Shown here piece after piece: positions 1 to 40,826 of a stretch of 40,826 bases of DNA. Origin of the DNA: Acidimicrobiia bacterium (lineage in GTDB: Bacteria > Actinomycetota > Acidimicrobiia > Spongiisociales > UBA4744); the NCBI GenBank assembly GCA_024763085.1, contig JANTGE010000003.1:1-40826 (forward strand), given 5' to 3'. Under the pieces are notes generated by a model, which had not been told where the DNA came from, did not search any database, and saw only the letters and a list, made by a program, of their open reading frames with translations. A program made the position numbers and the translations under genes. How positions within the stretch are numbered: the stretch's first letter is position 1; every line of letters starts with the position of its first letter.

Positions 1-126
1 TCCATCAGGGAGGTCATCCCGTTCCCGAAGACACAGACCGGCACCGACCCGATGACCGGCGCTCCGACCACGGTCGACGACACCCAACTCGCCGAACTGG
101 GCCTGAGGCTGCGACCTCAATCCTGA
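1..126 (+). CDS. aspS: Aspartate--tRNA ligase, C-terminal fragment (truncated by window start)
   Basis: Frame 1 reads [41 protein letters not shown], a typical AspRS C-terminus. Stop TGA 124-126 overlaps the rarA ATG (TGATG). Confidence 0.88.
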
Positions 127-1436
127 TGGGGGATCTGTTCGACGCTGCACGGGCCGAGATACAGCGCCGCGTCGCCCCGCTCGCCGCTCGGATGCGTCCT
201 GCCACCCTCGATGACGTCGTAGGCCAGGAACACCTGCTCGGCCCCGACGCGGTGTTCCGGCGCCTCGCCGAATCAGGAGCCCTCGTGTCGATGGTGCTGT
301 GGGGGCCACCCGGATCGGGAAAGACCACCCTGGCCCGTCTGCTGGCCGAACGCGTCGATGCCGAGTTCGTGCAACTCTCGGCCACCTCGGCAGGCGTCAA
401 AGACGTCCGTATCGTCCTCGAAGAGGCTCGCCGTCGTCTCGGCGAGCTCGGACGACGCACCGTGCTGTTTCTCGACGAGATCCACCGGTTCAGCCGTTCA
501 CAGCAGGATGCGCTGCTGCCGGGGGTCGAAGACGGCACGATCGTGCTCATCGGCGCTACTACCGAGAACCCGTTCTTCGAAGTGAACGCACCCCTCCTTT
601 CGCGATGCACCCTCTTCAGACTCGAGCCGCTGAGCGAAGCGGACATCGAGCGTCTGGTGGACCGTGCCCTGGCGACCGAGTTGGAGGGGATGACCATCGA
701 CCCGGAGGCGCGTGCCATGCTCGCGGCGCGAAGCGACGGTGATGCCAGGATCGCCCTCAACGTGCTCGAACTCGCAGCTGCCGCCTCAGCCGGTCCTGGA
801 ATCGGCGTCGGCGAGGTGACCGAGGCGCTGCAACGGCGGATGGTCCGGTCGTCGCGAGACGCCCACTACGACGTCGTCTCGGCGTTCATCAAGTCGATGC
901 GCGGCTCCGACCCCGATGCCGCCGTGTACTGGCTGCACACGATGCTCGCGGCCGGAGAAGACCCTGAGTTCATTGTCCGGCGCATGATCATCTTCGCGAG
1001 CGAAGACGTGGGACTCGCCGACCGGTACGCCCTCGGCGTCGCCATCGACGCCTCGCGGGCACTCGCCTACGTGGGTCTCCCGGAAGCCGCCTACGCCCTC
1101 ACCCACGCTGCGCTCTACCTGGCGACGGCGCCCAAGTCGAACTCGGTCACCAGGGCGATGCACGCCGCGAGGCAGGCGGTCGAGAAGACGCCGGCTGCCC
1201 AGGTGCCTCTCCACCTCCGTTCGGCCGGCTTCAGCGGCGCGGAGACGATCGGCCACGGCGTCGACTACCGCTACCCACACGCGTTCGAAGACCACATCGT
1301 GGAACAGCGCTACTTGCCGGATCAGGTCTCCGAAGTGCTGTTTGTCCCGGAACCGATCGGCGATGAGGCCGACATCGTTCGGCGTCTCGACGATTGGGAC
1401 CGCAGGCTTGGCCGCCCTCAGCGCCAGGGCGGCTAA
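126..1436 (+). CDS. rarA: Replication-associated recombination protein A (RarA/MgsA AAA+ ATPase)
   Basis: PLAARMRP, Walker A GPPGSGKTT, FLDEIHRF, GATTENP, SAFIKSMRGSDPDAA, ASEDVG. Confidence 0.96.
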   Translation: MGDLFDAARAEIQRRVAPLAARMRPATLDDVVGQEHLLGPDAVFRRLAESGALVSMVLWGPPGSGKTTLARLLAERVDAEFVQLSATSAGVKDVRIVLEEARRRLGELGRRTVLFLDEIHRFSRSQQDALLPGVEDGTIVLIGATTENPFFEVNAPLLSRCTLFRLEPLSEADIERLVDRALATELEGMTIDPEARAMLAARSDGDARIALNVLELAAAASAGPGIGVGEVTEALQRRMVRSSRDAHYDVVSAFIKSMRGSDPDAAVYWLHTMLAAGEDPEFIVRRMIIFASEDVGLADRYALGVAIDASRALAYVGLPEAAYALTHAALYLATAPKSNSVTRAMHAARQAVEKTPAAQVPLHLRSAGFSGAETIGHGVDYRYPHAFEDHIVEQRYLPDQVSEVLFVPEPIGDEADIVRRLDDWDRRLGRPQRQGG

Positions 1437-1446
1437 GGTCCCCGCC

Positions 1447-1671
1447 ATGTTCGTTCGTCTTTGGTGGTTCGCGCTGGGTGTCGCGACCGGCGTGTGGGGA
1501 TCGATCCGGCTGCTCGACGGTGTCCGCCGGGCTCGGGAACGGCTCACTCCGCGATGGGTGGTTCGGCAGACAGGCCTCGGACTTGCCGACGCGCTCGACG
1601 GGGCAGCCGAACGTCTCGGCCCCCCACGGGCGGAGCCTCTCACCATCGCCCCTCGAGCCGACGCCCGCTGA
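1447..1671 (+). CDS. Small hypothetical protein with N-terminal hydrophobic helix (74 aa)
   Basis: ATG 1447; MFVRLWWFALGVATGVWGS... then basic helix RRARERLTP. Fills the rarA-alaS gap, where Actinobacteria often have a similar small gene. Confidence 0.7.
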   Translation: MFVRLWWFALGVATGVWGSIRLLDGVRRARERLTPRWVVRQTGLGLADALDGAAERLGPPRAEPLTIAPRADAR

Positions 1672-1701
1672 GTCGAGCGGCTCACTATCCTGAAGGCCTC
1701 C

Positions 1702-4320
1702 ATGAATGCCAAACAACTTCGCGCATCGTTTCTGCGCTTCTTTGAAGAGCGTGGCCATACCGTGCGTCCGTCGGCGTCGCTCATTCCCGTCGACCCGACC
1801 CTGCTGCTGACGAACGCCGGGATGGTGCCGTTCAAGCCCTACTTCCTGGGAGAGGAGACGCCGCCATTTCCACGAGCCACCTCGTCGCAGAAATGCTTCC
1901 GCACCGTCGACATCGACATCATCGGCACGACGGCACGGCATCTGACGTTCTTCGAGATGCTCGGCAACTTCAGCTTCGGGGACTACTTCAAGGAGAAGGC
2001 GATCCCCTGGGCTTACGAGTTCATCACCGAAGTCGTAGGCGTCGACCCGGATCTTCTCTGGTTCACCGTCCACGAGACCGACGACGAAGCCGCCAGGATC
2101 TGGATCGAAGAGGTCGGTGTTCCCCCCAATCGGGTCCAGCGACGCGGCAAGGACAACTTCTGGCAGATGGGTGTACCCGGGCCATGCGGACCCAGCTCCG
2201 AGATCTTCTACGACCGCGGACCCGAATACGGACCAGACGGGGGCCCGGTGGTCGACGAGGAACGCTTCGTCGAGATCTGGAACCTGGTGTTCATGCAGAA
2301 CATCCAGGATGAGCCCTACCACGTCGTCGGCGACCTGCCTGCCAAGAACATCGACACCGGGATGGGTCTGGAACGCACCTCGATGATTCTGCAGGGTCTC
2401 GACTCTGTCTTCGAGGTCGACACGGTCCGGCCCGTGCTCGACACCGCCGCCGCCTACGCGGGTATCCGGTACGGGGACGACCCGATCGCCGACGTGTCGC
2501 TGCGGGTCCTGGCCGACCACGGACGATCCATCACGTTCCTCATCGCCGATGGTGTGGTGCCGTCGAACGAGGGACGCGGCTACGTGCTGCGCCGGGTGCT
2601 GCGCCGGGCGGTGCGGCATGCGTGGCGGCTCAAAGGCAACGGTGCCGTCACCCCGGCACTGGTGGAGGCGACCATCGACACGATGGGTGACGCCTACCCG
2701 GAGCTGGTGACCCAGCGCGCGTTCATTCGTGACGTGGTCGCCAGAGAGGAAGAGAAGTTCCGTCAGACGCTCGCTGCCGGCCACACACTCCTCGAGGATG
2801 AGCTGGACCGGCTCGAGGAAGGGGCGCTGCTTCCAGGGTCGGTCGCGTTCAAACTCCACGACACGTTCGGGTTCCCCGTCGAGCTGACCACCGAGATCGC
2901 CGCAGAGCGCGGCGTCGACGTCGACCTGCACGAGTTCGACGAAGCGATGGAGGAGCAGCGCCGGCGGGCGCGGGCGGCCAGGAGCAGCGACGAGGGTGCT
3001 GACGTCGCCGTGTACCGGGCGGTGCTCGACACGGCGGGCCCGTCCCGGTTCGTCGGCTACACAGAACTGGCGGCCCCCTCCACCGTCGTCGGGCTGCTCG
3101 TCGATGGCGAACCGGCAGAACGAGTGGAGGAGGGCATGCAAGTCGAGGTGTTCCTCGACCACACCCCCTTCTACGCCGAAGCAGGTGGACAGGTCGGCGA
3201 CAAGGGCATCCTGGAATCGGAGACAGGTCGCTTGGTGGTGCACGACACGCAGCTCGCCGTGCCTGGTCTGATCTCACACCATGCCACCGTCGAACGGGGC
3301 AGCCTGCAGCGCGGGCAGACGGTCGACGCGCTCGTCGATGCCCCGCGGCGAGAGGCGGTCTCCAAATCGCACACGGGGACCCACATCCTCCACTGGTCGT
3401 TGCGGACCGTCCTGGGACCCCATGTCCAGCAGGCCGGTTCCCTGAACGAGGCGGGGAGGCTCAGGTTCGACTTCAGTCACTTCGGTCCTCTCAGCGAAGA
3501 AGAGTTCGCAGAGGTCGAACGCGTGGCGAACGAACGCATCATCGAGAATGCCCGGGTACATGCCTTCGTCACCTCGATCGAGGATGCCCGACGCCAGGGA
3601 GCGTTGGCGTTCTTCGGCGACAAGTACGGCGAGCAGGTACGGGTCATAGAAATCGGGGACTACTCGAAGGAACTGTGCGGAGGCACACACACCCCGAGCG
3701 CCGGTCAGGTCGGGCCGGTGATCGTGCTCGCCGAGTCTTCCATCGGATCGAACCTGCGCCGCATCGAGGCCCTCTCTGGCGACTTCGCCTACGAGCACAT
3801 TGCTTCGTTGCGGAGGCGGCTCGGAGAGACCGGGCGACTGCTCCACGCTCGTCCCGAAGAGGTACCGGAACGGGTACGCAAGCTGGTCGAACGGACCCGG
3901 GAGCTCGAGTCGGAGCTGTCGGCCCTCAGACAAAAGCTCGAAGCCGAAGAAGCCGCCGAACTCGCAGAAGGCGCCGAGAGAGTCGGTGACGCCGGCGTCG
4001 TCGTCGTCGAGAGAGACGGGCTGGGTCCAGACCAGATGCGAGCTCTCGCCCTCACCATCAGGAACCGTCTCGGCAGCGGCGTCGTCGTCGTCGGCTCCCG
4101 CAACGGCGAGAAGGGCTCCCTGGTCGGTGTCGTCAGCAAGGACCTGGTGGAAAGGGGCGTCTCGGCGGCCGACATCCTCCTGCCGGCAGCCAAGCTCCTC
4201 GGAGGAGGCGGAAGCCGGGATCCGGAACTGTCCCAGGCCGGAGGGCCGCGAGGCGAACATCTGGCGGAGGCGCTGGAGGTCGCGAAAGAGACCGCAGCAC
4301 GCCTCGTCGCTGAGGTCTGA
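1702..4320 (+). CDS. alaS: Alanine--tRNA ligase
   Basis: DPTLLLTNAGMVPFK, HLTFFEMLGNFSFGDYFK, IDTGMGLER, editing motifs HTGTH and ELCGGTH, C-terminal GGGGS. Confidence 0.99.
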   Translation: MNAKQLRASFLRFFEERGHTVRPSASLIPVDPTLLLTNAGMVPFKPYFLGEETPPFPRATSSQKCFRTVDIDIIGTTARHLTFFEMLGNFSFGDYFKEKAIPWAYEFITEVVGVDPDLLWFTVHETDDEAARIWIEEVGVPPNRVQRRGKDNFWQMGVPGPCGPSSEIFYDRGPEYGPDGGPVVDEERFVEIWNLVFMQNIQDEPYHVVGDLPAKNIDTGMGLERTSMILQGLDSVFEVDTVRPVLDTAAAYAGIRYGDDPIADVSLRVLADHGRSITFLIADGVVPSNEGRGYVLRRVLRRAVRHAWRLKGNGAVTPALVEATIDTMGDAYPELVTQRAFIRDVVAREEEKFRQTLAAGHTLLEDELDRLEEGALLPGSVAFKLHDTFGFPVELTTEIAAERGVDVDLHEFDEAMEEQRRRARAARSSDEGADVAVYRAVLDTAGPSRFVGYTELAAPSTVVGLLVDGEPAERVEEGMQVEVFLDHTPFYAEAGGQVGDKGILESETGRLVVHDTQLAVPGLISHHATVERGSLQRGQTVDALVDAPRREAVSKSHTGTHILHWSLRTVLGPHVQQAGSLNEAGRLRFDFSHFGPLSEEEFAEVERVANERIIENARVHAFVTSIEDARRQGALAFFGDKYGEQVRVIEIGDYSKELCGGTHTPSAGQVGPVIVLAESSIGSNLRRIEALSGDFAYEHIASLRRRLGETGRLLHARPEEVPERVRKLVERTRELESELSALRQKLEAEEAAELAEGAERVGDAGVVVVERDGLGPDQMRALALTIRNRLGSGVVVVGSRNGEKGSLVGVVSKDLVERGVSAADILLPAAKLLGGGGSRDPELSQAGGPRGEHLAEALEVAKETAARLVAEV

Positions 4321-4721
4321 TGAGCCGAATCCTCGCGCTCGACTACGGAACCGTGCGGATCGGAGTCGCGATGAGCGACCCGTTGCGTCTGACGGCACAG
4401 CCACTCGACGTCCTCGCCGCCGACGACTGGCACGATGCGTTGGAGCGGCTCGTTGCCGAGTACCAGATCGAGGAGATCGTCGTCGGATTGCCGACGTCCC
4501 TGGACGGGTCCGAGACGGCGGCGGCCATGGCGGCTCGGAGCTTCGGTGAGGAGGTGGCGGCGCTGACCGGCCTTCCGGTCTCGTTCGTAGATGAGCGCTT
4601 TAGCACTCGCATCGCCCACGACGCGATGCTCGCCGCCGACGCGTCGAGGGCAACCCGTCGCGGAAACATCGACAAGGTGGCCGCCGCGGTGATTCTGCAA
4701 AGCTGGCTGGATCGCCGATGA
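4320..4721 (+). CDS. ruvX: RuvX/YqgF family nuclease
   Basis: ILALDYGTVRIGVAMSD, VVGLP, VDERFST, IDKVAAAVILQSWL; follows alaS. Confidence 0.96.
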   Translation: MSRILALDYGTVRIGVAMSDPLRLTAQPLDVLAADDWHDALERLVAEYQIEEIVVGLPTSLDGSETAAAMAARSFGEEVAALTGLPVSFVDERFSTRIAHDAMLAADASRATRRGNIDKVAAAVILQSWLDRR

Positions 4722-5779
4722 CGAGTAAGGTCCGCCCCATCGTGGTACTCGCCGCCGTGGCGCTGGTCGCGGTGGTGGCGGTCACGGGGGCCAGAAAGCT
4801 CGCCGCTTGGGTAGGCGGTCTCGGAGGTGTCACCGACGTGACCGCGCCGGCCGACATCGTCGCGGGGGAGAGCGTCGAGGTGGTCATTCCGGCGGGTGTC
4901 GCTGCGAGGCAGATCGGGTCGCTGCTGGCCGAGAAGGGCATCGTCGATTCGTCTCTGGCGTTCGAGGCCGAGGTCCGTCGGCAGGGCGTCGCCGATCGGC
5001 TGCAAGCGGGCACCTACCGGATGGTGACCGGCATGGGACCTGCGGCAGCTCTGGAGGTGTTGCTCAACGGCCCCGAAGACGCTTCTTACCGCATCACGCT
5101 GAGGGAAGGGCTTTGGGTCAGCGAACTGCTTGCTTCGCTGGCGGAGCAGACGCCCTATACGCTGAGCGAGTTCGAAACTGCCCTCGACCAGGTTACGTCT
5201 CCCTATCACAACGGGGAAGCCGCAGACCCGCAGACGTGGGAAGGGCTGCTCTACCCGGACACCTACGAGATCTCCGAAAGCGCCACGCCGGTCCAGATAC
5301 TGCAGAAACTCGCCGACACCATGACGGCGCGGGTCGACAGCCTCGACTGGAGCGCGCTTCAAGCCCGCGGCCTCTCGGTCTACGAGGGCATCATCGTCGC
5401 TTCGATGGTCGAGGCCGAGGCCAAGGTGGACGACGATCGGCCTCTCATCGCCTCGGTGATCGTCAACCGGCTCGAGATCGGCATGCCGCTGCAGATCGAC
5501 GCCACCGTGCTCTATGCGCTCGGCGAACGCGGCAAGGCGCTGACGCTCGACGATCTCGAGATCGACTCGCCCTACAACACCTATCGGATCGGCGGCCTGC
5601 CCCCGACGCCGATCGGAGCGCCGGCATTGCGAAGCCTCGAAGCGGCGGCGCATCCCGCAGACTCCGACTTCCTGTACTACGTCCTTACGTCCGCCGATGG
5701 ACGCCACTCGTTCGCCGAGACGTACGACGAGTTCCTCCGTCTCAAAGCTCAGGCCAAAGCCGACGGGGTCCTTCCCTAA
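4718..5779 (+). CDS. mltG: Endolytic transglycosylase MltG
   Basis: N-terminal TM, EGLLYPDTY, IVASMVEAEA, IASVIVNRL..GMPLQIDATV, SPYNTY..GLPPTPI. Confidence 0.96.
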   Translation: MTSKVRPIVVLAAVALVAVVAVTGARKLAAWVGGLGGVTDVTAPADIVAGESVEVVIPAGVAARQIGSLLAEKGIVDSSLAFEAEVRRQGVADRLQAGTYRMVTGMGPAAALEVLLNGPEDASYRITLREGLWVSELLASLAEQTPYTLSEFETALDQVTSPYHNGEAADPQTWEGLLYPDTYEISESATPVQILQKLADTMTARVDSLDWSALQARGLSVYEGIIVASMVEAEAKVDDDRPLIASVIVNRLEIGMPLQIDATVLYALGERGKALTLDDLEIDSPYNTYRIGGLPPTPIGAPALRSLEAAAHPADSDFLYYVLTSADGRHSFAETYDEFLRLKAQAKADGVLP

Positions 5780-5783
5780 AAGT

Positions 5784-5812
5784 CTCAAGCCCGCTCTCGT
5801 CCGCGCCGACAT
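5784..5812 (+). promoter_or_regulatory. Putative sigma-28/WhiG-family promoter CTCAAG-N15-GCCGACAT
   Basis: Intergenic, upstream of the first pil-cluster gene; same motif and spacing at 8489, 11465 and 12076. Confidence 0.7.
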
Positions 5813-5840
5813 CACGAGAGGAACAGGAAGGGCAAACATC

Positions 5841-6797
5841 ATGTCATTGACCGGTGCGTTGGAGGCATTCCCGATCGCCGAGGTGATCGGTCTGATCGGT
5901 AAGACTCGCAAGAGCGGGGTGCTCAAGATCGACGGGGATCACATCGAGGCGCGCGTCTACTTCTCGGAAGGACGGGTCTCGTACGGCACGACCCGAAGGG
6001 ACGAAGAGTTCCATGCCAAGCTCGTCGAGGCGGGTCTCGTCGATCCGAAGCAGTGGGTGCACGTCGAACGTCGAGAGCGATCCATCGCAGACATTCTCGC
6101 GTCGGGAGCATCAGAGGAGACCCTCACCGCGTTCCTCAAAGATCAGGTTTCCGATGTCCTGTTCCGGATTCTGCGCCAGGACGCCGGCACCTTCTCGTTC
6201 AGCGACGACGTGGCTCCACGGTTCGATACCGGCGTCGTGCTCGACGTCGGCGAGTGCGTGGATGAGGCGAACCACCGCATGGCCCGCTGGGCCGACATCG
6301 AACAGGTCATTCCCGGCGTCGGCTTCCATCTGAGGCCGGTGGCAGCCGCCGCGCCTGACGACGGCTCCCTGCAACTCGACGCCGACGAGTGGCGCGTACT
6401 CGCCGGGTTGCTCGGCCAGGCATCGGTCGAGCATGTGGCCCGAACGCTCGGATGGTCCGAGTTCAAAGCAGCCGAAACCATGGCGGCGATGGTTCGGCGA
6501 GGTCTGCTCGAAGTGGCCGATCACCGACCAAACGCCCGGCATGTGTACGGGGAAGAGGCCGAGGATGTCCCACCGATCGAAGTAGTCGGACCGAGGGTGC
6601 CGGCGTCGCAGGAAGAGGGCCAGGAGGCGTCCGAGGCGACCGAGGAAACCGAGTCCGAGCCGTCGGCCGGCTCCGATGACGACGAGCGGGAACTCCTGAA
6701 AGGAGCCCTCTCCGACATGGTGGCCGAGCCGGATGACCGCCTCTCCGGTCTCCGACGCCGCCGAGGCATCGGGTCGATCGGGAGGGACGGTTCCTAG
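5841..6797 (+). CDS. DUF4388 (PatA-N/PATAN-like) domain protein with predicted winged-helix segment and acidic tail
   Basis: MSLTGALEAFPIAEVIGLIGKTRKSGVLKI...VYFSEGRV...GTFSF is the DUF4388 pattern; EWRVLAGL...SVEHVARTLGWSEFKAAETMAAMVRRGLLEV resembles a wHTH. Purine-rich RBS before ATG 5841. Confidence 0.8.
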   Translation: MSLTGALEAFPIAEVIGLIGKTRKSGVLKIDGDHIEARVYFSEGRVSYGTTRRDEEFHAKLVEAGLVDPKQWVHVERRERSIADILASGASEETLTAFLKDQVSDVLFRILRQDAGTFSFSDDVAPRFDTGVVLDVGECVDEANHRMARWADIEQVIPGVGFHLRPVAAAAPDDGSLQLDADEWRVLAGLLGQASVEHVARTLGWSEFKAAETMAAMVRRGLLEVADHRPNARHVYGEEAEDVPPIEVVGPRVPASQEEGQEASEATEETESEPSAGSDDDERELLKGALSDMVAEPDDRLSGLRRRRGIGSIGRDGS

Positions 6798-8486
6798 ATG
6801 ACCAGCCGCGGCATGGTCAGAAGAGACGCCGGCCACCTGGGCGCGTTGCTCCTCGAAGAGGGGATCGTCACCCAGGAGGCACTCGACCGCGCCCTCGAAA
6901 TCCACGCCGAGTCCGGTTTGCCGCTCGGCCGGGTTCTCGTCGACGAACGCCTCGTCGACGAACGTGACCTGGTTCGGGTGCTGGCGAGATCGATCGGGCT
7001 CGATTTCATCGACCTTCGGGAAGAAACGGTCGATCCGGCAGCGGCCTCGCTGATCCCGGAAGCGCTCGCCAGGCGATACGCCGCGCTGCCGGTTGCTTTC
7101 GACGGCGACAGTCTCGTGGTTGCGATGGCAGACCCGGCGAACGTGCTGGCCATCGACGACATTCGTGCCATCACCGGCCGTGAAGTGCTGCCGAAGGTCG
7201 CGACACGTTCCGACGTCGAAGACGCTATCGGAAAGATCGCTGCGCTCGATGGGTCGGTTACCGACCTTGCCGAACTTGCGGCGGAGGACAGCGTAGAGAC
7301 CCAGGACCTCGGTGCGGTCGAAGCGGCCGCCGACGAGGCGCCGGTCGTGAAGCTCGTCAACATGCTGATCACGAGGGCCGCCGCCGACAGAGCTTCCGAC
7401 ATTCACATCGAGCCCACCGAACGGGATCTCCGAGTTCGGTTCCGCATCGATGGGGTCCTTCACGAGATCATGCGAACGCCCCGTTCGATCTCCAACGCCG
7501 TGGTGTCCCGGCTGAAGATCATGGCAGACATCGACATCGCCGAACGCCGGCGCCCTCAGGACGGGCGCATCAACCTCAAGGTCGGAGGCAGGCAGCTGGA
7601 CCTTCGAGTGTCGTCGCTGCCCACGATCTACGGCGAGAAGGTCGTGATGCGCCTCCTCGATACTTCGACGGCGCTCCTCGAACTCGAAGATCTCGGCTTC
7701 GAGCCCGACACCCTCGAGCGCTACGCCGCTTCCTACACGAAACCGTACGGCACCATCCTGGTGGTCGGCCCGACCGGATCCGGAAAGTCGACGACGCTGT
7801 ACGCAACCCTCAACGTTCTCAACCGGCCCGAAGTCAACATCGTTACCATCGAAGATCCGGTCGAGTACCGGCTTTCGGGGATCAGCCAGGTGCAGGTGAA
7901 CAAGAAGGCCGGACTCACCTTCGCTTCCGCGCTGCGGTCGTTCCTTCGTCAGGACCCGGACATCATGCTCGTCGGCGAGATCCGGGACACCGAGACCGCA
8001 CGGATAGCGATCGAGTCGGCTCTGACCGGACACCTGGTGCTGTCAACGCTGCACACCAACGATGCGCCGTCTTCGATCAGCCGCCTCATCGAAATGGGCG
8101 TCGAGCCGTTTCTCGTCGGCTCGGCGCTCGACGGGGTACTTGCCCAGCGACTGGCCCGCCGCCTCTGTGACAACTGCAAAGAGCAATATGAGCCCACAGA
8201 ACAGGCACTCGAAGAGATCGGATGGGAAGGAGATCCCCCCGAGACGCTCTACCGGCCTGTCGGGTGCAAGGTCTGCTCCAACACGGGGTATCGGGGCCGA
8301 GTGGCCATCCACGAACTCATGTTGGTCGACGAAGACATCGAGCGCCTTGCAGTGGAGCGGGCCTCGACGGAAGTGATCACCCGTGCCGCCATCGCAGGCG
8401 GGATGCGACCTTTGAAACATGATGGGCTGCGAAAAGTGGCCGCAGGGATCACCAGCCTGGAAGAAATCCTCCGGGTCGTCGTCTGA
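6798..8486 (+). CDS. pilB: Type IV pilus extension ATPase PilB (GspE/PulE family) with N-terminal MshEN-type domain
   Basis: ASDIHIEP, DIAERRRPQDGR, GPTGSGKSTTLY, TIEDPVEY, LRQDPDIMLVGEIRD, TGHLVLSTLHTN, zinc motif CDNC..CKVC. Start could be ATG 6813. Confidence 0.95.
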   Translation: MTSRGMVRRDAGHLGALLLEEGIVTQEALDRALEIHAESGLPLGRVLVDERLVDERDLVRVLARSIGLDFIDLREETVDPAAASLIPEALARRYAALPVAFDGDSLVVAMADPANVLAIDDIRAITGREVLPKVATRSDVEDAIGKIAALDGSVTDLAELAAEDSVETQDLGAVEAAADEAPVVKLVNMLITRAAADRASDIHIEPTERDLRVRFRIDGVLHEIMRTPRSISNAVVSRLKIMADIDIAERRRPQDGRINLKVGGRQLDLRVSSLPTIYGEKVVMRLLDTSTALLELEDLGFEPDTLERYAASYTKPYGTILVVGPTGSGKSTTLYATLNVLNRPEVNIVTIEDPVEYRLSGISQVQVNKKAGLTFASALRSFLRQDPDIMLVGEIRDTETARIAIESALTGHLVLSTLHTNDAPSSISRLIEMGVEPFLVGSALDGVLAQRLARRLCDNCKEQYEPTEQALEEIGWEGDPPETLYRPVGCKVCSNTGYRGRVAIHELMLVDEDIERLAVERASTEVITRAAIAGGMRPLKHDGLRKVAAGITSLEEILRVVV

Positions 8487-8488
8487 GC

Positions 8489-8517
8489 GTCAAGGTGGAG
8501 GTTTCGATGACCGATAG
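8489..8517 (+). promoter_or_regulatory. Putative sigma-28/WhiG-family promoter GTCAAG-N15-ACCGATAG
   Basis: Between pilB stop and pilT ATG 8525; same spacing as the other three copies. Confidence 0.65.
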
Positions 8518-8524
8518 AAAGGGT

Positions 8525-10057
8525 ATGACGGTGCGTTCATCTCGTAAGCTCGGCGAACTGCTGGTCGACCAGCGTGTGCTGCCGCGGGACGTGCTGGAAG
8601 ACCTGCTCCGGGTCGAAGCCGACTCGGGCCGTCCTCTGGCCAAACTGCTGGTCGAGCGCGGCCACGTGCGGGAAGAAGACGTCCTTCGGGCAGTGGCGTC
8701 ACGCGTGGACGTTCCCTTCGTCGACCTTGACGATGCGCTGCTGGAACCGCAGGCAACCGGCATGCTTCCTTTCGAACGTGCCGCCGAACTGCTGGCCATG
8801 CCGGTCCGGAGAGAGTCAGACGGGACCGTGCTCGTCGCCGTCGCCGATCCGTTCAACGGGAACCTGCGACTGGCGCTCGAAGAGGACATGAAGAGTCCGG
8901 TGACGCTGGCGATGGCGACTCGAGAGGGCATCCATCGTGCCATCGAGTTCGTGTACGGAAAGGCAGCCGTCACCGCAGAGTCGAAGCCGGAACCTTCGAT
9001 CAACGACATGCTGACCTACGTGATGGAGAATGGTGGGTCAGATCTTCACCTGACCAGCGGAGTCCCACCACAGATACGGGTCAACGGTCGCCTCATGCCC
9101 ATCCCCGGATACGACCCGCTGATGCCCGCCGAACTCCGCCGGATGATCTACGGGATTCTCACCGAACGGCAGAGAGAAGCTTTGGAGGAGCACCTCGAGT
9201 TGGATGGGTCGCATCCGCTGCCCGGTCGCGGCCGATTCCGCATGAACGTGTTCTTCCAGCGGGACTCCATCGGCGCGGTGTTCCGGGCGATACCGACCGA
9301 GATCATGTCGATCGAAGAACTGGGCATGCCACCGGTCCTTGCCGAGTTCGCCGAACTCCATCGTGGCCTCGTGCTCGTCACAGGTCCGACGGGGGCCGGC
9401 AAGTCGACGACGCTCGCGGCGATCATCGACCGTATCAACAATCGGCGAGCGGTGCACATTTTGACCATCGAAGACCCGATTGAGTTTCTTCACCGGCACA
9501 AGAAGGCAATCGTCAATCAACGGGAGGTCGGGAACGACACTCTCGGCTTCCAAACGGCGCTCCGGCATGCACTTCGACAAGACCCGGACGTGCTGCTGGT
9601 GGGGGAGATGCGGGATCTCGAAACGATCTCCACGGCGCTGACGGCTGCCGAGACCGGCCACCTGGTGTTCGCAACGCTGCACACCCAGGACGCGCCCCAG
9701 ACGGTGGATCGGATCATCGACGTGTTTCCCGCGCATCAGCAACAGCAGGTCAGGGTGCAGTTGGCGGCGACGTTGCAGGCCATCGTCACTCAGCAGCTCG
9801 TACCCAGCCGAGACGGTCGCGGCAGGGTCGCCGCTGCCGAGGTGTTGGTTGCCACCCCGGCCATCAGGAACCTGATCCGGGAAGGGAAGACCCAGCAGAT
9901 CGCCACGGCGATGCAGTCCGGCGGGAAGTACGGGATGCAGACCATGGACCAGTCGCTCGCTGACCTGGTCAAGCGACAGAAGATCACGTTCGAAGAGGCC
10001 GTCGATCGCTGCGTGAACCTCGAAGACCTGCGGCGGCTGACCGGACGAGTTGCCTGA
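8525..10057 (+). CDS. pilT: Type IV pilus retraction ATPase PilT with N-terminal MshEN/N1-like extension
   Basis: GSDLHL, GPTGAGKSTTLAA, TIEDPIEF, LRQDPDVLLVGEMRD, AAETGHLVFATLHT, PilT signature AIRNLIRE, GMQTMDQSL; no tetra-Cys motif. Start 8525 or 8507. Confidence 0.93.
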   Translation: MTVRSSRKLGELLVDQRVLPRDVLEDLLRVEADSGRPLAKLLVERGHVREEDVLRAVASRVDVPFVDLDDALLEPQATGMLPFERAAELLAMPVRRESDGTVLVAVADPFNGNLRLALEEDMKSPVTLAMATREGIHRAIEFVYGKAAVTAESKPEPSINDMLTYVMENGGSDLHLTSGVPPQIRVNGRLMPIPGYDPLMPAELRRMIYGILTERQREALEEHLELDGSHPLPGRGRFRMNVFFQRDSIGAVFRAIPTEIMSIEELGMPPVLAEFAELHRGLVLVTGPTGAGKSTTLAAIIDRINNRRAVHILTIEDPIEFLHRHKKAIVNQREVGNDTLGFQTALRHALRQDPDVLLVGEMRDLETISTALTAAETGHLVFATLHTQDAPQTVDRIIDVFPAHQQQQVRVQLAATLQAIVTQQLVPSRDGRGRVAAAEVLVATPAIRNLIREGKTQQIATAMQSGGKYGMQTMDQSLADLVKRQKITFEEAVDRCVNLEDLRRLTGRVA

Positions 10058-10070
10058 CGGGAGGCCCAGC

Positions 10071-11288
10071 ATGGTCACATACGCATATCAGGTCAAAGAC
10101 AAAGAGGGCCTCATCCATAGCGGTGAGCTGAACGCAGACTCGACGGCTGCGGCAGTCCGCACCTTGCGTGATCGGGGCCTGTCTCCGATCTCGATCGAGG
10201 AGCAGAAGGCCTCCGCGCTGCAGAAAGAGATCAAGATCCCCGGTCTCTCCGGCCGGATCAAGACGAAAGAAGTGGCGGTCTTTTCTCGCCAGTTCGCCAC
10301 GATGATCAACGCTGGCCTCTCGCTGCTGCGATCCCTTGCGATCCTGTCCGAGCAGACGCCCAACCGGGCGTTCGCCGAGATCATCTCGGAGATCAAGGCC
10401 GACGTCGAAAAGGGCAAGAGCCTCTCCGAGGCGATGGACGGTCATCCGAAGGCCTTCAATCGACTGTACGTGGCGATGGTGCGCGCCGGTGAGATCGGCG
10501 GCGTGCTCGACGAGACCTTGCTTAGGTTGGCGGACACCCTGGAGCGACAGGTGGAGCTGCGCGGCAAGGTGAAGTCTGCGATGAGCTACCCGATTGCGGT
10601 GCTCGGGCTTGTTGTCCTGATCATGGCGGCCATGCTGATCTTCATCGTCCCCATGTTCGAAGACATGTACGCAGACCTGGGAGGGACGCTGCCGGTTCCA
10701 ACCCAGATACTGCTGTCTGTTTCACAGTTCGCCGTCGCGAAATGGTGGATCGTGCTGCTCGGCTTCGGGGTCTCCTTCTTCGCGTTCCGCAGGTGGGTGG
10801 CGACCGAACAAGGCCGTTTCCTCTTCGATTCGTTCAAACTGAAGGTGCCGATCTTCGGCGGTTTGACGCAGAAGACCGCGATCGCCCGCTTCTCAGAGAC
10901 GCTTGCGTCCCTGACGAGAACTGCCGTCCCGATCCTCCAGGCGATGGATATCGTCGCCGAGACCGCCGGCAATGAGGTCGTCGCTCGAGCCGTCAGGGAG
11001 GTCCGCTCGTCGGTCAAAGAGGGCGAGTCGTTGGCACAGCCACTGTCGAAACATCCCATCTTCCCGCCCATGGTCGTGCAGATGCTGGCCGTTGGCGAAG
11101 AGACTGGGGCACTCGACACGATGCTGGAGAAGATCGGCGACTTCTACAACGCCGAGGTCAACGCGACGGTGGACAGCCTGACCTCGCTCCTCGAACCACT
11201 CTTGATGGTCGTGCTGGGCGGGTCCGTTGGCGGCATGATCGTCGCCCTCTACATGCCGATGTTCAACCTCATCAACCTGGTGCAGTAG
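10071..11288 (+). CDS. pilC: Type IV pilus platform protein PilC (GspF family)
   Basis: FSRQFATMINAGL, MVRAGEIGGVLD, KVKSAMSYP, VGEETGALDTML, LLEP..ALYMPMF; RBS GGGAGG before ATG 10071. Confidence 0.96.
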   Translation: MVTYAYQVKDKEGLIHSGELNADSTAAAVRTLRDRGLSPISIEEQKASALQKEIKIPGLSGRIKTKEVAVFSRQFATMINAGLSLLRSLAILSEQTPNRAFAEIISEIKADVEKGKSLSEAMDGHPKAFNRLYVAMVRAGEIGGVLDETLLRLADTLERQVELRGKVKSAMSYPIAVLGLVVLIMAAMLIFIVPMFEDMYADLGGTLPVPTQILLSVSQFAVAKWWIVLLGFGVSFFAFRRWVATEQGRFLFDSFKLKVPIFGGLTQKTAIARFSETLASLTRTAVPILQAMDIVAETAGNEVVARAVREVRSSVKEGESLAQPLSKHPIFPPMVVQMLAVGEETGALDTMLEKIGDFYNAEVNATVDSLTSLLEPLLMVVLGGSVGGMIVALYMPMFNLINLVQ

Positions 11289-11396
11289 GCAGGCGACCTG
11301 CGACCCCAGAGTGCGGCTCTGAGAAAGTACCTGGTACTTGGTACCAGGTACTTTGGCATTGAAAGCCATCCACTTCGGGTTGGTCATGTCGCCTGC
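11289..11396. repeat. 108-nt nested imperfect inverted repeat with a perfect 14-bp core palindrome (11324-11354)
   Basis: Outer arms GCAGGCGAC (11289-97) and GTCGCCTGC (11388-96); core AAAGTACCTGGTAC-TTG-GTACCAGGTACTTT; intermediate imperfect arms. Confidence 0.85.
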
Positions 11397-11464
11397 GGTT
11401 TGGTCGACAGGGAACTAGTCCGCCGAGCAGGCCGACGATTGGTTCGCGTATGCGACTGAAAGTG

Positions 11465-11493
11465 CTCAAGGACATACGCTCGGTGGTCGATAG
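11465..11493 (+). promoter_or_regulatory. Putative sigma-28/WhiG-family promoter CTCAAG-N15-GTCGATAG
   Basis: Upstream of the major pilin. Followed by a small hairpin GGACCG-AGATC-CGGTCC (11504-11520) and SD GAAGGAG. Confidence 0.7.
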
Positions 11494-11536
11494 CGCATCT
11501 GAGGGACCGAGATCCGGTCCGGAAGGAGAAACCATC

Positions 11537-12010
11537 ATGATGCGCAAGATCCGCGAAGGACTTCGCAACGAAGAAGGCTTCACCCTCGTCGAGTTGATGG
11601 TGGTCGTGCTGATCATTGCCATTCTCATGGCGATTGCCATCCCGACGTTCCTGGGTGCTCGCGAGAAGGCGCAGGACCGCGCCGCGCAGAGCGACCTGCG
11701 GAACGGATTGACTGCAGCGAAGGTGTTCTATGTGGATGGGGAGACCTACCTCGACACTGACGCTGCAACGACGGCGGCTGCCTACGAAGCCCTCGAGCCG
11801 AGCATCGACTTCGATACGGTGGCAAATACGAGCACCAGCAAAGTCGGCGTGCTCGCCACAGCCAGTACCGTTCTGTTGACCAAGGAGAGCGCATCAGGGA
11901 CGTTCTTCTGCATCGCCGATGATACGAGCGGTGGCGGCACGACCTACGGGTCCGGTGCTGCGCTGGCCGATGTAGACACGGTCCTCGAGTGCAACGGCAC
12001 CAGCTGGTAG
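11537..12010 (+). CDS. pilA: Type IVa pilin, probable major pilin
   Basis: Class III signal peptide ...NEEG|FTLVELMVVVLIIAILMAIAIP with E5 and P22; C-terminal Cys pair; strong SD, own promoter and terminator. Confidence 0.92.
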   Translation: MMRKIREGLRNEEGFTLVELMVVVLIIAILMAIAIPTFLGAREKAQDRAAQSDLRNGLTAAKVFYVDGETYLDTDAATTAAAYEALEPSIDFDTVANTSTSKVGVLATASTVLLTKESASGTFFCIADDTSGGGTTYGSGAALADVDTVLECNGTSW

Positions 12011-12028
12011 TCCGAGAACCGAACGCCG

Positions 12029-12055
12029 AGAGAGGGTGGCTCAGCCACCCTCTCT
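12029..12055 (+). terminator. Intrinsic terminator-like hairpin after pilA
   Basis: Perfect 12-bp stem AGAGAGGGTGGC-TCA-GCCACCCTCTCT, 18 nt after the pilA stop; weak U tract. Confidence 0.75.
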
Positions 12056-12075
12056 TCGCGTTGCGGGGTGTTCCA

Positions 12076-12104
12076 CTCAAGGTGAGCCCTCGCCGCACCG
12101 ATGA
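12076..12104 (+). promoter_or_regulatory. Putative sigma-28/WhiG-family promoter CTCAAG-N15-ACCGATGA
   Basis: Directly after the pilA terminator and before the second pilin. Confidence 0.68.
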
Positions 12105-12114
12105 CATGAGCGAT

Positions 12115-12561
12115 ATGAAATCGGAGAGAGGCTTCACGCTTGTCGAGCTGATGGTGGTGGTGCTGATCATCGCCATGCTCATGGCGATCGGCATCCCGAC
12201 GTTCCTAGGTGCGCGAGAGCGGGCGCAAGACCGGGCAGCTGAGAGCAGGCTGATAGCCGCTCTCAAGACCGAGGAGGTCGTCGCCGTCGACGATGCCCAG
12301 TACACTGCCGTGGTGGCGATCTTGGCTGCTGCGGAACCGGCGCTCGACTGGTCGGGCGTTGCCGACGACTCGATTCACATCGTGGTCGGCGCGACGGTCA
12401 ATGCCAACGACACGGTGCTGCTCTACACGCAATCGAGCACCGGCTCGTGGCTCGGCGTGAAACGAGTCGCACAGGGTCCTACCACCGGCGTCTACACCTG
12501 CATCGGAGCGGCCCGCGCGGATGTCGATGACCTTGCCGACTGCACGGGGACGGAGTGGTAG
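12115..12561 (+). CDS. Second type IVa pilin (pilA paralog)
   Basis: MKSERG|FTLVELMVVVLIIAMLMAIGIPTFLGARERAQDRAA; Cys pair; ends CTGTEW. Start 12115 or 12106. Confidence 0.9.
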   Translation: MKSERGFTLVELMVVVLIIAMLMAIGIPTFLGARERAQDRAAESRLIAALKTEEVVAVDDAQYTAVVAILAAAEPALDWSGVADDSIHIVVGATVNANDTVLLYTQSSTGSWLGVKRVAQGPTTGVYTCIGAARADVDDLADCTGTEW

Positions 12562-13319
12562 TCGCTCTCGCCGCCATCCTTGGCCTCATCGTCGGTTCGT
12601 TCATCAACGTTGTCGCCTATCGGGTTCCAGAAGGAAAGTCCGTCGTTTCTCCAGGATCGGCGTGTCCGAACTGTGGAACTCCGATCAGACCCTATGACAA
12701 CATCCCGGTTGTCTCATGGCTCGTGCTGCGTGGGCGGTGCCGGGACTGTGGTAGTCGCATCTCCGTACGGTATCCGGTAGTGGAGGCGGGGACCGCAGTA
12801 CTCTTTGCCGCCGCCTTATTGGTCGTGGGCCTGCATTGGATCCTGGCCGCGTACCTGTGGTTTGCCGGTGTGACCATGACCCTCATCCTCACCGACCTCG
12901 ACCATCATCGACTACCCAACAAGATCGTCTATGTCGGAACGGCGGTTGGGGTCGTCCTCCTGACTGCCGGTGCTGTTGCCGACGGTCTGACGTCGAACTT
13001 GGGGAGGGCGCTGCTGGGCGGCGTGATCTACTTCGGCCTGCTCCTCCTCATCGCCATCGCTGCCCGCGGGGGCTTCGGCATGGGGGACGTCAAGCTCTCC
13101 TTCATGCTCGGCGTGTTCCTCGCCTTCCGCTCCTGGGCGGTGCTCGCATCCGGCGTCTTTCTGGCGTTCTTCGTCGGTGGCATCGTCTCGGTTGGCTTGC
13201 TGCTGCTGAGGCGGCGTGGTCGTAAGGACGCGATCGCCTTCGGCCCGGCCCTCATCGTTGGGGCCTGGCTTGCCCTGGGCATCGGAGAGCCGCTCGTACG
13301 GTGGTACCTCGGCGTCTGA
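12555..13319 (+). CDS. pilD: Prepilin peptidase/N-methyltransferase PilD (A24A)
   Basis: GSFINVVAYRVP, CPNC..DNIPVVSWLVLRGRCRDC..ISVRYPVVE, catalytic Asp motifs TDLDHHRLP and GMGDVKL, AFGPAL. Confidence 0.95.
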   Translation: MVVALAAILGLIVGSFINVVAYRVPEGKSVVSPGSACPNCGTPIRPYDNIPVVSWLVLRGRCRDCGSRISVRYPVVEAGTAVLFAAALLVVGLHWILAAYLWFAGVTMTLILTDLDHHRLPNKIVYVGTAVGVVLLTAGAVADGLTSNLGRALLGGVIYFGLLLLIAIAARGGFGMGDVKLSFMLGVFLAFRSWAVLASGVFLAFFVGGIVSVGLLLLRRRGRKDAIAFGPALIVGAWLALGIGEPLVRWYLGV

Positions 13320-13412
13320 TTGCTTGCAGCTTCTACCGTCCATTGGTAGGGTTCAAACAACATCGATGTAATTCGATGGTTGCCGGAGCGCTACCGGCTG
13401 GGCGGAGTAAAC

Positions 13413-14477
13413 ATGACGACGAATGTCGGGTTGGACATCGGCACCAGTGCTGTAAGAGCAGCCATGGTACAGATGCAAAGGGGAGCACCGGTACTCAAAC
13501 GGTACGGCCAAGTCGCGCTGACCGAAGGTGCCGTGGTCGGCGGTGAAATCGTCGACCCCGATCTGGTGCGAGATGCCCTGATCGCGCTCTGGAAGAGCGC
13601 GAAACTCCCGAAAAGACGGGTCGTCGTCGGCATCGCCAACCAGCGGATCATCGTTCGCCGCCTCGACGTTCCCTACATGTCCGAAGAGGAACTGCGGGAG
13701 TCGCTCGCCTTCCGGGCGGCGGAGTACGTTCCGATGGCGATCGACGACGCCGTCCTCGACTTCGTGCCCCTCGAAGAGTTCGCCACTCCAGAAGGCGAAG
13801 CCATGCTGTCGGTCCTTGTCATTGCCGCCCAGAAAGACATGATCGACGAAGTGCTTGGAGTGGTGACGGGGGCCGGCATCAAACCTATGGCGCTCGACCT
13901 TCAAGCGTTTGCGATGGTCCGGGCCGCGTTCGGCACCGAATTCGATGTGCCCCCGGGTTCTCAGGCAATGGTCAACATCGGTGCTGGGGTGACGCAGGTT
14001 GCGATCCTCAAGAACGGAACCGTTCGCTTTCTGCGCATCATGCCGATGGGAGGGAGCTCATTCACGAGAGCGCTGGCAAGCGCCGCGTCCATTTCATCGG
14101 ATGAAGCCGAACGCTTGAAGCGCCGCATCGGTGTTCTTCCAGAGGGCCGCGCAGATGCGGAAGGGGACCCGGGGAGAGCCGCCCTCACGAGGGAAGCCGA
14201 CGCCCTCATCGAGGAAGTTCGGGGGTCCCTCGACTTCTACCTCTCCGAAGCCCAGGATGAACGCATTGAGCGAGTCCTGATCTCCGGCAACGGAGCCAGA
14301 CTGCCCCATCTGGCCAACCGGCTGGCTTCGCAACTCGAGGTACCCATCGAACCGCTCCGGGTGTTGGCAGAGGGAAGGGTGCAAACGGGCAAGGTCGGCA
14401 TGTCCGAAGCAGAACTGGCACAGATCGAACCGGTCTTGCCTGTGCCGCTCGGCCTTGCGATGTGGGGTGAAGCCTGA
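13413..14477 (+). CDS. pilM: Type IV pilus assembly protein PilM (actin-like)
   Basis: VGLDIGTSAVRA, MVNIGAGVTQV, MGGSSFTRAL, EEVRGSLDFY, ISGNGARL; SD GGAG before ATG 13413. Confidence 0.93.
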   Translation: MTTNVGLDIGTSAVRAAMVQMQRGAPVLKRYGQVALTEGAVVGGEIVDPDLVRDALIALWKSAKLPKRRVVVGIANQRIIVRRLDVPYMSEEELRESLAFRAAEYVPMAIDDAVLDFVPLEEFATPEGEAMLSVLVIAAQKDMIDEVLGVVTGAGIKPMALDLQAFAMVRAAFGTEFDVPPGSQAMVNIGAGVTQVAILKNGTVRFLRIMPMGGSSFTRALASAASISSDEAERLKRRIGVLPEGRADAEGDPGRAALTREADALIEEVRGSLDFYLSEAQDERIERVLISGNGARLPHLANRLASQLEVPIEPLRVLAEGRVQTGKVGMSEAELAQIEPVLPVPLGLAMWGEA

Positions 14478-15097
14478 TGCGTCCCGTCAACCTGCTGCCG
14501 GGAGAGCTGGCCAAGAAAGCCGCAGGCCGCCGCCGACTGTTTGGCCTCATGGCCCTCGGAGCAGCCTATGTGTTGGTGCTGGTCATGGTGGCCGTGTGGT
14601 GGAACGGGAAGCTCGCAGACGCCGAGGCGGAGCTGGCGCGGCAGGAGCAACTCAACACTGCTACCTCAGGCAAGATCGCAGCGCTGAAAGATGCCGAGGA
14701 GCTCAGATCCACCTACGACACCGATGTGGCCCTGGTACAAGCTGCGCTGGCACGCGACGTCGCATGGGGGCGACTCTTCAACGACCTTGCCCGGGTGATT
14801 CCCGAGCGGGTATGGCTCACAGGATTCTCCGGGACGGCCGTCGATGATCCGGATGCGCCGGAAGTGTACGGACAGCTGCAAATGAGTGGCACGGCGTTCG
14901 ACTACCCGGACGTCTCGACCTGGCTTCGGGTACTCGACGAGGATCCCTGGCCCTCGGTCGGTGGAGGATGGGTGACATCAGCCACGCTCTCGAGCATCGG
15001 TGAAGTCCCGATTGTGGAGTTCAACTCTGCTGCATCTCTGACCGCAGCAAGCCTTTCCGAACGCGCCGCCGAACGGATACCCGAGGTGCCGCAATGA
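14477..15097 (+). CDS. pilN: Type IV pilus alignment protein PilN
   Basis: N-terminal VNLLP motif, TM helix, coiled coil, W..LFNDLARVIPERVWLTGF. Confidence 0.9.
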   Translation: MRPVNLLPGELAKKAAGRRRLFGLMALGAAYVLVLVMVAVWWNGKLADAEAELARQEQLNTATSGKIAALKDAEELRSTYDTDVALVQAALARDVAWGRLFNDLARVIPERVWLTGFSGTAVDDPDAPEVYGQLQMSGTAFDYPDVSTWLRVLDEDPWPSVGGGWVTSATLSSIGEVPIVEFNSAASLTAASLSERAAERIPEVPQ

Positions 15098-15741
15098 AAC
15101 GTCAGACGCTGGTCGTCGCCTTGCTCGTCTTCGTAGCGGTCACGGCCCTGTGGTACATGTTCGGACTGCGGCCGATCAACGAGAAGATCGGCGAGACGGA
15201 TTCCCAGCTTCAGGCTGCGCAGGATGAGGCGGTGCTTCTGCAAACCAGATTGGCGAGACTGCAGAAGATCCGTGACAACGAACTCAGCTACATCTCGGCC
15301 ATAGGTGCCCTCGAAGCGCAGATTCCGCCGACGCCGAGTATGCCGGGACTCATCGAAGACCTGAACACTCTTGCCGATGAGACCGGCATCGACTGGCTCG
15401 GTGCGACCTGGGGCGCTCCGACGGAGATCGAAGGTGCAGGGTATTTCGAGATACCCATCACCTTGCAGGTCGAAGGACAATTCTTCGAACTGCTCGGCTA
15501 CCTGTACGGGATGTCGGACCTGGAGCGACTCGTCCGGATCGACGGCGTAACGATCTCCCCAACCGAGCAGGACGGCTTCATCGTGCTCAACGTGACGATC
15601 AACGCCAAAGCGTTTGCTACCAGCGGCATTGCGGTTCCGGAGATCCCTGCCGACGAAGAGACCACCACGACCACGACCGAACCGTCGACCACGACTACGA
15701 CGACGGAGGCAACCACGACGACCACGACAGGAGGTGCCTGA
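15094..15741 (+). CDS. pilO: Type IV pilus alignment protein PilO with Thr-rich tail
   Basis: N-terminal TM, coiled coil, IPPTPSMPGLIEDL, EIPITLQVEGQFFELLGYL..LERLVRID; follows pilN. Confidence 0.88.
   Translation: MKRQTLVVALLVFVAVTALWYMFGLRPINEKIGETDSQLQAAQDEAVLLQTRLARLQKIRDNELSYISAIGALEAQIPPTPSMPGLIEDLNTLADETGIDWLGATWGAPTEIEGAGYFEIPITLQVEGQFFELLGYLYGMSDLERLVRIDGVTISPTEQDGFIVLNVTINAKAFATSGIAVPEIPADEETTTTTTEPSTTTTTTEATTTTTTGGA
15661..15729 (+). repeat. Low-complexity ACN repeat encoding three runs of six Thr
   Basis: TTTTTT-EPS-TTTTTT-EA-TTTTTT at the PilO C-terminus, mixed synonymous codons. Confidence 0.9.
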
Positions 15742-16238
15742 TGACGGCGAGAACCGGCACCGCGGTCGCTGTCTCCATCCTGATGCTCGGCGTCGCGGTG
15801 GCGGTGAGCTGGCTCCTGCTCGGTCCGGCCATCATGGGAGCGTCCCCCGCGGCCCTCGACGGCCCTCTTGCCCAGCCGAGTCCTGCCGCACCCGCCCCGG
15901 CAGGGCTCGCAGGGCAGGAGATCGCCACCGGTGCGTTTCAGCTCGCCCAGCCCCGGGACCCGTTCAGGCCGCTGATCACCGAAGGATCCCCGGTTGGAGG
16001 TGGGGGAGGGACCGGCACCTTCGAGCCGTCCGGGATCCGGGTAGAGCTCATGGAGGTCCGCGACGTAGCCGGTGTCTTGCGAGCGACGGTGCAAGTCGAC
16101 TCCACCTCATACGATGTAGGAGTCGGTGACGTCTTCGCCGACGACTTCATGGTGGTGAGTCTCGACACCGACTCAGTGGTGATCCTCTACCGGGACAACG
16201 CCTTCACCCTGACGGTTGGCGATGTGATCTTCAAGTAG
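15741..16238 (+). CDS. PilP/GspC-like membrane-anchored protein
   Basis: After pilO; N-terminal TM, Pro/Ala linker, RDPFRPL motif, beta-rich C-terminal domain (RATVQVDSTSYDVGVGD); no Cys, so no lipobox. Confidence 0.65.
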   Translation: MTARTGTAVAVSILMLGVAVAVSWLLLGPAIMGASPAALDGPLAQPSPAAPAPAGLAGQEIATGAFQLAQPRDPFRPLITEGSPVGGGGGTGTFEPSGIRVELMEVRDVAGVLRATVQVDSTSYDVGVGDVFADDFMVVSLDTDSVVILYRDNAFTLTVGDVIFK

Positions 16239-16276
16239 GACTTGCCGAGCCGTCCGACCGTGTCGAAACTATCACC

Positions 16277-17410
16277 ATGTTGCGATTCCTCACCGCCGGA
16301 GAGTCTCATGGTGTCGGACTCGTCACCATCGTCGACGGTCTGCCGGCTGGTCTTCGGTTCACCGCCGATGGGCTCGCCGGAGAGTTGGCACGGCGCCGGC
16401 AGGGATACGGCCGCGGACCGAGGATGCGGATCGAACGGGATGAGATCGAGATCATCGCCGGGATCCGGTTCGGCCTCACCACCGGCGCGCCCGTTGCGGT
16501 GGTCATCCGCAACACGGAAGCGGAACGGTGGAAGGACGAGTTGGACCCCGCTCCAGGAGGCAGGCCGAAGCGCCTCCTGACGACTCCCCGTCCCGGACAT
16601 GCCGACCTGCCCGGCATGCAGAAATACGACACCGGGGACGCCCGCCCGATCCTGGAGCGGGCCTCGGCCCGAGAGACCGCCGCAAGGGCGGTTGCCGGCT
16701 ATGCCGCCGAGGAACTCCTGGCGGCGCTCGGGGTGTCCGTCGTTGGCTCGGTCGTCCAGATTGGCGGCGAGACCGCCTCCCGGGCCGCCACCGTCGCGGA
16801 GCGGGAACTCATCGAAGCGTCGCCGACCAGATCCGTCGATGGTGCCGAGGCCATGATGATGGCGATCGACCGTGCCAAAGCCGACAGGGACACGCTGGGA
16901 GGAATCTTCGCGGTGGTAGCCGAAGGCGTACCCGCCGGACTCGGCTCTCACACCCAGTGGGACCGGCGACTCGACGGTCTGCTTGGACGGGCACTTCTGT
17001 CGATTCCCGCGGTGAAAGGCGTCGAGATCGGCGACGCGTTCGCCACGGCAGCGGGCCCCGGATCGGCGGCCCACGACGAGATCGACACCGATCGACGGCG
17101 CCTCTCCAACCGTGCAGGTGGCGTCGAGGGAGGAATGAGCAACGGCGAACCGATCGTGGTCAAAGCGGCGATGAAGCCTCTCTCGACGCTGATGCGCCCG
17201 CTTCGCACCGTGGACGTCGCAACCGGCGGGGCCGATGTGGCCTTCCGGGAGCGATCCGATGTCTGTGCCGTCCCGGCCGCGTCGGTCGTCGGCGAACACA
17301 TGGTGGCATGGACCCTTGCCGTGGCTTTCGTCGAGATGTTCGGAGGCGACACGATCACGGACGTGCAGGAGCGGGTCGCCGCCTACCGCGCGAGACTGGA
17401 CGAACGTTGA
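16277..17410 (+). CDS. aroC: Chorismate synthase
   Basis: MLRFLTAGESHG, RRRQGYGRGPRM, PRPGHADL, LERASARETAAR, NRAGGVEGGMSNG, ERSDVCAVP. Confidence 0.98.
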   Translation: MLRFLTAGESHGVGLVTIVDGLPAGLRFTADGLAGELARRRQGYGRGPRMRIERDEIEIIAGIRFGLTTGAPVAVVIRNTEAERWKDELDPAPGGRPKRLLTTPRPGHADLPGMQKYDTGDARPILERASARETAARAVAGYAAEELLAALGVSVVGSVVQIGGETASRAATVAERELIEASPTRSVDGAEAMMMAIDRAKADRDTLGGIFAVVAEGVPAGLGSHTQWDRRLDGLLGRALLSIPAVKGVEIGDAFATAAGPGSAAHDEIDTDRRRLSNRAGGVEGGMSNGEPIVVKAAMKPLSTLMRPLRTVDVATGGADVAFRERSDVCAVPAASVVGEHMVAWTLAVAFVEMFGGDTITDVQERVAAYRARLDER

Positions 17411-17898
17411 AACTCTGGCTGGTGGGGCTGATGGGGGCCGGCAAGAGCACCGTCGGACGCAGAGTCGCGGAACGGCTGTCGACGACCTTCGGCGACATAG
17501 ACGCCGAACTCGCAGCCAGATACGGGCCGATCGAGGAGCAGTTCCGCAACCAGGACCTGTTCCGTGAACGCGAACGAGCACTCGTCGAAGAGTGGGCAAG
17601 GTCAGAACATCCTGAAGTCGTCGCCTGCGGTGGGGGCTCCGTCCTGCACCCAGACGCCCGGGCGGCCATGAGAAGGTCCGGTGTCGTCGTATGGCTCCGA
17701 GCGGGGCCTTCGATCCTCGCCACACGCGCCGATCCGGAAGGCCGCCCCCTGCTGCAGCACGATGACCCGAGTGCGGTGCTGGGCGACCTCGAACAAGATC
17801 GGAGAGCCGCCTACGACGAAGCGGCCCACGTCATGGTCGATGCCGGGCGGCCGATCGAGGAAGTCGTCGATGAGGTGATGCAGGCATGCAGCGGCTGA
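17407..17898 (+). CDS. aroK: Shikimate kinase
   Basis: TTG start overlapping aroC stop; LWLVGLMGAGKSTVGR, FRERE, VACGGGSV, RPLL. Confidence 0.93.
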   Translation: MKLWLVGLMGAGKSTVGRRVAERLSTTFGDIDAELAARYGPIEEQFRNQDLFRERERALVEEWARSEHPEVVACGGGSVLHPDARAAMRRSGVVVWLRAGPSILATRADPEGRPLLQHDDPSAVLGDLEQDRRAAYDEAAHVMVDAGRPIEEVVDEVMQACSG

Positions 17899-18890
17899 CA
17901 GCGGGACACACCGAAGTCGTCATCGGCCGGCAGGTCGCTGTCGAATGCCTGCCCCAGCGGAGCGACCGGACCGGCGTCGTCGTGCTCGCCCAGCCGACCG
18001 TTGCGGCGACGGCTCAGGCGGTCGCGTCGGCGCACAGGGCTCCGGTTCTCGAGCTTCCCGATGGGGAGGCAGCGAAGCAACTGTCGGTCGTGGCATCCGT
18101 CGTCGAGCGGCTCGCGGAGCTGGGCCTCGACCGGCAAGGGGCCATCATCGGAGTCGGAGGTGGCGCTGCCACCGACACCACCGGGTTCGTCGGATCGGTC
18201 TACCTGCGTGGGATCGAGACGGCGTATGTACCGACCACGTTGCTTGCCGCAGTCGACGCAGCCATCGGCGGCAAGACGGCGGTGGACGCCACCGCGAAGA
18301 ACCTCATCGGGACGTTCTGGGAACCTGTCCGCGTGGCTGTCGACCTCGACATCCTCGAACGGTTGCCTGCCCACCTCGCCGCCGACGGATACGCGGAGAT
18401 CATCAAAGCCGCCATGATCGGTGGGGGACGCCTGTTCGACCTCCTCACCTCGGGCGCCGCGGTGGCCGAGGAGGTCATCTCCGAAGCGATTCAAGTCAAG
18501 GCGAGGATCGTAGAGAAGGATCTTCGAGAGCAGGGACTGAGAGCGGTGCTGAACTATGGCCACACGGTTGGCCATGCTTTCGAGGCGGCGGCCAATCTCC
18601 GTCACGGACACGCCGTCGCCATCGGCATGGAGATAGCTGCTGCCTTGAGTGAGGCACGGTTCGGATTTGATGGTCGCTCGATCCAATCCGGGCTGCTCGA
18701 CCGCTACCGGGTTCCGCGCTCGGTTCCGCAGGTTGGCTGGGATCAGCTCGTGCCGCTGCTGCGTCGCGACAAGAAGCGGACGGCCGGCCGTCTGCGGATG
18801 GTCTTGCTCGAGAGTGTCGGGCGCCCGGTCCTCGTCGAGGTCGACGAAGATGCGGTACGAGCGGTCGTCGAGCGATACACTGCCGTATGA
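17886..18890 (+). CDS. aroB: 3-dehydroquinate synthase
   Basis: DGEAAK, GVGGGAATD..GF, PTTLLAAVDAAIGGKT, LNYGHTVGHAFE, HGHAVAIGM, DKK. Confidence 0.96.
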   Translation: MQRLTAGHTEVVIGRQVAVECLPQRSDRTGVVVLAQPTVAATAQAVASAHRAPVLELPDGEAAKQLSVVASVVERLAELGLDRQGAIIGVGGGAATDTTGFVGSVYLRGIETAYVPTTLLAAVDAAIGGKTAVDATAKNLIGTFWEPVRVAVDLDILERLPAHLAADGYAEIIKAAMIGGGRLFDLLTSGAAVAEEVISEAIQVKARIVEKDLREQGLRAVLNYGHTVGHAFEAAANLRHGHAVAIGMEIAAALSEARFGFDGRSIQSGLLDRYRVPRSVPQVGWDQLVPLLRRDKKRTAGRLRMVLLESVGRPVLVEVDEDAVRAVVERYTAV

Positions 18891-19444
18891 TTTCGACGAA
18901 CGACGCCAGGCCGGGCATGGCCCTCGACCTTCCCGAAGGGCTGTTCGCCGTGCTCGAGTATCAGCATGTAAAACCGGGCAAAGGCAAGGCCTTCGTTCGG
19001 ATGAAGCTCAAGAATCTCGACACCGGAGCAGTCATCGACCGTACCTTCCGGGCAGGAGAGAACGTGCAACAAGCGGTCATCGACCGCCGGGAGCATCAGT
19101 TCCTCTACCGGGACGATCTCGGCTACCACTTCATGGACCTCGAAACGTACGCCCAGCTTGCAATCCCCGAAGAGGAGGTAGGCGAAGCCGCCGGCTACCT
19201 CGCCGACGGCCTCGTCGTGATCCTTCCCATGTATCAGGGAAACCCGATCAGCGTCGAGCTGCCTGCGTCCGTCGAGCTCGAGGTGGTCGAAGCCGAACCC
19301 GGGGTCAAGGGAGACAGGGTCTCCGGAGCGACCAAACCGGTCACGCTCTCCACCGGACTCGTCGTGCAGGTGCCCCTTTTCGTAGAAGCAGGCGACGTCG
19401 TCAAAGTAGACACCCGGACCGGCGACTACATCACGAGGGTCTAG
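18887..19444 (+). CDS. efp: Elongation factor P
   Basis: HVKPGKGKAFVR, PGVKGD, VQVPLFV, KVDTRTGDY. Confidence 0.98.
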   Translation: MISTNDARPGMALDLPEGLFAVLEYQHVKPGKGKAFVRMKLKNLDTGAVIDRTFRAGENVQQAVIDRREHQFLYRDDLGYHFMDLETYAQLAIPEEEVGEAAGYLADGLVVILPMYQGNPISVELPASVELEVVEAEPGVKGDRVSGATKPVTLSTGLVVQVPLFVEAGDVVKVDTRTGDYITRV

Positions 19445-19446
19445 CC

Positions 19447-19797
19447 ATCGAAGCGAGAGCCCGCGCCGTGCAGGCGCTCTACGAAGCCGATCTTCGAGGC
19501 GGTGCGCCAGAGTTGAGCGACCTGCCACCCAAGGCTCGACGCCTGGTCGAGGGCACCCTCGAGCATCTTGCCGAACTCGACGCGGAGCTGGCCGCGACGT
19601 CGCGTCGCTGGCGGGTGGAGCGTATGGCACCGGTCGATCGGGCAATACTCCGGCTCGGACTCTATGAGCTGCGCCACGAAGCCACTCCGCCCGGCGTCGT
19701 CATCTCCGAGGCGGTCGATCTGGCAAAGACCTACTCGACCGACCGCAGCTCCGAATTCGTCAACGGGCTGCTTGCAACGCTCGCCGCCGACCGCTGA
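19447..19797 (+). CDS. nusB: Transcription antitermination factor NusB (start uncertain: ATC 19447 or GTG 19468)
   Basis: ARARAVQALYE, WRVERMAPVDRAILRLGLYEL, VVISEAVDLAKTYST..FVNGLL; follows efp. Confidence 0.93.
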   Translation: MEARARAVQALYEADLRGGAPELSDLPPKARRLVEGTLEHLAELDAELAATSRRWRVERMAPVDRAILRLGLYELRHEATPPGVVISEAVDLAKTYSTDRSSEFVNGLLATLAADR

Positions 19798-19816
19798 TCT
19801 GCTACGCTCGCCGAAA

Positions 19817-21340
<1,524 letters not shown>

Positions 21341-21348
<8 letters not shown>

Positions 21349-22588
21349 GATCACACTCATCAACGGGACGGTGTTGACCCCCGACGGAGCCGTCTCGGCC
21401 GACGTCGTCATCGACGGAGACACGGTGGCCGCCGTCGGCAGTGACGGAGAGCGTCGTGGTGAGGTGCTCGACTGCGCGGGAGCCTACGTCGGTCCGGGGT
21501 TCGTCGATGTACACGTGCACTTCCGGGAACCCGGCTTGGAATGGAAAGAAGACATCGCCAGCGGTTCCGCGGCGGCAGCGGCCGGTGGGTTCACCGCCGT
21601 GGTGACGATGCCGAACACGGATCCGGCAATCGACAGCGGCCACCTGGCCAGGTACATCCTCGACCGCGGGAGAGAGGTCGGCTTCGTGGAAGTTGTACCG
21701 GCAGGAGCGATCACGCTTGGGCGGGCCGGTAGCGCCCTGGCGCATCTCGACGAACTCTGGAACGCCGGTGTACGGATCTTCAGCGACGACGGCGACGCAG
21801 TCGCCGACGCCGGGCTGCTCCGAATGGCGATGGAGTACCTGGCGGACAGGGGCGGGGTCATCGCCGAGCACGCGGAAGACGCCGGCCTGACCCGGGACGG
21901 CCACATGCACGAAGGGTCCGTGTCGTCACGCCTCGGGATGGGCGGCATGCCCGCGTTGGCAGAGGAAACGATCGTGGCCCGCGACCTCCGGCTGGTCGAA
22001 TTGACCGGCTGCCGATACCACGTTCAACACGTTTCCACGGCAGGCACCGTCGAGCTGGTTCGGCGGGCCAAAGCAGCAGGTATGCCGGTGACCGCCGAGG
22101 CCACACCTCATCACCTCACGCTCGACCATCGGGCGGTCGAGTCGATGGATCCGGCGTACAAGATGTACCCCCCGCTGCGTACACCGGACGACCTCGAGGC
22201 CGTGCGTGAGGCGCTGCGTGACGGGGTCATCGACCTGGTAGCCACCGACCATGCCCCCCATGCGGCCCATGAGAAGGACGTTCCCTTCGAGCATGCCCCG
22301 AGGGGGATCATTGGACTGGAAACGGCAGCTGCGCTCGTCGCGCCCCTGCTCGACACGCAGACCCTGTTCGATCGGTTGTCGGTGGCTCCGGCTCGCCTCG
22401 CCGGACTGGAGCGTCACGGATGGTGGATAGAGCCAGGGGCGCCGGCCAATCTGGTGGTTTTCGACCCGGACACCAGCTGGACGGTGCAGAGGTTCCGATC
22501 CAAGTCGGAGAACTCGCCGTACTTGGGGAGCGAGCTCACCGGCGCCGTGCGCTACACGATCTTCGAAGGGGCGGTTACCCACCGATGA
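21341..22588 (+). CDS. pyrC: Dihydroorotase
   Basis: PGFVDVHVHFREPG, MPNTDP, FSDDG, YKMYPPLR, ATDHAPH, GIIGLET, SKSENSP. Confidence 0.96.
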
Positions 22589-23487
22589 ACATCACGGCCT
22601 CGGTTGGACCGCTCGACCTGAGAACACCGCTGGTAGCTGCTGCCGGCACCGTCGGTTCGGTTGTCGATGTGGCGCCTGTCGCTGCGTTCGAAGCCTACGG
22701 AGGGGCGGTAGCGAAGTCGGTCAGCGATGAGCCCTGGCCAGGCCGGGAACCGCCGAGAGTCGCTCCGATTGCCACGGGCATGCTGAACGCTATCGGGATC
22801 CAGAACCCTGGTATCGAGGCCTGGATGGAGGACGTGGCTCCGCATCTGGGCGACGTCGGGGTGCCCGTGTGGGCTTCTGCGGTCGGTACGAATCCCGGAG
22901 CGTTTGCGTCGGTTGCGCGGCGTTTCGAAGATGCCGGCGTCGCCGCCGTAGAAGTCAACCTCTCCTGTCCGAACCTCGACGGCCACGGCATCATCGCCCT
23001 CGACCCGGAAGCGTCCCGACGAGTGATCCGCGAGGTCGCCGACGCGGTGGAGCTCCCGGTAGGTGCGAAGCTGTCGCCGAACGCGCAAGACATCGTCGGT
23101 ATCGCAGAGGCGGTCGTCGAGGCAGGGGCGTCCTTCCTCACCTTGACCAACACCATCTGGGGCGCTGCCATCGATCTCGACACGATGACCCCGGTGCTGT
23201 CTGCCGGGAAGGGTGGCTACTCGGGTCCCGGGTTGAAACCGATCTCACTTCGGTGTGTCCTCGACGTGCATCGAGCCATGCCGACCGTCCCGATCGTCGG
23301 CACCGGGGGAGTGCAGACCGGTCGCGATGTCGTTGAGTATCTCCTCGCGGGAGCGTCGGCAGTCGGCATCGGAACCGTCCACTTCGCGGAGCCGAAGGCC
23401 GGGCGCCGCATTCTCAAAGAGACGGTGCGTCTGGCCCGTCGTATGGGTGCCGCAACGCTTGGCGAACTGATCGGAGCGGCTGCGTGA
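22585..23487 (+). CDS. pyrD: Dihydroorotate dehydrogenase, class 1 catalytic subunit
   Basis: GMLNAIGIQNPG, EVNLSCPN, AKLSPN, LTNT, GGYSGPGLKP, VGTGGV. Confidence 0.94.
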   Translation: MNITASVGPLDLRTPLVAAAGTVGSVVDVAPVAAFEAYGGAVAKSVSDEPWPGREPPRVAPIATGMLNAIGIQNPGIEAWMEDVAPHLGDVGVPVWASAVGTNPGAFASVARRFEDAGVAAVEVNLSCPNLDGHGIIALDPEASRRVIREVADAVELPVGAKLSPNAQDIVGIAEAVVEAGASFLTLTNTIWGAAIDLDTMTPVLSAGKGGYSGPGLKPISLRCVLDVHRAMPTVPIVGTGGVQTGRDVVEYLLAGASAVGIGTVHFAEPKAGRRILKETVRLARRMGAATLGELIGAAA

Positions 23488-24161
23488 ACGCCAACCCTCT
23501 GATCGTTGCACTCGATGTTCCCACCGCCGAGGAGGCCGTCCTGCTCGCGAGGCGGCTCGCTCCGGCCGTCGGTGGGTTCAAAGTTGGACTGGAGTTGCTG
23601 TCCGGACCGGGACCGGCGACGGTCGCGGCGGTGGCGCGCCTCGGTAAGCCGGTGTTCATCGACGCGAAGCTCCATGACATACCGGCCACTGTCGGTCGGG
23701 CCGCCACGGCTCTGCGCCGCTTCGGCGGCCGCTGGCTCACCGTGCACGCGGCTGGAGGACCGGCCATGCTCGAGGCTGCGGTCGACGGGTTCGGTGACGG
23801 TGTCGTTGCGATCACGGTCCTGACGTCTCTCGACGACGCCACGCTCGCGAAGATGGGCTACCAGACCTCTGCCGGGAGACTCGTCGCTCGTCTGTCGAAG
23901 CTTGCCGCGGGTGCCGGTTGCGAAGGGGTGGTGGCTTCGGTACACGAACTTGGAGTCGTTCGTCAGGTCGCCCCCGACCTCACCGTGTTCACCCCTGGTA
24001 TCCGCCCGGAAGGTGCGGAGGTTGCCGACCAGAAGCGGGTCGCCACCCCGGGGGAGGCAACCCGCCGGGGAGCCGACTACCTCATCGTCGGCAGGCCGAT
24101 CACGAGGGCGGCCGACCCGCTCGCGGCAGCCGAATCCCTGCTGGTAGAGTGCCGTCCATGA
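23484..24161 (+). CDS. pyrF: Orotidine 5'-phosphate decarboxylase
   Basis: LIVALD, FKVGLEL, FIDAKLHDIPATV, TVLTSLD, TPGIRP, DQKRVATP, IVGRPIT. Confidence 0.97.
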   Translation: MNANPLIVALDVPTAEEAVLLARRLAPAVGGFKVGLELLSGPGPATVAAVARLGKPVFIDAKLHDIPATVGRAATALRRFGGRWLTVHAAGGPAMLEAAVDGFGDGVVAITVLTSLDDATLAKMGYQTSAGRLVARLSKLAAGAGCEGVVASVHELGVVRQVAPDLTVFTPGIRPEGAEVADQKRVATPGEATRRGADYLIVGRPITRAADPLAAAESLLVECRP

Positions 24162-24469
24162 CACCTCCTTCACTTTCCGACGAGCAGCGTGCCGCCGCTC
24201 TGGCCAAAGCTGCCGAGGTCCGCCGTGTCCGGGCCGAGGTGAAACAACTGCTCAAGATGGGGGCCATCTCGTTCGCCGAAGTGCTCGAACGTGCCGAACA
24301 AGACGAGATGGTCGCCGGCATCAAAGTCTATGCCGTGCTGTCCTCGCTTCCCGGGTTTGGGAAGGTGAGAGCCAAACGGCTCATGGAGCAACTCGACATC
24401 GCGGACAGCAGGAGGCTGCGTGGGCTCGGTCGGCGGCAGCGGGCAGGACTCCTCGAAACGCTCTCGTAG
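24158..24469 (+). CDS. mihF: Actinobacterial integration host factor (mIHF/sIHF)
   Basis: LSDEQRAAALAKAAEVRRVRAEVKQLLK...LPGFGKVRA..MEQLDIADSRRLRGLG..QR; between pyrF and gmk. Confidence 0.93.
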   Translation: MTPPSLSDEQRAAALAKAAEVRRVRAEVKQLLKMGAISFAEVLERAEQDEMVAGIKVYAVLSSLPGFGKVRAKRLMEQLDIADSRRLRGLGRRQRAGLLETLS

Positions 24470-25037
24470 CGGCCGGCTTCTCGTCGTCTCGGGACCTTCC
24501 GGAGTCGGCAAGACGACCGTCGTGCGCGCCCTCGCCGCGCGCCATCCACTCCACTTCTCGGTGTCGGTGACGACCCGTCCGCCCCGTCTCGGTGAACGCG
24601 ACGGGATCGACTACCGCTTCGTCACCGAAACAGAGTTCGACGAGATGCGCCGCCGCGGGGAACTGCTCGAATGGGCCGAATACAGCGGGTATCGATACGG
24701 TACGCCGCGAGCACCGGTGCTGGCGCATCTGGCCGCCGGAGAGGATGTCCTGCTCGACATCGAAGTCAAAGGGGCCATGCAGGTGAAAGCAGCGATGGCA
24801 GAAGCCGTCACCGTCTTTCTGGCTCCGCCGTCCGTTGCCGAACTGGAACGCCGACTCGCAGGGCGCGGCGACACCGACCCGACCCAGGTGTCGCGACGTC
24901 TCATCATCGCCCGATGGCAACTGGAGGTAGCTCCGAGGATCTTCGACCATGTCGTCGTCAACGACGACGTCGAAACCGCTGTCGAACAGATCGTGCGTAT
25001 ACTGGAACACCCCGAACCGAGAGAGAACCCATCATGA
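24420..25037 (+). CDS. gmk: Guanylate kinase (start uncertain)
   Basis: VVSGPSGVGKTT, SVSVTTRPPR.GERDGIDY.FV, LLEWAEY..YGTP, FLAPPS..ELERRL.GRG. Confidence 0.95.
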   Translation: MGSVGGSGQDSSKRSRSGRLLVVSGPSGVGKTTVVRALAARHPLHFSVSVTTRPPRLGERDGIDYRFVTETEFDEMRRRGELLEWAEYSGYRYGTPRAPVLAHLAAGEDVLLDIEVKGAMQVKAAMAEAVTVFLAPPSVAELERRLAGRGDTDPTQVSRRLIIARWQLEVAPRIFDHVVVNDDVETAVEQIVRILEHPEPRENPS

Positions 25038-25270
25038 TGCAACCACCGATCGAGGACCTGGTCGACGTCGCCGGAGGCCGCTTCGACCTCGTCGTCCTCG
25101 CCGCACGGAGGGCCCGACAGATCAACGCCTACTTCAACCAGCTCGGAGAAGGCATCGGCCACTATGTGCCACCGCAGGTGCACACGTTGAGCCACAAGCC
25201 GCTCACGATCGCGTTCGAGGAGATCGCCGCAGGGAAGGTCATCGCCGAGCGGACCGAAGAAGAAGCCTGA
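25034..25270 (+). CDS. rpoZ: RNA polymerase omega subunit
   Basis: PPIEDLV...RFDLVVLAARRARQINAYFNQLGEG...KPLTIAFEEIAAGK (actinobacterial type). Confidence 0.95.
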   Translation: MMQPPIEDLVDVAGGRFDLVVLAARRARQINAYFNQLGEGIGHYVPPQVHTLSHKPLTIAFEEIAAGKVIAERTEEEA

Positions 25271-25272
25271 AG

Positions 25273-26442
25273 GTGCTGGAGGGTCGCCGCATCCTCATCG
25301 CCGTCAGTGGTGGTATCGCCGCCTACAAGACCGCCTACCTGGTGCGAAGGCTCCGCGAAGAAGGAGCGGAGGTTCGCGTCGCGATGACGCAGGCAGCCGG
25401 CGAATTCGTCGGAGCGCAGACATTTGCCGCGTTGACCGAACATCCTGTCGCCGAGACACTCTTCGGCGCCGTGAGTCCCCACACGGAACTGGCTGCCTGG
25501 GCCGACGGCATCGTTGTCGCACCCGCCACGGCGACGCTGCTCGCCAAAGCGGCCAACGGTATCGGCGACGACCTCGTCACCGCTACGCTGCTCGCAGCTC
25601 GATCCCCGATCCTCTTCGCTCCGGCCATGCATACCGAGATGTGGGAGCATCCGGCGACCCGACGCAACGTCGCCACTCTCCTCGCCGACGGCAGACGAAT
25701 GGTCGGCCCCGACTCGGGAGCCCTCGCGGGTGATGATCGAGGGATTGGTCGAATGGCCGAACCCGAAGAGATCGTCGTGGCTCTCGACGCCATGCTGAAC
25801 CCGTCGCTGGCCGGGCGGCGTGTCGTCGTCACCGCCGGCGGGACCAGAGAGCCCATCGATCCGGTGCGCTACATCGGGAATCGGTCCACCGGCAAGATGG
25901 GGTACGCCATCGCAGAAGAAGCGGCACGACGGGACGCGGCCGTGACGCTCATCTCCGCATCCGCTCTGCCGGTGCCGCCACGTGTCGATCTCGTTCCGGT
26001 TGAGACGGCCCAGCAGATGCTCGAAGCCGTCACCAGGACCAGCAGCGACGCTGATGTACTCGTGATGGCTGCCGCCGTCGCCGACTTCCGACCTGCCGTT
26101 CTGGCCGAGGAGAAAATCCGACGCAGCGACGGTGTCCCGCAGATCGAACTGACGGCAAATCCCGACATCTTGGCATCGGTCACCTCCCAGGATCGCCGCC
26201 CATTCGTCGTCGGATTCGCCGCCGAAACGGGGTCGCTCGATCGTGCCGTCGACAAGGCGAAGAAGAAGGGCGTCGACGTGATGGTCGCCAATGACGTCAC
26301 GGCACCCGGATCTGGGTTCGGCACCGACACGAACCAGGTGACCGTCATCCACGATGGCCAGATCGACCGTTGGCCGATGTTGTCGAAACGCGACGTCGCG
26401 CACAGACTCTGGGATCTCATCGAGTCACAACTGGAGCCCTAG
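25273..26442 (+). CDS. coaBC: Bifunctional phosphopantothenoylcysteine decarboxylase/ligase CoaBC
   Basis: SGGIAAYK, VAPATA, APAMHTEMW, VTAGGTREPIDPVRYIGNRSTGKMG, AAAVADFRP, VGFAAET. Confidence 0.96.
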   Translation: MLEGRRILIAVSGGIAAYKTAYLVRRLREEGAEVRVAMTQAAGEFVGAQTFAALTEHPVAETLFGAVSPHTELAAWADGIVVAPATATLLAKAANGIGDDLVTATLLAARSPILFAPAMHTEMWEHPATRRNVATLLADGRRMVGPDSGALAGDDRGIGRMAEPEEIVVALDAMLNPSLAGRRVVVTAGGTREPIDPVRYIGNRSTGKMGYAIAEEAARRDAAVTLISASALPVPPRVDLVPVETAQQMLEAVTRTSSDADVLVMAAAVADFRPAVLAEEKIRRSDGVPQIELTANPDILASVTSQDRRPFVVGFAAETGSLDRAVDKAKKKGVDVMVANDVTAPGSGFGTDTNQVTVIHDGQIDRWPMLSKRDVAHRLWDLIESQLEP

Positions 26443-26496
26443 GCACCAGCAAGCGTCGATTGCATTTGTGTCCGTCGTTGACACCGCGAATGGCCG

Positions 26497-26502
26497 TATA
26501 CT
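26497..26502 (+). promoter_or_regulatory. -10 element TATACT of a probable leaderless metK promoter
   Basis: TATACT 6 nt before ATG 26509; no SD; TTGACA at 26478-83 with only a 13-nt spacer. Confidence 0.6.
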
Positions 26503-26508
26503 CGCCTG

Positions 26509-27669
26509 ATGCACTGGTACTTCACCTCCGAGTCTGTCACCGAAGGCCACCCTGACAAGGTCGCCGACCGAATATCCGATAGCGTGGTCGACCTCGTTCT
26601 CGGGTTGGATCCACGGGGAAGGGTCGCCTGTGAAACCCTCGTCACGCCAGACAGGGTGTTCGTCGCTGGAGAGATCGGAACCAGTGCCGACGTCGACAGC
26701 ACAGCGATAGAAGCCGTGGCGAGAAGCGCCATTGCCGCCGCCGGCTACGACGATCCGTCGGCGAGCTTCTCCGACAACGTCCCTATCGAGGTGCTCATCG
26801 GACCTCAGAGTCAGGACATCGCGGGCGGCGTTGCCGAGAGCTGGGAGTGGCGCCACGGATCACGGGACCCGCTCGACAAGGTCGGTGCAGGTGACCAGGG
26901 CATCATGTTCGGCTATGCGTCGAACGAGACCGACGAGCTGATGCCGGCCCCGATCCTCTACGCCCACCGGCTCGCCCGCCGCCTCGCCGAGGTACGGAAG
27001 ACCGGCAAGTTGGCCTATCTGCGTCCAGATGGCAAGACACAAGTGACGATGGAGTACCACGATGGCCGACCGATCGGCGTCAAACGTCTGCTCATCTCGG
27101 CTCAGCACGCCCCTGATGTTTCCCTGGAGGAAATGGAGCAGGACCTCTGGAACCTCGTGGTCGATCCGATCGTCGAACCGCACTTGCGAGCCGGCGACGT
27201 CGAGTTCCTGGTGAACCCGTCCGGGCGTTTCGTGTCGGGTGGGCCCGAAGCCGACACCGGACTCACCGGGAGGAAGATCATCGTTGACACCTACGGTGGG
27301 GCCGCCCACCACGGAGGCGGCTGTTTCTCCGGCAAGGATGCCACGAAGGTGGACCGTTCGGGAGCCTACGCGGCCAGGCATGCTGCCAAGGCAGTCGTTG
27401 CCGCCGGTCTCGCCGACCGTTGTGAGCTGCAGATCTCCTACGCGATCGGACGGGCGCGTCCGTTCTCGATCCGCATCGAGACGTTCGGAACCGAGCATGC
27501 CCCGTTCGAAGAGATCGAAAAGGCAGTGCTTCGCCACGACTTCCGTCCCGAGGCGATCATGGAACGGTTCGATCTTCGCCGACCGATCTACACACCCACG
27601 TCCGCCTACGGGCACTTCGGACGCCCCGAGTTCCCGTGGGAAGAGCTCGACGGAGGTTCGGCAAGCTGA
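26509..27669 (+). CDS. metK: S-adenosylmethionine synthetase
   Basis: FTSESVTEGHPDK, GAGDQG, RPDGKTQV, DTGLTGRKIIVDTYGG, GGGCFSGKDATKVDRS, AYGHFGR. Confidence 0.98.
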   Translation: MHWYFTSESVTEGHPDKVADRISDSVVDLVLGLDPRGRVACETLVTPDRVFVAGEIGTSADVDSTAIEAVARSAIAAAGYDDPSASFSDNVPIEVLIGPQSQDIAGGVAESWEWRHGSRDPLDKVGAGDQGIMFGYASNETDELMPAPILYAHRLARRLAEVRKTGKLAYLRPDGKTQVTMEYHDGRPIGVKRLLISAQHAPDVSLEEMEQDLWNLVVDPIVEPHLRAGDVEFLVNPSGRFVSGGPEADTGLTGRKIIVDTYGGAAHHGGGCFSGKDATKVDRSGAYAARHAAKAVVAAGLADRCELQISYAIGRARPFSIRIETFGTEHAPFEEIEKAVLRHDFRPEAIMERFDLRRPIYTPTSAYGHFGRPEFPWEELDGGSAS

Positions 27670-29423
27670 TCGCCACCGTCGTACCCGACGTCCCGTCCTT
27701 CTCCGTCGACGGCGGGTTCCGATATGAGGCGCTCGAGGGTACCCAGGTCGGGTCGATCGTCAGAGTGCCCCTCGCCGGACGAACGGTACGAGGCTGGGTG
27801 ACCCGCCTCGAGGAAGGTGACTCGAGCGGTCTGAAGCGCATCAAGTCGATTTCGGGGGAGCTGCCCATATTCGATGAGCGGCTACTCGAAGTGCTCCGGT
27901 GGGCCGCGTACCACTATGTGGCGCCCCTCTCGGTAATGCTGCCCCGAGCCGGTCCACCCAACCTGCCACGGATCGCCAAAGAACGACAGGGAGCACCCCC
28001 ACATGCGGCGGGCGATCATCTGCCGGCGCCGGTCAGGGAACTCACCACAGGGGCCCGGCGCCGACCCCTGTATGTCCTGGCAGGCAAAGAGGAGCAGCAA
28101 GTGGCCGCCGATGCCGTGCTCGCTGCTGCCGCTGCCGGGAGGTCGGTCATGGTGGTGCTTCCCACCGCCGCCGAAGTGGAAGGGTTCGCCGACCGCGTCG
28201 ACGACCTTGGGGGGCAGCCCCTCGTCGTATTGCCCTCCACCCCGGCGCGGGCCGCGACTCGTGCATGGAGCCAGGCCGCCACCCGGCCAGGAACGGTCAT
28301 CGTCGGTACCCACCGGATCGTGTTTTGGCCCGTCAAACAACTGGAACTGATCGTCATGATCGAAGAGGGCAGACGGGCGATGAAGGACCGCCAGACTCCT
28401 ACCGTCCACGGCAGAGATGTTGCCCGTCGGCGTGCCATCATCGAGAAATTCGGAATCCTGTATGTTGGGTCGGTTCCCTCCACCGCGCTCCTGGCTACCG
28501 GGGTTGAAGTCACCACCCTCTCCGGACATCGGCGTGCCTGGCCGCCCGTCGAGATCGTCGACCGAACCGAAGAGCCGCCCAACATAGGGCTGCTGGCAGA
28601 CCGGACCCGGGCGGCGATCGCCCAGGCCCTCCGTACCGGACGCCGTGTCTTCGTGTTTACCCATCGGCACGGCTACGCACCGGCCTCTCGGTGCGCTTCG
28701 TGCCGCACGATTCGTCTCTGTCCGGGCTGCGGTACCCGCCCCGAACCAGGCGACGTCTGCACCCGCTGCGGCGCCGCGCTCGGTCCGTGCGTCGCCTGTG
28801 GCTCACGACAGTTCGTGCCGCTTGGTGCCGGCACCGGCCGAGTGCAGGAGGAGATCCGGCGGGCGTTCGGCGACGTCGTCGGAGGCGTGGGGAGCGAAGC
28901 GTCCATCTGGGTAGGCACCGAACGAGACCTGCCGCGTCTCGGAGAAGTGTCCCTCGGGGTGGCCATCGATGCTGATGGGCTCATCCACGGCAGCGCCTAC
29001 AACGCCGCGGAAGAGGCGCTGCGGGTCCTTGCGAGACTTGCCAGTCTGATCCCGTTCGGAGACGGCCGAAGGCTCATCGTCCAAACCATCGAACCGCGCC
29101 ATCCTGTCTTGGAGACGCTCACCTCCGGGGATCCTCTGCCGTTCCTCCGCCGGGAGATCTCAGCACGGGCTCGACTCGGACTGCCGCCCGCAGGCGAGGT
29201 GCTGGTGCTCGAGGTGGCCGAGGGAACCGCCGGCGAACTGCTCGAAAGCGTCGCCACCAAGGAGGTATCGATCCTCGGGCCCGCCCTCCACCACGGACGG
29301 GAACGCTGGCTCGTCCAGGGTGCCGACTTGACCCGGTTCAAACAGACGCTCCGCCCGCTCGTGCAACGACTGAGAGACGGAGGAGCCACGGTGAGGATCG
29401 ACGTCGATCCTCTGGACCTCTAA
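27669..29423 (+). CDS. priA: Primosomal protein N' (PriA), helicase motifs degenerate; start uncertain (27636/27666/27669)
   Basis: VGSIVRVPLAGRTVRGWV 3'-DNA-binding domain, WAAYHY, HRHGYAP, four CxxC pairs, C-terminal VRIDVDPLDL; metK-priA-def synteny. Confidence 0.88.
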   Translation: MATVVPDVPSFSVDGGFRYEALEGTQVGSIVRVPLAGRTVRGWVTRLEEGDSSGLKRIKSISGELPIFDERLLEVLRWAAYHYVAPLSVMLPRAGPPNLPRIAKERQGAPPHAAGDHLPAPVRELTTGARRRPLYVLAGKEEQQVAADAVLAAAAAGRSVMVVLPTAAEVEGFADRVDDLGGQPLVVLPSTPARAATRAWSQAATRPGTVIVGTHRIVFWPVKQLELIVMIEEGRRAMKDRQTPTVHGRDVARRRAIIEKFGILYVGSVPSTALLATGVEVTTLSGHRRAWPPVEIVDRTEEPPNIGLLADRTRAAIAQALRTGRRVFVFTHRHGYAPASRCASCRTIRLCPGCGTRPEPGDVCTRCGAALGPCVACGSRQFVPLGAGTGRVQEEIRRAFGDVVGGVGSEASIWVGTERDLPRLGEVSLGVAIDADGLIHGSAYNAAEEALRVLARLASLIPFGDGRRLIVQTIEPRHPVLETLTSGDPLPFLRREISARARLGLPPAGEVLVLEVAEGTAGELLESVATKEVSILGPALHHGRERWLVQGADLTRFKQTLRPLVQRLRDGGATVRIDVDPLDL

Positions 29424-29433
29424 GCTCCAACCC

Positions 29434-29931
29434 ATGGCGATCTTCCCCATCCGAACGTTTGGCGACCCCGTGTTGCGGGCGAAGGCCGAACCGGTCGACC
29501 CGATCGACGAGAGGGTCCGCCGGCTGGTCGAAGACATGATCGAAACGATGTACGACGCGCCTGGTGTCGGCCTGGCCGCCCCGCAGATCGGGGTCTCGAA
29601 GCAGGTGTTCGTCTTCGATGCCGGTGAAGGACCAAAGGTAGTGATCAATCCGATGCTGGTAGAGACGTCGGGGGAGTGGGAATTCGAAGAGGGCTGCCTC
29701 TCGGTCCCCGGCTACTTCTGGCCGATACGACGAGCGGCGTTTGCCAGGGTGACAGGGTGGGATGAGCACGGGCGTGAAGTCGAGTACGCCGGCGACGAAC
29801 TCTTGGGTCGAGTGCTGCAGCATGAATACGACCACCTCCAGGGGATGCTCCTGCTCGAGCGCCTGGCACCCGACGTGCGCAAAGAGGCCCTCCGCCATCT
29901 ACGCGAAAGGACGCTGGGGCTGGGCTCATGA
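29434..29931 (+). CDS. def: Peptide deformylase
   Basis: GVGLAAPQIG, EGCLSVPG, QHEYDHLQG. Confidence 0.98.
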   Translation: MAIFPIRTFGDPVLRAKAEPVDPIDERVRRLVEDMIETMYDAPGVGLAAPQIGVSKQVFVFDAGEGPKVVINPMLVETSGEWEFEEGCLSVPGYFWPIRRAAFARVTGWDEHGREVEYAGDELLGRVLQHEYDHLQGMLLLERLAPDVRKEALRHLRERTLGLGS

Positions 29932-30836
29932 CCCGGGTGCTGTTCCTCGGTACGCCGACGTCGGCGGTGCCGACGCTGAAGAGGCTCGTCACCGAGTACG
30001 ACGTGGTCGGGGTGGTCACCCGTCCCGATCGGCCCAGAGGGCGATCGAACCGCCCTCAGCCGTCCCCGGTGAAGCAGGCGGCGGAGGAGCTCCACCTGCC
30101 GGTCGTGTCGTTGCGCGATGGCATCGCCGAACTTCGGCCCGAAGTGGCGGTTGTCGTCGCCTACGGGGTCATCATCAAACCCGAGACCCTCGAAGCCATC
30201 CCTCACGGTTTTCTCAATGTGCACTTTTCCCTGCTGCCTCGATGGCGGGGAGCGACACCGATCGAACATGCCCTTCTGGCCGGCGACGAAGTGACCGGGG
30301 TCACCATCATTCGCCTGGACGAGGGGCTCGACACCGGGCCCATCGTTGCTCAACGAGCCGTACCTATCGGCGAAGAAGACGACGCCTCCACGCTCACCGC
30401 CTCACTTGCCGACCTCGGAGCGGGCCTGCTCGTCGAGACACTGCCCGCCCATCTCGCCGGGACCTTGGCTCCGAGGCCCCAGGATGACGCATCGGCGACG
30501 TACGCTCCCCGCCTGCCCGACTCGGTCTTCGACCTCGATCCGGAACGACCCGCCTTCGAGCTGTGGCGAACCGTACGAGCGGCGACGACACGTCGCGGAG
30601 CGAGCATCGACCTCGACGGCCAAAGAGTGAAGATCTGGCGGGCCCGCGTCGGCGACTGCGACGCAGAACCGGGACAGGTGATCGCCGTCGAAGACGGCAT
30701 TGCCATTGGCACAGCAAGCGGCTGCCTGGTCCCCGTCGAGGTTCAGGCACCGGGACGTAAGCGCATGCCTGTCGCCGCCTGGCTGCGCGGCCTCCGGAAG
30801 ACGCCGACGGTGGCCCGGCGCCCTACACTCGACTGA
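29928..30836 (+). CDS. fmt: Methionyl-tRNA formyltransferase
   Basis: FLGTP, VVTRPDRPRGR, VVAYG, NVHFSLLPRWRGATP, GLDTGP. Confidence 0.97.
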   Translation: MTRVLFLGTPTSAVPTLKRLVTEYDVVGVVTRPDRPRGRSNRPQPSPVKQAAEELHLPVVSLRDGIAELRPEVAVVVAYGVIIKPETLEAIPHGFLNVHFSLLPRWRGATPIEHALLAGDEVTGVTIIRLDEGLDTGPIVAQRAVPIGEEDDASTLTASLADLGAGLLVETLPAHLAGTLAPRPQDDASATYAPRLPDSVFDLDPERPAFELWRTVRAATTRRGASIDLDGQRVKIWRARVGDCDAEPGQVIAVEDGIAIGTASGCLVPVEVQAPGRKRMPVAAWLRGLRKTPTVARRPTLD

Positions 30837-31495
30837 TGCGCACTCCACGAATCGCACCCTCGATCCTGTCCGCCGACTTCGGAGCTCTCGCCACGGACGT
30901 CGCCCGCGTCGAACCCGAAGCCGACCTGTTGCACCTCGACGTGATGGACGGCCACTTCGTACCCAACCTGACCTTCGGCATGCCGGTGATCAGAGCGCTT
31001 CGCCGCAGCTCGGCGCTCTTCTTCGACTGCCATCTGATGACCACCAACCCGCACGTCTACTTCGCCGATCTCCAGAAAGCCGGGGCGGATCTCGTCACCG
31101 TACACATCGAGGTGTATCCGAACCCCACCGAGGTGGCTGCGCTGGCCCGAGACCACGGCCTGTCGTTTGGCCTGGCACTCAACCCGCCTACGCCGTACGA
31201 GGCCGTCGAACCCTATCTCGACCTCGTAGACCTTCTGCTCGTCATGTCGGTGAACCCAGGGTTCGGCGGGCAATCGTTCATGCCCGAGGTGCTCAAAAAA
31301 GTCGAGCGGGCCAGAAAGGCCATTGACCTCGAGGGACTTCCTGCCGATATAGAGATCGACGGAGGCATCAGCCCCGTCACCGCTCCGCAGGCTCGCAGAG
31401 CCGGGGCCGACATCTTCGTGGCCGGAAGCTCCGTGTTCCGGACGCCAGATCCGGCCCAGGCGATCAGGGATCTGCGGGCAGCCGTAGAGGAGTGA
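30836..31495 (+). CDS. rpe: Ribulose-phosphate 3-epimerase
   Basis: IAPSILSADF, HLDVMDGHFVPNLTFG, DCHLM, MSVNPGFGGQSF, IDGGI, VAGS. Confidence 0.98.
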   Translation: MRTPRIAPSILSADFGALATDVARVEPEADLLHLDVMDGHFVPNLTFGMPVIRALRRSSALFFDCHLMTTNPHVYFADLQKAGADLVTVHIEVYPNPTEVAALARDHGLSFGLALNPPTPYEAVEPYLDLVDLLLVMSVNPGFGGQSFMPEVLKKVERARKAIDLEGLPADIEIDGGISPVTAPQARRAGADIFVAGSSVFRTPDPAQAIRDLRAAVEE

Positions 31496-31496
31496 A

Positions 31497-32426
31497 ATGG
31501 CAGAACGGATTCTGGTCGTAGACGACGACCCGGACATCCTGCAGTTCATACGGGTCAACCTCGAACTGGAGGGATTCGGGGTCGAGTTGGCGACGACCGG
31601 CGCCGACGCGATCGAGTCGGTGTCGCAACAGCCGCCCGACCTGGTACTCCTGGACGTCATGATGCCCGGGATGGACGGCTTCGGGGTACTTCGCAGACTG
31701 CGAGCGCATCCCGCCGCGGCCAACACGTCGATCATCCTCCTCACCGCCAGGACGCTGCCCGAAGACCGTATCCGGGGTCTCGAACTCGGCGCCGACGACT
31801 ACATCACGAAACCTTTCGATGTCGACGAGCTGATCGCCCGGGTGAAGGCGGTACTCAGAAGGTCGCAGACGATGCGGGACGTGTCGCCCCTCACCGGGCT
31901 TCCGGGCAACTTTCGGATTTCGCAGGAGTTGGAGCGTCGCATCCGGCAAGGGAGTCCACTGGCCATCGTCCAGGCGGACCTCGACAACTTCAAGGCCTAC
32001 AACGACCACTACGGCTTCATGCGGGGAGACCAGGTCATCAAGTTCACCGCCCATGCGCTCCTCGAAGCCGCCGCCGGATGCGGTGCCGCCGATGCGTTCG
32101 TCGGGCACATTGGAGGGGATGACTTCCTGGCCGTCGTCCACCCTGACGCCGTTGAGACCTTCTGCAAGCTGGGAATCACGACCTTCGACAACGGCATTCT
32201 GGACTTCTACGACACCGAAGACGCCCTCCGGGGCTACATCGAGGTGCCCGACCGGCGGGGAGAACAGCACGCGTTCCCGATCGTATCTATCTCGATGGGT
32301 GTCGTAACGAACCTGCATCGTCCGATCACGTCACAGTGGGAGGCCTCGGCCATCGCCGTGGAGATGAAGGAGTTCGCCAAGCAGGTGGCCGGCTCCTCCT
32401 ACCGGATCGACCGACGGACCGCCTGA
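31497..32426 (+). CDS. Response regulator with REC and GGDEF-family (GGDDF) domains; putative diguanylate cyclase
   Basis: REC: ILVVDDD, LLDVMMP, LTA, KPF. Cyclase: PLTGLPGN, DLDNFKAYNDHYG..RGD, GHIGGDDF. Confidence 0.9.
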   Translation: MAERILVVDDDPDILQFIRVNLELEGFGVELATTGADAIESVSQQPPDLVLLDVMMPGMDGFGVLRRLRAHPAAANTSIILLTARTLPEDRIRGLELGADDYITKPFDVDELIARVKAVLRRSQTMRDVSPLTGLPGNFRISQELERRIRQGSPLAIVQADLDNFKAYNDHYGFMRGDQVIKFTAHALLEAAAGCGAADAFVGHIGGDDFLAVVHPDAVETFCKLGITTFDNGILDFYDTEDALRGYIEVPDRRGEQHAFPIVSISMGVVTNLHRPITSQWEASAIAVEMKEFAKQVAGSSYRIDRRTA

Positions 32427-32446
32427 CCTCCACTACACTGGCCGTG

Positions 32447-32564
32447 CCCACCTTCAGGGCAGGGTGCAATTCCCGACCGGCGGTGAAAGCCCGCGACCCC
32501 CGACTGGGGTTGATCCGGTGGAACTCCGGAGCCGACGGTGACAGTCCGGATGGAAGAAGGCGGG
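32447..32564 (+). promoter_or_regulatory. FMN riboswitch (RFN element)
   Basis: AGGGCAGGGTGCAATTCCCGACCGGCGGT..AGCCCGCGA..GATCCGGTGGAACTCCGGAGCCGACGGT.ACAGTCCGGATGGAAGAAG with P1 CCTTC/GAAGG; -10 TACACT at 32434-39; upstream of ribD. Confidence 0.97.
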
Positions 32565-32603
32565 TGTCGTGCGTGCGCGCGCCCACCCACCAGAGAGGAC
32601 CAC

Positions 32604-33644
32604 GTGGACGCGACGCATCTCGAGAGAGCCGTCGAATTGGCGCAGCAGGCTCAGCCGCACCCGAACCCGCGGGTGGGAGCCGTCGTCGTCGACACGGCCG
32701 GCCAGGTGGTTGGAGAGGGTATGCACCGCGGCCCCGGCTCGCCTCACGCCGAGGCGGTCGCTCTCGAGGTGGCCGGGAACCGGGCAGCAGGCGGCACCCT
32801 CTACGTCACCCTGGAACCCTGTAACCATCAGGGCCGCACTCCGCCGTGCACCGACGCGATCATCGAAGCCGGCATTCGTCGGGTGGTGGCGGCGGCAGAA
32901 GACCCTGACGTTCAGGTCAGCGGACGTGGATTCGACCGGCTGCGAGCAGCCGGCATCGAAGTGGTGGTCGGCGTTCCCGGTGTAGACGGAGAGGCGGTGG
33001 ACCCTGGCTACTTCATCCACCGCCGTCTTGGCCGGCCCAGAGTCACCTTGAAAATGGCAGCCACCTTCGACGGGCAGACCGCAGCCGCCGACGGCAGTTC
33101 ACAGTGGATCACCGGCGAGGCCTCGAGGGAGGACGCCCACCGGCTCCGCTCCGAGTCGGACGCGGTGATGGTCGGAATCGGCACGGTCATCGCCGACGAT
33201 CCCCGGCTGGATGTGCGGCTCGTGGAAACTGCACGGCAGCCGCGACCTATCGTGGTCGAAGGAAAGCGCGAGGTCCCCGCCGATGCAGCGATCTTGCAGA
33301 GAGACCCACTGATCCTCAGTCCGCGGGAAGGCGGCGGACGCATAGCCGTTCCTGACGGATCCTCTGTCGACCTTCGGAGCGGCCTGCAGGAACTCGGGTC
33401 TCGGGGCATCGTCGATCTCCTCGTCGAAGGAGGTCCGGGACTCGCCGCATCGCTGTGGTCCGCCGGGCTGGTCGACAGGCTGGTGGTCTACCTCGCAGGG
33501 AAAATCGCAGGTGGGATCGGCAAGGGAATGTTTACGGACGTGTTCGCGACGATCGGACAGGCGACACCGGTGAAGATCGCCGGTGAAGAACGGCTCGGGT
33601 CCGATCTTCGCATCGAGATGGAGGTGAGATGTTTACCGGCATAG
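32604..33644 (+). CDS. ribD: Riboflavin biosynthesis deaminase/reductase RibD
   Basis: PNPRVGAVVV, HAE, YVTLEPCNHQGRTPPC, SQWITG, LLVEGGP; GTG 32604 after GAGAGGA. Confidence 0.96.
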   Translation: MDATHLERAVELAQQAQPHPNPRVGAVVVDTAGQVVGEGMHRGPGSPHAEAVALEVAGNRAAGGTLYVTLEPCNHQGRTPPCTDAIIEAGIRRVVAAAEDPDVQVSGRGFDRLRAAGIEVVVGVPGVDGEAVDPGYFIHRRLGRPRVTLKMAATFDGQTAAADGSSQWITGEASREDAHRLRSESDAVMVGIGTVIADDPRLDVRLVETARQPRPIVVEGKREVPADAAILQRDPLILSPREGGGRIAVPDGSSVDLRSGLQELGSRGIVDLLVEGGPGLAASLWSAGLVDRLVVYLAGKIAGGIGKGMFTDVFATIGQATPVKIAGEERLGSDLRIEMEVRCLPA

Positions 33645-34216
33645 TGGAAGCGCTCGGGCAGGTGCGTTCGCTCGAGATGACCGAGCGCGGGGCCCGACTG
33701 CGAGTCGAGGCGCCCCTCGAAGGGTTCGACATCGGTGACTCGGTCGCGGTCAACGGAGTCTGCCTGACCGTCGTCGAACATGACACGGAAGGCTTCTCCG
33801 TCGACGTCGTTCCCGAGACGCTCCAGCGCACCAATCTCGGTCTTCTCTCCGTGGGAGACGCCGTCGATCTGGAGCGGCCGCTCAGGAGCGACGGTCGCTT
33901 CGATGGGCACATCGTCCAGGGACATGTCGACGGTGTCGGGGAGATTCGGGACGTGATCGAAGACGATGATGGCGTGAGGATGCGAATCGGCGTCGGTGCC
34001 GACCTCGCCCGCTATATAGCCGAGAAAGGTTCCATCGCCGTCGATGGGGTGAGCCTGACCGTCACCAAAGCCGGCGATGACTGGTTCGAGGTGGCCCTGA
34101 TCCCTCACACGCTCGCTGTGACGGTGCTTGGCCGACGGACATCGAGGGACTCGGTGAACCTGGAGGTCGACATCGTAGCCAAGTACGTCGAACGGCTCTG
34201 GGGAGGTCGCCGATGA
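33629..34216 (+). CDS. ribE: Riboflavin synthase alpha chain
   Basis: [48 protein letters not shown]. Confidence 0.97.
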
Positions 34217-35433
34217 GCTTCGCTCCGATCGAAGAGGCCGTCGCGGCGATGAAGGATGGACGGTTCGTGATCGTCGTCGATGACGAAGACCGGGAGAACG
34301 AGGGAGACCTCATCCTGGCGGCCGAGAAGGCCACCCCGGAGACGATCGGTTTCATGGTGCGCCACACCAGCGGCATCATCTGCGTTCCGCTGCTCGGAGA
34401 GCGACTCGACCAGCTTCGTATCCCGATGATGGTGACCCACAACACCGACCTGCGGAACACGGCCTTTACCGTCTCCGTCGACTACGCGCCCAGCACGACG
34501 ACCGGCATCTCGGCACGAGATAGGGCGGCGACGATCACCGCCATGGTCGATGAGGCCACGGCACCTGAGGACCTGACCAGGCCGGGGCACATTTTCCCGT
34601 TGCGGTACCAGCCCGGAGGTGTGTTGCGTCGTGCCGGACACACCGAGGCTGCCGTCGACCTGGCGACGCTGGCCGGGTTGTATCCGGCCGGGGTGCTTGC
34701 AGAGATCGTCAACGAAGACGGGGAGGTAGCCCGTCTGCCCGACCTCGAACGGTTCGCCAAGGAGCACGACCTCGTGATGATTTCGATCGCCGACCTCATT
34801 GCGTACCGGCGGCGGCAGCAACGCCTGGTGCGGCGCGGTGCCGAAGCAAGGCTGCCCACCGAATTCGGGGTCTTTCGCGCCATTGCCTATGAGTCGCTCA
34901 TCGACCACCGGGAACACCTGGCCCTCGTCATGGGAGAGGTCTCCGGAGAAGAGAACGTCCTCGTACGGGTGCACTCTGAATGTCTGACCGGAGACACGTT
35001 TGGCAGTCTCCGTTGCGATTGCGGGTTCCAGCTACGAGACGCCATGCGCCAGATCGCCGAGGAAGGCCAAGGGGTGCTGTTGTATCTCCGCGGCCACGAG
35101 GGTCGCGGCATCGGACTCATGCACAAACTCGAGGCGTACGCGCTGCAGGACCATGGCCGCGATACGGTCGAGGCCAACCTGGAACTTGGACTGCCGACCG
35201 ACGCCCGCGACTACGGCGTCGGTGCACAGATCCTCTCCGACCTGGGGTTGAGCACCCTCAGGTTGATGACGAACAACCCAACGAAGCGGGCCGGCATCGA
35301 GGGGTACGGACTCGAGATCGTCGAGACGGTACCGCTCGAGGTGGCGCCGAATCCTGAGAATCTCGCCTATCTCACGACGAAAGTCGAGAAACTCGGCCAC
35401 GAACTGCACCTGGAGGGACATGACCATTCGTGA
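34213..35433 (+). CDS. ribBA: Bifunctional DHBP synthase / GTP cyclohydrolase II
   Basis: [57 protein letters not shown]. Confidence 0.97.
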
Positions 35434-35890
35434 GGTACAAGGAACCCCCGCGGGGAACGGTCTCCACGTCGGCGTCGTCGTCGCCGACTTCAACGCCTCG
35501 GTGACCGACGCCCTCCTGTCCGGAGCTCTGGAGGCTCTGGAACGACATGGGACCGACCGGGTCACCGTTGTCCACGTACCCGGGGCATGGGAACTGCCTC
35601 TCGCCGCGCAACGCCTTGCGGAGGGGGTCGATGCGGTGGTGGCCGTCGGTGCCGTGATCCTCGGGGAGACCGACCACTACCACCACGTCGCCACCCAGGC
35701 GATGGAGGGCTTGACCCGGGTGGGCCTCTCGGCCGGGAAACCCGTCACCAATGCCGTGCTGACCGTCCGCGAGTTTCGCCATGCGCAGGAGCGGTCGGAG
35801 CCGGGTCCAGGCAACAAGGGCTACGAGGCGGCCGAGGCGGCACTCGCCATGGTGTCGGTGCTGGAGCAACTCGACGGTTCCGCCTCCTGA
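35420..35890 (+). CDS. ribH: 6,7-dimethyl-8-ribityllumazine synthase
   Basis: [31 protein letters not shown]. Confidence 0.96.
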
Positions 35891-35896
35891 CCCGCG

Positions 35897-35924
35897 TTGA
35901 CACGGACCTGGCGGTCCGTATACT
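35897..35924 (+). promoter_or_regulatory. Housekeeping (sigma-70/SigA) promoter TTGACA-N16-TATACT for infC-rpmI-rplT
   Basis: Near-consensus hexamers in the ribH-infC intergenic region. Confidence 0.8.
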
Positions 35925-35943
35925 GCATATGACAACCCAGGCA

Positions 35944-36030
35944 AAGCGGAGGAAGCGCTCCCACCCGGCCACCGTAGAGGTGCGCCGAGGTCCCCGAAAC
36001 GGTGGCTTGCTTCGCGATGCCGCCGTTTTT
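35944..36030 (+). promoter_or_regulatory. Putative L20-type ribosomal protein leader with alternative hairpins
   Basis: AAGCGGAGG...CTCCCACC resembles the L20 leader core; ACGGTGGC (35999-36006) can pair with GCCACCGT (35968-75) or GCCGCCGT+TTTT (36019-30). Confidence 0.6.
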
Positions 36031-36044
36031 CATAGGAGGAAGTG

Positions 36045-36596
36045 ATCGCAGAGCTACGTGTCAACGGCTACATCCGGGCGCCCAAGGTCCGGGTCGTGGC
36101 ACCCGACGGCAGCCAAGTCGGAATCAAGAGACTCGAAGAGGCCCTGTGGCTGGCCGACCAGCTCGGCCTGGACCTCGTCGAGGTGGCCCCCAACGCCGAT
36201 CCGCCCGTGTGTCGGCTCATGGACTACGGCCGGTACAAGTACGAACAGTCGGTCAAGGCACGCGAAGCCCGTAAGAAGCAGACGCGCAACATCGTCAAAG
36301 AGGTGAAGTTCAAGCCGAAAATCGGCGAGCACGACTACATCATCAAACGGAACAAGGTCATCCAGTTCCTCGAACAGGGCGACAAAGTGAAGATCACGAT
36401 CTGGTTCCGCGGACGGGAAGCCAGCCGACCGGAGCTCGGTCTGAAGATCATCGACCGGCTCGTCGAAGAACTCGGCGACCGCGCCAAAGTCGTGCAGGCG
36501 CCGAAGCAGGAAGGCCGCAACATGTTCATGGTGCTGGCACCAGGGAAGGTCGAAGAGTCTGGCGACGAAGCGATCACCGAAGAGGAGACCGAATGA
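36045..36596 (+). CDS. infC: Translation initiation factor IF-3 (probable ATC start)
   Basis: LRVN..IRAPKVRVV, LDLVEVAPNADPPVCRLMDYG.YKYE, KEVKF.PKI..HDY, GDKVK..FRGRE. SD AGGAGG is 5 nt before ATC 36045 but only 2 nt before GTG 36042. Confidence 0.97.
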   Translation: MAELRVNGYIRAPKVRVVAPDGSQVGIKRLEEALWLADQLGLDLVEVAPNADPPVCRLMDYGRYKYEQSVKAREARKKQTRNIVKEVKFKPKIGEHDYIIKRNKVIQFLEQGDKVKITIWFRGREASRPELGLKIIDRLVEELGDRAKVVQAPKQEGRNMFMVLAPGKVEESGDEAITEEETE

Positions 36597-36787
36597 AACA
36601 AAAGACGCATCGCGGAGCCGCCAAACGGATCCGACGCACCGGGTCGGGGAAACTCGTCCGAGCGCGGGCAGGGCGCGGCCACCTGAAACTCGCGAAGAGC
36701 CGGAAGCGGTTCCGGCAGCTCAAGGGCTACACGGAACTCGCACCCGGCGACCGCAAGGTCGCCAAGCGCATGCTGGGAGGTAAGTAG
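36593..36787 (+). CDS. rpmI: 50S ribosomal protein L35
   Basis: MKQKTHRGAAKRIRRTGSGK..H; infC-rpmI-rplT order. Confidence 0.96.
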   Translation: MKQKTHRGAAKRIRRTGSGKLVRARAGRGHLKLAKSRKRFRQLKGYTELAPGDRKVAKRMLGGK

Positions 36788-37138
36788 ATGGCCCGCGTGA
36801 AACGAGCCGTCCACGGACGGAAGAAGCACCGCAAGGTGATGGCCAGGGCGAAGGGCTACAAGGGAGCCAAGAGCCGCCGCTTCAAGACAGCCAACGAGCA
36901 GGTCATGCACGCGATGGCGGACTCATATGCCCACCGCCGTGCGCGCAAAGGGGAGTTCCGGCGCCTTTGGATCAGCCGTATCAACGCGGCTGCCCGGCAG
37001 AACGGCACCACCTACTCGAAACTCATGGCAGATCTGAAGGCGGCAGATATCGAGGTCGACCGCAAGATGCTCGCCGACCTCGCGGTCACCGATCCGGACG
37101 CGTTCCGCAACATCGTAGAGGCAGCAAACCGCGGCTGA
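36788..37138 (+). CDS. rplT: 50S ribosomal protein L20
   Basis: MARVKR, AKGYKGAKSR, RRARKGEFRRLWISRINAAAR, DRKMLADLAV. Confidence 0.98.
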   Translation: MARVKRAVHGRKKHRKVMARAKGYKGAKSRRFKTANEQVMHAMADSYAHRRARKGEFRRLWISRINAAARQNGTTYSKLMADLKAADIEVDRKMLADLAVTDPDAFRNIVEAANRG

Positions 37139-37139
37139 G

Positions 37140-37838
37140 ATAGCATCTCCGCGTAACCCGCGAATCGTCGCCGCGGCGAAGCTGCATCAGGCAGCGGAGC
37201 GGCGACGAAGTGGTCTCGGGCTTCTGGAAGGGCCTCATCTCGTCCATGAGGCCCTGACGGCCGGAGTGACCTTCGAAGCGGTGTACAGCATCGAACCGAT
37301 GGGTATCCCCGGTGAGATCAGCATCTCGGAGGAGGTGCTGAAACGCCTCGCCGGCACCCGAAGCCCGCAAAGCCCGGTGGCAGTGTTTCGTCTTCCCGGC
37401 GAAACGCCGCCGGCCCGGTCGATGCTGGTGTTGTGGCAGGTCGCAGACCCGGGCAACGTCGGCACCCTCATCCGCAGTGCGGCGATGTTCGGCTTGGACG
37501 TGGTCACCCACGGGGGAGCGGACGTGTGGTCGCCCAAGGCGTTGCGGGCGGGGGCCGGAGCCCACTTCCACACGGCCATCTCGTCGGTCGATCGTCTCGA
37601 AGACCTCCCCCACGACGCCGCTTTGGTCGCCACCGTCGTGAGCGACGGCCTTCCCCTCGACGAGGTACCCGACGGAAGAGTCGCAGTGCTCATCGGCGCC
37701 GAGGCCCAGGGACTGCCCGATACCATCGTCGATCGGTGCGACGTGGCGGTCACCATCCAGGGTTGCGGCGATGTCGAGAGCCTCAACGCAGCCGCCGCGG
37801 GTTCGATCATCGCTTCTGTCGTCGGTTGCCGGGACTAA
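37140..37838 (+). CDS. TrmH/SpoU family RNA methyltransferase (probable ATA start 37140; first GTG 37266)
   Basis: DPGNVGTLIRSA, GAEAQGL, ESLNAAAA. In-frame upstream segment IASPRNPRIV..LH..R..LLEGPHLVHEAL is the usual N-terminus. Confidence 0.9.
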   Translation: MASPRNPRIVAAAKLHQAAERRRSGLGLLEGPHLVHEALTAGVTFEAVYSIEPMGIPGEISISEEVLKRLAGTRSPQSPVAVFRLPGETPPARSMLVLWQVADPGNVGTLIRSAAMFGLDVVTHGGADVWSPKALRAGAGAHFHTAISSVDRLEDLPHDAALVATVVSDGLPLDEVPDGRVAVLIGAEAQGLPDTIVDRCDVAVTIQGCGDVESLNAAAAGSIIASVVGCRD

Positions 37839-37850
37839 CCTGCCACCTCT

Positions 37851-38882
37851 ATGCAAGAACTCACTGAGCTGCTCGCCGCCGCACCGGGCCGCATCGACGC
37901 CGTAGGAGACTTGGAGAGCCTCGAAGCCCTGGAACGGGAGCTGATCGGCAGAGAGTCGGTCATCGCCACGATGCGCCGCAGCCTGGGCTCGCTTCCGCCC
38001 GAGGAGCGTCCCGTCGTCGGAGCCCGACTGAACGAGGCATTCACCCGGATCAGAGAGCTCCTGGCCGAACGGCGCGCGGCGTTGGAACGAGCTGCCGAAG
38101 ACCAGCTGCTCGAAGAAGAGCGCGTCGATGTGACGCTTCCCCTCGTCGACGTGCCGGTCGGGCACCGCCACCTGCTGAGCCAAACACTCGACGAGGTCAT
38201 CGACATCTTCGTGTCGCTCGGCTACGCCGTCGCGCGGGGACCGGAGGTCGAGACGTCCTACTACAACTTCGACGCCCTGAACACCCCGCCCACTCATCCG
38301 GCCCGGCTCGAGTCGGACACGCTCTACGTCGACTGGGGCGAACCTGAAGATGAGCTCGTGTTGCGAACCCACACCTCGCCCATGCAGATTCGCTACATGG
38401 AGACACACCAGCCTCCCGTGTACGTCGTCGTTCCGGGACGTGTCTACCGGGCCGACACCCTCGACGCCACCCACTCGCCCGTCTTCAATCAGGTCGAAGG
38501 ACTCGCGGTCGACGCCGACATCACCATGGCGGACCTGAAAGGAACCTTGGCGGCGTTCATGCGTGCGTTCTTTGGCAAAGAACGCACCGTGCGTCTCCTC
38601 CCACACTTCTTCCCGTTCACCGAACCTTCTGCAGAGATGCACGTCTCCTGTTTCAATTGCGACGGGTCCGGCTGCCGTGTCTGCTCCAACACCGGTTGGA
38701 TCGAACTGCTCGGCTGTGGAATGGTCGACCCCAACGTGTTCGAGGCGGTCGGCTACGATCCGGCGGCCGTGTCGGGGTTCGCCTTCGGGGTGGGTGTCGA
38801 TCGGCTTGCGTTGGTCAGACATGGCATCAACCACATCAAGCATTTGTACGAGAACGACCTGCGCGTGTTGGAGCAGTTCTGA
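37851..38882 (+). CDS. pheS: Phenylalanine--tRNA ligase alpha subunit
   Basis: NFDALN.P..HPAR, LRTHTSPMQ, PGRVYR, THSPVFNQVEGL, FPFTEPSAE, GFAFGVGVDR. Confidence 0.98.
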   Translation: MQELTELLAAAPGRIDAVGDLESLEALERELIGRESVIATMRRSLGSLPPEERPVVGARLNEAFTRIRELLAERRAALERAAEDQLLEEERVDVTLPLVDVPVGHRHLLSQTLDEVIDIFVSLGYAVARGPEVETSYYNFDALNTPPTHPARLESDTLYVDWGEPEDELVLRTHTSPMQIRYMETHQPPVYVVVPGRVYRADTLDATHSPVFNQVEGLAVDADITMADLKGTLAAFMRAFFGKERTVRLLPHFFPFTEPSAEMHVSCFNCDGSGCRVCSNTGWIELLGCGMVDPNVFEAVGYDPAAVSGFAFGVGVDRLALVRHGINHIKHLYENDLRVLEQF

Positions 38883-40826
38883 TGAGAGTGTCGCTGCGTT
38901 GGCTCAAGGAGTTCATCGATCTCCCAACGGATGATCCCGCGGAACTGGCCGAAGTGTTCGCGTCCCTTGGCCACGAGGTCGAAGGCGTGGAACATCTCGA
39001 AGCGCCGTTCAGCGGTGTGGTCGTAGGGAAGGTCGAACATGTCGAGCCCCACCCGAACGCGGACCGGCTTCGGTTTTGTCGGGTCCGGGTCGGCGACGGT
39101 ACCCACGACGTCGTCTGTGGTGCGTGGAACTTCGAAGCCGGCGCCGTGGTCCCGGTGTCGCTGCCTGGCGCCACGCTTGCCAACGGCATGGAGGTGGGAC
39201 TGCGTGCCATTCGGGGCATCGAGTCGTTCGGCATGATCTGTTCGGAAGGAGAGCTGGGGATCGGAGATGATGCCGAGGGGATCCTCGTCCTCGAAGACGA
39301 TACCGTGGCGCCTGGAACCGACTTCGCCGAGCTGCTGCCGTATCCGGACGTCGTCTTCGACCTGTCCATCACTCCGAACCGACCCGACGCGATGTCCATT
39401 CATGGGATCGCGAGAGATCTTGGGGCCTACTACCGGCTGCCGGTGCGGATGCCACCCACCGAGGTGGCCGAAGCAGGGCCCGATTCGGACGTTGTCGTCG
39501 AGATCGACGATCCCGATGGAGCTCCAAGGTATGTGGGACGGGAAGTGCGTCAGGTGGCCGTCGGCCGCTCACCGCTCTGGATGCGACTGCGCTTGAGAGA
39601 TGCGGGGGTTCGTCCGATCAGCAACATCGTCGACATCACCAACTACGTGCTGCTCGAGTTGGGCCAGCCGCTGCATGGGTTCGATCTCGACAAGGTCGCC
39701 GACCACACGGTCATCGTGCGGCGCGCCCGACCAGGCGAGCACCTGCGTACGCTGGACGGCGTCGAACGTGAGCTCACCGAGGAGGATCTCGTCATCGCCG
39801 ATCCGAGCGGGCCCATCGCGATCGCCGGAGTGATGGGAGGTGAGTCCTCCGAAGTGGGTGATGGCACGAGTCGTGTGCTCATCGAAGCCGCTCACTTCGA
39901 CCCGCCGAGCGTGCTCTTTACGGCGAAGCGGCATGGTCTTCGCACGGAGGCGTCCGCACGTTTCGAACGCGGTGTAGACCCCGAACTCCCGCCGATAGCG
40001 GCAGATCGCGCCGCTCGACTGATGAGCGAAATCGCAGGAGGGCTCGTCGCCGCGCCGCTCGTCGACGCCTATCCGAAGCCACATCAACCAGTGCACATCC
40101 CTTTCCCGATCTCCGAGGTCTCCCGTCTGACCGGCGTCGAGTTGCCGGCAGGGGAGGTCGTAGACATCCTTTCCCGACTCGGTTTTGAGGTTTCGGGCGG
40201 GGACGTCCTGGATGTGGTCGCGCCGTCGTTCCGTCCCGATGTGACAAGGCCGGCCGACCTGGTAGAGGAGGTGGCTCGGCTCTACGGCTACGACAAGATC
40301 CCCGAACGAGTTCGGGTCGGCACCGGTGCAGGGTTCTCACCAGACGACCGCCTGCTGCGACGCATCGGTTCGGTCCTCACTGGTATGGGCATCCACGAAG
40401 CAGCGACGTTGTCATTCGTAGCCGAAGAGGACCTGCGCCGTATGGGACACGACGGCGGTGTCGTGAGAGTCCGGAACCCGCTACGGGACGATCAGGCCGT
40501 GCTGCGCCCGACCCTTCTCCCCGGCCTCCTCGAGGCGGTACGGTTCAACGTGGGATACGGAGCCAAGAGGGTTGCGCTGTTCGAAACCGGACGGGTGTTC
40601 CTCGACCGCCCTGACGACGACGATCCGCGCATTCCGGCACAGCCACAGCGACTTGGCGTGGTCGTTCTCGGTCCGCTCGCTTCGGATGGGCCCGACTCGA
40701 ACGTGTTTCTCGCCACGGCGATCCTTCGCGGCCTTGGTGATGCACTCGGCGTCTCATTCACCCTCCAACAGGGGGAGCAGCTGCCGATGCATCCGGGACG
40801 AGGAGGCCAGGTGCGGTTGGACGATA
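38882..40826 (+). CDS. pheT: Phenylalanine--tRNA ligase beta subunit (truncated by window end)
   Basis: ATG 38882 overlaps the pheS stop; MRVSLRWLKEF, HPNADRL, VCGAWN, GMICSEGELG, TPNRPD, RPISNIVDITNYVLLELGQPLH.FD, RFERGVDP. Confidence 0.97.
   Translation, partial: MRVSLRWLKEFIDLPTDDPAELAEVFASLGHEVEGVEHLEAPFSGVVVGKVEHVEPHPNADRLRFCRVRVGDGTHDVVCGAWNFEAGAVVPVSLPGATLANGMEVGLRAIRGIESFGMICSEGELGIGDDAEGILVLEDDTVAPGTDFAELLPYPDVVFDLSITPNRPDAMSIHGIARDLGAYYRLPVRMPPTEVAEAGPDSDVVVEIDDPDGAPRYVGREVRQVAVGRSPLWMRLRLRDAGVRPISNIVDITNYVLLELGQPLHGFDLDKVADHTVIVRRARPGEHLRTLDGVERELTEEDLVIADPSGPIAIAGVMGGESSEVGDGTSRVLIEAAHFDPPSVLFTAKRHGLRTEASARFERGVDPELPPIAADRAARLMSEIAGGLVAAPLVDAYPKPHQPVHIPFPISEVSRLTGVELPAGEVVDILSRLGFEVSGGDVLDVVAPSFRPDVTRPADLVEEVARLYGYDKIPERVRVGTGAGFSPDDRLLRRIGSVLTGMGIHEAATLSFVAEEDLRRMGHDGGVVRVRNPLRDDQAVLRPTLLPGLLEAVRFNVGYGAKRVALFETGRVFLDRPDDDDPRIPAQPQRLGVVVLGPLASDGPDSNVFLATAILRGLGDALGVSFTLQQGEQLPMHPGRGGQVRLDD

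Follow-up and report, generated by a model that had tools for sequence, protein, structure and literature searches.

The type IV pilus genes of an uncultured Acidimicrobiia bacterium are preceded by four copies of one bipartite motif, TCAAG-N15-(G/A)(C/T)CGA(T/C), and these sites, P1 to P4, are very probably promoters for RNA polymerase carrying a sigma-28-family factor, most likely the WhiG orthologue, which is probably controlled by RsiG and c-di-GMP. Acidimicrobiia live in large numbers in water, soil and sludge, most of them have not been cultured, and to our knowledge gene regulation in this class is almost unstudied. Direct reading of the DNA places the motif at 5785, 8490, 11466 and 12077 of the window, by which we mean the whole stretch of 40,826 nucleotides analysed here. 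An earlier note on this DNA had proposed four sites with a 15-nt spacer, intergenic and just 5′ of pil genes; the coordinates and letters it gave are exactly those of the DNA, and under our own gene map all four sites are located as it said. The features of the region are as follows.

5784..5812, + strand: P1, putative promoter; CTCAAG at 5784-5789 (-35 TCAAG, 5785-5789), 15-nt spacer, -10 GCCGACAT at 5805-5812
5841..6797, + strand: DUF4388-domain protein, first gene of the P1 operon (Pfam PF14332, 64.1 bits)
6798..8486, + strand: pilB, pilus assembly ATPase with an N-terminal MshE-type c-di-GMP-binding motif (PF00437, 473 bits; PF05157)
8489..8517, + strand: P2, putative promoter; GTCAAG at 8489-8494 (-35 TCAAG, 8490-8494), 15-nt spacer, -10 ACCGATAG at 8510-8517
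8525..10057, + strand: PilT/PilU-family ATPase with an N-terminal MshEN-like extension (TIGR01420, 489.4, cut-off 319.1; PF05157)
10071..11288, + strand: pilC, platform protein (PF00482, 223.7 bits)
11465..11493, + strand: P3, putative promoter; CTCAAG at 11465-11470 (-35 TCAAG, 11466-11470), 15-nt spacer, -10 GTCGATAG at 11486-11493
11504..11520, + strand: conserved stem-loop with a 6-bp stem, where the pilin mRNA is predicted to begin (10/10 sequences; compensatory changes in three pairs)
11537..12010, + strand: type IV pilin 1, 157 aa (PF07963 N_methyl)
12019..12066, + strand: strong hairpin between both pilin genes (-38.4 kcal/mol, z -5.55, equalled by 0/200 shuffles)
12076..12104, + strand: P4, putative promoter; CTCAAG at 12076-12081 (-35 TCAAG, 12077-12081), 15-nt spacer, -10 ACCGATGA at 12097-12104
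12115..16238, + strand: P4 operon, six genes (Pfam matches), namely the following
12115-12561, + strand: pilin 2 (Pfam)
12555-13319, + strand: pilD, prepilin peptidase (Pfam)
13380-14477, + strand: pilM (Pfam)
14477-15097, + strand: pilN (Pfam)
15094-15741, + strand: pilO (Pfam)
15741-16238, + strand: protein of no known family, last gene of the operon, conserved in relatives

P1 is located between the stop codon of mltG (5779) and the ATG of the DUF4388 gene (5841), P2 inside the 38-nt gap from the pilB stop (8486) to the ATG of the next ATPase gene (8525), P3 between the pilC stop (11288) and the pilin ATG (11537), and P4 between the stop of the first pilin gene (12010) and the ATG of the second (12115). 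Including P1, whose -10 is the GCCGAC variant, all of them read TCAA-N16-(G/A)(C/T)CGA and agree with the sigma-28 consensus, that is, T(A/C)AA, 16 nt and a GCCGATAA-like -10 with invariant CGA, which we took from two papers (Schumacher et al., PNAS 2021, PMC8325347; Denis et al., bioRxiv 2026, PMC12871210). The note had seen no such site before housekeeping genes, and this holds for the window, since a position matrix gave no further site there scoring 14 or more. Only two weaker matches were obtained, both in coding DNA, at 12263 (13.6) and at 5923 (13.1); the latter, with its poor -10 ATCGAGGC, is the near match inside a coding sequence (5922-5950) to which the note itself had drawn attention.

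The four sites would divide the cluster into four units: DUF4388-pilB, the pilT-like ATPase with pilC, pilin 1 closed by the hairpin, and pilin 2-pilD-pilMNO. In each unit region 4 of the sigma factor would contact the -35 TCAAG, regions 2/3 would contact the extended -10 (G/A)CCGAT(A/G) 15 nt downstream, and transcription would start about 7-8 nt past the -10 box. For P1 the predicted start is at about 5819-5821, which would leave an SD-type leader up to the ATG at 5841. The ATG at 8525 starts 7 nt past the -10 of P2 and the mRNA is thus predicted to be leaderless, and because the ATG at 12115 starts 10 nt past that of P4, a leader of at most 2-3 nt is predicted there. The starts predicted for P2, P3 and P4 are at about 8524-8526, 11500-11502 and 12111-12113. 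The hairpin behind pilin 1 lacks a T-run and was therefore missed by a simple terminator scan; it is probably a terminator of the kind that has no U-tract. Together these genes make up a monoderm-type pilus set, with assembly ATPase, platform protein, prepilin peptidase, PilMNO and pilins with the N-methylation motif. PilB passes NF053729 (55.7, cut-off 38) and is slightly below the cut-off of TIGR02538 (653.5 against 675.65), and its gene is adjoined by the DUF4388 gene in relatives as well; the ATPase at 8525..10057 scores 34.6 with NF053729, below the cut-off of 38. According to NCBIfam, PilT-family ATPases are encoded there and at G000:C118, where G000 stands for this genome. The protein at 15741-16238 has no match in Pfam or NCBIfam.

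Can such short boxes simply be chance matches in GC-rich DNA in which YCGA is very common? The earlier note had raised this caveat rightly: the loose form of the motif is common inside genes, with a heavy 3-periodic coding background (43 matches at a spacer of 15, against 23-30 at 9, 12, 18 and 21). The stricter TCAAG-N(k)-NCCGAT behaves differently, with 19 matches genome-wide at k=15 and 2-11 at each other k from 8 to 23. TCAA-N17-CCGAT has 14 intergenic and 13 'coding' matches, about half being intergenic where intergenic DNA makes up 7.7% of the genome; genes were called with our own crude caller, which misplaced both pilin starts, and two of the 13 'coding' matches are P3 and P4 themselves, misassigned through over-long start calls. 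For the published WhiG2 query T(A/C)AA-N16-GCCGA (PMC12871210), which the pilus motif equals, 15 of the 60 matches are intergenic, and other spacings from N12 to N20 give only 0-5 intergenic ones. Genome-wide counts with a matrix, as the note had asked for, are partly circular because the matrix was trained on 16 sites hand-picked as intergenic; the spacing and intergenic tests above were run independently of these seed sites. Moreover, a start codon follows the box by 5-10 nt in 10 of the 19 intergenic spacer-15 matches scoring 16 or more, and by exactly 7 nt in six of them, while control spacings gave 4/25 and 7/57 for 5-10 nt and none at 7 nt. This frequent 7-nt distance fits leaderless mRNAs. 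Thus the spacing expected of sigma-28 promoters is enriched, in intergenic positions and in the orientation pointing at genes, and since dozens of genomes also keep the motif at orthologous sites, a chance origin of the four sites is scarcely credible.

At the same positions in relatives both boxes are kept and the spacer sequence drifts. Counting relatives only, with the window left out, and bearing in mind that the counts are not independent because the genomes are kin, TCAAG-N15-GCCGA was found at P1 in 6/6 relatives having the region, TCAAG-N15-RCCGA at P2 in 9/13, and a sigma-28-type site 5′ of the pilin gene (P3) in 12 of 14 named relatives. The arrangement of P4 recurs in two (L030 and L039) of the five relatives with a second pilin, the start codon being 7-8 nt past the box. 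In a sample of the order, 19 of 24 usable pilin loci score 13 or more, and 17/18 if the pilin start is recognisable. The promoter classes are not sharp: besides the GCCGAC of P1, P2 reads GCCGAATC in four relatives and scores only 9-10 there, and P3 has spacers of 14-16 in relatives, with -35 TTAAG or TAAAG in two loci.

The same observations bear on another reading, in which the motif merely resembles a sigma-28 promoter and serves a DNA-binding regulator as operator, or a sigma factor from a different family as promoter. At least three further sigma-70-family genes in the genome match TIGR02479 weakly (106-116 bits), and nothing specific speaks in favour of this reading. A pair of short conserved boxes whose distance is constant while the spacer sequence varies has the anatomy of a promoter rather than of an operator, a -10 box fixed 7 nt before many start codons is expected of leaderless transcripts, and the letters agree with the published sigma-28/WhiG consensus. 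In addition, TCAAG-N15-RCCGATR occurs 332 times in 41 WhiG-positive genomes of the order (8.1 each) against 13 times in five WhiG-less genomes, with 22 matches across all 46 when the pattern is read backward as a control, and the one WhiG-less family of the order is depleted of it. We regard the operator or other-sigma reading as very improbable.

The note had also called for a search for whiG/fliA and rsiG, and the genome has both a WhiG orthologue and a twin-motif RsiG. The WhiG orthologue (G000:C4, 266 aa), encoded in the order dprA-xerC-whiG-rpsB-tsf, passes the sigma-28-family model TIGR02479 (8775-9443; 277.4 bits, cut-off 189.6) and the NCBIfam WhiG equivalog NF004935 (349.9, cut-off 343), and matches the S. 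venezuelae WhiG chain 6pfj_A with 311.5 bits. RsiG (G000:C63:4865-5386, 173 aa) has two E-x3-S-x2-R-x3-[QH]-x3-D c-di-GMP motifs, and its gene is the sole called gene in the genome with that pattern; no NCBIfam model matches it, and among solved structures its best match is 6pfj_T (E 5.4e-13), followed by Rubrobacter RsiG chains (E 1e-3). One strong GGDEF protein (C184, 164.9 bits) and three weaker ones point to a capacity for c-di-GMP synthesis. By analogy with Streptomyces and Rubrobacter, RsiG would hold WhiG at high c-di-GMP and free it as c-di-GMP falls. All 29 PilC-positive genomes of the order sample have WhiG; in one assembly (G004) WhiG was not found, though pilus promoters and RsiG are kept. 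Spacing, intergenic enrichment, the 7-nt start distance, conservation of the boxes and the presence of whiG and rsiG all speak for the sigma-28/WhiG type that the note had suggested.

The assignment to WhiG in particular needed a further argument, because flagellar genes are present in the genome as well, and with them a second, divergent sigma-28 paralogue (G000:C22:5102-5932, 174.9 bits with TIGR02479), which sits among flhA, flhB, fliPQR, motAB, flgE, flgKL, fliW and csrA. If P1-P4 are real sigma-28-type promoters read by this paralogue, or by both paralogues interchangeably, then pili would belong to the flagellar hierarchy, outside RsiG/c-di-GMP control. FliA-family sigmas are reported to drive flagellar as well as pilus genes of Actinoplanes missouriensis (PMC8325347), the published query for WhiG1, CTCA-N16-17-GCCGA, matches the pilus sites too (PMC12871210), and a TCAAG-type, pilus-class site is found upstream of the paralogue's own gene in 6/7 genomes, which may indicate autoregulation. 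Against this, 15 of the 19 motif-bearing pilin loci in the order sample are in genomes where WhiG is the sole sigma-28-family match at E<=1e-40, and the concentration of TCAAG-N15-RCCGATR in WhiG-positive genomes and the presence of WhiG in all PilC-positive ones also favour WhiG. Flagellar promoters, in turn, form a separate class, T(T/A)AA(C/G)-N14-GCCGAC: in the flagellar clusters of six genomes, 18 intergenic sigma-28-like sites are near-uniform and unlike the pilus class, with a spacer of 14 in 17/18, GCCGAC in 16/18 and a T(T/A)AA -35 in 16/18. All 13 matches to this pattern in four flagellated genomes are on flagellar contigs, and in the other 42 genomes it occurs 0.33 times per genome, below the backward-read control of about one. 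For genomes with both sigmas, the authors of a published survey were unable to tell the two regulons apart (PMC12871210), whereas the flagellar and pilus classes are separate here. Reading of the pilus sites by the flagellar-cluster paralogue, or by both paralogues interchangeably, appears unlikely.

With WhiG as the preferred reader of P1-P4, it might even be possible that in this order the RsiG-WhiG c-di-GMP switch stands at the head of a sigma-28 cascade that has two tiers and two promoter classes distinct from each other, an idea that we offer tentatively and hold at somewhat less than even chances. WhiG would read TCAAG-N15-(G/A)CCGAT directly, in front of pili, pilT, Che-like signalling genes, hydrolases and a SigB/RpoD-like sigma gene; it would also transcribe the gene of the second sigma-28, which would then read T(T/A)AA(C/G)-N14-GCCGACNG in the flagellar cluster. 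The idea comes from the uniformity of the flagellar class and its confinement to flagellar contigs, from the persistence of the pilus class where only WhiG is found, and from the pilus-class site before the second sigma's gene. If true, one second messenger would gate both surface appendages via two sigmas.

Is the regulon one of pili, as the earlier note had claimed? The pil operons do bear sites, but signalling and cell-wall genes bear them too. The candidate regulon has about 25-30 sites, and the same promoter type is found 5′ of a separate pilT, of an operon with a CheA-like kinase, of genes for histidine kinases, single-domain response regulators and cell-wall (peptidoglycan) hydrolases, and of a sigma gene of SigB/RpoD-like type. 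Pili therefore seem to be one arm of a regulon of surface motility and envelope remodelling. SigD of Bacillus subtilis is a sigma-28 that couples motility, chemotaxis-type signalling and cell-wall hydrolases, the organelle being the flagellum and the anti-sigma FlgM; compared with that regulon, the targets here are pili and the partner is RsiG. Autolysis is also named as a sigma-28 function in the introduction of the survey (PMC12871210).

Such a regulon, probably under c-di-GMP control via RsiG by analogy, is testable for Acidimicrobiia, placing type IV pili, a second PilT, chemosensory-type kinases and peptidoglycan hydrolases under one promoter class, and Rubrobacter-type WhiG-pilus wiring, as predicted from sequence, would be conserved throughout an order that belongs to another class. 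In its flagellated members, nature provides material with which the promoter preferences of both actinobacterial sigma-28 clades could be told apart, and the many 7-nt distances from box to ATG provide start-codon corrections for annotating Acidimicrobiia genomes of the order.

How does this arrangement compare with known systems? Wiring of WhiG to pili has already been published for other actinobacteria (PMC8325347, PMC12871210), and the predicted promoters extend it to Acidimicrobiia. The (RsiG)2-(c-di-GMP)2-WhiG switch and the type IV pilus promoters of Rubrobacter radiotolerans have been described (Schumacher et al., PNAS 2021, PMC8325347), and the link to Rubrobacter that the note had mentioned is real. 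Like Rubrobacter, this bacterium belongs to a non-sporulating, single-celled actinobacterial lineage and has a WhiG-family sigma with an RsiG partner, and sigma-28-type promoters split one type IV pilus cluster, three in Rubrobacter and four in the window (PMC8325347). It differs from Rubrobacter in having flagella and, with them, a second sigma-28, and in a -35 of TCAAG instead of TAAA; Rubrobacter sites are backed by transcription-start mapping (PMC8325347), while those here are predicted from sequence. Five of 12 Rubrobacter promoters precede cyclase/phosphodiesterase genes (PMC8325347), whereas none of the first genes downstream of the sites here clearly encodes a diguanylate cyclase or phosphodiesterase. 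Rubrobacter RsiG has one motif and acts as a homodimer (PMC8325347), and RsiG here is of the twin-motif form as in Streptomyces (6pfj), aligned over residues 19-170 of 173; Streptomyces WhiG, though, targets the sporulation regulators whiH and whiI, not pili (PMC12871210). The survey of WhiG1 and WhiG2 in Actinomycetota (Denis et al., bioRxiv 2026, PMC12871210) names pilus targets in Cellulomonadaceae, Cryptosporangiaceae, Sanguibacteraceae, Rubrobacteraceae and Jonesiaceae; the word stem 'Acidimicrobi' is absent from its main text, and its supplementary tables may list such genomes. As here, type IV pilus, chemotaxis, regulator and sigma genes are preceded by WhiG sites in its predictions, and for each of its two classes, WhiG2 with RsiG and WhiG1 in the flagellar cluster without RsiG (PMC12871210), this genome encodes one protein that fits.

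Four sites resembling promoters of the sigma-28/WhiG family, which an earlier note had recognised in the pilus region, lie exactly where they had been placed. TCAAG is found at 5785, 8490, 11466 and 12077, each time followed after a 15-nt spacer by a -10 box (for the four sites, GCCGACAT, ACCGATAG, GTCGATAG and ACCGATGA), and all four are intergenic and point at a pil gene, as had been claimed.

Sites and gene map of the pilus region (P1-P4, the four WhiG-like sites)
Left flank: mgsA-like gene, alaS, ruvX and mltG, in that order
5784-5812, +: P1, followed by the gene for a DUF4388 protein (5841-6797) and pilB (6798-8486)
8489-8517, +: P2, followed by the gene for a PilT/PilU-family ATPase with an MshEN-like N-terminus (8525-10057) and pilC (10071-11288)
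11465-11493, +: P3, followed by pilin 1 (11537-12010) and a strong hairpin
12076-12104, +: P4, followed by pilin 2 (12115-12561), pilD, pilM, pilN, pilO and the gene for a protein without known family (to 16238)
Right flank: aroC, aroK, aroB, efp, nusB, then pyr genes

Since the flanks are alaS-ruvX-mltG on one side and aroC-aroK-aroB-efp-nusB on the other, the pilus cluster is inserted in a housekeeping array. It sits between mltG and aroC (flanks 4718-5779 and 16277-19797), and relatives have identical flanks. No further site scoring at least 14 is present in the window, in line with the observation that housekeeping genes are not preceded by such a site. The near match at 5922-5950, already flagged as lying in coding DNA, is indeed weak (site at 5923), and is ruled out as a promoter because of its low score of 13.1, its poor -10 (ATCGAGGC) and its position inside the DUF4388 coding sequence. 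A scan of 5600-16400 for sigma-70-type promoters gave one internal match against 1.3 expected and called none in the four gaps; nor did it pick up the hairpin behind pilin 1, which has an energy of -38.4 kcal/mol (z -5.55). A 6-bp stem-loop at 11504-11520, 2-4 nt away from where the pilin mRNA is predicted to begin, is kept in 10/10 relatives, with changes on both sides in three of its pairs, and is possibly a 5′-end stabiliser. The DUF4388 gene, the first of the P1 operon, adjoins pilB in relatives too; DUF4388 corresponds to the PATAN domain of regulators steering pilus motors in cyanobacteria and myxobacteria.

Can such a short motif be more than a chance pattern in an assembly of 1.94 Mb (211 contigs, 65% G+C, 89.6% complete)? 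Three tests of enrichment are independent of our seed sites. In the genome, TCAAG-N(k)-NCCGAT is most frequent at k=15, with 19 matches against 2-11 at the 15 other spacings tried. TCAA-N17-CCGAT has 14 intergenic and 13 'coding' matches, two of the latter being P3 and P4 misassigned through crude start calls, in a genome of which intergenic DNA makes up 7.7%. The published WhiG2 query, T(A/C)AA-N16-GCCGA, has 15 of its 60 matches in intergenic DNA, and other spacings within N12-N20 give 0-5 intergenic matches. The matrix scan that the earlier note had proposed points the same way: with a matrix from 16 intergenic seeds and a score of at least 16, 19 of 31 matches at spacer 15 are intergenic, against 0-3 at spacers 12-14 and 16-18, a comparison that is partly circular. 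The distance to the start codon gives an independent signature: a start codon follows the box by 5-10 nt in 10 of these 19 intergenic matches, and by exactly 7 nt in six; at control spacings the 5-10 nt distance is found in 4/25 and 7/57 and the 7-nt distance never. The excess at 7 nt matches the pattern expected of leaderless mRNAs begun by this promoter, with which P2 (7 nt to the start codon) and P4 (10 nt) agree, and the start 10 nt after the P4 box gives pilin 2 a normal short prepilin leader. Genome-wide, TGAA-N15-CCGAG has nine intergenic and nine coding matches, and may be a promoter class of another sigma factor.

The sites are also seen in relatives, whose PilC proteins show 53-77% identity in named public genomes, all of them uncultured Acidimicrobiia or Actinomycetota assemblies. 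Counted at orthologous positions in relatives only, our own window being left out, P1 (TCAAG-N15-GCCGA) is kept in all six relatives holding the region; P2 in 9/13, four of the nine carrying GCCGAATC with a score of only 9-10 (missing from L035, L037, L042 and L043); P3 in 12/14 with spacers of 14-16, the L043 site being doubtful (missing from L036 and L042); and P4 in 2/5. Between genomes the spacer letters vary and both boxes are constant. An even sampling of the same order (the order sample) provided 27 non-own loci, reduced to 24 by leaving out L075 and L076, from unpublished genomes, and L084, which is too short. A site scoring at least 13 lies between pilC and the pilin gene in 19 of the 24 and one scoring at least 16 in 14; where a pilin start is recognisable, 17/18 loci score at least 13. 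It is to be noted that the two samples partly overlap (G214, for example, is the genome of L033) and consist of kin, so that their counts are non-independent.

The candidate regulators, whose presence the earlier note had left to be checked, are both encoded in the genome. The sigma on contig C4 exceeds the cut-offs of TIGR02479 (277 bits; cut-off 189.6) and of the NCBI WhiG equivalog (349.9; cut-off 343), and matches WhiG of S. venezuelae (6pfj) with 311 bits vs 173 bits for FliA. Its gene stands in the order dprA-xerC-whiG-rpsB-tsf, and no WhiG-type site is seen before it among the candidate sites (none on C4 near 8600-8775). For the anti-sigma RsiG, all called genes were searched for E-x3-S-x2-R-x3-[Q/H]-x3-D, a motif published in PMC8325347. 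One gene, C63:4865-5386, has two motif copies. Among solved structures, its product is closest to the RsiG chain of 6pfj, with E 5e-13 over residues 19-170 of 173, and the Rubrobacter RsiG chains rank next. Of 201 genomes sampled from the class, 149 have RsiG relatives (a tally that includes the unpublished G202), and the 2021 paper notes RsiG in 3/4 Acidimicrobiales (PMC8325347). GGDEF proteins are encoded in the genome as well. One relative, G004 (L039, L058), keeps the pilus promoters along with an RsiG at 73% identity; its 2.0-Mb assembly contains no sigma-28 above 114 bits, for which an assembly gap is the likeliest explanation. PilB has an MshE-type motif for c-di-GMP binding (NF053729, 55.7 vs cut-off 38), and the PilT/PilU-family ATPase (TIGR01420, 489 bits) an unusual MshEN-like N-terminal extension slightly under the cut-off (34.6). 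From these protein sequences, c-di-GMP may act twice on the pilus system.

WhiG is not the only sigma of this family in the genome. A second sigma-28-like gene lies on contig C22 amid flagellar genes (flhA, 763 bits; flhB, fliPQR, motAB, flgE, flgKL, fliW and csrA); its product stays under every curated cut-off (174.5 bits) and matches WhiG of 6pfv with 127 bits. The assembly yielded no flagellin gene; its PF00669 match is to the flgL-like gene. The pattern T(T/A)AA(C/G)-N14-(G/T)CCGAC, which defines a flagellar class of sites, has four intergenic and no coding matches in this genome.

Flagellar-class sites of the genome
C22:11253-11279, -: flagellar-class site
C22:16042-16068, -: flagellar-class site
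C197:158-184, -: flagellar-class site
C176 near 85, -: flagellar-class site

The genes that follow are flhB, motA, a frame running off contig C197, and one further gene. Flagellar clusters of five other genomes keep this class as well: the six clusters contain 18 intergenic sigma-28-like sites, nearly all alike and unlike those of the pilus class, with spacer 14 in 17, GCCGAC in 16 and, likewise in 16, T(T/A)AA as the -35. T(T/A)AA(C/G)-N14-GCCGACNG has 13 matches in the order sample's four flagellated genomes, all on flagellar contigs, and 14 in the other 42, below the backward-read control (48 in 46 genomes). Pilus and flagellar sites are separated only by -35, spacer and -10 combined; T vs C in the -10 is not a sharp divider alone (P1 has GCCGAC), nor is spacer length alone (P3 in relatives has spacers 14-16).

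Then, which sigma reads the pilus sites? Among 19 motif-bearing pilin loci, 15 come from genomes in which WhiG is the sole sigma-28-family match at E<=1e-40 (one, G062, being a single contig), and every one of the 29 PilC-positive genomes in the order sample has WhiG. TCAAG-N15-RCCGATR has 332 matches in 41 WhiG-positive genomes, 13 in five genomes of one family without WhiG, and 22 in 46 genomes when read backward (the unpublished G207 and G210 are counted in the pilus-class tallies, but no conclusion rests on them). The WhiG-only genomes, the distinct flagellar class and the scarcity of the pattern without WhiG favour WhiG as the probable reader. Loss of flagella failed as a means of telling the paralogues apart, because G001 and G002, without FlhA, still keep the second sigma. 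The second gene and three of its C22 neighbours are kept in G001, G002, G070, G211 and G214 (L066, L067), in none of which FlhA was found. A pilus-class site precedes the second sigma's gene in six of seven genomes (the exception is G023), which hints at a cascade in which WhiG would transcribe the gene of the second sigma; autoregulation, in which the second sigma would read the site before its own gene, may explain it instead. Upstream of this gene, the perfect palindrome GACTATTT GG AAATAGTC (G000:C22:5011-5028) abuts the -35 TCAAG and may be an operator.

The earlier note spoke of a pilus regulon, and pil genes are indeed among the targets, but candidate targets also include signalling, cell-wall and other genes. 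Beyond the window there are 27 candidate sites, from which 20 loci were fetched and 36 downstream proteins scanned with Pfam, seven weak or doubtful sites having been left out beforehand. Sites on C42, C63, C51, C21 and C54 were dropped for doubtful or distant downstream frames and that on C209 for ACAAG as its -35; a second C12 site is already covered by L019. Among the first genes following the sites, those for pili encode a PilT of 360 aa and, after a site with spacer 16, a cpaB/cpaE-like pair. Signalling is represented by a CheA-like Hpt-kinase-CheW-receiver protein, behind which a receiver protein and a kinase are encoded, by three single-domain receivers and by another three histidine kinases, of PAS, GAF and hybrid types. 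Cell-wall products are an L,D-transpeptidase, a SpoIID-CWB2 protein, a CAP protein and three M23 peptidases, of which one has LysM and another CWB2. Other first genes encode an ADP-ribosylglycohydrolase, a SigB/RpoD-like sigma and a number of small secreted proteins without known family. Among the scanned first genes, none at an operon head is clearly that of a cyclase or phosphodiesterase. Within G000:C15:18784-19794, the top-scoring site of the genome (TCAAG-N15-GCCGATAT, score 25.0) precedes the gene of the 308-aa SigB/RpoD-like sigma, and therefore WhiG may drive a further sigma.

From the motif, its distribution and the genes, all of which are shown here, we infer the transcription starts, the acting sigma and the control by c-di-GMP as follows. 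WhiG holoenzyme would initiate at P1-P4 and about 25 other sites; in the window, starts are predicted 7-8 nt past the -10 boxes, at about 5819-5821, 8524-8526, 11500-11502 and 12111-12113. At high c-di-GMP, WhiG would be restrained by RsiG in combination with c-di-GMP. Transcription of the abundant pilin 1 message would end at the hairpin behind its gene, and a new transcript, covering pilin 2 through pilO, would begin at P4.

The link to type IV pili in Rubrobacter that the earlier note mentions is real: start-site mapping in Rubrobacter radiotolerans has shown pilus promoters driven by WhiG, 3/12 WhiG promoters lying within the pilus cluster (PMC8325347). Such promoters are also reported for Actinoplanes (PMC8325347) and predicted for five more families in PMC12871210. 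The finding of WhiG-type promoter sites before pilus genes here is real and well supported, and, with these precedents, belongs to an already known kind. In contrast to Rubrobacter, operons after the sites here do not clearly begin with a cyclase or phosphodiesterase gene. The second sigma-28 fits the flagellar, RsiG-independent 'WhiG1' described in the 2026 preprint (PMC12871210), according to which the regulons are not distinguishable where both sigmas are in one genome. The main text of that preprint does not name Acidimicrobiia, which its supplementary tables may list. What goes beyond print is a separable flagellar promoter class and a possible two-tier cascade.

Follow-up and report, generated by a model that had tools for sequence, protein, structure and literature searches.

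A probable complete type IVa pilus machine in an uncultured actinobacterium, with MshEN-type domains on both motor ATPases

Introduction

Monoderm type IVa pili (T4aP) are a known kind of machine. Their presence in Actinobacteria was noted by Denise 2019 (PMC6668835), and pilABCEMOTY1 gene sets, alongside Tad genes, have been given for free-living members of the Acidimicrobiia order UBA5794 (PMC12008989), from the same class-level group as the bacterium studied here; that report is confined to a gene list, without analysis of locus architecture, fusions, promoters or a PilP-like protein. In Rubrobacter a T4P cluster of about three transcription units, each behind a flagellar-type sigma-28/WhiG promoter, is under the control of RsiG and c-di-GMP, with WhiG and RsiG both encoded and c-di-GMP enzymes tied to the regulon (PMC8325347). 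Five more families of Actinobacteria are predicted to have sigma-28/WhiG pilus promoters too (PMC12871210). The zoospore T4P of Actinoplanes missouriensis are co-expressed with flagella, transcribed by FliA/WhiG-like sigma factors and needed for adhesion to hydrophobic surfaces (Kimura 2019, cited in PMC8325347). The T4aP of Firmicutes such as Streptococcus sanguinis and Clostridium perfringens are secretin-less machines made of PilB, PilT, PilC, PilD, PilMNO and pilins, and the MshEN domain of C. perfringens PilB2 binds c-di-GMP (PMC6916266, PMC11656802).

The locus described here resembles all of these: it has the gene content of the Firmicutes machines, the sigma-28-type promoters of Rubrobacter and Actinoplanes, and both WhiG and RsiG are encoded in the host genome. 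It differs from Rubrobacter in that the host RsiG is twin-motif (two Pfam stretches) rather than single-motif, in that the host also has flagella and a second sigma-28, and in its -35 element, which is CTCAAG and not TAAA. A. missouriensis, for its part, is a filamentous sporangium former without RsiG (PMC8325347). The Firmicutes systems are without PilP, an absence called logical (PMC6916266); no N1/MshEN domain is described on their PilT, and they have neither a PATAN gene nor sigma-28 control (PMC6916266, PMC11656802). An initial annotation had put the cluster forward as the best candidate for an uncharacterised system; to call it uncharacterised and novel is overstated, since actinobacterial T4aP, the UBA5794 gene sets and sigma-28 control in Rubrobacter were already published. 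What stays unusual is narrower than first proposed: the MshEN-PilT fusion, the secretin-less membrane-anchored PilP-like protein and the PATAN gene heading the motor operon.

Results and discussion

The gene cluster and its conservation

The window (the whole stretch of 40,826 nucleotides that was analysed) comes from the metagenome-assembled genome of an uncultured Acidimicrobiia-like actinobacterium (1.94 Mb, 211 contigs, 89.58% complete). Eleven co-oriented open reading frames, at 5841-16238 on the + strand, lie between mltG and aroC (ORF calling, Pfam, NCBIfam) and encode a PATAN/DUF4388 protein, PilB, PilT, PilC, two paralogous pilins, PilD, PilM, PilN, PilO and a 165-aa protein of PilP/GspC-HR fold. 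The annotated identities of all eleven genes held, the last on the strength of its AlphaFold fold:

4718-5779, mltG/YceG, upstream flank (Pfam)
5697-6797, + strand, PATAN/DUF4388 protein, likely start ATG 5841, first gene of the motor operon
6798-8486, + strand, PilB extension ATPase, with MshEN domain, T2SSE domain and tetracysteine motif
8495-10057, + strand, PilT retraction ATPase, with N-terminal MshEN/GSPII-like domain at about residues 11-165
10050-11288, + strand, PilC platform protein, PF00482 (T2SSF) in two stretches, 223.7 bits
11537-12010, + strand, pilin 1 (PilA1), N_methyl 34.2 bits, cleavage motif GFTLVELM cut after G
12106/12115-12561, + strand, pilin 2 (PilA2), N_methyl 32.7 bits, same cleavage motif
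12555-13319, + strand, PilD prepilin peptidase, PF06750 (A24_N_bact) 122.4 bits, PF01478 (Peptidase_A24) 46.9 bits
13380-14477, + strand, PilM, PF11104 157.3 bits, TIGR01175 193.2 bits (cut-off 133)
14477-15097, + strand, PilN, PF05137 38.3 bits (cut-off 22.8)
15094-15741, + strand, PilO, PF04350 58.7 bits (cut-off 22)
15741-16238, + strand, PilP-like protein, 165 aa, PilP/GspC-HR fold from the AlphaFold model
16277-17410, aroC, downstream flank (Pfam)

The order alaS-ruvX-mltG-pilB-pilT-pilC is found again in relatives. Among 80 related loci, pilC comes after pilT in all 70 that leave space for it; pilB stands ahead of pilT in 61 of 65, and 48 of 54 have mltG upstream. Could the cluster nevertheless be a functionless, decaying remnant? 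In some PilT-less members of the class (G032 and G225) a truncated prepilin peptidase is all that remains at the same site, so loss does occur in the lineage. Here, however, all eleven frames are open, the catalytic and structural motifs are intact, and both order and sequence are conserved across the 80 loci, so that pseudogenisation, which had been named as a possible objection, is scarcely credible.

Two motors with related N-terminal domains

PilB carries T2SSE (473 bits) and MshEN (79.4 bits) domains, and its tetracysteine (C457, C460, C490, C493) is invariant across 31 homologues. PilT, which likely starts at ATG 8507 or 8525, scores well above the cut-off of TIGR01420 (489.3 versus 319.1 bits) and contains the sequence PAIRNLIREGK. 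An unlinked PilT paralogue on contig C118 (47% identical, pilT_fam 437.6 bits) reads ARVFDRIVEE where PilT has PAIRNLIRE. The MshEN-type domain annotated on both motors was confirmed for PilT as well, by Pfam (46.9 bits) and by matches to the PDB structures of MshEN (5htl, E 1.6e-10) and PilF (6f8l, E 2.8e-27). The domain is fused to PilT in 66 of the 80 related loci, and the literature that we searched yielded no description of such a fusion. Both host motor domains are homologous to the MshEN domain of Vibrio cholerae MshE (PMC5013675; motif PMC11731258), but Vibrio has this domain on its extension ATPase alone, and Vibrio PilT has been entered as a non-binder of c-di-GMP (PMC10333796); in the host it is found on the retraction ATPase as well, where its motif is deviant.

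What is the role of the PilT domain then? PilB passes the c-di-GMP motif model NF053729 (55.7 bits, cut-off 38), 28 of 31 PilB homologues match that model at E<=1e-9, and from its sequence PilB likely binds c-di-GMP. Whether PilT does is uncertain from the same kind of evidence. There is about an even chance, in our opinion, that its domain is a docking module (N1) rather than a c-di-GMP sensor, with PilT competing with PilB for a shared site on the platform or an adaptor (PilM, the PilC N-terminus or the PATAN protein), so that the motors would be exchanged by competition and not by a ligand. Consistent with docking, PilT stays under the NF053729 cut-off (34.6 bits), only 9 of 33 fused PilTs match the model at E<=1e-9, the two motors' N-domains share 33% identity over 111 residues, and PilT deviates systematically from the relaxed MshEN motif at three positions (R/H at motif I position 10, E at the last position of motif I, A for G at motif II position 3), all of them conserved in 115 homologues. 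Against it, the domain keeps the overall MshEN layout, with two 24-residue motifs, a 5-residue spacer, the initial K/R-L-G and the leucine positions; some fused PilTs match the model at E 1.9e-13; and the GSPII-B domain of PilF binds c-di-GMP tightly without the canonical arginines (PMC11731258). The docking proposal contests this one sub-mechanism and leaves the T4aP reading of the cluster untouched.

The stop codon of the gene for the PATAN protein (PF14332, 63.5 bits, cut-off 25) abuts the pilB start. The protein's start at MSLTG is supported by an alignment of 26 homologues; its C-terminal domain is winged-helix-like, its acidic tail disordered, and residues 1-225 of the AF2 model have pLDDT > 90. 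In Synechocystis, PATAN binds the N-terminal domains of PilB1 and PilC, which also fits docking, and PATAN co-occurs with GspE_N domains (bioRxiv 10.1101/2021.06.11.447907). The host protein shares the DUF4388/PATAN domain with PixE, PixG and other cyanobacterial PatA-type regulators described there, but lacks a receiver domain, has the winged-helix-like domain and acidic tail, and heads the pilB operon; its partner is predicted by analogy.

Pilins and membrane platform

PilA1 has a leader MMRKIREGLRNEEG, cleaved before FTLVELM to leave a mature protein of 143 aa with two C-terminal cysteines, and AAGGAG lies 8 nt upstream of its ATG. Its N-terminal helix matches solved T4a pilins (e.g. 7tgg, E 1e-14; 6xxd, E 4.5e-10). 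PilA2 is 47% identical to PilA1, with a leader MSDMKSERG or MKSERG. Since the PilA1 gene seems to form a unit by itself, flanked by a promoter motif and a strong hairpin of its own, PilA1 is probably the major subunit. Candidate minor pilins, language-model leads with no Pfam match, lie on contig C32 between relA and hisS.

Family searches with the last 165-aa ORF gave no match, PF04351 included, and none of its 214 homologues has a Pfam family. The protein consists of a TM helix (residues 3-31), an invariant QPRDPFRPL, a Gly-rich linker and an HR/PilP beta-domain (residues 96-165), modelled by AF2 at pLDDT 94-96. The top ten Foldseek matches are all GspC, PilP or GspB, and VIA comparison of the C-domain gave Z 9.3 for GspC 3oss and 7.8 for PilP 2ivw, the full range over 2ivw, 2lc4, 2y4y, 3oss and 4wfw being Z 9.3 to 6.4 (rmsd 2.1-3.2 Å, 62-66 residues). 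PilP has an RDPF-type motif ahead of its domain, and so does the host protein, whose gene follows pilO. Unlike diderm PilP, it is TM-anchored, has no lipobox cysteine and no PF04351 match, and has no secretin to bind. As asserted earlier, no secretin was found in the host genome (89.58% complete), nor was one in five relatives of 90-100% completeness, and in all five the PilP-like gene lies <=10 kb from pilT.

These features bear on whether the cluster might be a type II secretion-like or pseudopilus system that moves proteins through the wall without long pili. The PilB score for GspE (629.6 bits) is near that for the PilB model TIGR02538 (653.5 bits, slightly below the cut-off of 675.65), and PilC matches GspF with 383.7 bits. 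Both secretion scores nevertheless fall below their cut-offs, as do those of the PilC models that top the NCBIfam matches of PilC; the operon holds a PilT with AIRNLIRE, PilM, PilN and PilO are present rather than GspL and GspM, no secretin was found in the host or the five relatives, and the pilins, of ~143 aa with C-terminal cysteine pairs, have T4a pilins as best PDB matches. We therefore regard a secretion system as very improbable, and the retraction-competent monoderm T4aP originally suggested as the best reading. Two Tad loci are also encoded in the host genome.

Promoters and regulation

A pattern scan revealed three CTCAAG-N15-xCCGAT sites in the window, before the PATAN gene and each pilin gene, and two hairpins lie between the genes:

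5784-5813, + strand, sigma-28/WhiG-like motif CTCAAG-N15-GCCGACAT, about 30 nt upstream of the PATAN start
11324-11354, + strand, 14-bp inverted repeat without mismatches that follows pilC, either a terminator-like hairpin or an operator
11465-11494, + strand, sigma-28-like motif CTCAAG-N15-GTCGATAG, upstream of pilin 1
12019-12066, + strand, strong terminator-like hairpin after pilin 1
12076-12105, + strand, sigma-28-like motif CTCAAG-N15-ACCGATGA, upstream of pilin 2

The two pilin promoters have one or two mismatches each to GCCGATAA, and nothing in the window matches the classical TAAA-N-CCGATA pattern. With transcription starting where the motif suggests, the position of the pilin 2 promoter implies a near-leaderless transcript, translated from ATG 12115. 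The sequence occurs in no RNA run. The hairpins after pilC (-31.9 kcal/mol, z -4.5) and pilin 1 (-38.4 kcal/mol, z -5.55) were each equalled by none of 200 shuffles. In relatives the motif is present before 37 of 77 pilin genes, the background being 6.8% (strict pattern, 25 of 77 and 0.7%), and, with the relaxed pattern, before 16 of 23 DUF4388 homologues (strict, 8 of 23); it precedes 0/39 alaS, 0/17 pilD and 0/12 aroC genes. The sigma-28-like promoters of the initial annotation are thus borne out. Genome-wide the host has 19 sites, 16 of them outside long ORFs, versus 2-6 in ten shuffles; for four of the 17 non-pilin sites the downstream genes were run against Pfam, which gave a CheA-like protein, a REC protein, a PAS histidine kinase and a camelysin-like protein.

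The proposed search for whiG and rsiG found both in the host: WhiG (NF004935, 349.9 bits, cut-off 343) in a dprA-xerC-whiG-rpsB-tsf synteny, and RsiG (PF22802, 87.2 bits, two stretches). A second sigma-28 is encoded in the host's flagellar cluster, and the motif alone cannot separate WhiG from a flagellar sigma (PMC12871210). The motifs before each unit, together with WhiG, RsiG and the second sigma-28, suggest that the pilus probably belongs to a motility and c-di-GMP regulon.

The same search located comEA, comEC and dprA, which raises the question of a pilus mainly for DNA uptake, its retraction carrying DNA to ComEA and ComEC. Contig C100 carries ComEA (PF12836, 75.3 bits) together with ComEC (PF03772, 113 bits), DprA (PF02481, 226.5 bits) adjoins whiG, and T4aP-driven DNA uptake in diderms needs PilT (PMC6916266). 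These three proteins do not discriminate, however, because they are matched in most control genomes, Corynebacterium included. The ComG models stay under their cut-offs (ComGA 258 versus 300, ComGB 146.8 versus 240, ComGC 35.7 versus 75 bits), and a promoter motif that CheA-like and CheY-like genes have as well speaks for a motility regulon. Competence as the main function is unlikely, in our judgement.

Proposed mechanism

We consider it quite probable that the locus is a complete monoderm T4aP machine, with regulation and outputs as follows. PilD would cleave both pilins; PilC, PilM/N/O and the membrane-anchored PilP-like protein would form the platform; and the filament would be polymerised by PilB and retracted by PilT. 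The genes would be transcribed as three units (PATAN-pilB-pilT-pilC; pilA1; pilA2-pilD-pilMNOP), each behind a CTCAAG-N15-xCCGAT motif of sigma-28 (WhiG/FliA) type, and expression would probably follow motility and c-di-GMP signals as in Rubrobacter, with RsiG acting as the c-di-GMP-armed anti-sigma of WhiG. The PilB MshEN domain probably binds c-di-GMP, while the PilT N-domain may be a second, weaker site or a docking module for the partner of PilB. By analogy with cyanobacteria, the PATAN protein probably acts on the motor N-domains or PilC. Surface attachment and twitching would be its likeliest outputs, with DNA capture as a possible second role; sequence cannot tell twitching, adhesion and DNA uptake apart. 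The host also has a flagellar cluster.

A REC-GGDEF-like protein with the motif GGDDF lies 15 kb downstream of the cluster (31497-32426, + strand), as annotated; it matches PF00072 with 111.1 bits and PF00990 with 48.1 bits, the latter over profile positions 5-88 of 161 only, and we draw no link from it to the pilus. The c-di-GMP logic is uneasy: at high c-di-GMP RsiG would shut WhiG off, yet an MshEN-type PilB needs c-di-GMP.

The cluster probably encodes a monoderm type IVa pilus

The host genome is a 1.94 Mb MAG of 211 contigs, 89.58% complete, and the window is all of one of them, contig C3. The initial annotation had read eleven pilus genes between mltG and aroC, and every item of that content proved correct by Pfam and NCBIfam.

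The pil cluster and its flanking genes
1702-4320, + strand, alaS
4320-4721, + strand, ruvX
4718-5779, + strand, mltG/YceG
5841-16238, + strand, eleven-gene pil cluster, from the PATAN (DUF4388) gene to pilP-like
16277-17410, + strand, aroC, followed by aroK, aroB, efp, nusB and pyr genes

The PATAN gene matches PF14332 with 63.5 bits (Pfam cut-off 25). PilB matches T2SSE with 473 bits and MshEN with 79.4 bits (Pfam), and its top NCBIfam row is TIGR02538 at 653.5, 22 bits below the equivalog cut-off of 675.65, with GspE next at 629.6. PilT is above the cut-off of TIGR01420 (489.3 bits against 319.1, NCBIfam), as are PilM with TIGR01175 (193.2 against 133, NCBIfam), PilN with PF05137 (38.3 against 22.8, Pfam) and PilO with PF04350 (58.7 against 22, Pfam). 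PilC matches PF00482 in two stretches and the prepilin peptidase PilD matches PF06750 and PF01478 (Pfam). Each of the two pilins carries G↓FTLVE and fits the G↓F-x-x-x-E criterion, while the last of the eleven genes, an ORF of 165 aa, has no Pfam or NCBIfam family. Secretin PF00263 has no match in the genome itself (89.58% complete) or in five relatives that are 90-100% complete, and since PilQ belongs only to the diderm form, its absence is expected in a monoderm one.

Two other classes had been named beforehand as refuting a T4aP. A type II secretion system is rejected on the missing secretin, on the GspE score (629.6 against 630.25) and on GspM rows of 18-19 bits against a cut-off of 60. 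A Com (ComG) pseudopilus is rejected on ComGA (258 against 300), ComGB (146.8 against 240) and ComGC (35.7 against 75; NCBIfam). Neither classification occurred, all scores lying below the cut-offs, and the cluster is a functional-looking monoderm T4aP.

T4aP of the actinobacterial kind are already known: their presence in Actinobacteria was noted by Denise (2019; PMC6668835), and T4aP gene lists are given for Acidimicrobiia UBA5794 (PMC12008989). What we observe here is the gene content, folds, domain homologies, conservation and motif enrichment of one such system.

PilB and PilT share an N-terminal MshEN-type domain

The tetracysteine motif of PilB (C457, C460, C490 and C493) is invariant in 31 homologues. 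Its N-terminal domain scores 55.7 with the c-di-GMP motif model NF053729 (NCBIfam cut-off 38) and contains two 24-residue motifs with a five-residue spacer, the first and last residues of motif I being H. PilT in turn has the Walker and His boxes and PAIRNLIREGK, which includes AIRNLIRE, the sequence that we take to be the marker motif of PilT. A second pilT_fam protein is encoded on the unlinked contig C118 (47% identical to PilT, 437.6 bits); it reads ARVFDRIVEE where PilT has AIRNLIRE, and this motif therefore makes it look PilU-like.

The first ~165 residues of PilT form an additional domain, which matches PF05157 with 46.9 bits (Pfam cut-off 23.1), the solved MshEN structure 5htl at E 1.6e-10 and the GSPII domains of PilF (6f8l) at E 2.8e-27, and is 33% identical to the N-terminal domain of PilB. 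To our knowledge, PilT normally lacks an N1 domain, and N1 tethers PilB-type ATPases. The fusion is found in 66 of the best 80 related loci. In an even sample of 400 other genomes from across the phylum, at least 21 carry it among the matches listed (150 of 592), spread over six family codes, with at least fourteen carriers in f24, two each in f22 and f58, and one each in f4, f5 and f8. The overall PilT tally of 301/401 includes 13 genomes flagged as unpublished, none of which is among these fusion carriers.

Over 115 homologues the N-terminal domain of fused PilT is strongly conserved and the MshEN layout is kept, with three fixed departures from the relaxed MshEN motif of Wang (2016): position 10 of motif I is R or H, motif I ends in E, and position 3 of motif II is A. 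The copy in the window scores 34.6 with NF053729, below the cut-off of 38. We consider c-di-GMP binding by the PilB domain likely on its sequence and do not grade binding by PilT in the same way, because PilB passes NF053729 and the model matches 28 of 31 PilB homologues at E<=1e-9, against only 9 of 33 fused PilTs at the same threshold. V. cholerae PilT is tabulated as not binding c-di-GMP (PMC10333796). No description of a fused MshEN/N1-PilT was found in the text of the papers searched, and Wang (2016) has no mention of PilT.

The PATAN protein

The stop codon of the PATAN gene abuts the pilB start. The predicted structure is confident for residues 1-225, with an alpha/beta PATAN core into which a helical segment is inserted, followed by three helices and one strand, and the acidic tail is disordered. 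The three helices and strand (residues 181-225) look like a winged helix in the model, a reading based on secondary structure and a weak TrmB match (E 0.0086); Foldseek found no PDB fold match for the model at E<=0.001. In Synechocystis, PATAN binds the N-terminal domains of PilB1 and PilC, and the same work mentions proteins joining DUF4388 with GspE_N (bioRxiv 10.1101/2021.06.11.447907). The PATAN protein here may act as an adaptor toward the N-terminal domains of PilB and PilT of the same cluster.

Most PATAN homologues end in N/D-R-G-L-L-L-K-F-L-S-S-V-R (alignment A2, columns 701-724), past a disordered linker of variable length, and this C-terminal motif could be a membrane-binding or partner-binding peptide. 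The protein in the window and its two closest relatives have another C-terminal end, …RRRRGIGSIGRDGS.

A PilP-like fold in a secretin-less system

The 165-aa protein (15741-16238) has 214 homologues. None of them belongs to a Pfam family, and one is called PilP by its source. They have in common a TM helix, an invariant QPRDPFRPL, a glycine-rich linker and a C-terminal domain of 65-70 residues, which AlphaFold models with pLDDT 94-96. The ten best rows of a Foldseek search against the PDB are all GspC-HR, PilP, GspB or LspC (E 0.017-0.1, probability 1.0, TM to target 0.35-0.78), and VIA-align gives these ten Z 9.3-6.4, led by GspC 3oss (Z 9.3, rmsd 2.1 Å over 62 residues) and including GspB 4wfw and PilP 2ivw (both Z 7.8) and PilP 2lc4 (Z 7.6). 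The next rows are a Dot/Icm T4SS chain (7muc) at Z 6.3 and a virus capsid chain (2qqp) at Z 5.9, with all other non-GspC rows at Z 4.1 or less. As modelled, the C-terminal domain is an HR-type beta-sandwich.

By sequence, the protein is not a PilP: none of 36 members matches the PilP family (PF04351) at E<=1, 11 of the 36 weakly match T2SSB, and the N-terminus is a TM helix without a lipobox cysteine or lipoprotein signal. Its gene lies within 10 kb of pilT in all five secretin-less relatives (90-100% complete). The absence of PilP from monoderms is called logical in Pelicic's review (PMC6916266). In contrast to the monoderms discussed there, this lineage appears to keep a PilP-fold protein without a secretin and would be an exception in fold terms, contradicting the expectation in the same review that PilP serves no purpose where a secretin is lacking. 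The protein could reveal an ancestral role of the HR domain.

A possible basis for motor exchange

Pilus biology has yet to explain how PilB and PilT alternate on a single platform. We suggest, as a joint reading that is at present rather doubtful, that c-di-GMP and/or PATAN choose between the PilB and PilT hexamers on the platform via their common MshEN/N1 domains, and that the HR domain of the PilP-like protein acts independently of a secretin in the inner-membrane alignment complex. If this were true, the PilT described here would be the first case of c-di-GMP gating a retraction ATPase through its own domain. A widespread natural PilT that has regained an N1 domain, and is encoded beside a putative PATAN adaptor, gives direct access to the study of motor exchange and of c-di-GMP control of retraction. 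The system would gain in interest if the PilT N-terminal domain binds c-di-GMP or mediates motor exchange.

Putative sigma-28-type promoters and transcription units

The initial annotation had also claimed sigma-28-like promoters for the cluster. Such promoters have been defined by a -35 element T(A/C)AA or CTCA, 16-17 nt of spacer, and a -10 element GCCGA in which the central CGA is kept (PMC12871210). By this standard the window contains three sites, all starting with CTCAAG.

Sigma-28-like sites in the window
5784, + strand, GCCGACAT, before the PATAN gene, exact match
11465, + strand, GTCGATAG, before pilA1 (pilin 1), one mismatch in GCCGA with CGA kept
12076, + strand, ACCGATGA, before pilA2 (pilin 2), one mismatch in GCCGA with CGA kept

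The classical pattern TAAA-N13-18-CCGATA has no match in the window, the -35 element here being CTCA/TCAA. A strong hairpin of -31.9 kcal/mol (z -4.5) stands after pilC and another of -38.4 kcal/mol (z -5.55) after pilA1, and the remaining gene junctions in the cluster overlap or are at most 60 nt apart. From the promoter motifs, hairpins and tight junctions we infer three units, which would be PATAN-pilB-pilT-pilC, pilA1 alone, and pilA2-pilD-pilMNO-pilP-like. A perfect 14-bp inverted repeat, AAAGTACCTGGTAC..GTACCAGGTACTTT, lies at 11324-11354 between pilC and the pilA1 promoter motif; it may act as a terminator lacking a U-tract, or may bind a dimeric regulator.

In relatives the motif is enriched 5' of pilin genes. 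Of 77 pilin starts, 37 have the relaxed motif within 160 nt on their 5' side and 25 have the strict motif, compared with 6.8% and 0.7% of random windows, respectively. DUF4388 genes are preceded by the relaxed motif in 16 of 23 cases, and the motif is upstream of alaS in 0/39, ruvX in 1/46, pilD in 0/17 and aroC in 0/12. Genome-wide, CTCAAG-N14-15 followed by NCCGAT or GNCGAT occurs at 19 sites, against 2-6 in ten shuffles, and by a crude test 16 of the 19 are outside long ORFs.

Pfam was run on four of the 17 non-pilin genes downstream of motif sites, and these encode a CheA-like kinase, a PAS histidine kinase, a single REC protein and a camelysin-like protein. The secreted camelysin/TasA-like protein is at ~1820-2488 of contig C6 (Peptidase_M73, 34.5 bits), and the upstream CTCAAG-N-GTCGAT is among the best motifs. 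Other sites precede, as judged by eye, an M23 peptidase with wall-binding repeats, an L,D-transpeptidase-like protein and a CAP-domain protein. Such surface-type genes behind the motif suggest that the regulon may include cell-surface remodelling genes.

Regulators and c-di-GMP

Both whiG and rsiG, for which the initial annotation had advised searching elsewhere, were found in the genome.

Sigma-28-family regulators
Contig C4, 3674-4474, WhiG
Contig C22, 5102-5932, second sigma-28-family factor, followed by an HDOD-domain protein
Contig C63, 4865-5386, - strand, RsiG anti-sigma factor

WhiG scores 349.9 with NF004935 (cut-off 343) and sits in dprA-xerC-whiG-rpsB-tsf synteny. The second FliA/WhiG-family sigma reaches 174.5-174.9 bits, below the cut-off of 189.6, and lies inside a flagellar cluster with FlgN, FlgK, a flagellin-fold protein, FlhA, FlhB, FliR and FliP. 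RsiG is of the twin-motif kind (PF22802, 87.2 bits in two stretches). Both WhiG1-type and WhiG2-type arrangements thus seem to occur in this small genome.

Silencing of sigma-28-driven pilus genes by c-di-GMP and RsiG has been shown for Rubrobacter (PMC8325347), and T4P clusters with WhiG-type promoters have been described or predicted in six actinobacterial families, Acidimicrobiia not being among the groups named (PMC8325347, PMC12871210). Compared with Rubrobacter, the link from WhiG, RsiG and c-di-GMP to the pilus would now extend to Acidimicrobiia-like bacteria that are also flagellated. The T4aP would be expressed within a sigma-28 motility regulon, silenced by c-di-GMP via RsiG, and would be tuned at the protein level by the MshEN-bearing PilB. 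Transcription starts, the acting sigma factor, ligand binding, the contacts of PATAN and PilP-like proteins and the output of the system are all what we infer. A tension remains, since at high c-di-GMP RsiG would stop transcription, yet an MshEN-type PilB needs c-di-GMP. Speculatively, a make-then-arm order would reconcile the RsiG shut-off with the ligand requirement of PilB.

The GGDDF-bearing REC-GGDEF-like protein pointed out near the cluster is present at 31497-32426, between rpe and ribD. Its GGDEF match covers the profile no further than position 88 of 161, and GGDDF is its signature, which makes its cyclase activity doubtful.

Distribution and loss of the cluster

The closest PilT homologues have source names such as 'Acidimicrobiia bacterium'. 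The best 80 loci in the species-genome collection, among which no cultured carrier was found, are all from MAGs titled Acidimicrobiia, Acidimicrobiales, Actinomycetota or Actinomycetes, three evidently mislabelled. Among these 80, pilC comes after pilT in every locus that extends 1.3 kb or more past it (70 of 70), pilB lies 5' in 61 of the 65 with room, and mltG is upstream in 48 of the 54 with at least 5 kb on that side. Because many clusters are longer, only 12 of 39 loci reach aroC inside the 10 kb downstream. A DUF4388 gene was detected by tblastn in 23 of the 50 loci showing mltG and pilB, which is an underestimate because identities are only 21-57%.

We inspected the mltG-aroC site in five PilT-less genomes of the phylum (G032, G225, G024, G039 and G009). 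In two, G032 and G225, which belong to the same class, a Peptidase_A24 ORF stands alone directly upstream of aroC, at the position of the pil cluster.

Lone prepilin-peptidase-domain ORFs
G032, 1460-2035, A24 N-terminal domain absent, in the order alaS-ruvX-mltG-aroE-peptidase-aroC
G225, 1367-2362

No peptidase was found between mltG and aroC in G024, G039 or G009 (tblastn, 1e-3), nor a remnant in G024 by Pfam (1e-3). Streptomyces and Mycobacterium may also keep a peptidase at this site. The fixed mltG-aroC position and the two genomes with a lone peptidase suggest that the cluster is old in the class and was lost by reduction. AroE lies between mltG and aroC in G032 and G024 and is absent from this interval in the window (5779-16277).

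Candidate minor pilins and other machines

The search for minor pilins elsewhere, also advised by the initial annotation, gave three candidates, none with a Pfam match.

Candidate minor pilins
Contig C32, 7854-11835, three co-oriented ORFs of 627, 194 and 507 aa, between relA and an MBL-fold gene with hisS

The N-termini of two resemble those of prepilins (DDG↓FTLVE and DEG↓ISVVE); in the third, which is PilX_N-like, Glu5 is missing. Atlas leads point to N_methyl and PilX_N clusters. These ORFs, which also lie within core synteny, are candidate minor pilins encoded at a distance from the main cluster. The genes comEA, comEC and dprA, on the same list, are all present in the genome.

There are also two Tad-type loci, on contigs C150 and C90. 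At one of them a 650-aa protein combines a TadB-like part with a von Willebrand A domain, and the other encodes RcpC/CpaB and a TadA-like ATPase of 548 aa together with two T2SSF proteins.

Follow-up and report, generated by a model that had tools for sequence, protein, structure and literature searches.

The window, by which we mean the whole stretch of 40,826 nucleotides that was analysed, comes from an uncultured actinobacterium and contains a compact type IVa pilus operon in which the order of genes is PATAN/DUF4388, pilB, fused pilT, pilC, two pilins, pilD, pilM, pilN and pilO. No secretin gene is present among the annotated genes of this operon. The features that concern us here are as follows:

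5841..6797, + strand: gene for a PATAN (DUF4388) protein, 318 aa (PF14332, 63.5 bits; homologues start at the same Met)
6798..8486, + strand: pilB, extension ATPase of 562 aa with its own MshEN domain and tetracysteine (Pfam, NCBIfam, motifs)
8497..8501, + strand: Shine-Dalgarno-like GGAGG, with a 5 nt spacer to ATG 8507 (read directly from the sequence)
8507..10057, + strand: pilT, an MshEN-PilT fusion of 516 aa, stop codon included (ORF, Pfam, NCBIfam, homologues)
10050..11288, + strand: pilC, platform protein with two T2SSF domains (ORF, Pfam), overlapping the pilT stop; ATG 10071 is an alternative start
11450..12561, + strand: two type IV pilin genes with the N_methyl motif (annotation)
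12555..13319, + strand: pilD, prepilin peptidase (annotation)
13380..15741, + strand: pilM (13380-14477), pilN (14477-15097) and pilO (15094-15741) (Pfam, annotation)

The pilT gene occupies an open frame from 8495 to 10057 (+ strand), for which the ORF list gives a GTG start at 8495. The best start is the ATG at 8507, which lies 20 nt past the pilB stop; the ATG at 8525 is a possible alternative, because the closest homologue, P0002, begins there, and the N-domain is retained with either of the two. A further candidate was Met168 (ATG 9008), which would give a short, canonical PilT, but no Shine-Dalgarno-like sequence precedes it and the Met is not conserved, most homologues having Leu at that position; for both reasons we reject a start near 9008, with which the N-terminal extension would be left untranslated. 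An internal promoter of its own, which the initial annotation had assigned to pilT, is unsupported: the gene follows 20 nt behind pilB, and a consensus scan of positions 5500-11500 returned neither promoter-like nor terminator-like sites, the promoter consensus being of sigma-70 type, from which an actinobacterial promoter may differ.

The PATAN gene ends 1 nt before the pilB start (its frame in the ORF list is longer, from 5697), and its product is one of two DUF4388 matches in the genome, the other being encoded on another contig. While pilB is found directly upstream of pilT in 16 of the 17 loci fetched, the gene that precedes pilB varies: by Pfam, it encodes PATAN in 4 and aroE in 10 of 20 related loci, and an ATP_bind_1 GTPase-like gene is found upstream of pilB in five of the 20, one of which also has PATAN. 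PATAN as a universal neighbour was accordingly dropped, given its presence in 4/20 loci by Pfam and 5/17 by BLAST. The whole pil operon is set inside a block of housekeeping genes, preceded by alaS, ruvX and mltG and followed by aroC, aroB, pyr genes and others.

An MshEN domain joined to a PilT ATPase core

The fused PilT consists of MshEN_N, MshEN_C, a flexible linker, and the N2 and C-terminal ATPase domains of PilT, which are encoded as follows:

8507..8704, + strand: MshEN_N subdomain, a four-helix bundle, residues 1-66 (NF053729, alignment to 5HTL, AF2 helices, motif check)
8720..8977, + strand: MshEN_C / N1E-like alpha-beta subdomain, residues 72-157 (PF05157, AF2, Foldseek)
8966..9010, + strand: flexible linker, about residues 154-168 (pLDDT <50 at 154-158; gap-rich alignment columns)
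9011..10024, + strand: PilT ATPase core, residues 169-506 (TIGR01420, motifs, core tree)

Residues 169-506 match the NCBIfam model TIGR01420 (pilT_fam, model positions 2-338 of 343) with 489.3 bits against a cut-off of 319.1, while the scores of the PilB model TIGR02538 (177.9, cut-off 675.65) and of the GspE model TIGR02533 (147.2, cut-off 630.25) stay below their cut-offs; Pfam places T2SSE on residues 166-462. A pattern search located GPTGAGKS at 293-300, DPDVLLVGE at 359-367, TGHLV at 383 and AIRNLIRE at 452-459, which we take to be the Walker A, Walker B and His box of ASCE secretion ATPases and the PilT-specific AIRNLIRE helix. There is a single Cys (502) and no zinc tetracysteine, for which PilB has Cys 457/460/490/493. 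The initial description of a clear PilT core with AIRNLIRE and no Zn motif is borne out by the model score, the motif search and the single Cys.

Ahead of this core, Pfam detects MshEN (PF05157) on residues 72-157 with 46.9 bits against a cut-off of 23.1, and this subdomain includes a conserved VADP at residues 112-115. AF2 predicts helices at residues 4-21, 27-40, 44-50 and 56-66 of MshEN_N. In the AF2 model of the full protein (mean pLDDT 86.4), block means are 87-97 over residues 11-150; folded alone, the N-domain reaches a pLDDT of 93.3 and a pTM of 0.80, with pLDDT >95 in MshEN_C. Among the best Foldseek matches of the N-domain are MshE with c-di-GMP (5HTL; E 2.6e-10, TM 0.64 by target), both PilF GSPII-A and GSPII-B, XpsE-N and the complex of X. 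citri PilB-N with PilZ, with 8PDK at E 2.3e-8, and phmmer relates it to 5HTL (E 1.7e-10) and PilF (E 1.8e-27). Residues 1-165 are thus predicted, with confident folding, to be an MshEN/N1 domain. The linker between it and the PilT core differs in length among relatives.

The same domain was also recognisable by comparison with the neighbouring motor: BLASTP of the N-terminal 172 aa of PilT against residues 1-181 of the adjacent PilB gives an alignment of 117 aa with 35% identity (E 5e-19). Taken together, Pfam, NCBIfam and BLASTP confirm the architecture initially proposed, a PilT core with a PilB-type MshEN/N1 domain ahead of it. The five PilT/PilB sequence pairs first matched by eye are real, four of them lying in the BLASTP alignment and the fifth (ATREGIHRAI / ATRSDVEDAI) in a MAFFT alignment. 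The two N-domains share their fold and the VA.ADP motif, but PilB-N, unlike PilT-N, passes the c-di-GMP motif model NF053729 (55.7 against a cut-off of 38) and has a DPANV..DDIR signature.

Canonical type IVa PilT (TIGR01420), of which the P. aeruginosa and G. metallireducens proteins treated in PMC6858323 are examples, has the same N2 and C-terminal ATPase core. It also has the same Walker A/B motifs, His box and AIRNLIRE, lacks a zinc tetracysteine, and its gene adjoins pilB and pilC; the fused PilT differs in its ~165 extra N-terminal residues, which form a complete MshEN/N1 domain. The peer-review file of Wang et al. 2016 (PMC5013675), in which the authors describe canonical PilT as ~345 aa without MshEN/N1, and reviews agree that PilT normally lacks N1. 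In place of that ~345-aa two-domain form, we find 516 aa with MshEN at residues 1-165. With the MshEN/GSPII/N1 domains of extension ATPases (MshE 5HTL, PilB, T. thermophilus PilF), the fused PilT shares the two-subdomain fold and its position ahead of N2 on a flexible linker; in contrast to MshE and PilF, MshEN is here joined to a PilT core and not to a PilB/GspE core.

Distribution and origin of the fusion

PF05157 and PF00437 occur together in 119 of the 120 best homologues listed, the window's own protein included; query coverage is mostly 98%, most of the proteins are 508-550 aa long, and the exception is a 368-aa entry on a 1.5-kb contig. Named best homologues, several of them from Acidimicrobiia, are annotated as 'PilT/PilU family' or 'twitching motility protein PilT'. 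Across 29 homologues, G16, L19, V54 and P115 of the N-domain are invariant and a dozen positions are conserved at 90% or more; when 20 diverse fusions are compared, the invariant residues are limited to L19, A64 and P115. Judged from these alignments, the N-terminal extension is translated and conserved.

A single-protein search gave PilT-like matches in 301 of 401 genomes of the phylum, with full-length matches in some families only. Twenty loci were selected because the match was full-length or the frame long, and Pfam detects an in-frame MshEN upstream of the core in 18 of them, including lineages beyond the reach of the tblastn alignment. For a census, a profile made from 20 diverse fusions was run against the 401 genomes, and it matched from position 2-5 to 529-530 in one frame in at least 46 of them. 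To these were added G150 (positions 42-530), G126 and G112 (both cut by contig ends), G106 (2-477) and the window's own genome (a split match), which brings the fusion to at least 51 of the 401 sampled genomes and 14 family codes (f1, f3, f4, f5, f8, f14, f15, f20, f21, f22, f24, f39, f58 and f72, the last represented solely by G268). In at least five others the match begins at profile position 57-61 and so comprises MshEN_C only. These counts come from the 150 best matches and are therefore lower bounds; they include unpublished genomes (G001, G174 and G268 among the 51, G082 among the five), without which they become 48 and 4.

In a scan of genome contigs, 35 named loci among the matches listed have their PilT core at least 60 aa into the frame, and MshEN is present in three of these, namely an Actinomycetes MAG, Egicoccus sp. 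and an Acidimicrobiaceae MAG, with a receiver domain instead of MshEN in another three. REC-PilT loci (L031, a Coriobacteriia MAG, L035, and L036, UBA6100) resemble the fused PilT in having a regulatory domain ahead of the PilT core and form their own 99* clade in the core tree; they differ in that this domain is a receiver, whose input would be phosphorylation and not a docking or nucleotide module. No MshEN-PilT fusion was found outside Actinomycetota among the matches listed (80 of 612 stretches). Two candidates from outside were discarded: a Planctomycetota locus listed over query positions 11-514 (L054) has a PilT frame of 372 aa with the core at 16-366, and a Planctomycetales locus (L074) has a 276-aa upstream extension in which no MshEN is detected at E 1e-5.

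In a tree of N-domains with 38 rows, from which one gappy row (T_G110) was left out, 21 PilT-N and 17 PilB-N sequences lie on opposite sides of one 99/99 branch, and the fusion is therefore old, derived neither from recent nor from repeated copying of the neighbouring PilB. The idea that both motors carry the same module needs correction: both have an MshEN/N1 domain, but the two copies are old paralogues separated by the 99/99 split, and the c-di-GMP motif is degenerate in the PilT copy.

A tree of 102 PilT cores was rooted on the core of the genome's own PilB, the root being approximate because the PilB branch is very long. The window's row falls in the starred Actinomycetota PilT clade, so that the ATPase clusters with PilT and apart from PilB. 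All 22 MshEN-positive cores lie within this one starred clade of 42 Actinomycetota rows, and the remaining 20 rows, which have no detected domain, belong mostly to one derived Actinomycetes group (Cellulomonas, Microbacteriaceae, Kineosporiaceae, Actinoplanes). Presence of MshEN requires a minimum of 6 changes on the core tree. Some of the 'none' calls behind this figure are unreliable, in that L013, L014 and L015 end at contig ends, the scan took in frames with at least 60 aa upstream, and calls were made at a Pfam threshold of 1e-5. One gain followed by several losses fits this tree. The fusion is old, was inherited within one Actinomycetota PilT clade and has been kept under selection.

We did not find a description of an MshEN-bearing PilT in the portions of the literature that were searchable (open-licence PMC papers and bioRxiv). 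The design is nonetheless not rare, a point on which the initial annotation needs correction: it is old, common in its phylum, with the census count given above, and already visible in automated annotation as 'PilT/PilU family'.

The c-di-GMP motif of the PilT N-domain

The MshEN motif is a tandem of 24-residue elements, RLGxx(L/V/I)(L/V/I)xxG(L/V/I)(L/V/I)xxxxLxxxLxxQ, with a 5-residue spacer, as given in PMC5013675. MshEN_N of the fused PilT contains two degenerate motifs of this type, at residues 14-37 and 43-66. Their spacing is kept, with deviations from the relaxed motif of that paper at positions 10R and 24E of motif I and 3A and 11H of motif II. Aligned to MshE (5HTL), the protein shows the changes R9K, G18R, Q32E, R38P, G40A, L54V, L58V and Q61R. 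The same paper reports that Q32 and R9 were the residues first identified for binding in MshE, and that the changes in the non-binder XpsE include G40L, L54H, L58C and Q61V (PMC5013675). With NF053729, the fused PilT scores 34.6 bits, below the cut-off of 38, and the adjacent PilB 55.7.

The relaxed motif is passed by none of 19 PilT-N and by one of 15 PilB-N sequences, mostly for failure at position 1. This position is tolerant in PilF, for which reason we weighed individual motif positions instead of pass or fail: in PMC11731258, GSPII-B has K at motif-I position 1 and binds c-di-GMP at 6 nM, GSPII-C has P at motif-II position 1 and binds at 460 nM, and GSPII-A, with a good motif I and a degenerate motif II, is non-binding. 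Motif-II Gly3 is retained in 3 of 19 PilT-N as against 10 of 15 PilB-N sequences. With its degenerate tandem, the motif pattern of the fused PilT is nearer to the non-binding GSPII-A than to MshE, and across 20 diverse fusions none of the ligand-contact positions is conserved. The canonical c-di-GMP site has probably been weakened or lost in this PilT copy. Near-canonical PilT-N sequences do occur, in G140 with one deviation per motif and in G164 with deviations only at position 1, and a few other lineages with a near-intact motif may still sense c-di-GMP.

These observations bear on the strongest competing explanation, according to which the N-domain is a working receptor for c-di-GMP (or cGAMP), and the messenger would act on PilT and PilB together as a dual switch. 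The fold matches c-di-GMP-bound MshE and PilF GSPII-B, the first three motif-I residues, K-L-G, are present with a K of the kind tolerated in GSPII-B, the P at motif-II position 1 recurs in GSPII-C, and the relatives with near-canonical motifs point the same way. The genome, moreover, has four GGDEF matches, one of them in the window (a REC-GGDEF gene at 31497-32426), and no EAL and no PilZ domain was found in it at 89.6% completeness, so that MshEN would be the main known type of receptor. However, the NF053729 score falls short, G18R, Q32E and G40A fall on key residues as named in PMC5013675, motif II is degenerate in most PilT-N sequences in the manner of GSPII-A, and conservation bypasses the ligand contacts. 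We therefore consider a working receptor unlikely, if still worth serious attention.

The N-domain as a proposed handle on the retraction motor

Our preferred reading, to which we assign a probability of roughly 0.55, is that the fused PilT is the retraction ATPase of the pil operon and that its N-domain serves as a docking or regulatory handle in which the c-di-GMP site is weakened or lost. The PilT N-domain would work like PilB N1, as a tethered handle by which the PilT hexamer is coupled to the pilus platform on its cytoplasmic side, where PilM is bound to PilN, and/or on which a protein regulator acts; the PATAN protein, whose gene immediately precedes pilB, would be one candidate for such a regulator. 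The interface that recruits or gates retraction would then be of the kind used for extension. The initial suggestion of a switch between the two motors, for example through competition for PilM or the DUF4388 protein, stays hypothetical.

Related systems offer precedents for such a handle. Stimulation of ATP hydrolysis in PilF by PilM-PilN is reported to depend on GSPII-C, the GSPII domain adjoining the ATPase, whereas their binding does not require the GSPII domains, and the N-termini of T2SS ATPases are said in the same paper to bind GspL, the PilM homologue (PMC6325625). The PATAN domain of Synechocystis binds the N-terminal part of PilB1 as well as PilC-NTD, and the preprint reports no binding to PilT1 or PilT2, which are without an N-domain (bioRxiv 10.1101/2021.06.11.447907). 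On the other hand, canonical PilT engages PilM and PilC without an N1 domain, according to PMC11656802, and docking therefore needs no N1. Since pilB is directly preceded by PATAN in no more than 4 of 20 loci, a PATAN partner cannot explain the fusion across the phylum.

One family provides a comparison of both motors. In f22, all four genomes examined whose PilT is reduced to MshEN_C have a PilB that likewise lacks the helical bundle, while the bundle is present in PilB of all three with a complete PilT-N. Confined to one family, this paired loss may go back to a single event, but a shared input of both motors would predict it. It speaks against an intramolecular role, in which the N-domain would be an autoinhibitory lid or a hexamer-stabilising ring, like the proposed N1 ring of PilF, and would act without outside partners or ligands: that PilB and PilT have lost the helical subdomain in the same genomes points to an input common to two proteins, and the AF2 monomer, itself weak evidence, shows no confident packing of N1 against the ATPase (pTM 0.67, low-confidence linker). 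An intramolecular regulator would agree with the flexible linker of variable length, with the finding that the residues conserved phylum-wide are core residues only, and with the altered complex stability described for GSPII deletion in PilF in PMC6325625; on balance we regard it as improbable.

The assignment of the fused protein to retraction also has to be set against a second PilT in the genome, a 360-aa paralogue on contig C118 that is 46.5% identical to the fused PilT core. This paralogue has no N-domain and no AIRNLIRE (ARVFDRIVEE instead) and is encoded away from the pil genes, so that the PilT of the operon is the fused gene. That the paralogue is the real retraction motor, leaving the fused protein as a PilT-like second extension or dual-function ATPase, is very improbable: the paralogue too exceeds the TIGR01420 cut-off (437 bits), and V. 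cholerae PilT is reported to promote MSHA pilus extension as well (PMC9815625), but the exact AIRNLIRE belongs to the fused protein, its gene lies between pilB and pilC with a full PilB present, it scores 489 bits with the PilT model against 178 with the PilB model, and its core branches inside PilT, far from PilB.

With the fused PilT as a retraction motor bearing a handle, a broader proposal can be made, which we put forward as tentative. In much of Actinomycetota, both motors of the secretin-less type IVa pilus would bear an N1/MshEN handle, and a single interface, formed by the PilM-PilN platform and/or by a polarity module of PATAN or MglA type encoded upstream of pilB, might serve to recruit, stimulate or exclude them, with c-di-GMP acting directly on retraction where the motif is near-canonical (for example in f24 and f58). 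If this were true, motor exchange would be symmetric, unlike the asymmetric PilB/PilT competition of model proteobacteria, and the disappearance of the helical subdomain from both f22 motors would mark the loss of the shared input.

The textbook rule reserves MshEN/N1 for the extension motor, on which this domain takes up c-di-GMP, PilZ-FimX, PATAN and GspL/PilM-type inputs, and regards PilT as an ATPase without such a domain. Since a large lineage has an MshEN-bearing PilT under selection, the rule is not general, and an MshEN plus T2SSE architecture of the Pfam style cannot be used to call PilB in Actinomycetota. Because one operon has the same domain on two opposing motors, the fusion is a natural system for asking what N1 does, and the range from near-intact to eroded motifs, together with a family in which the helical half has been lost from both motors, provides ready-made comparisons for biochemistry.

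MshEN domain variation in families f22 and f15

MshEN, the N-terminal domain normally found on the extension ATPase PilB, consists of a helical half (MshEN_N) and a C-terminal half (MshEN_C). In family f22, the helical half is absent from both PilT and PilB in four of four genomes examined, and is retained by both proteins in three of three other genomes of the family.

f22 genomes by presence of MshEN_N (loci in brackets)
Without MshEN_N in either motor: G110 (L100/L123), G008 (L101/L124), G053 (L125), G096 (L126)
With MshEN_N in both motors: G023 (L104/L119), G068 (L127), G038 (L128)

This pattern is a correlated loss of MshEN_N in two opposing motors, which may have occurred as a single event.

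A separate change is seen in family f15, where a conserved Trp replaces the motif-II glycine (MshE G40) in the PilT N-domains of three loci (L088, L089 and L091), with S-A-W-K, T-P-W-K and S-G-W-K as the surrounding sequences. The Trp at this position is specific to the f15 lineage.

Other PilT proteins

PilT cores also carry other N-terminal extensions, including a response-regulator receiver domain (REC) in three proteins, whose cores form a separate 99* clade in our tree of PilT ATPase cores.

L031, 4317–6062: REC-PilT, Coriobacteriia MAG
L035, 4056–6062: REC-PilT, MAG labelled Eubacteriales
L036, 4293–6092: REC-PilT, Actinobacteria UBA6100

A PilT from family f46 (L097 74–1864, genome G066) has a low-complexity N-terminal extension of ~240 residues, acidic and rich in proline, in which no MshEN match was found; its core falls in the same clade as those of the MshEN-PilT proteins, but its extension is of a different kind.

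The window's own genome encodes a second, unlinked PilT-family protein of 360 aa (contig C118, L002 1489–2571; TIGR01420, 437 bits), in which ARVFDRIVEE stands where the PilT-specific motif AIRNLIRE would be. Its gene is flanked by a 346-aa ORF on one side and another ORF on the far side.

Operon surroundings and the gene upstream of pilB

The pil operon is enclosed by a conserved alaS-ruvX-mltG-(aroE)-aroC-aroB block, a context also noted for related loci L113, L114, L119, L121 and L123–L128.

Genes of the window
4718–5779: mltG
5841–15741: PATAN (DUF4388) gene and pil genes
15741–16238: 165-aa ORF after pilO
16277–17410: aroC
31497–32426: REC-GGDEF protein, 309 aa
37086–38843 (−): 585-aa ORF

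Neither the 165-aa nor the 585-aa ORF has a Pfam match at E 1e-4; the former may be an additional pilus-assembly component. The GGDEF match of the REC-GGDEF protein spans only model positions 5–88 of 161, and this cyclase domain may be truncated or degenerate.

Of 20 related loci checked by Pfam, ten have aroE as the immediate upstream neighbour of pilB; in the window, aroE is absent between mltG and pilB, its place being occupied by the PATAN gene. A small GTPase-like gene (Pfam ATP_bind_1) is that neighbour in a further five. Three of these genes also match GTP_EFTU more weakly, and two give weaker Arf or Ras matches.

L108, 324–938: GTPase-like gene
L109, 346–993: GTPase-like gene
L110, 510–1055: GTPase-like gene, preceded by a PATAN gene
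L111, 1751–2473: GTPase-like gene
L116, 72–674: GTPase-like gene

These GTPase-like genes upstream of pilB suggest that an MglA/PATAN-type polarity module is attached to actinobacterial pili.
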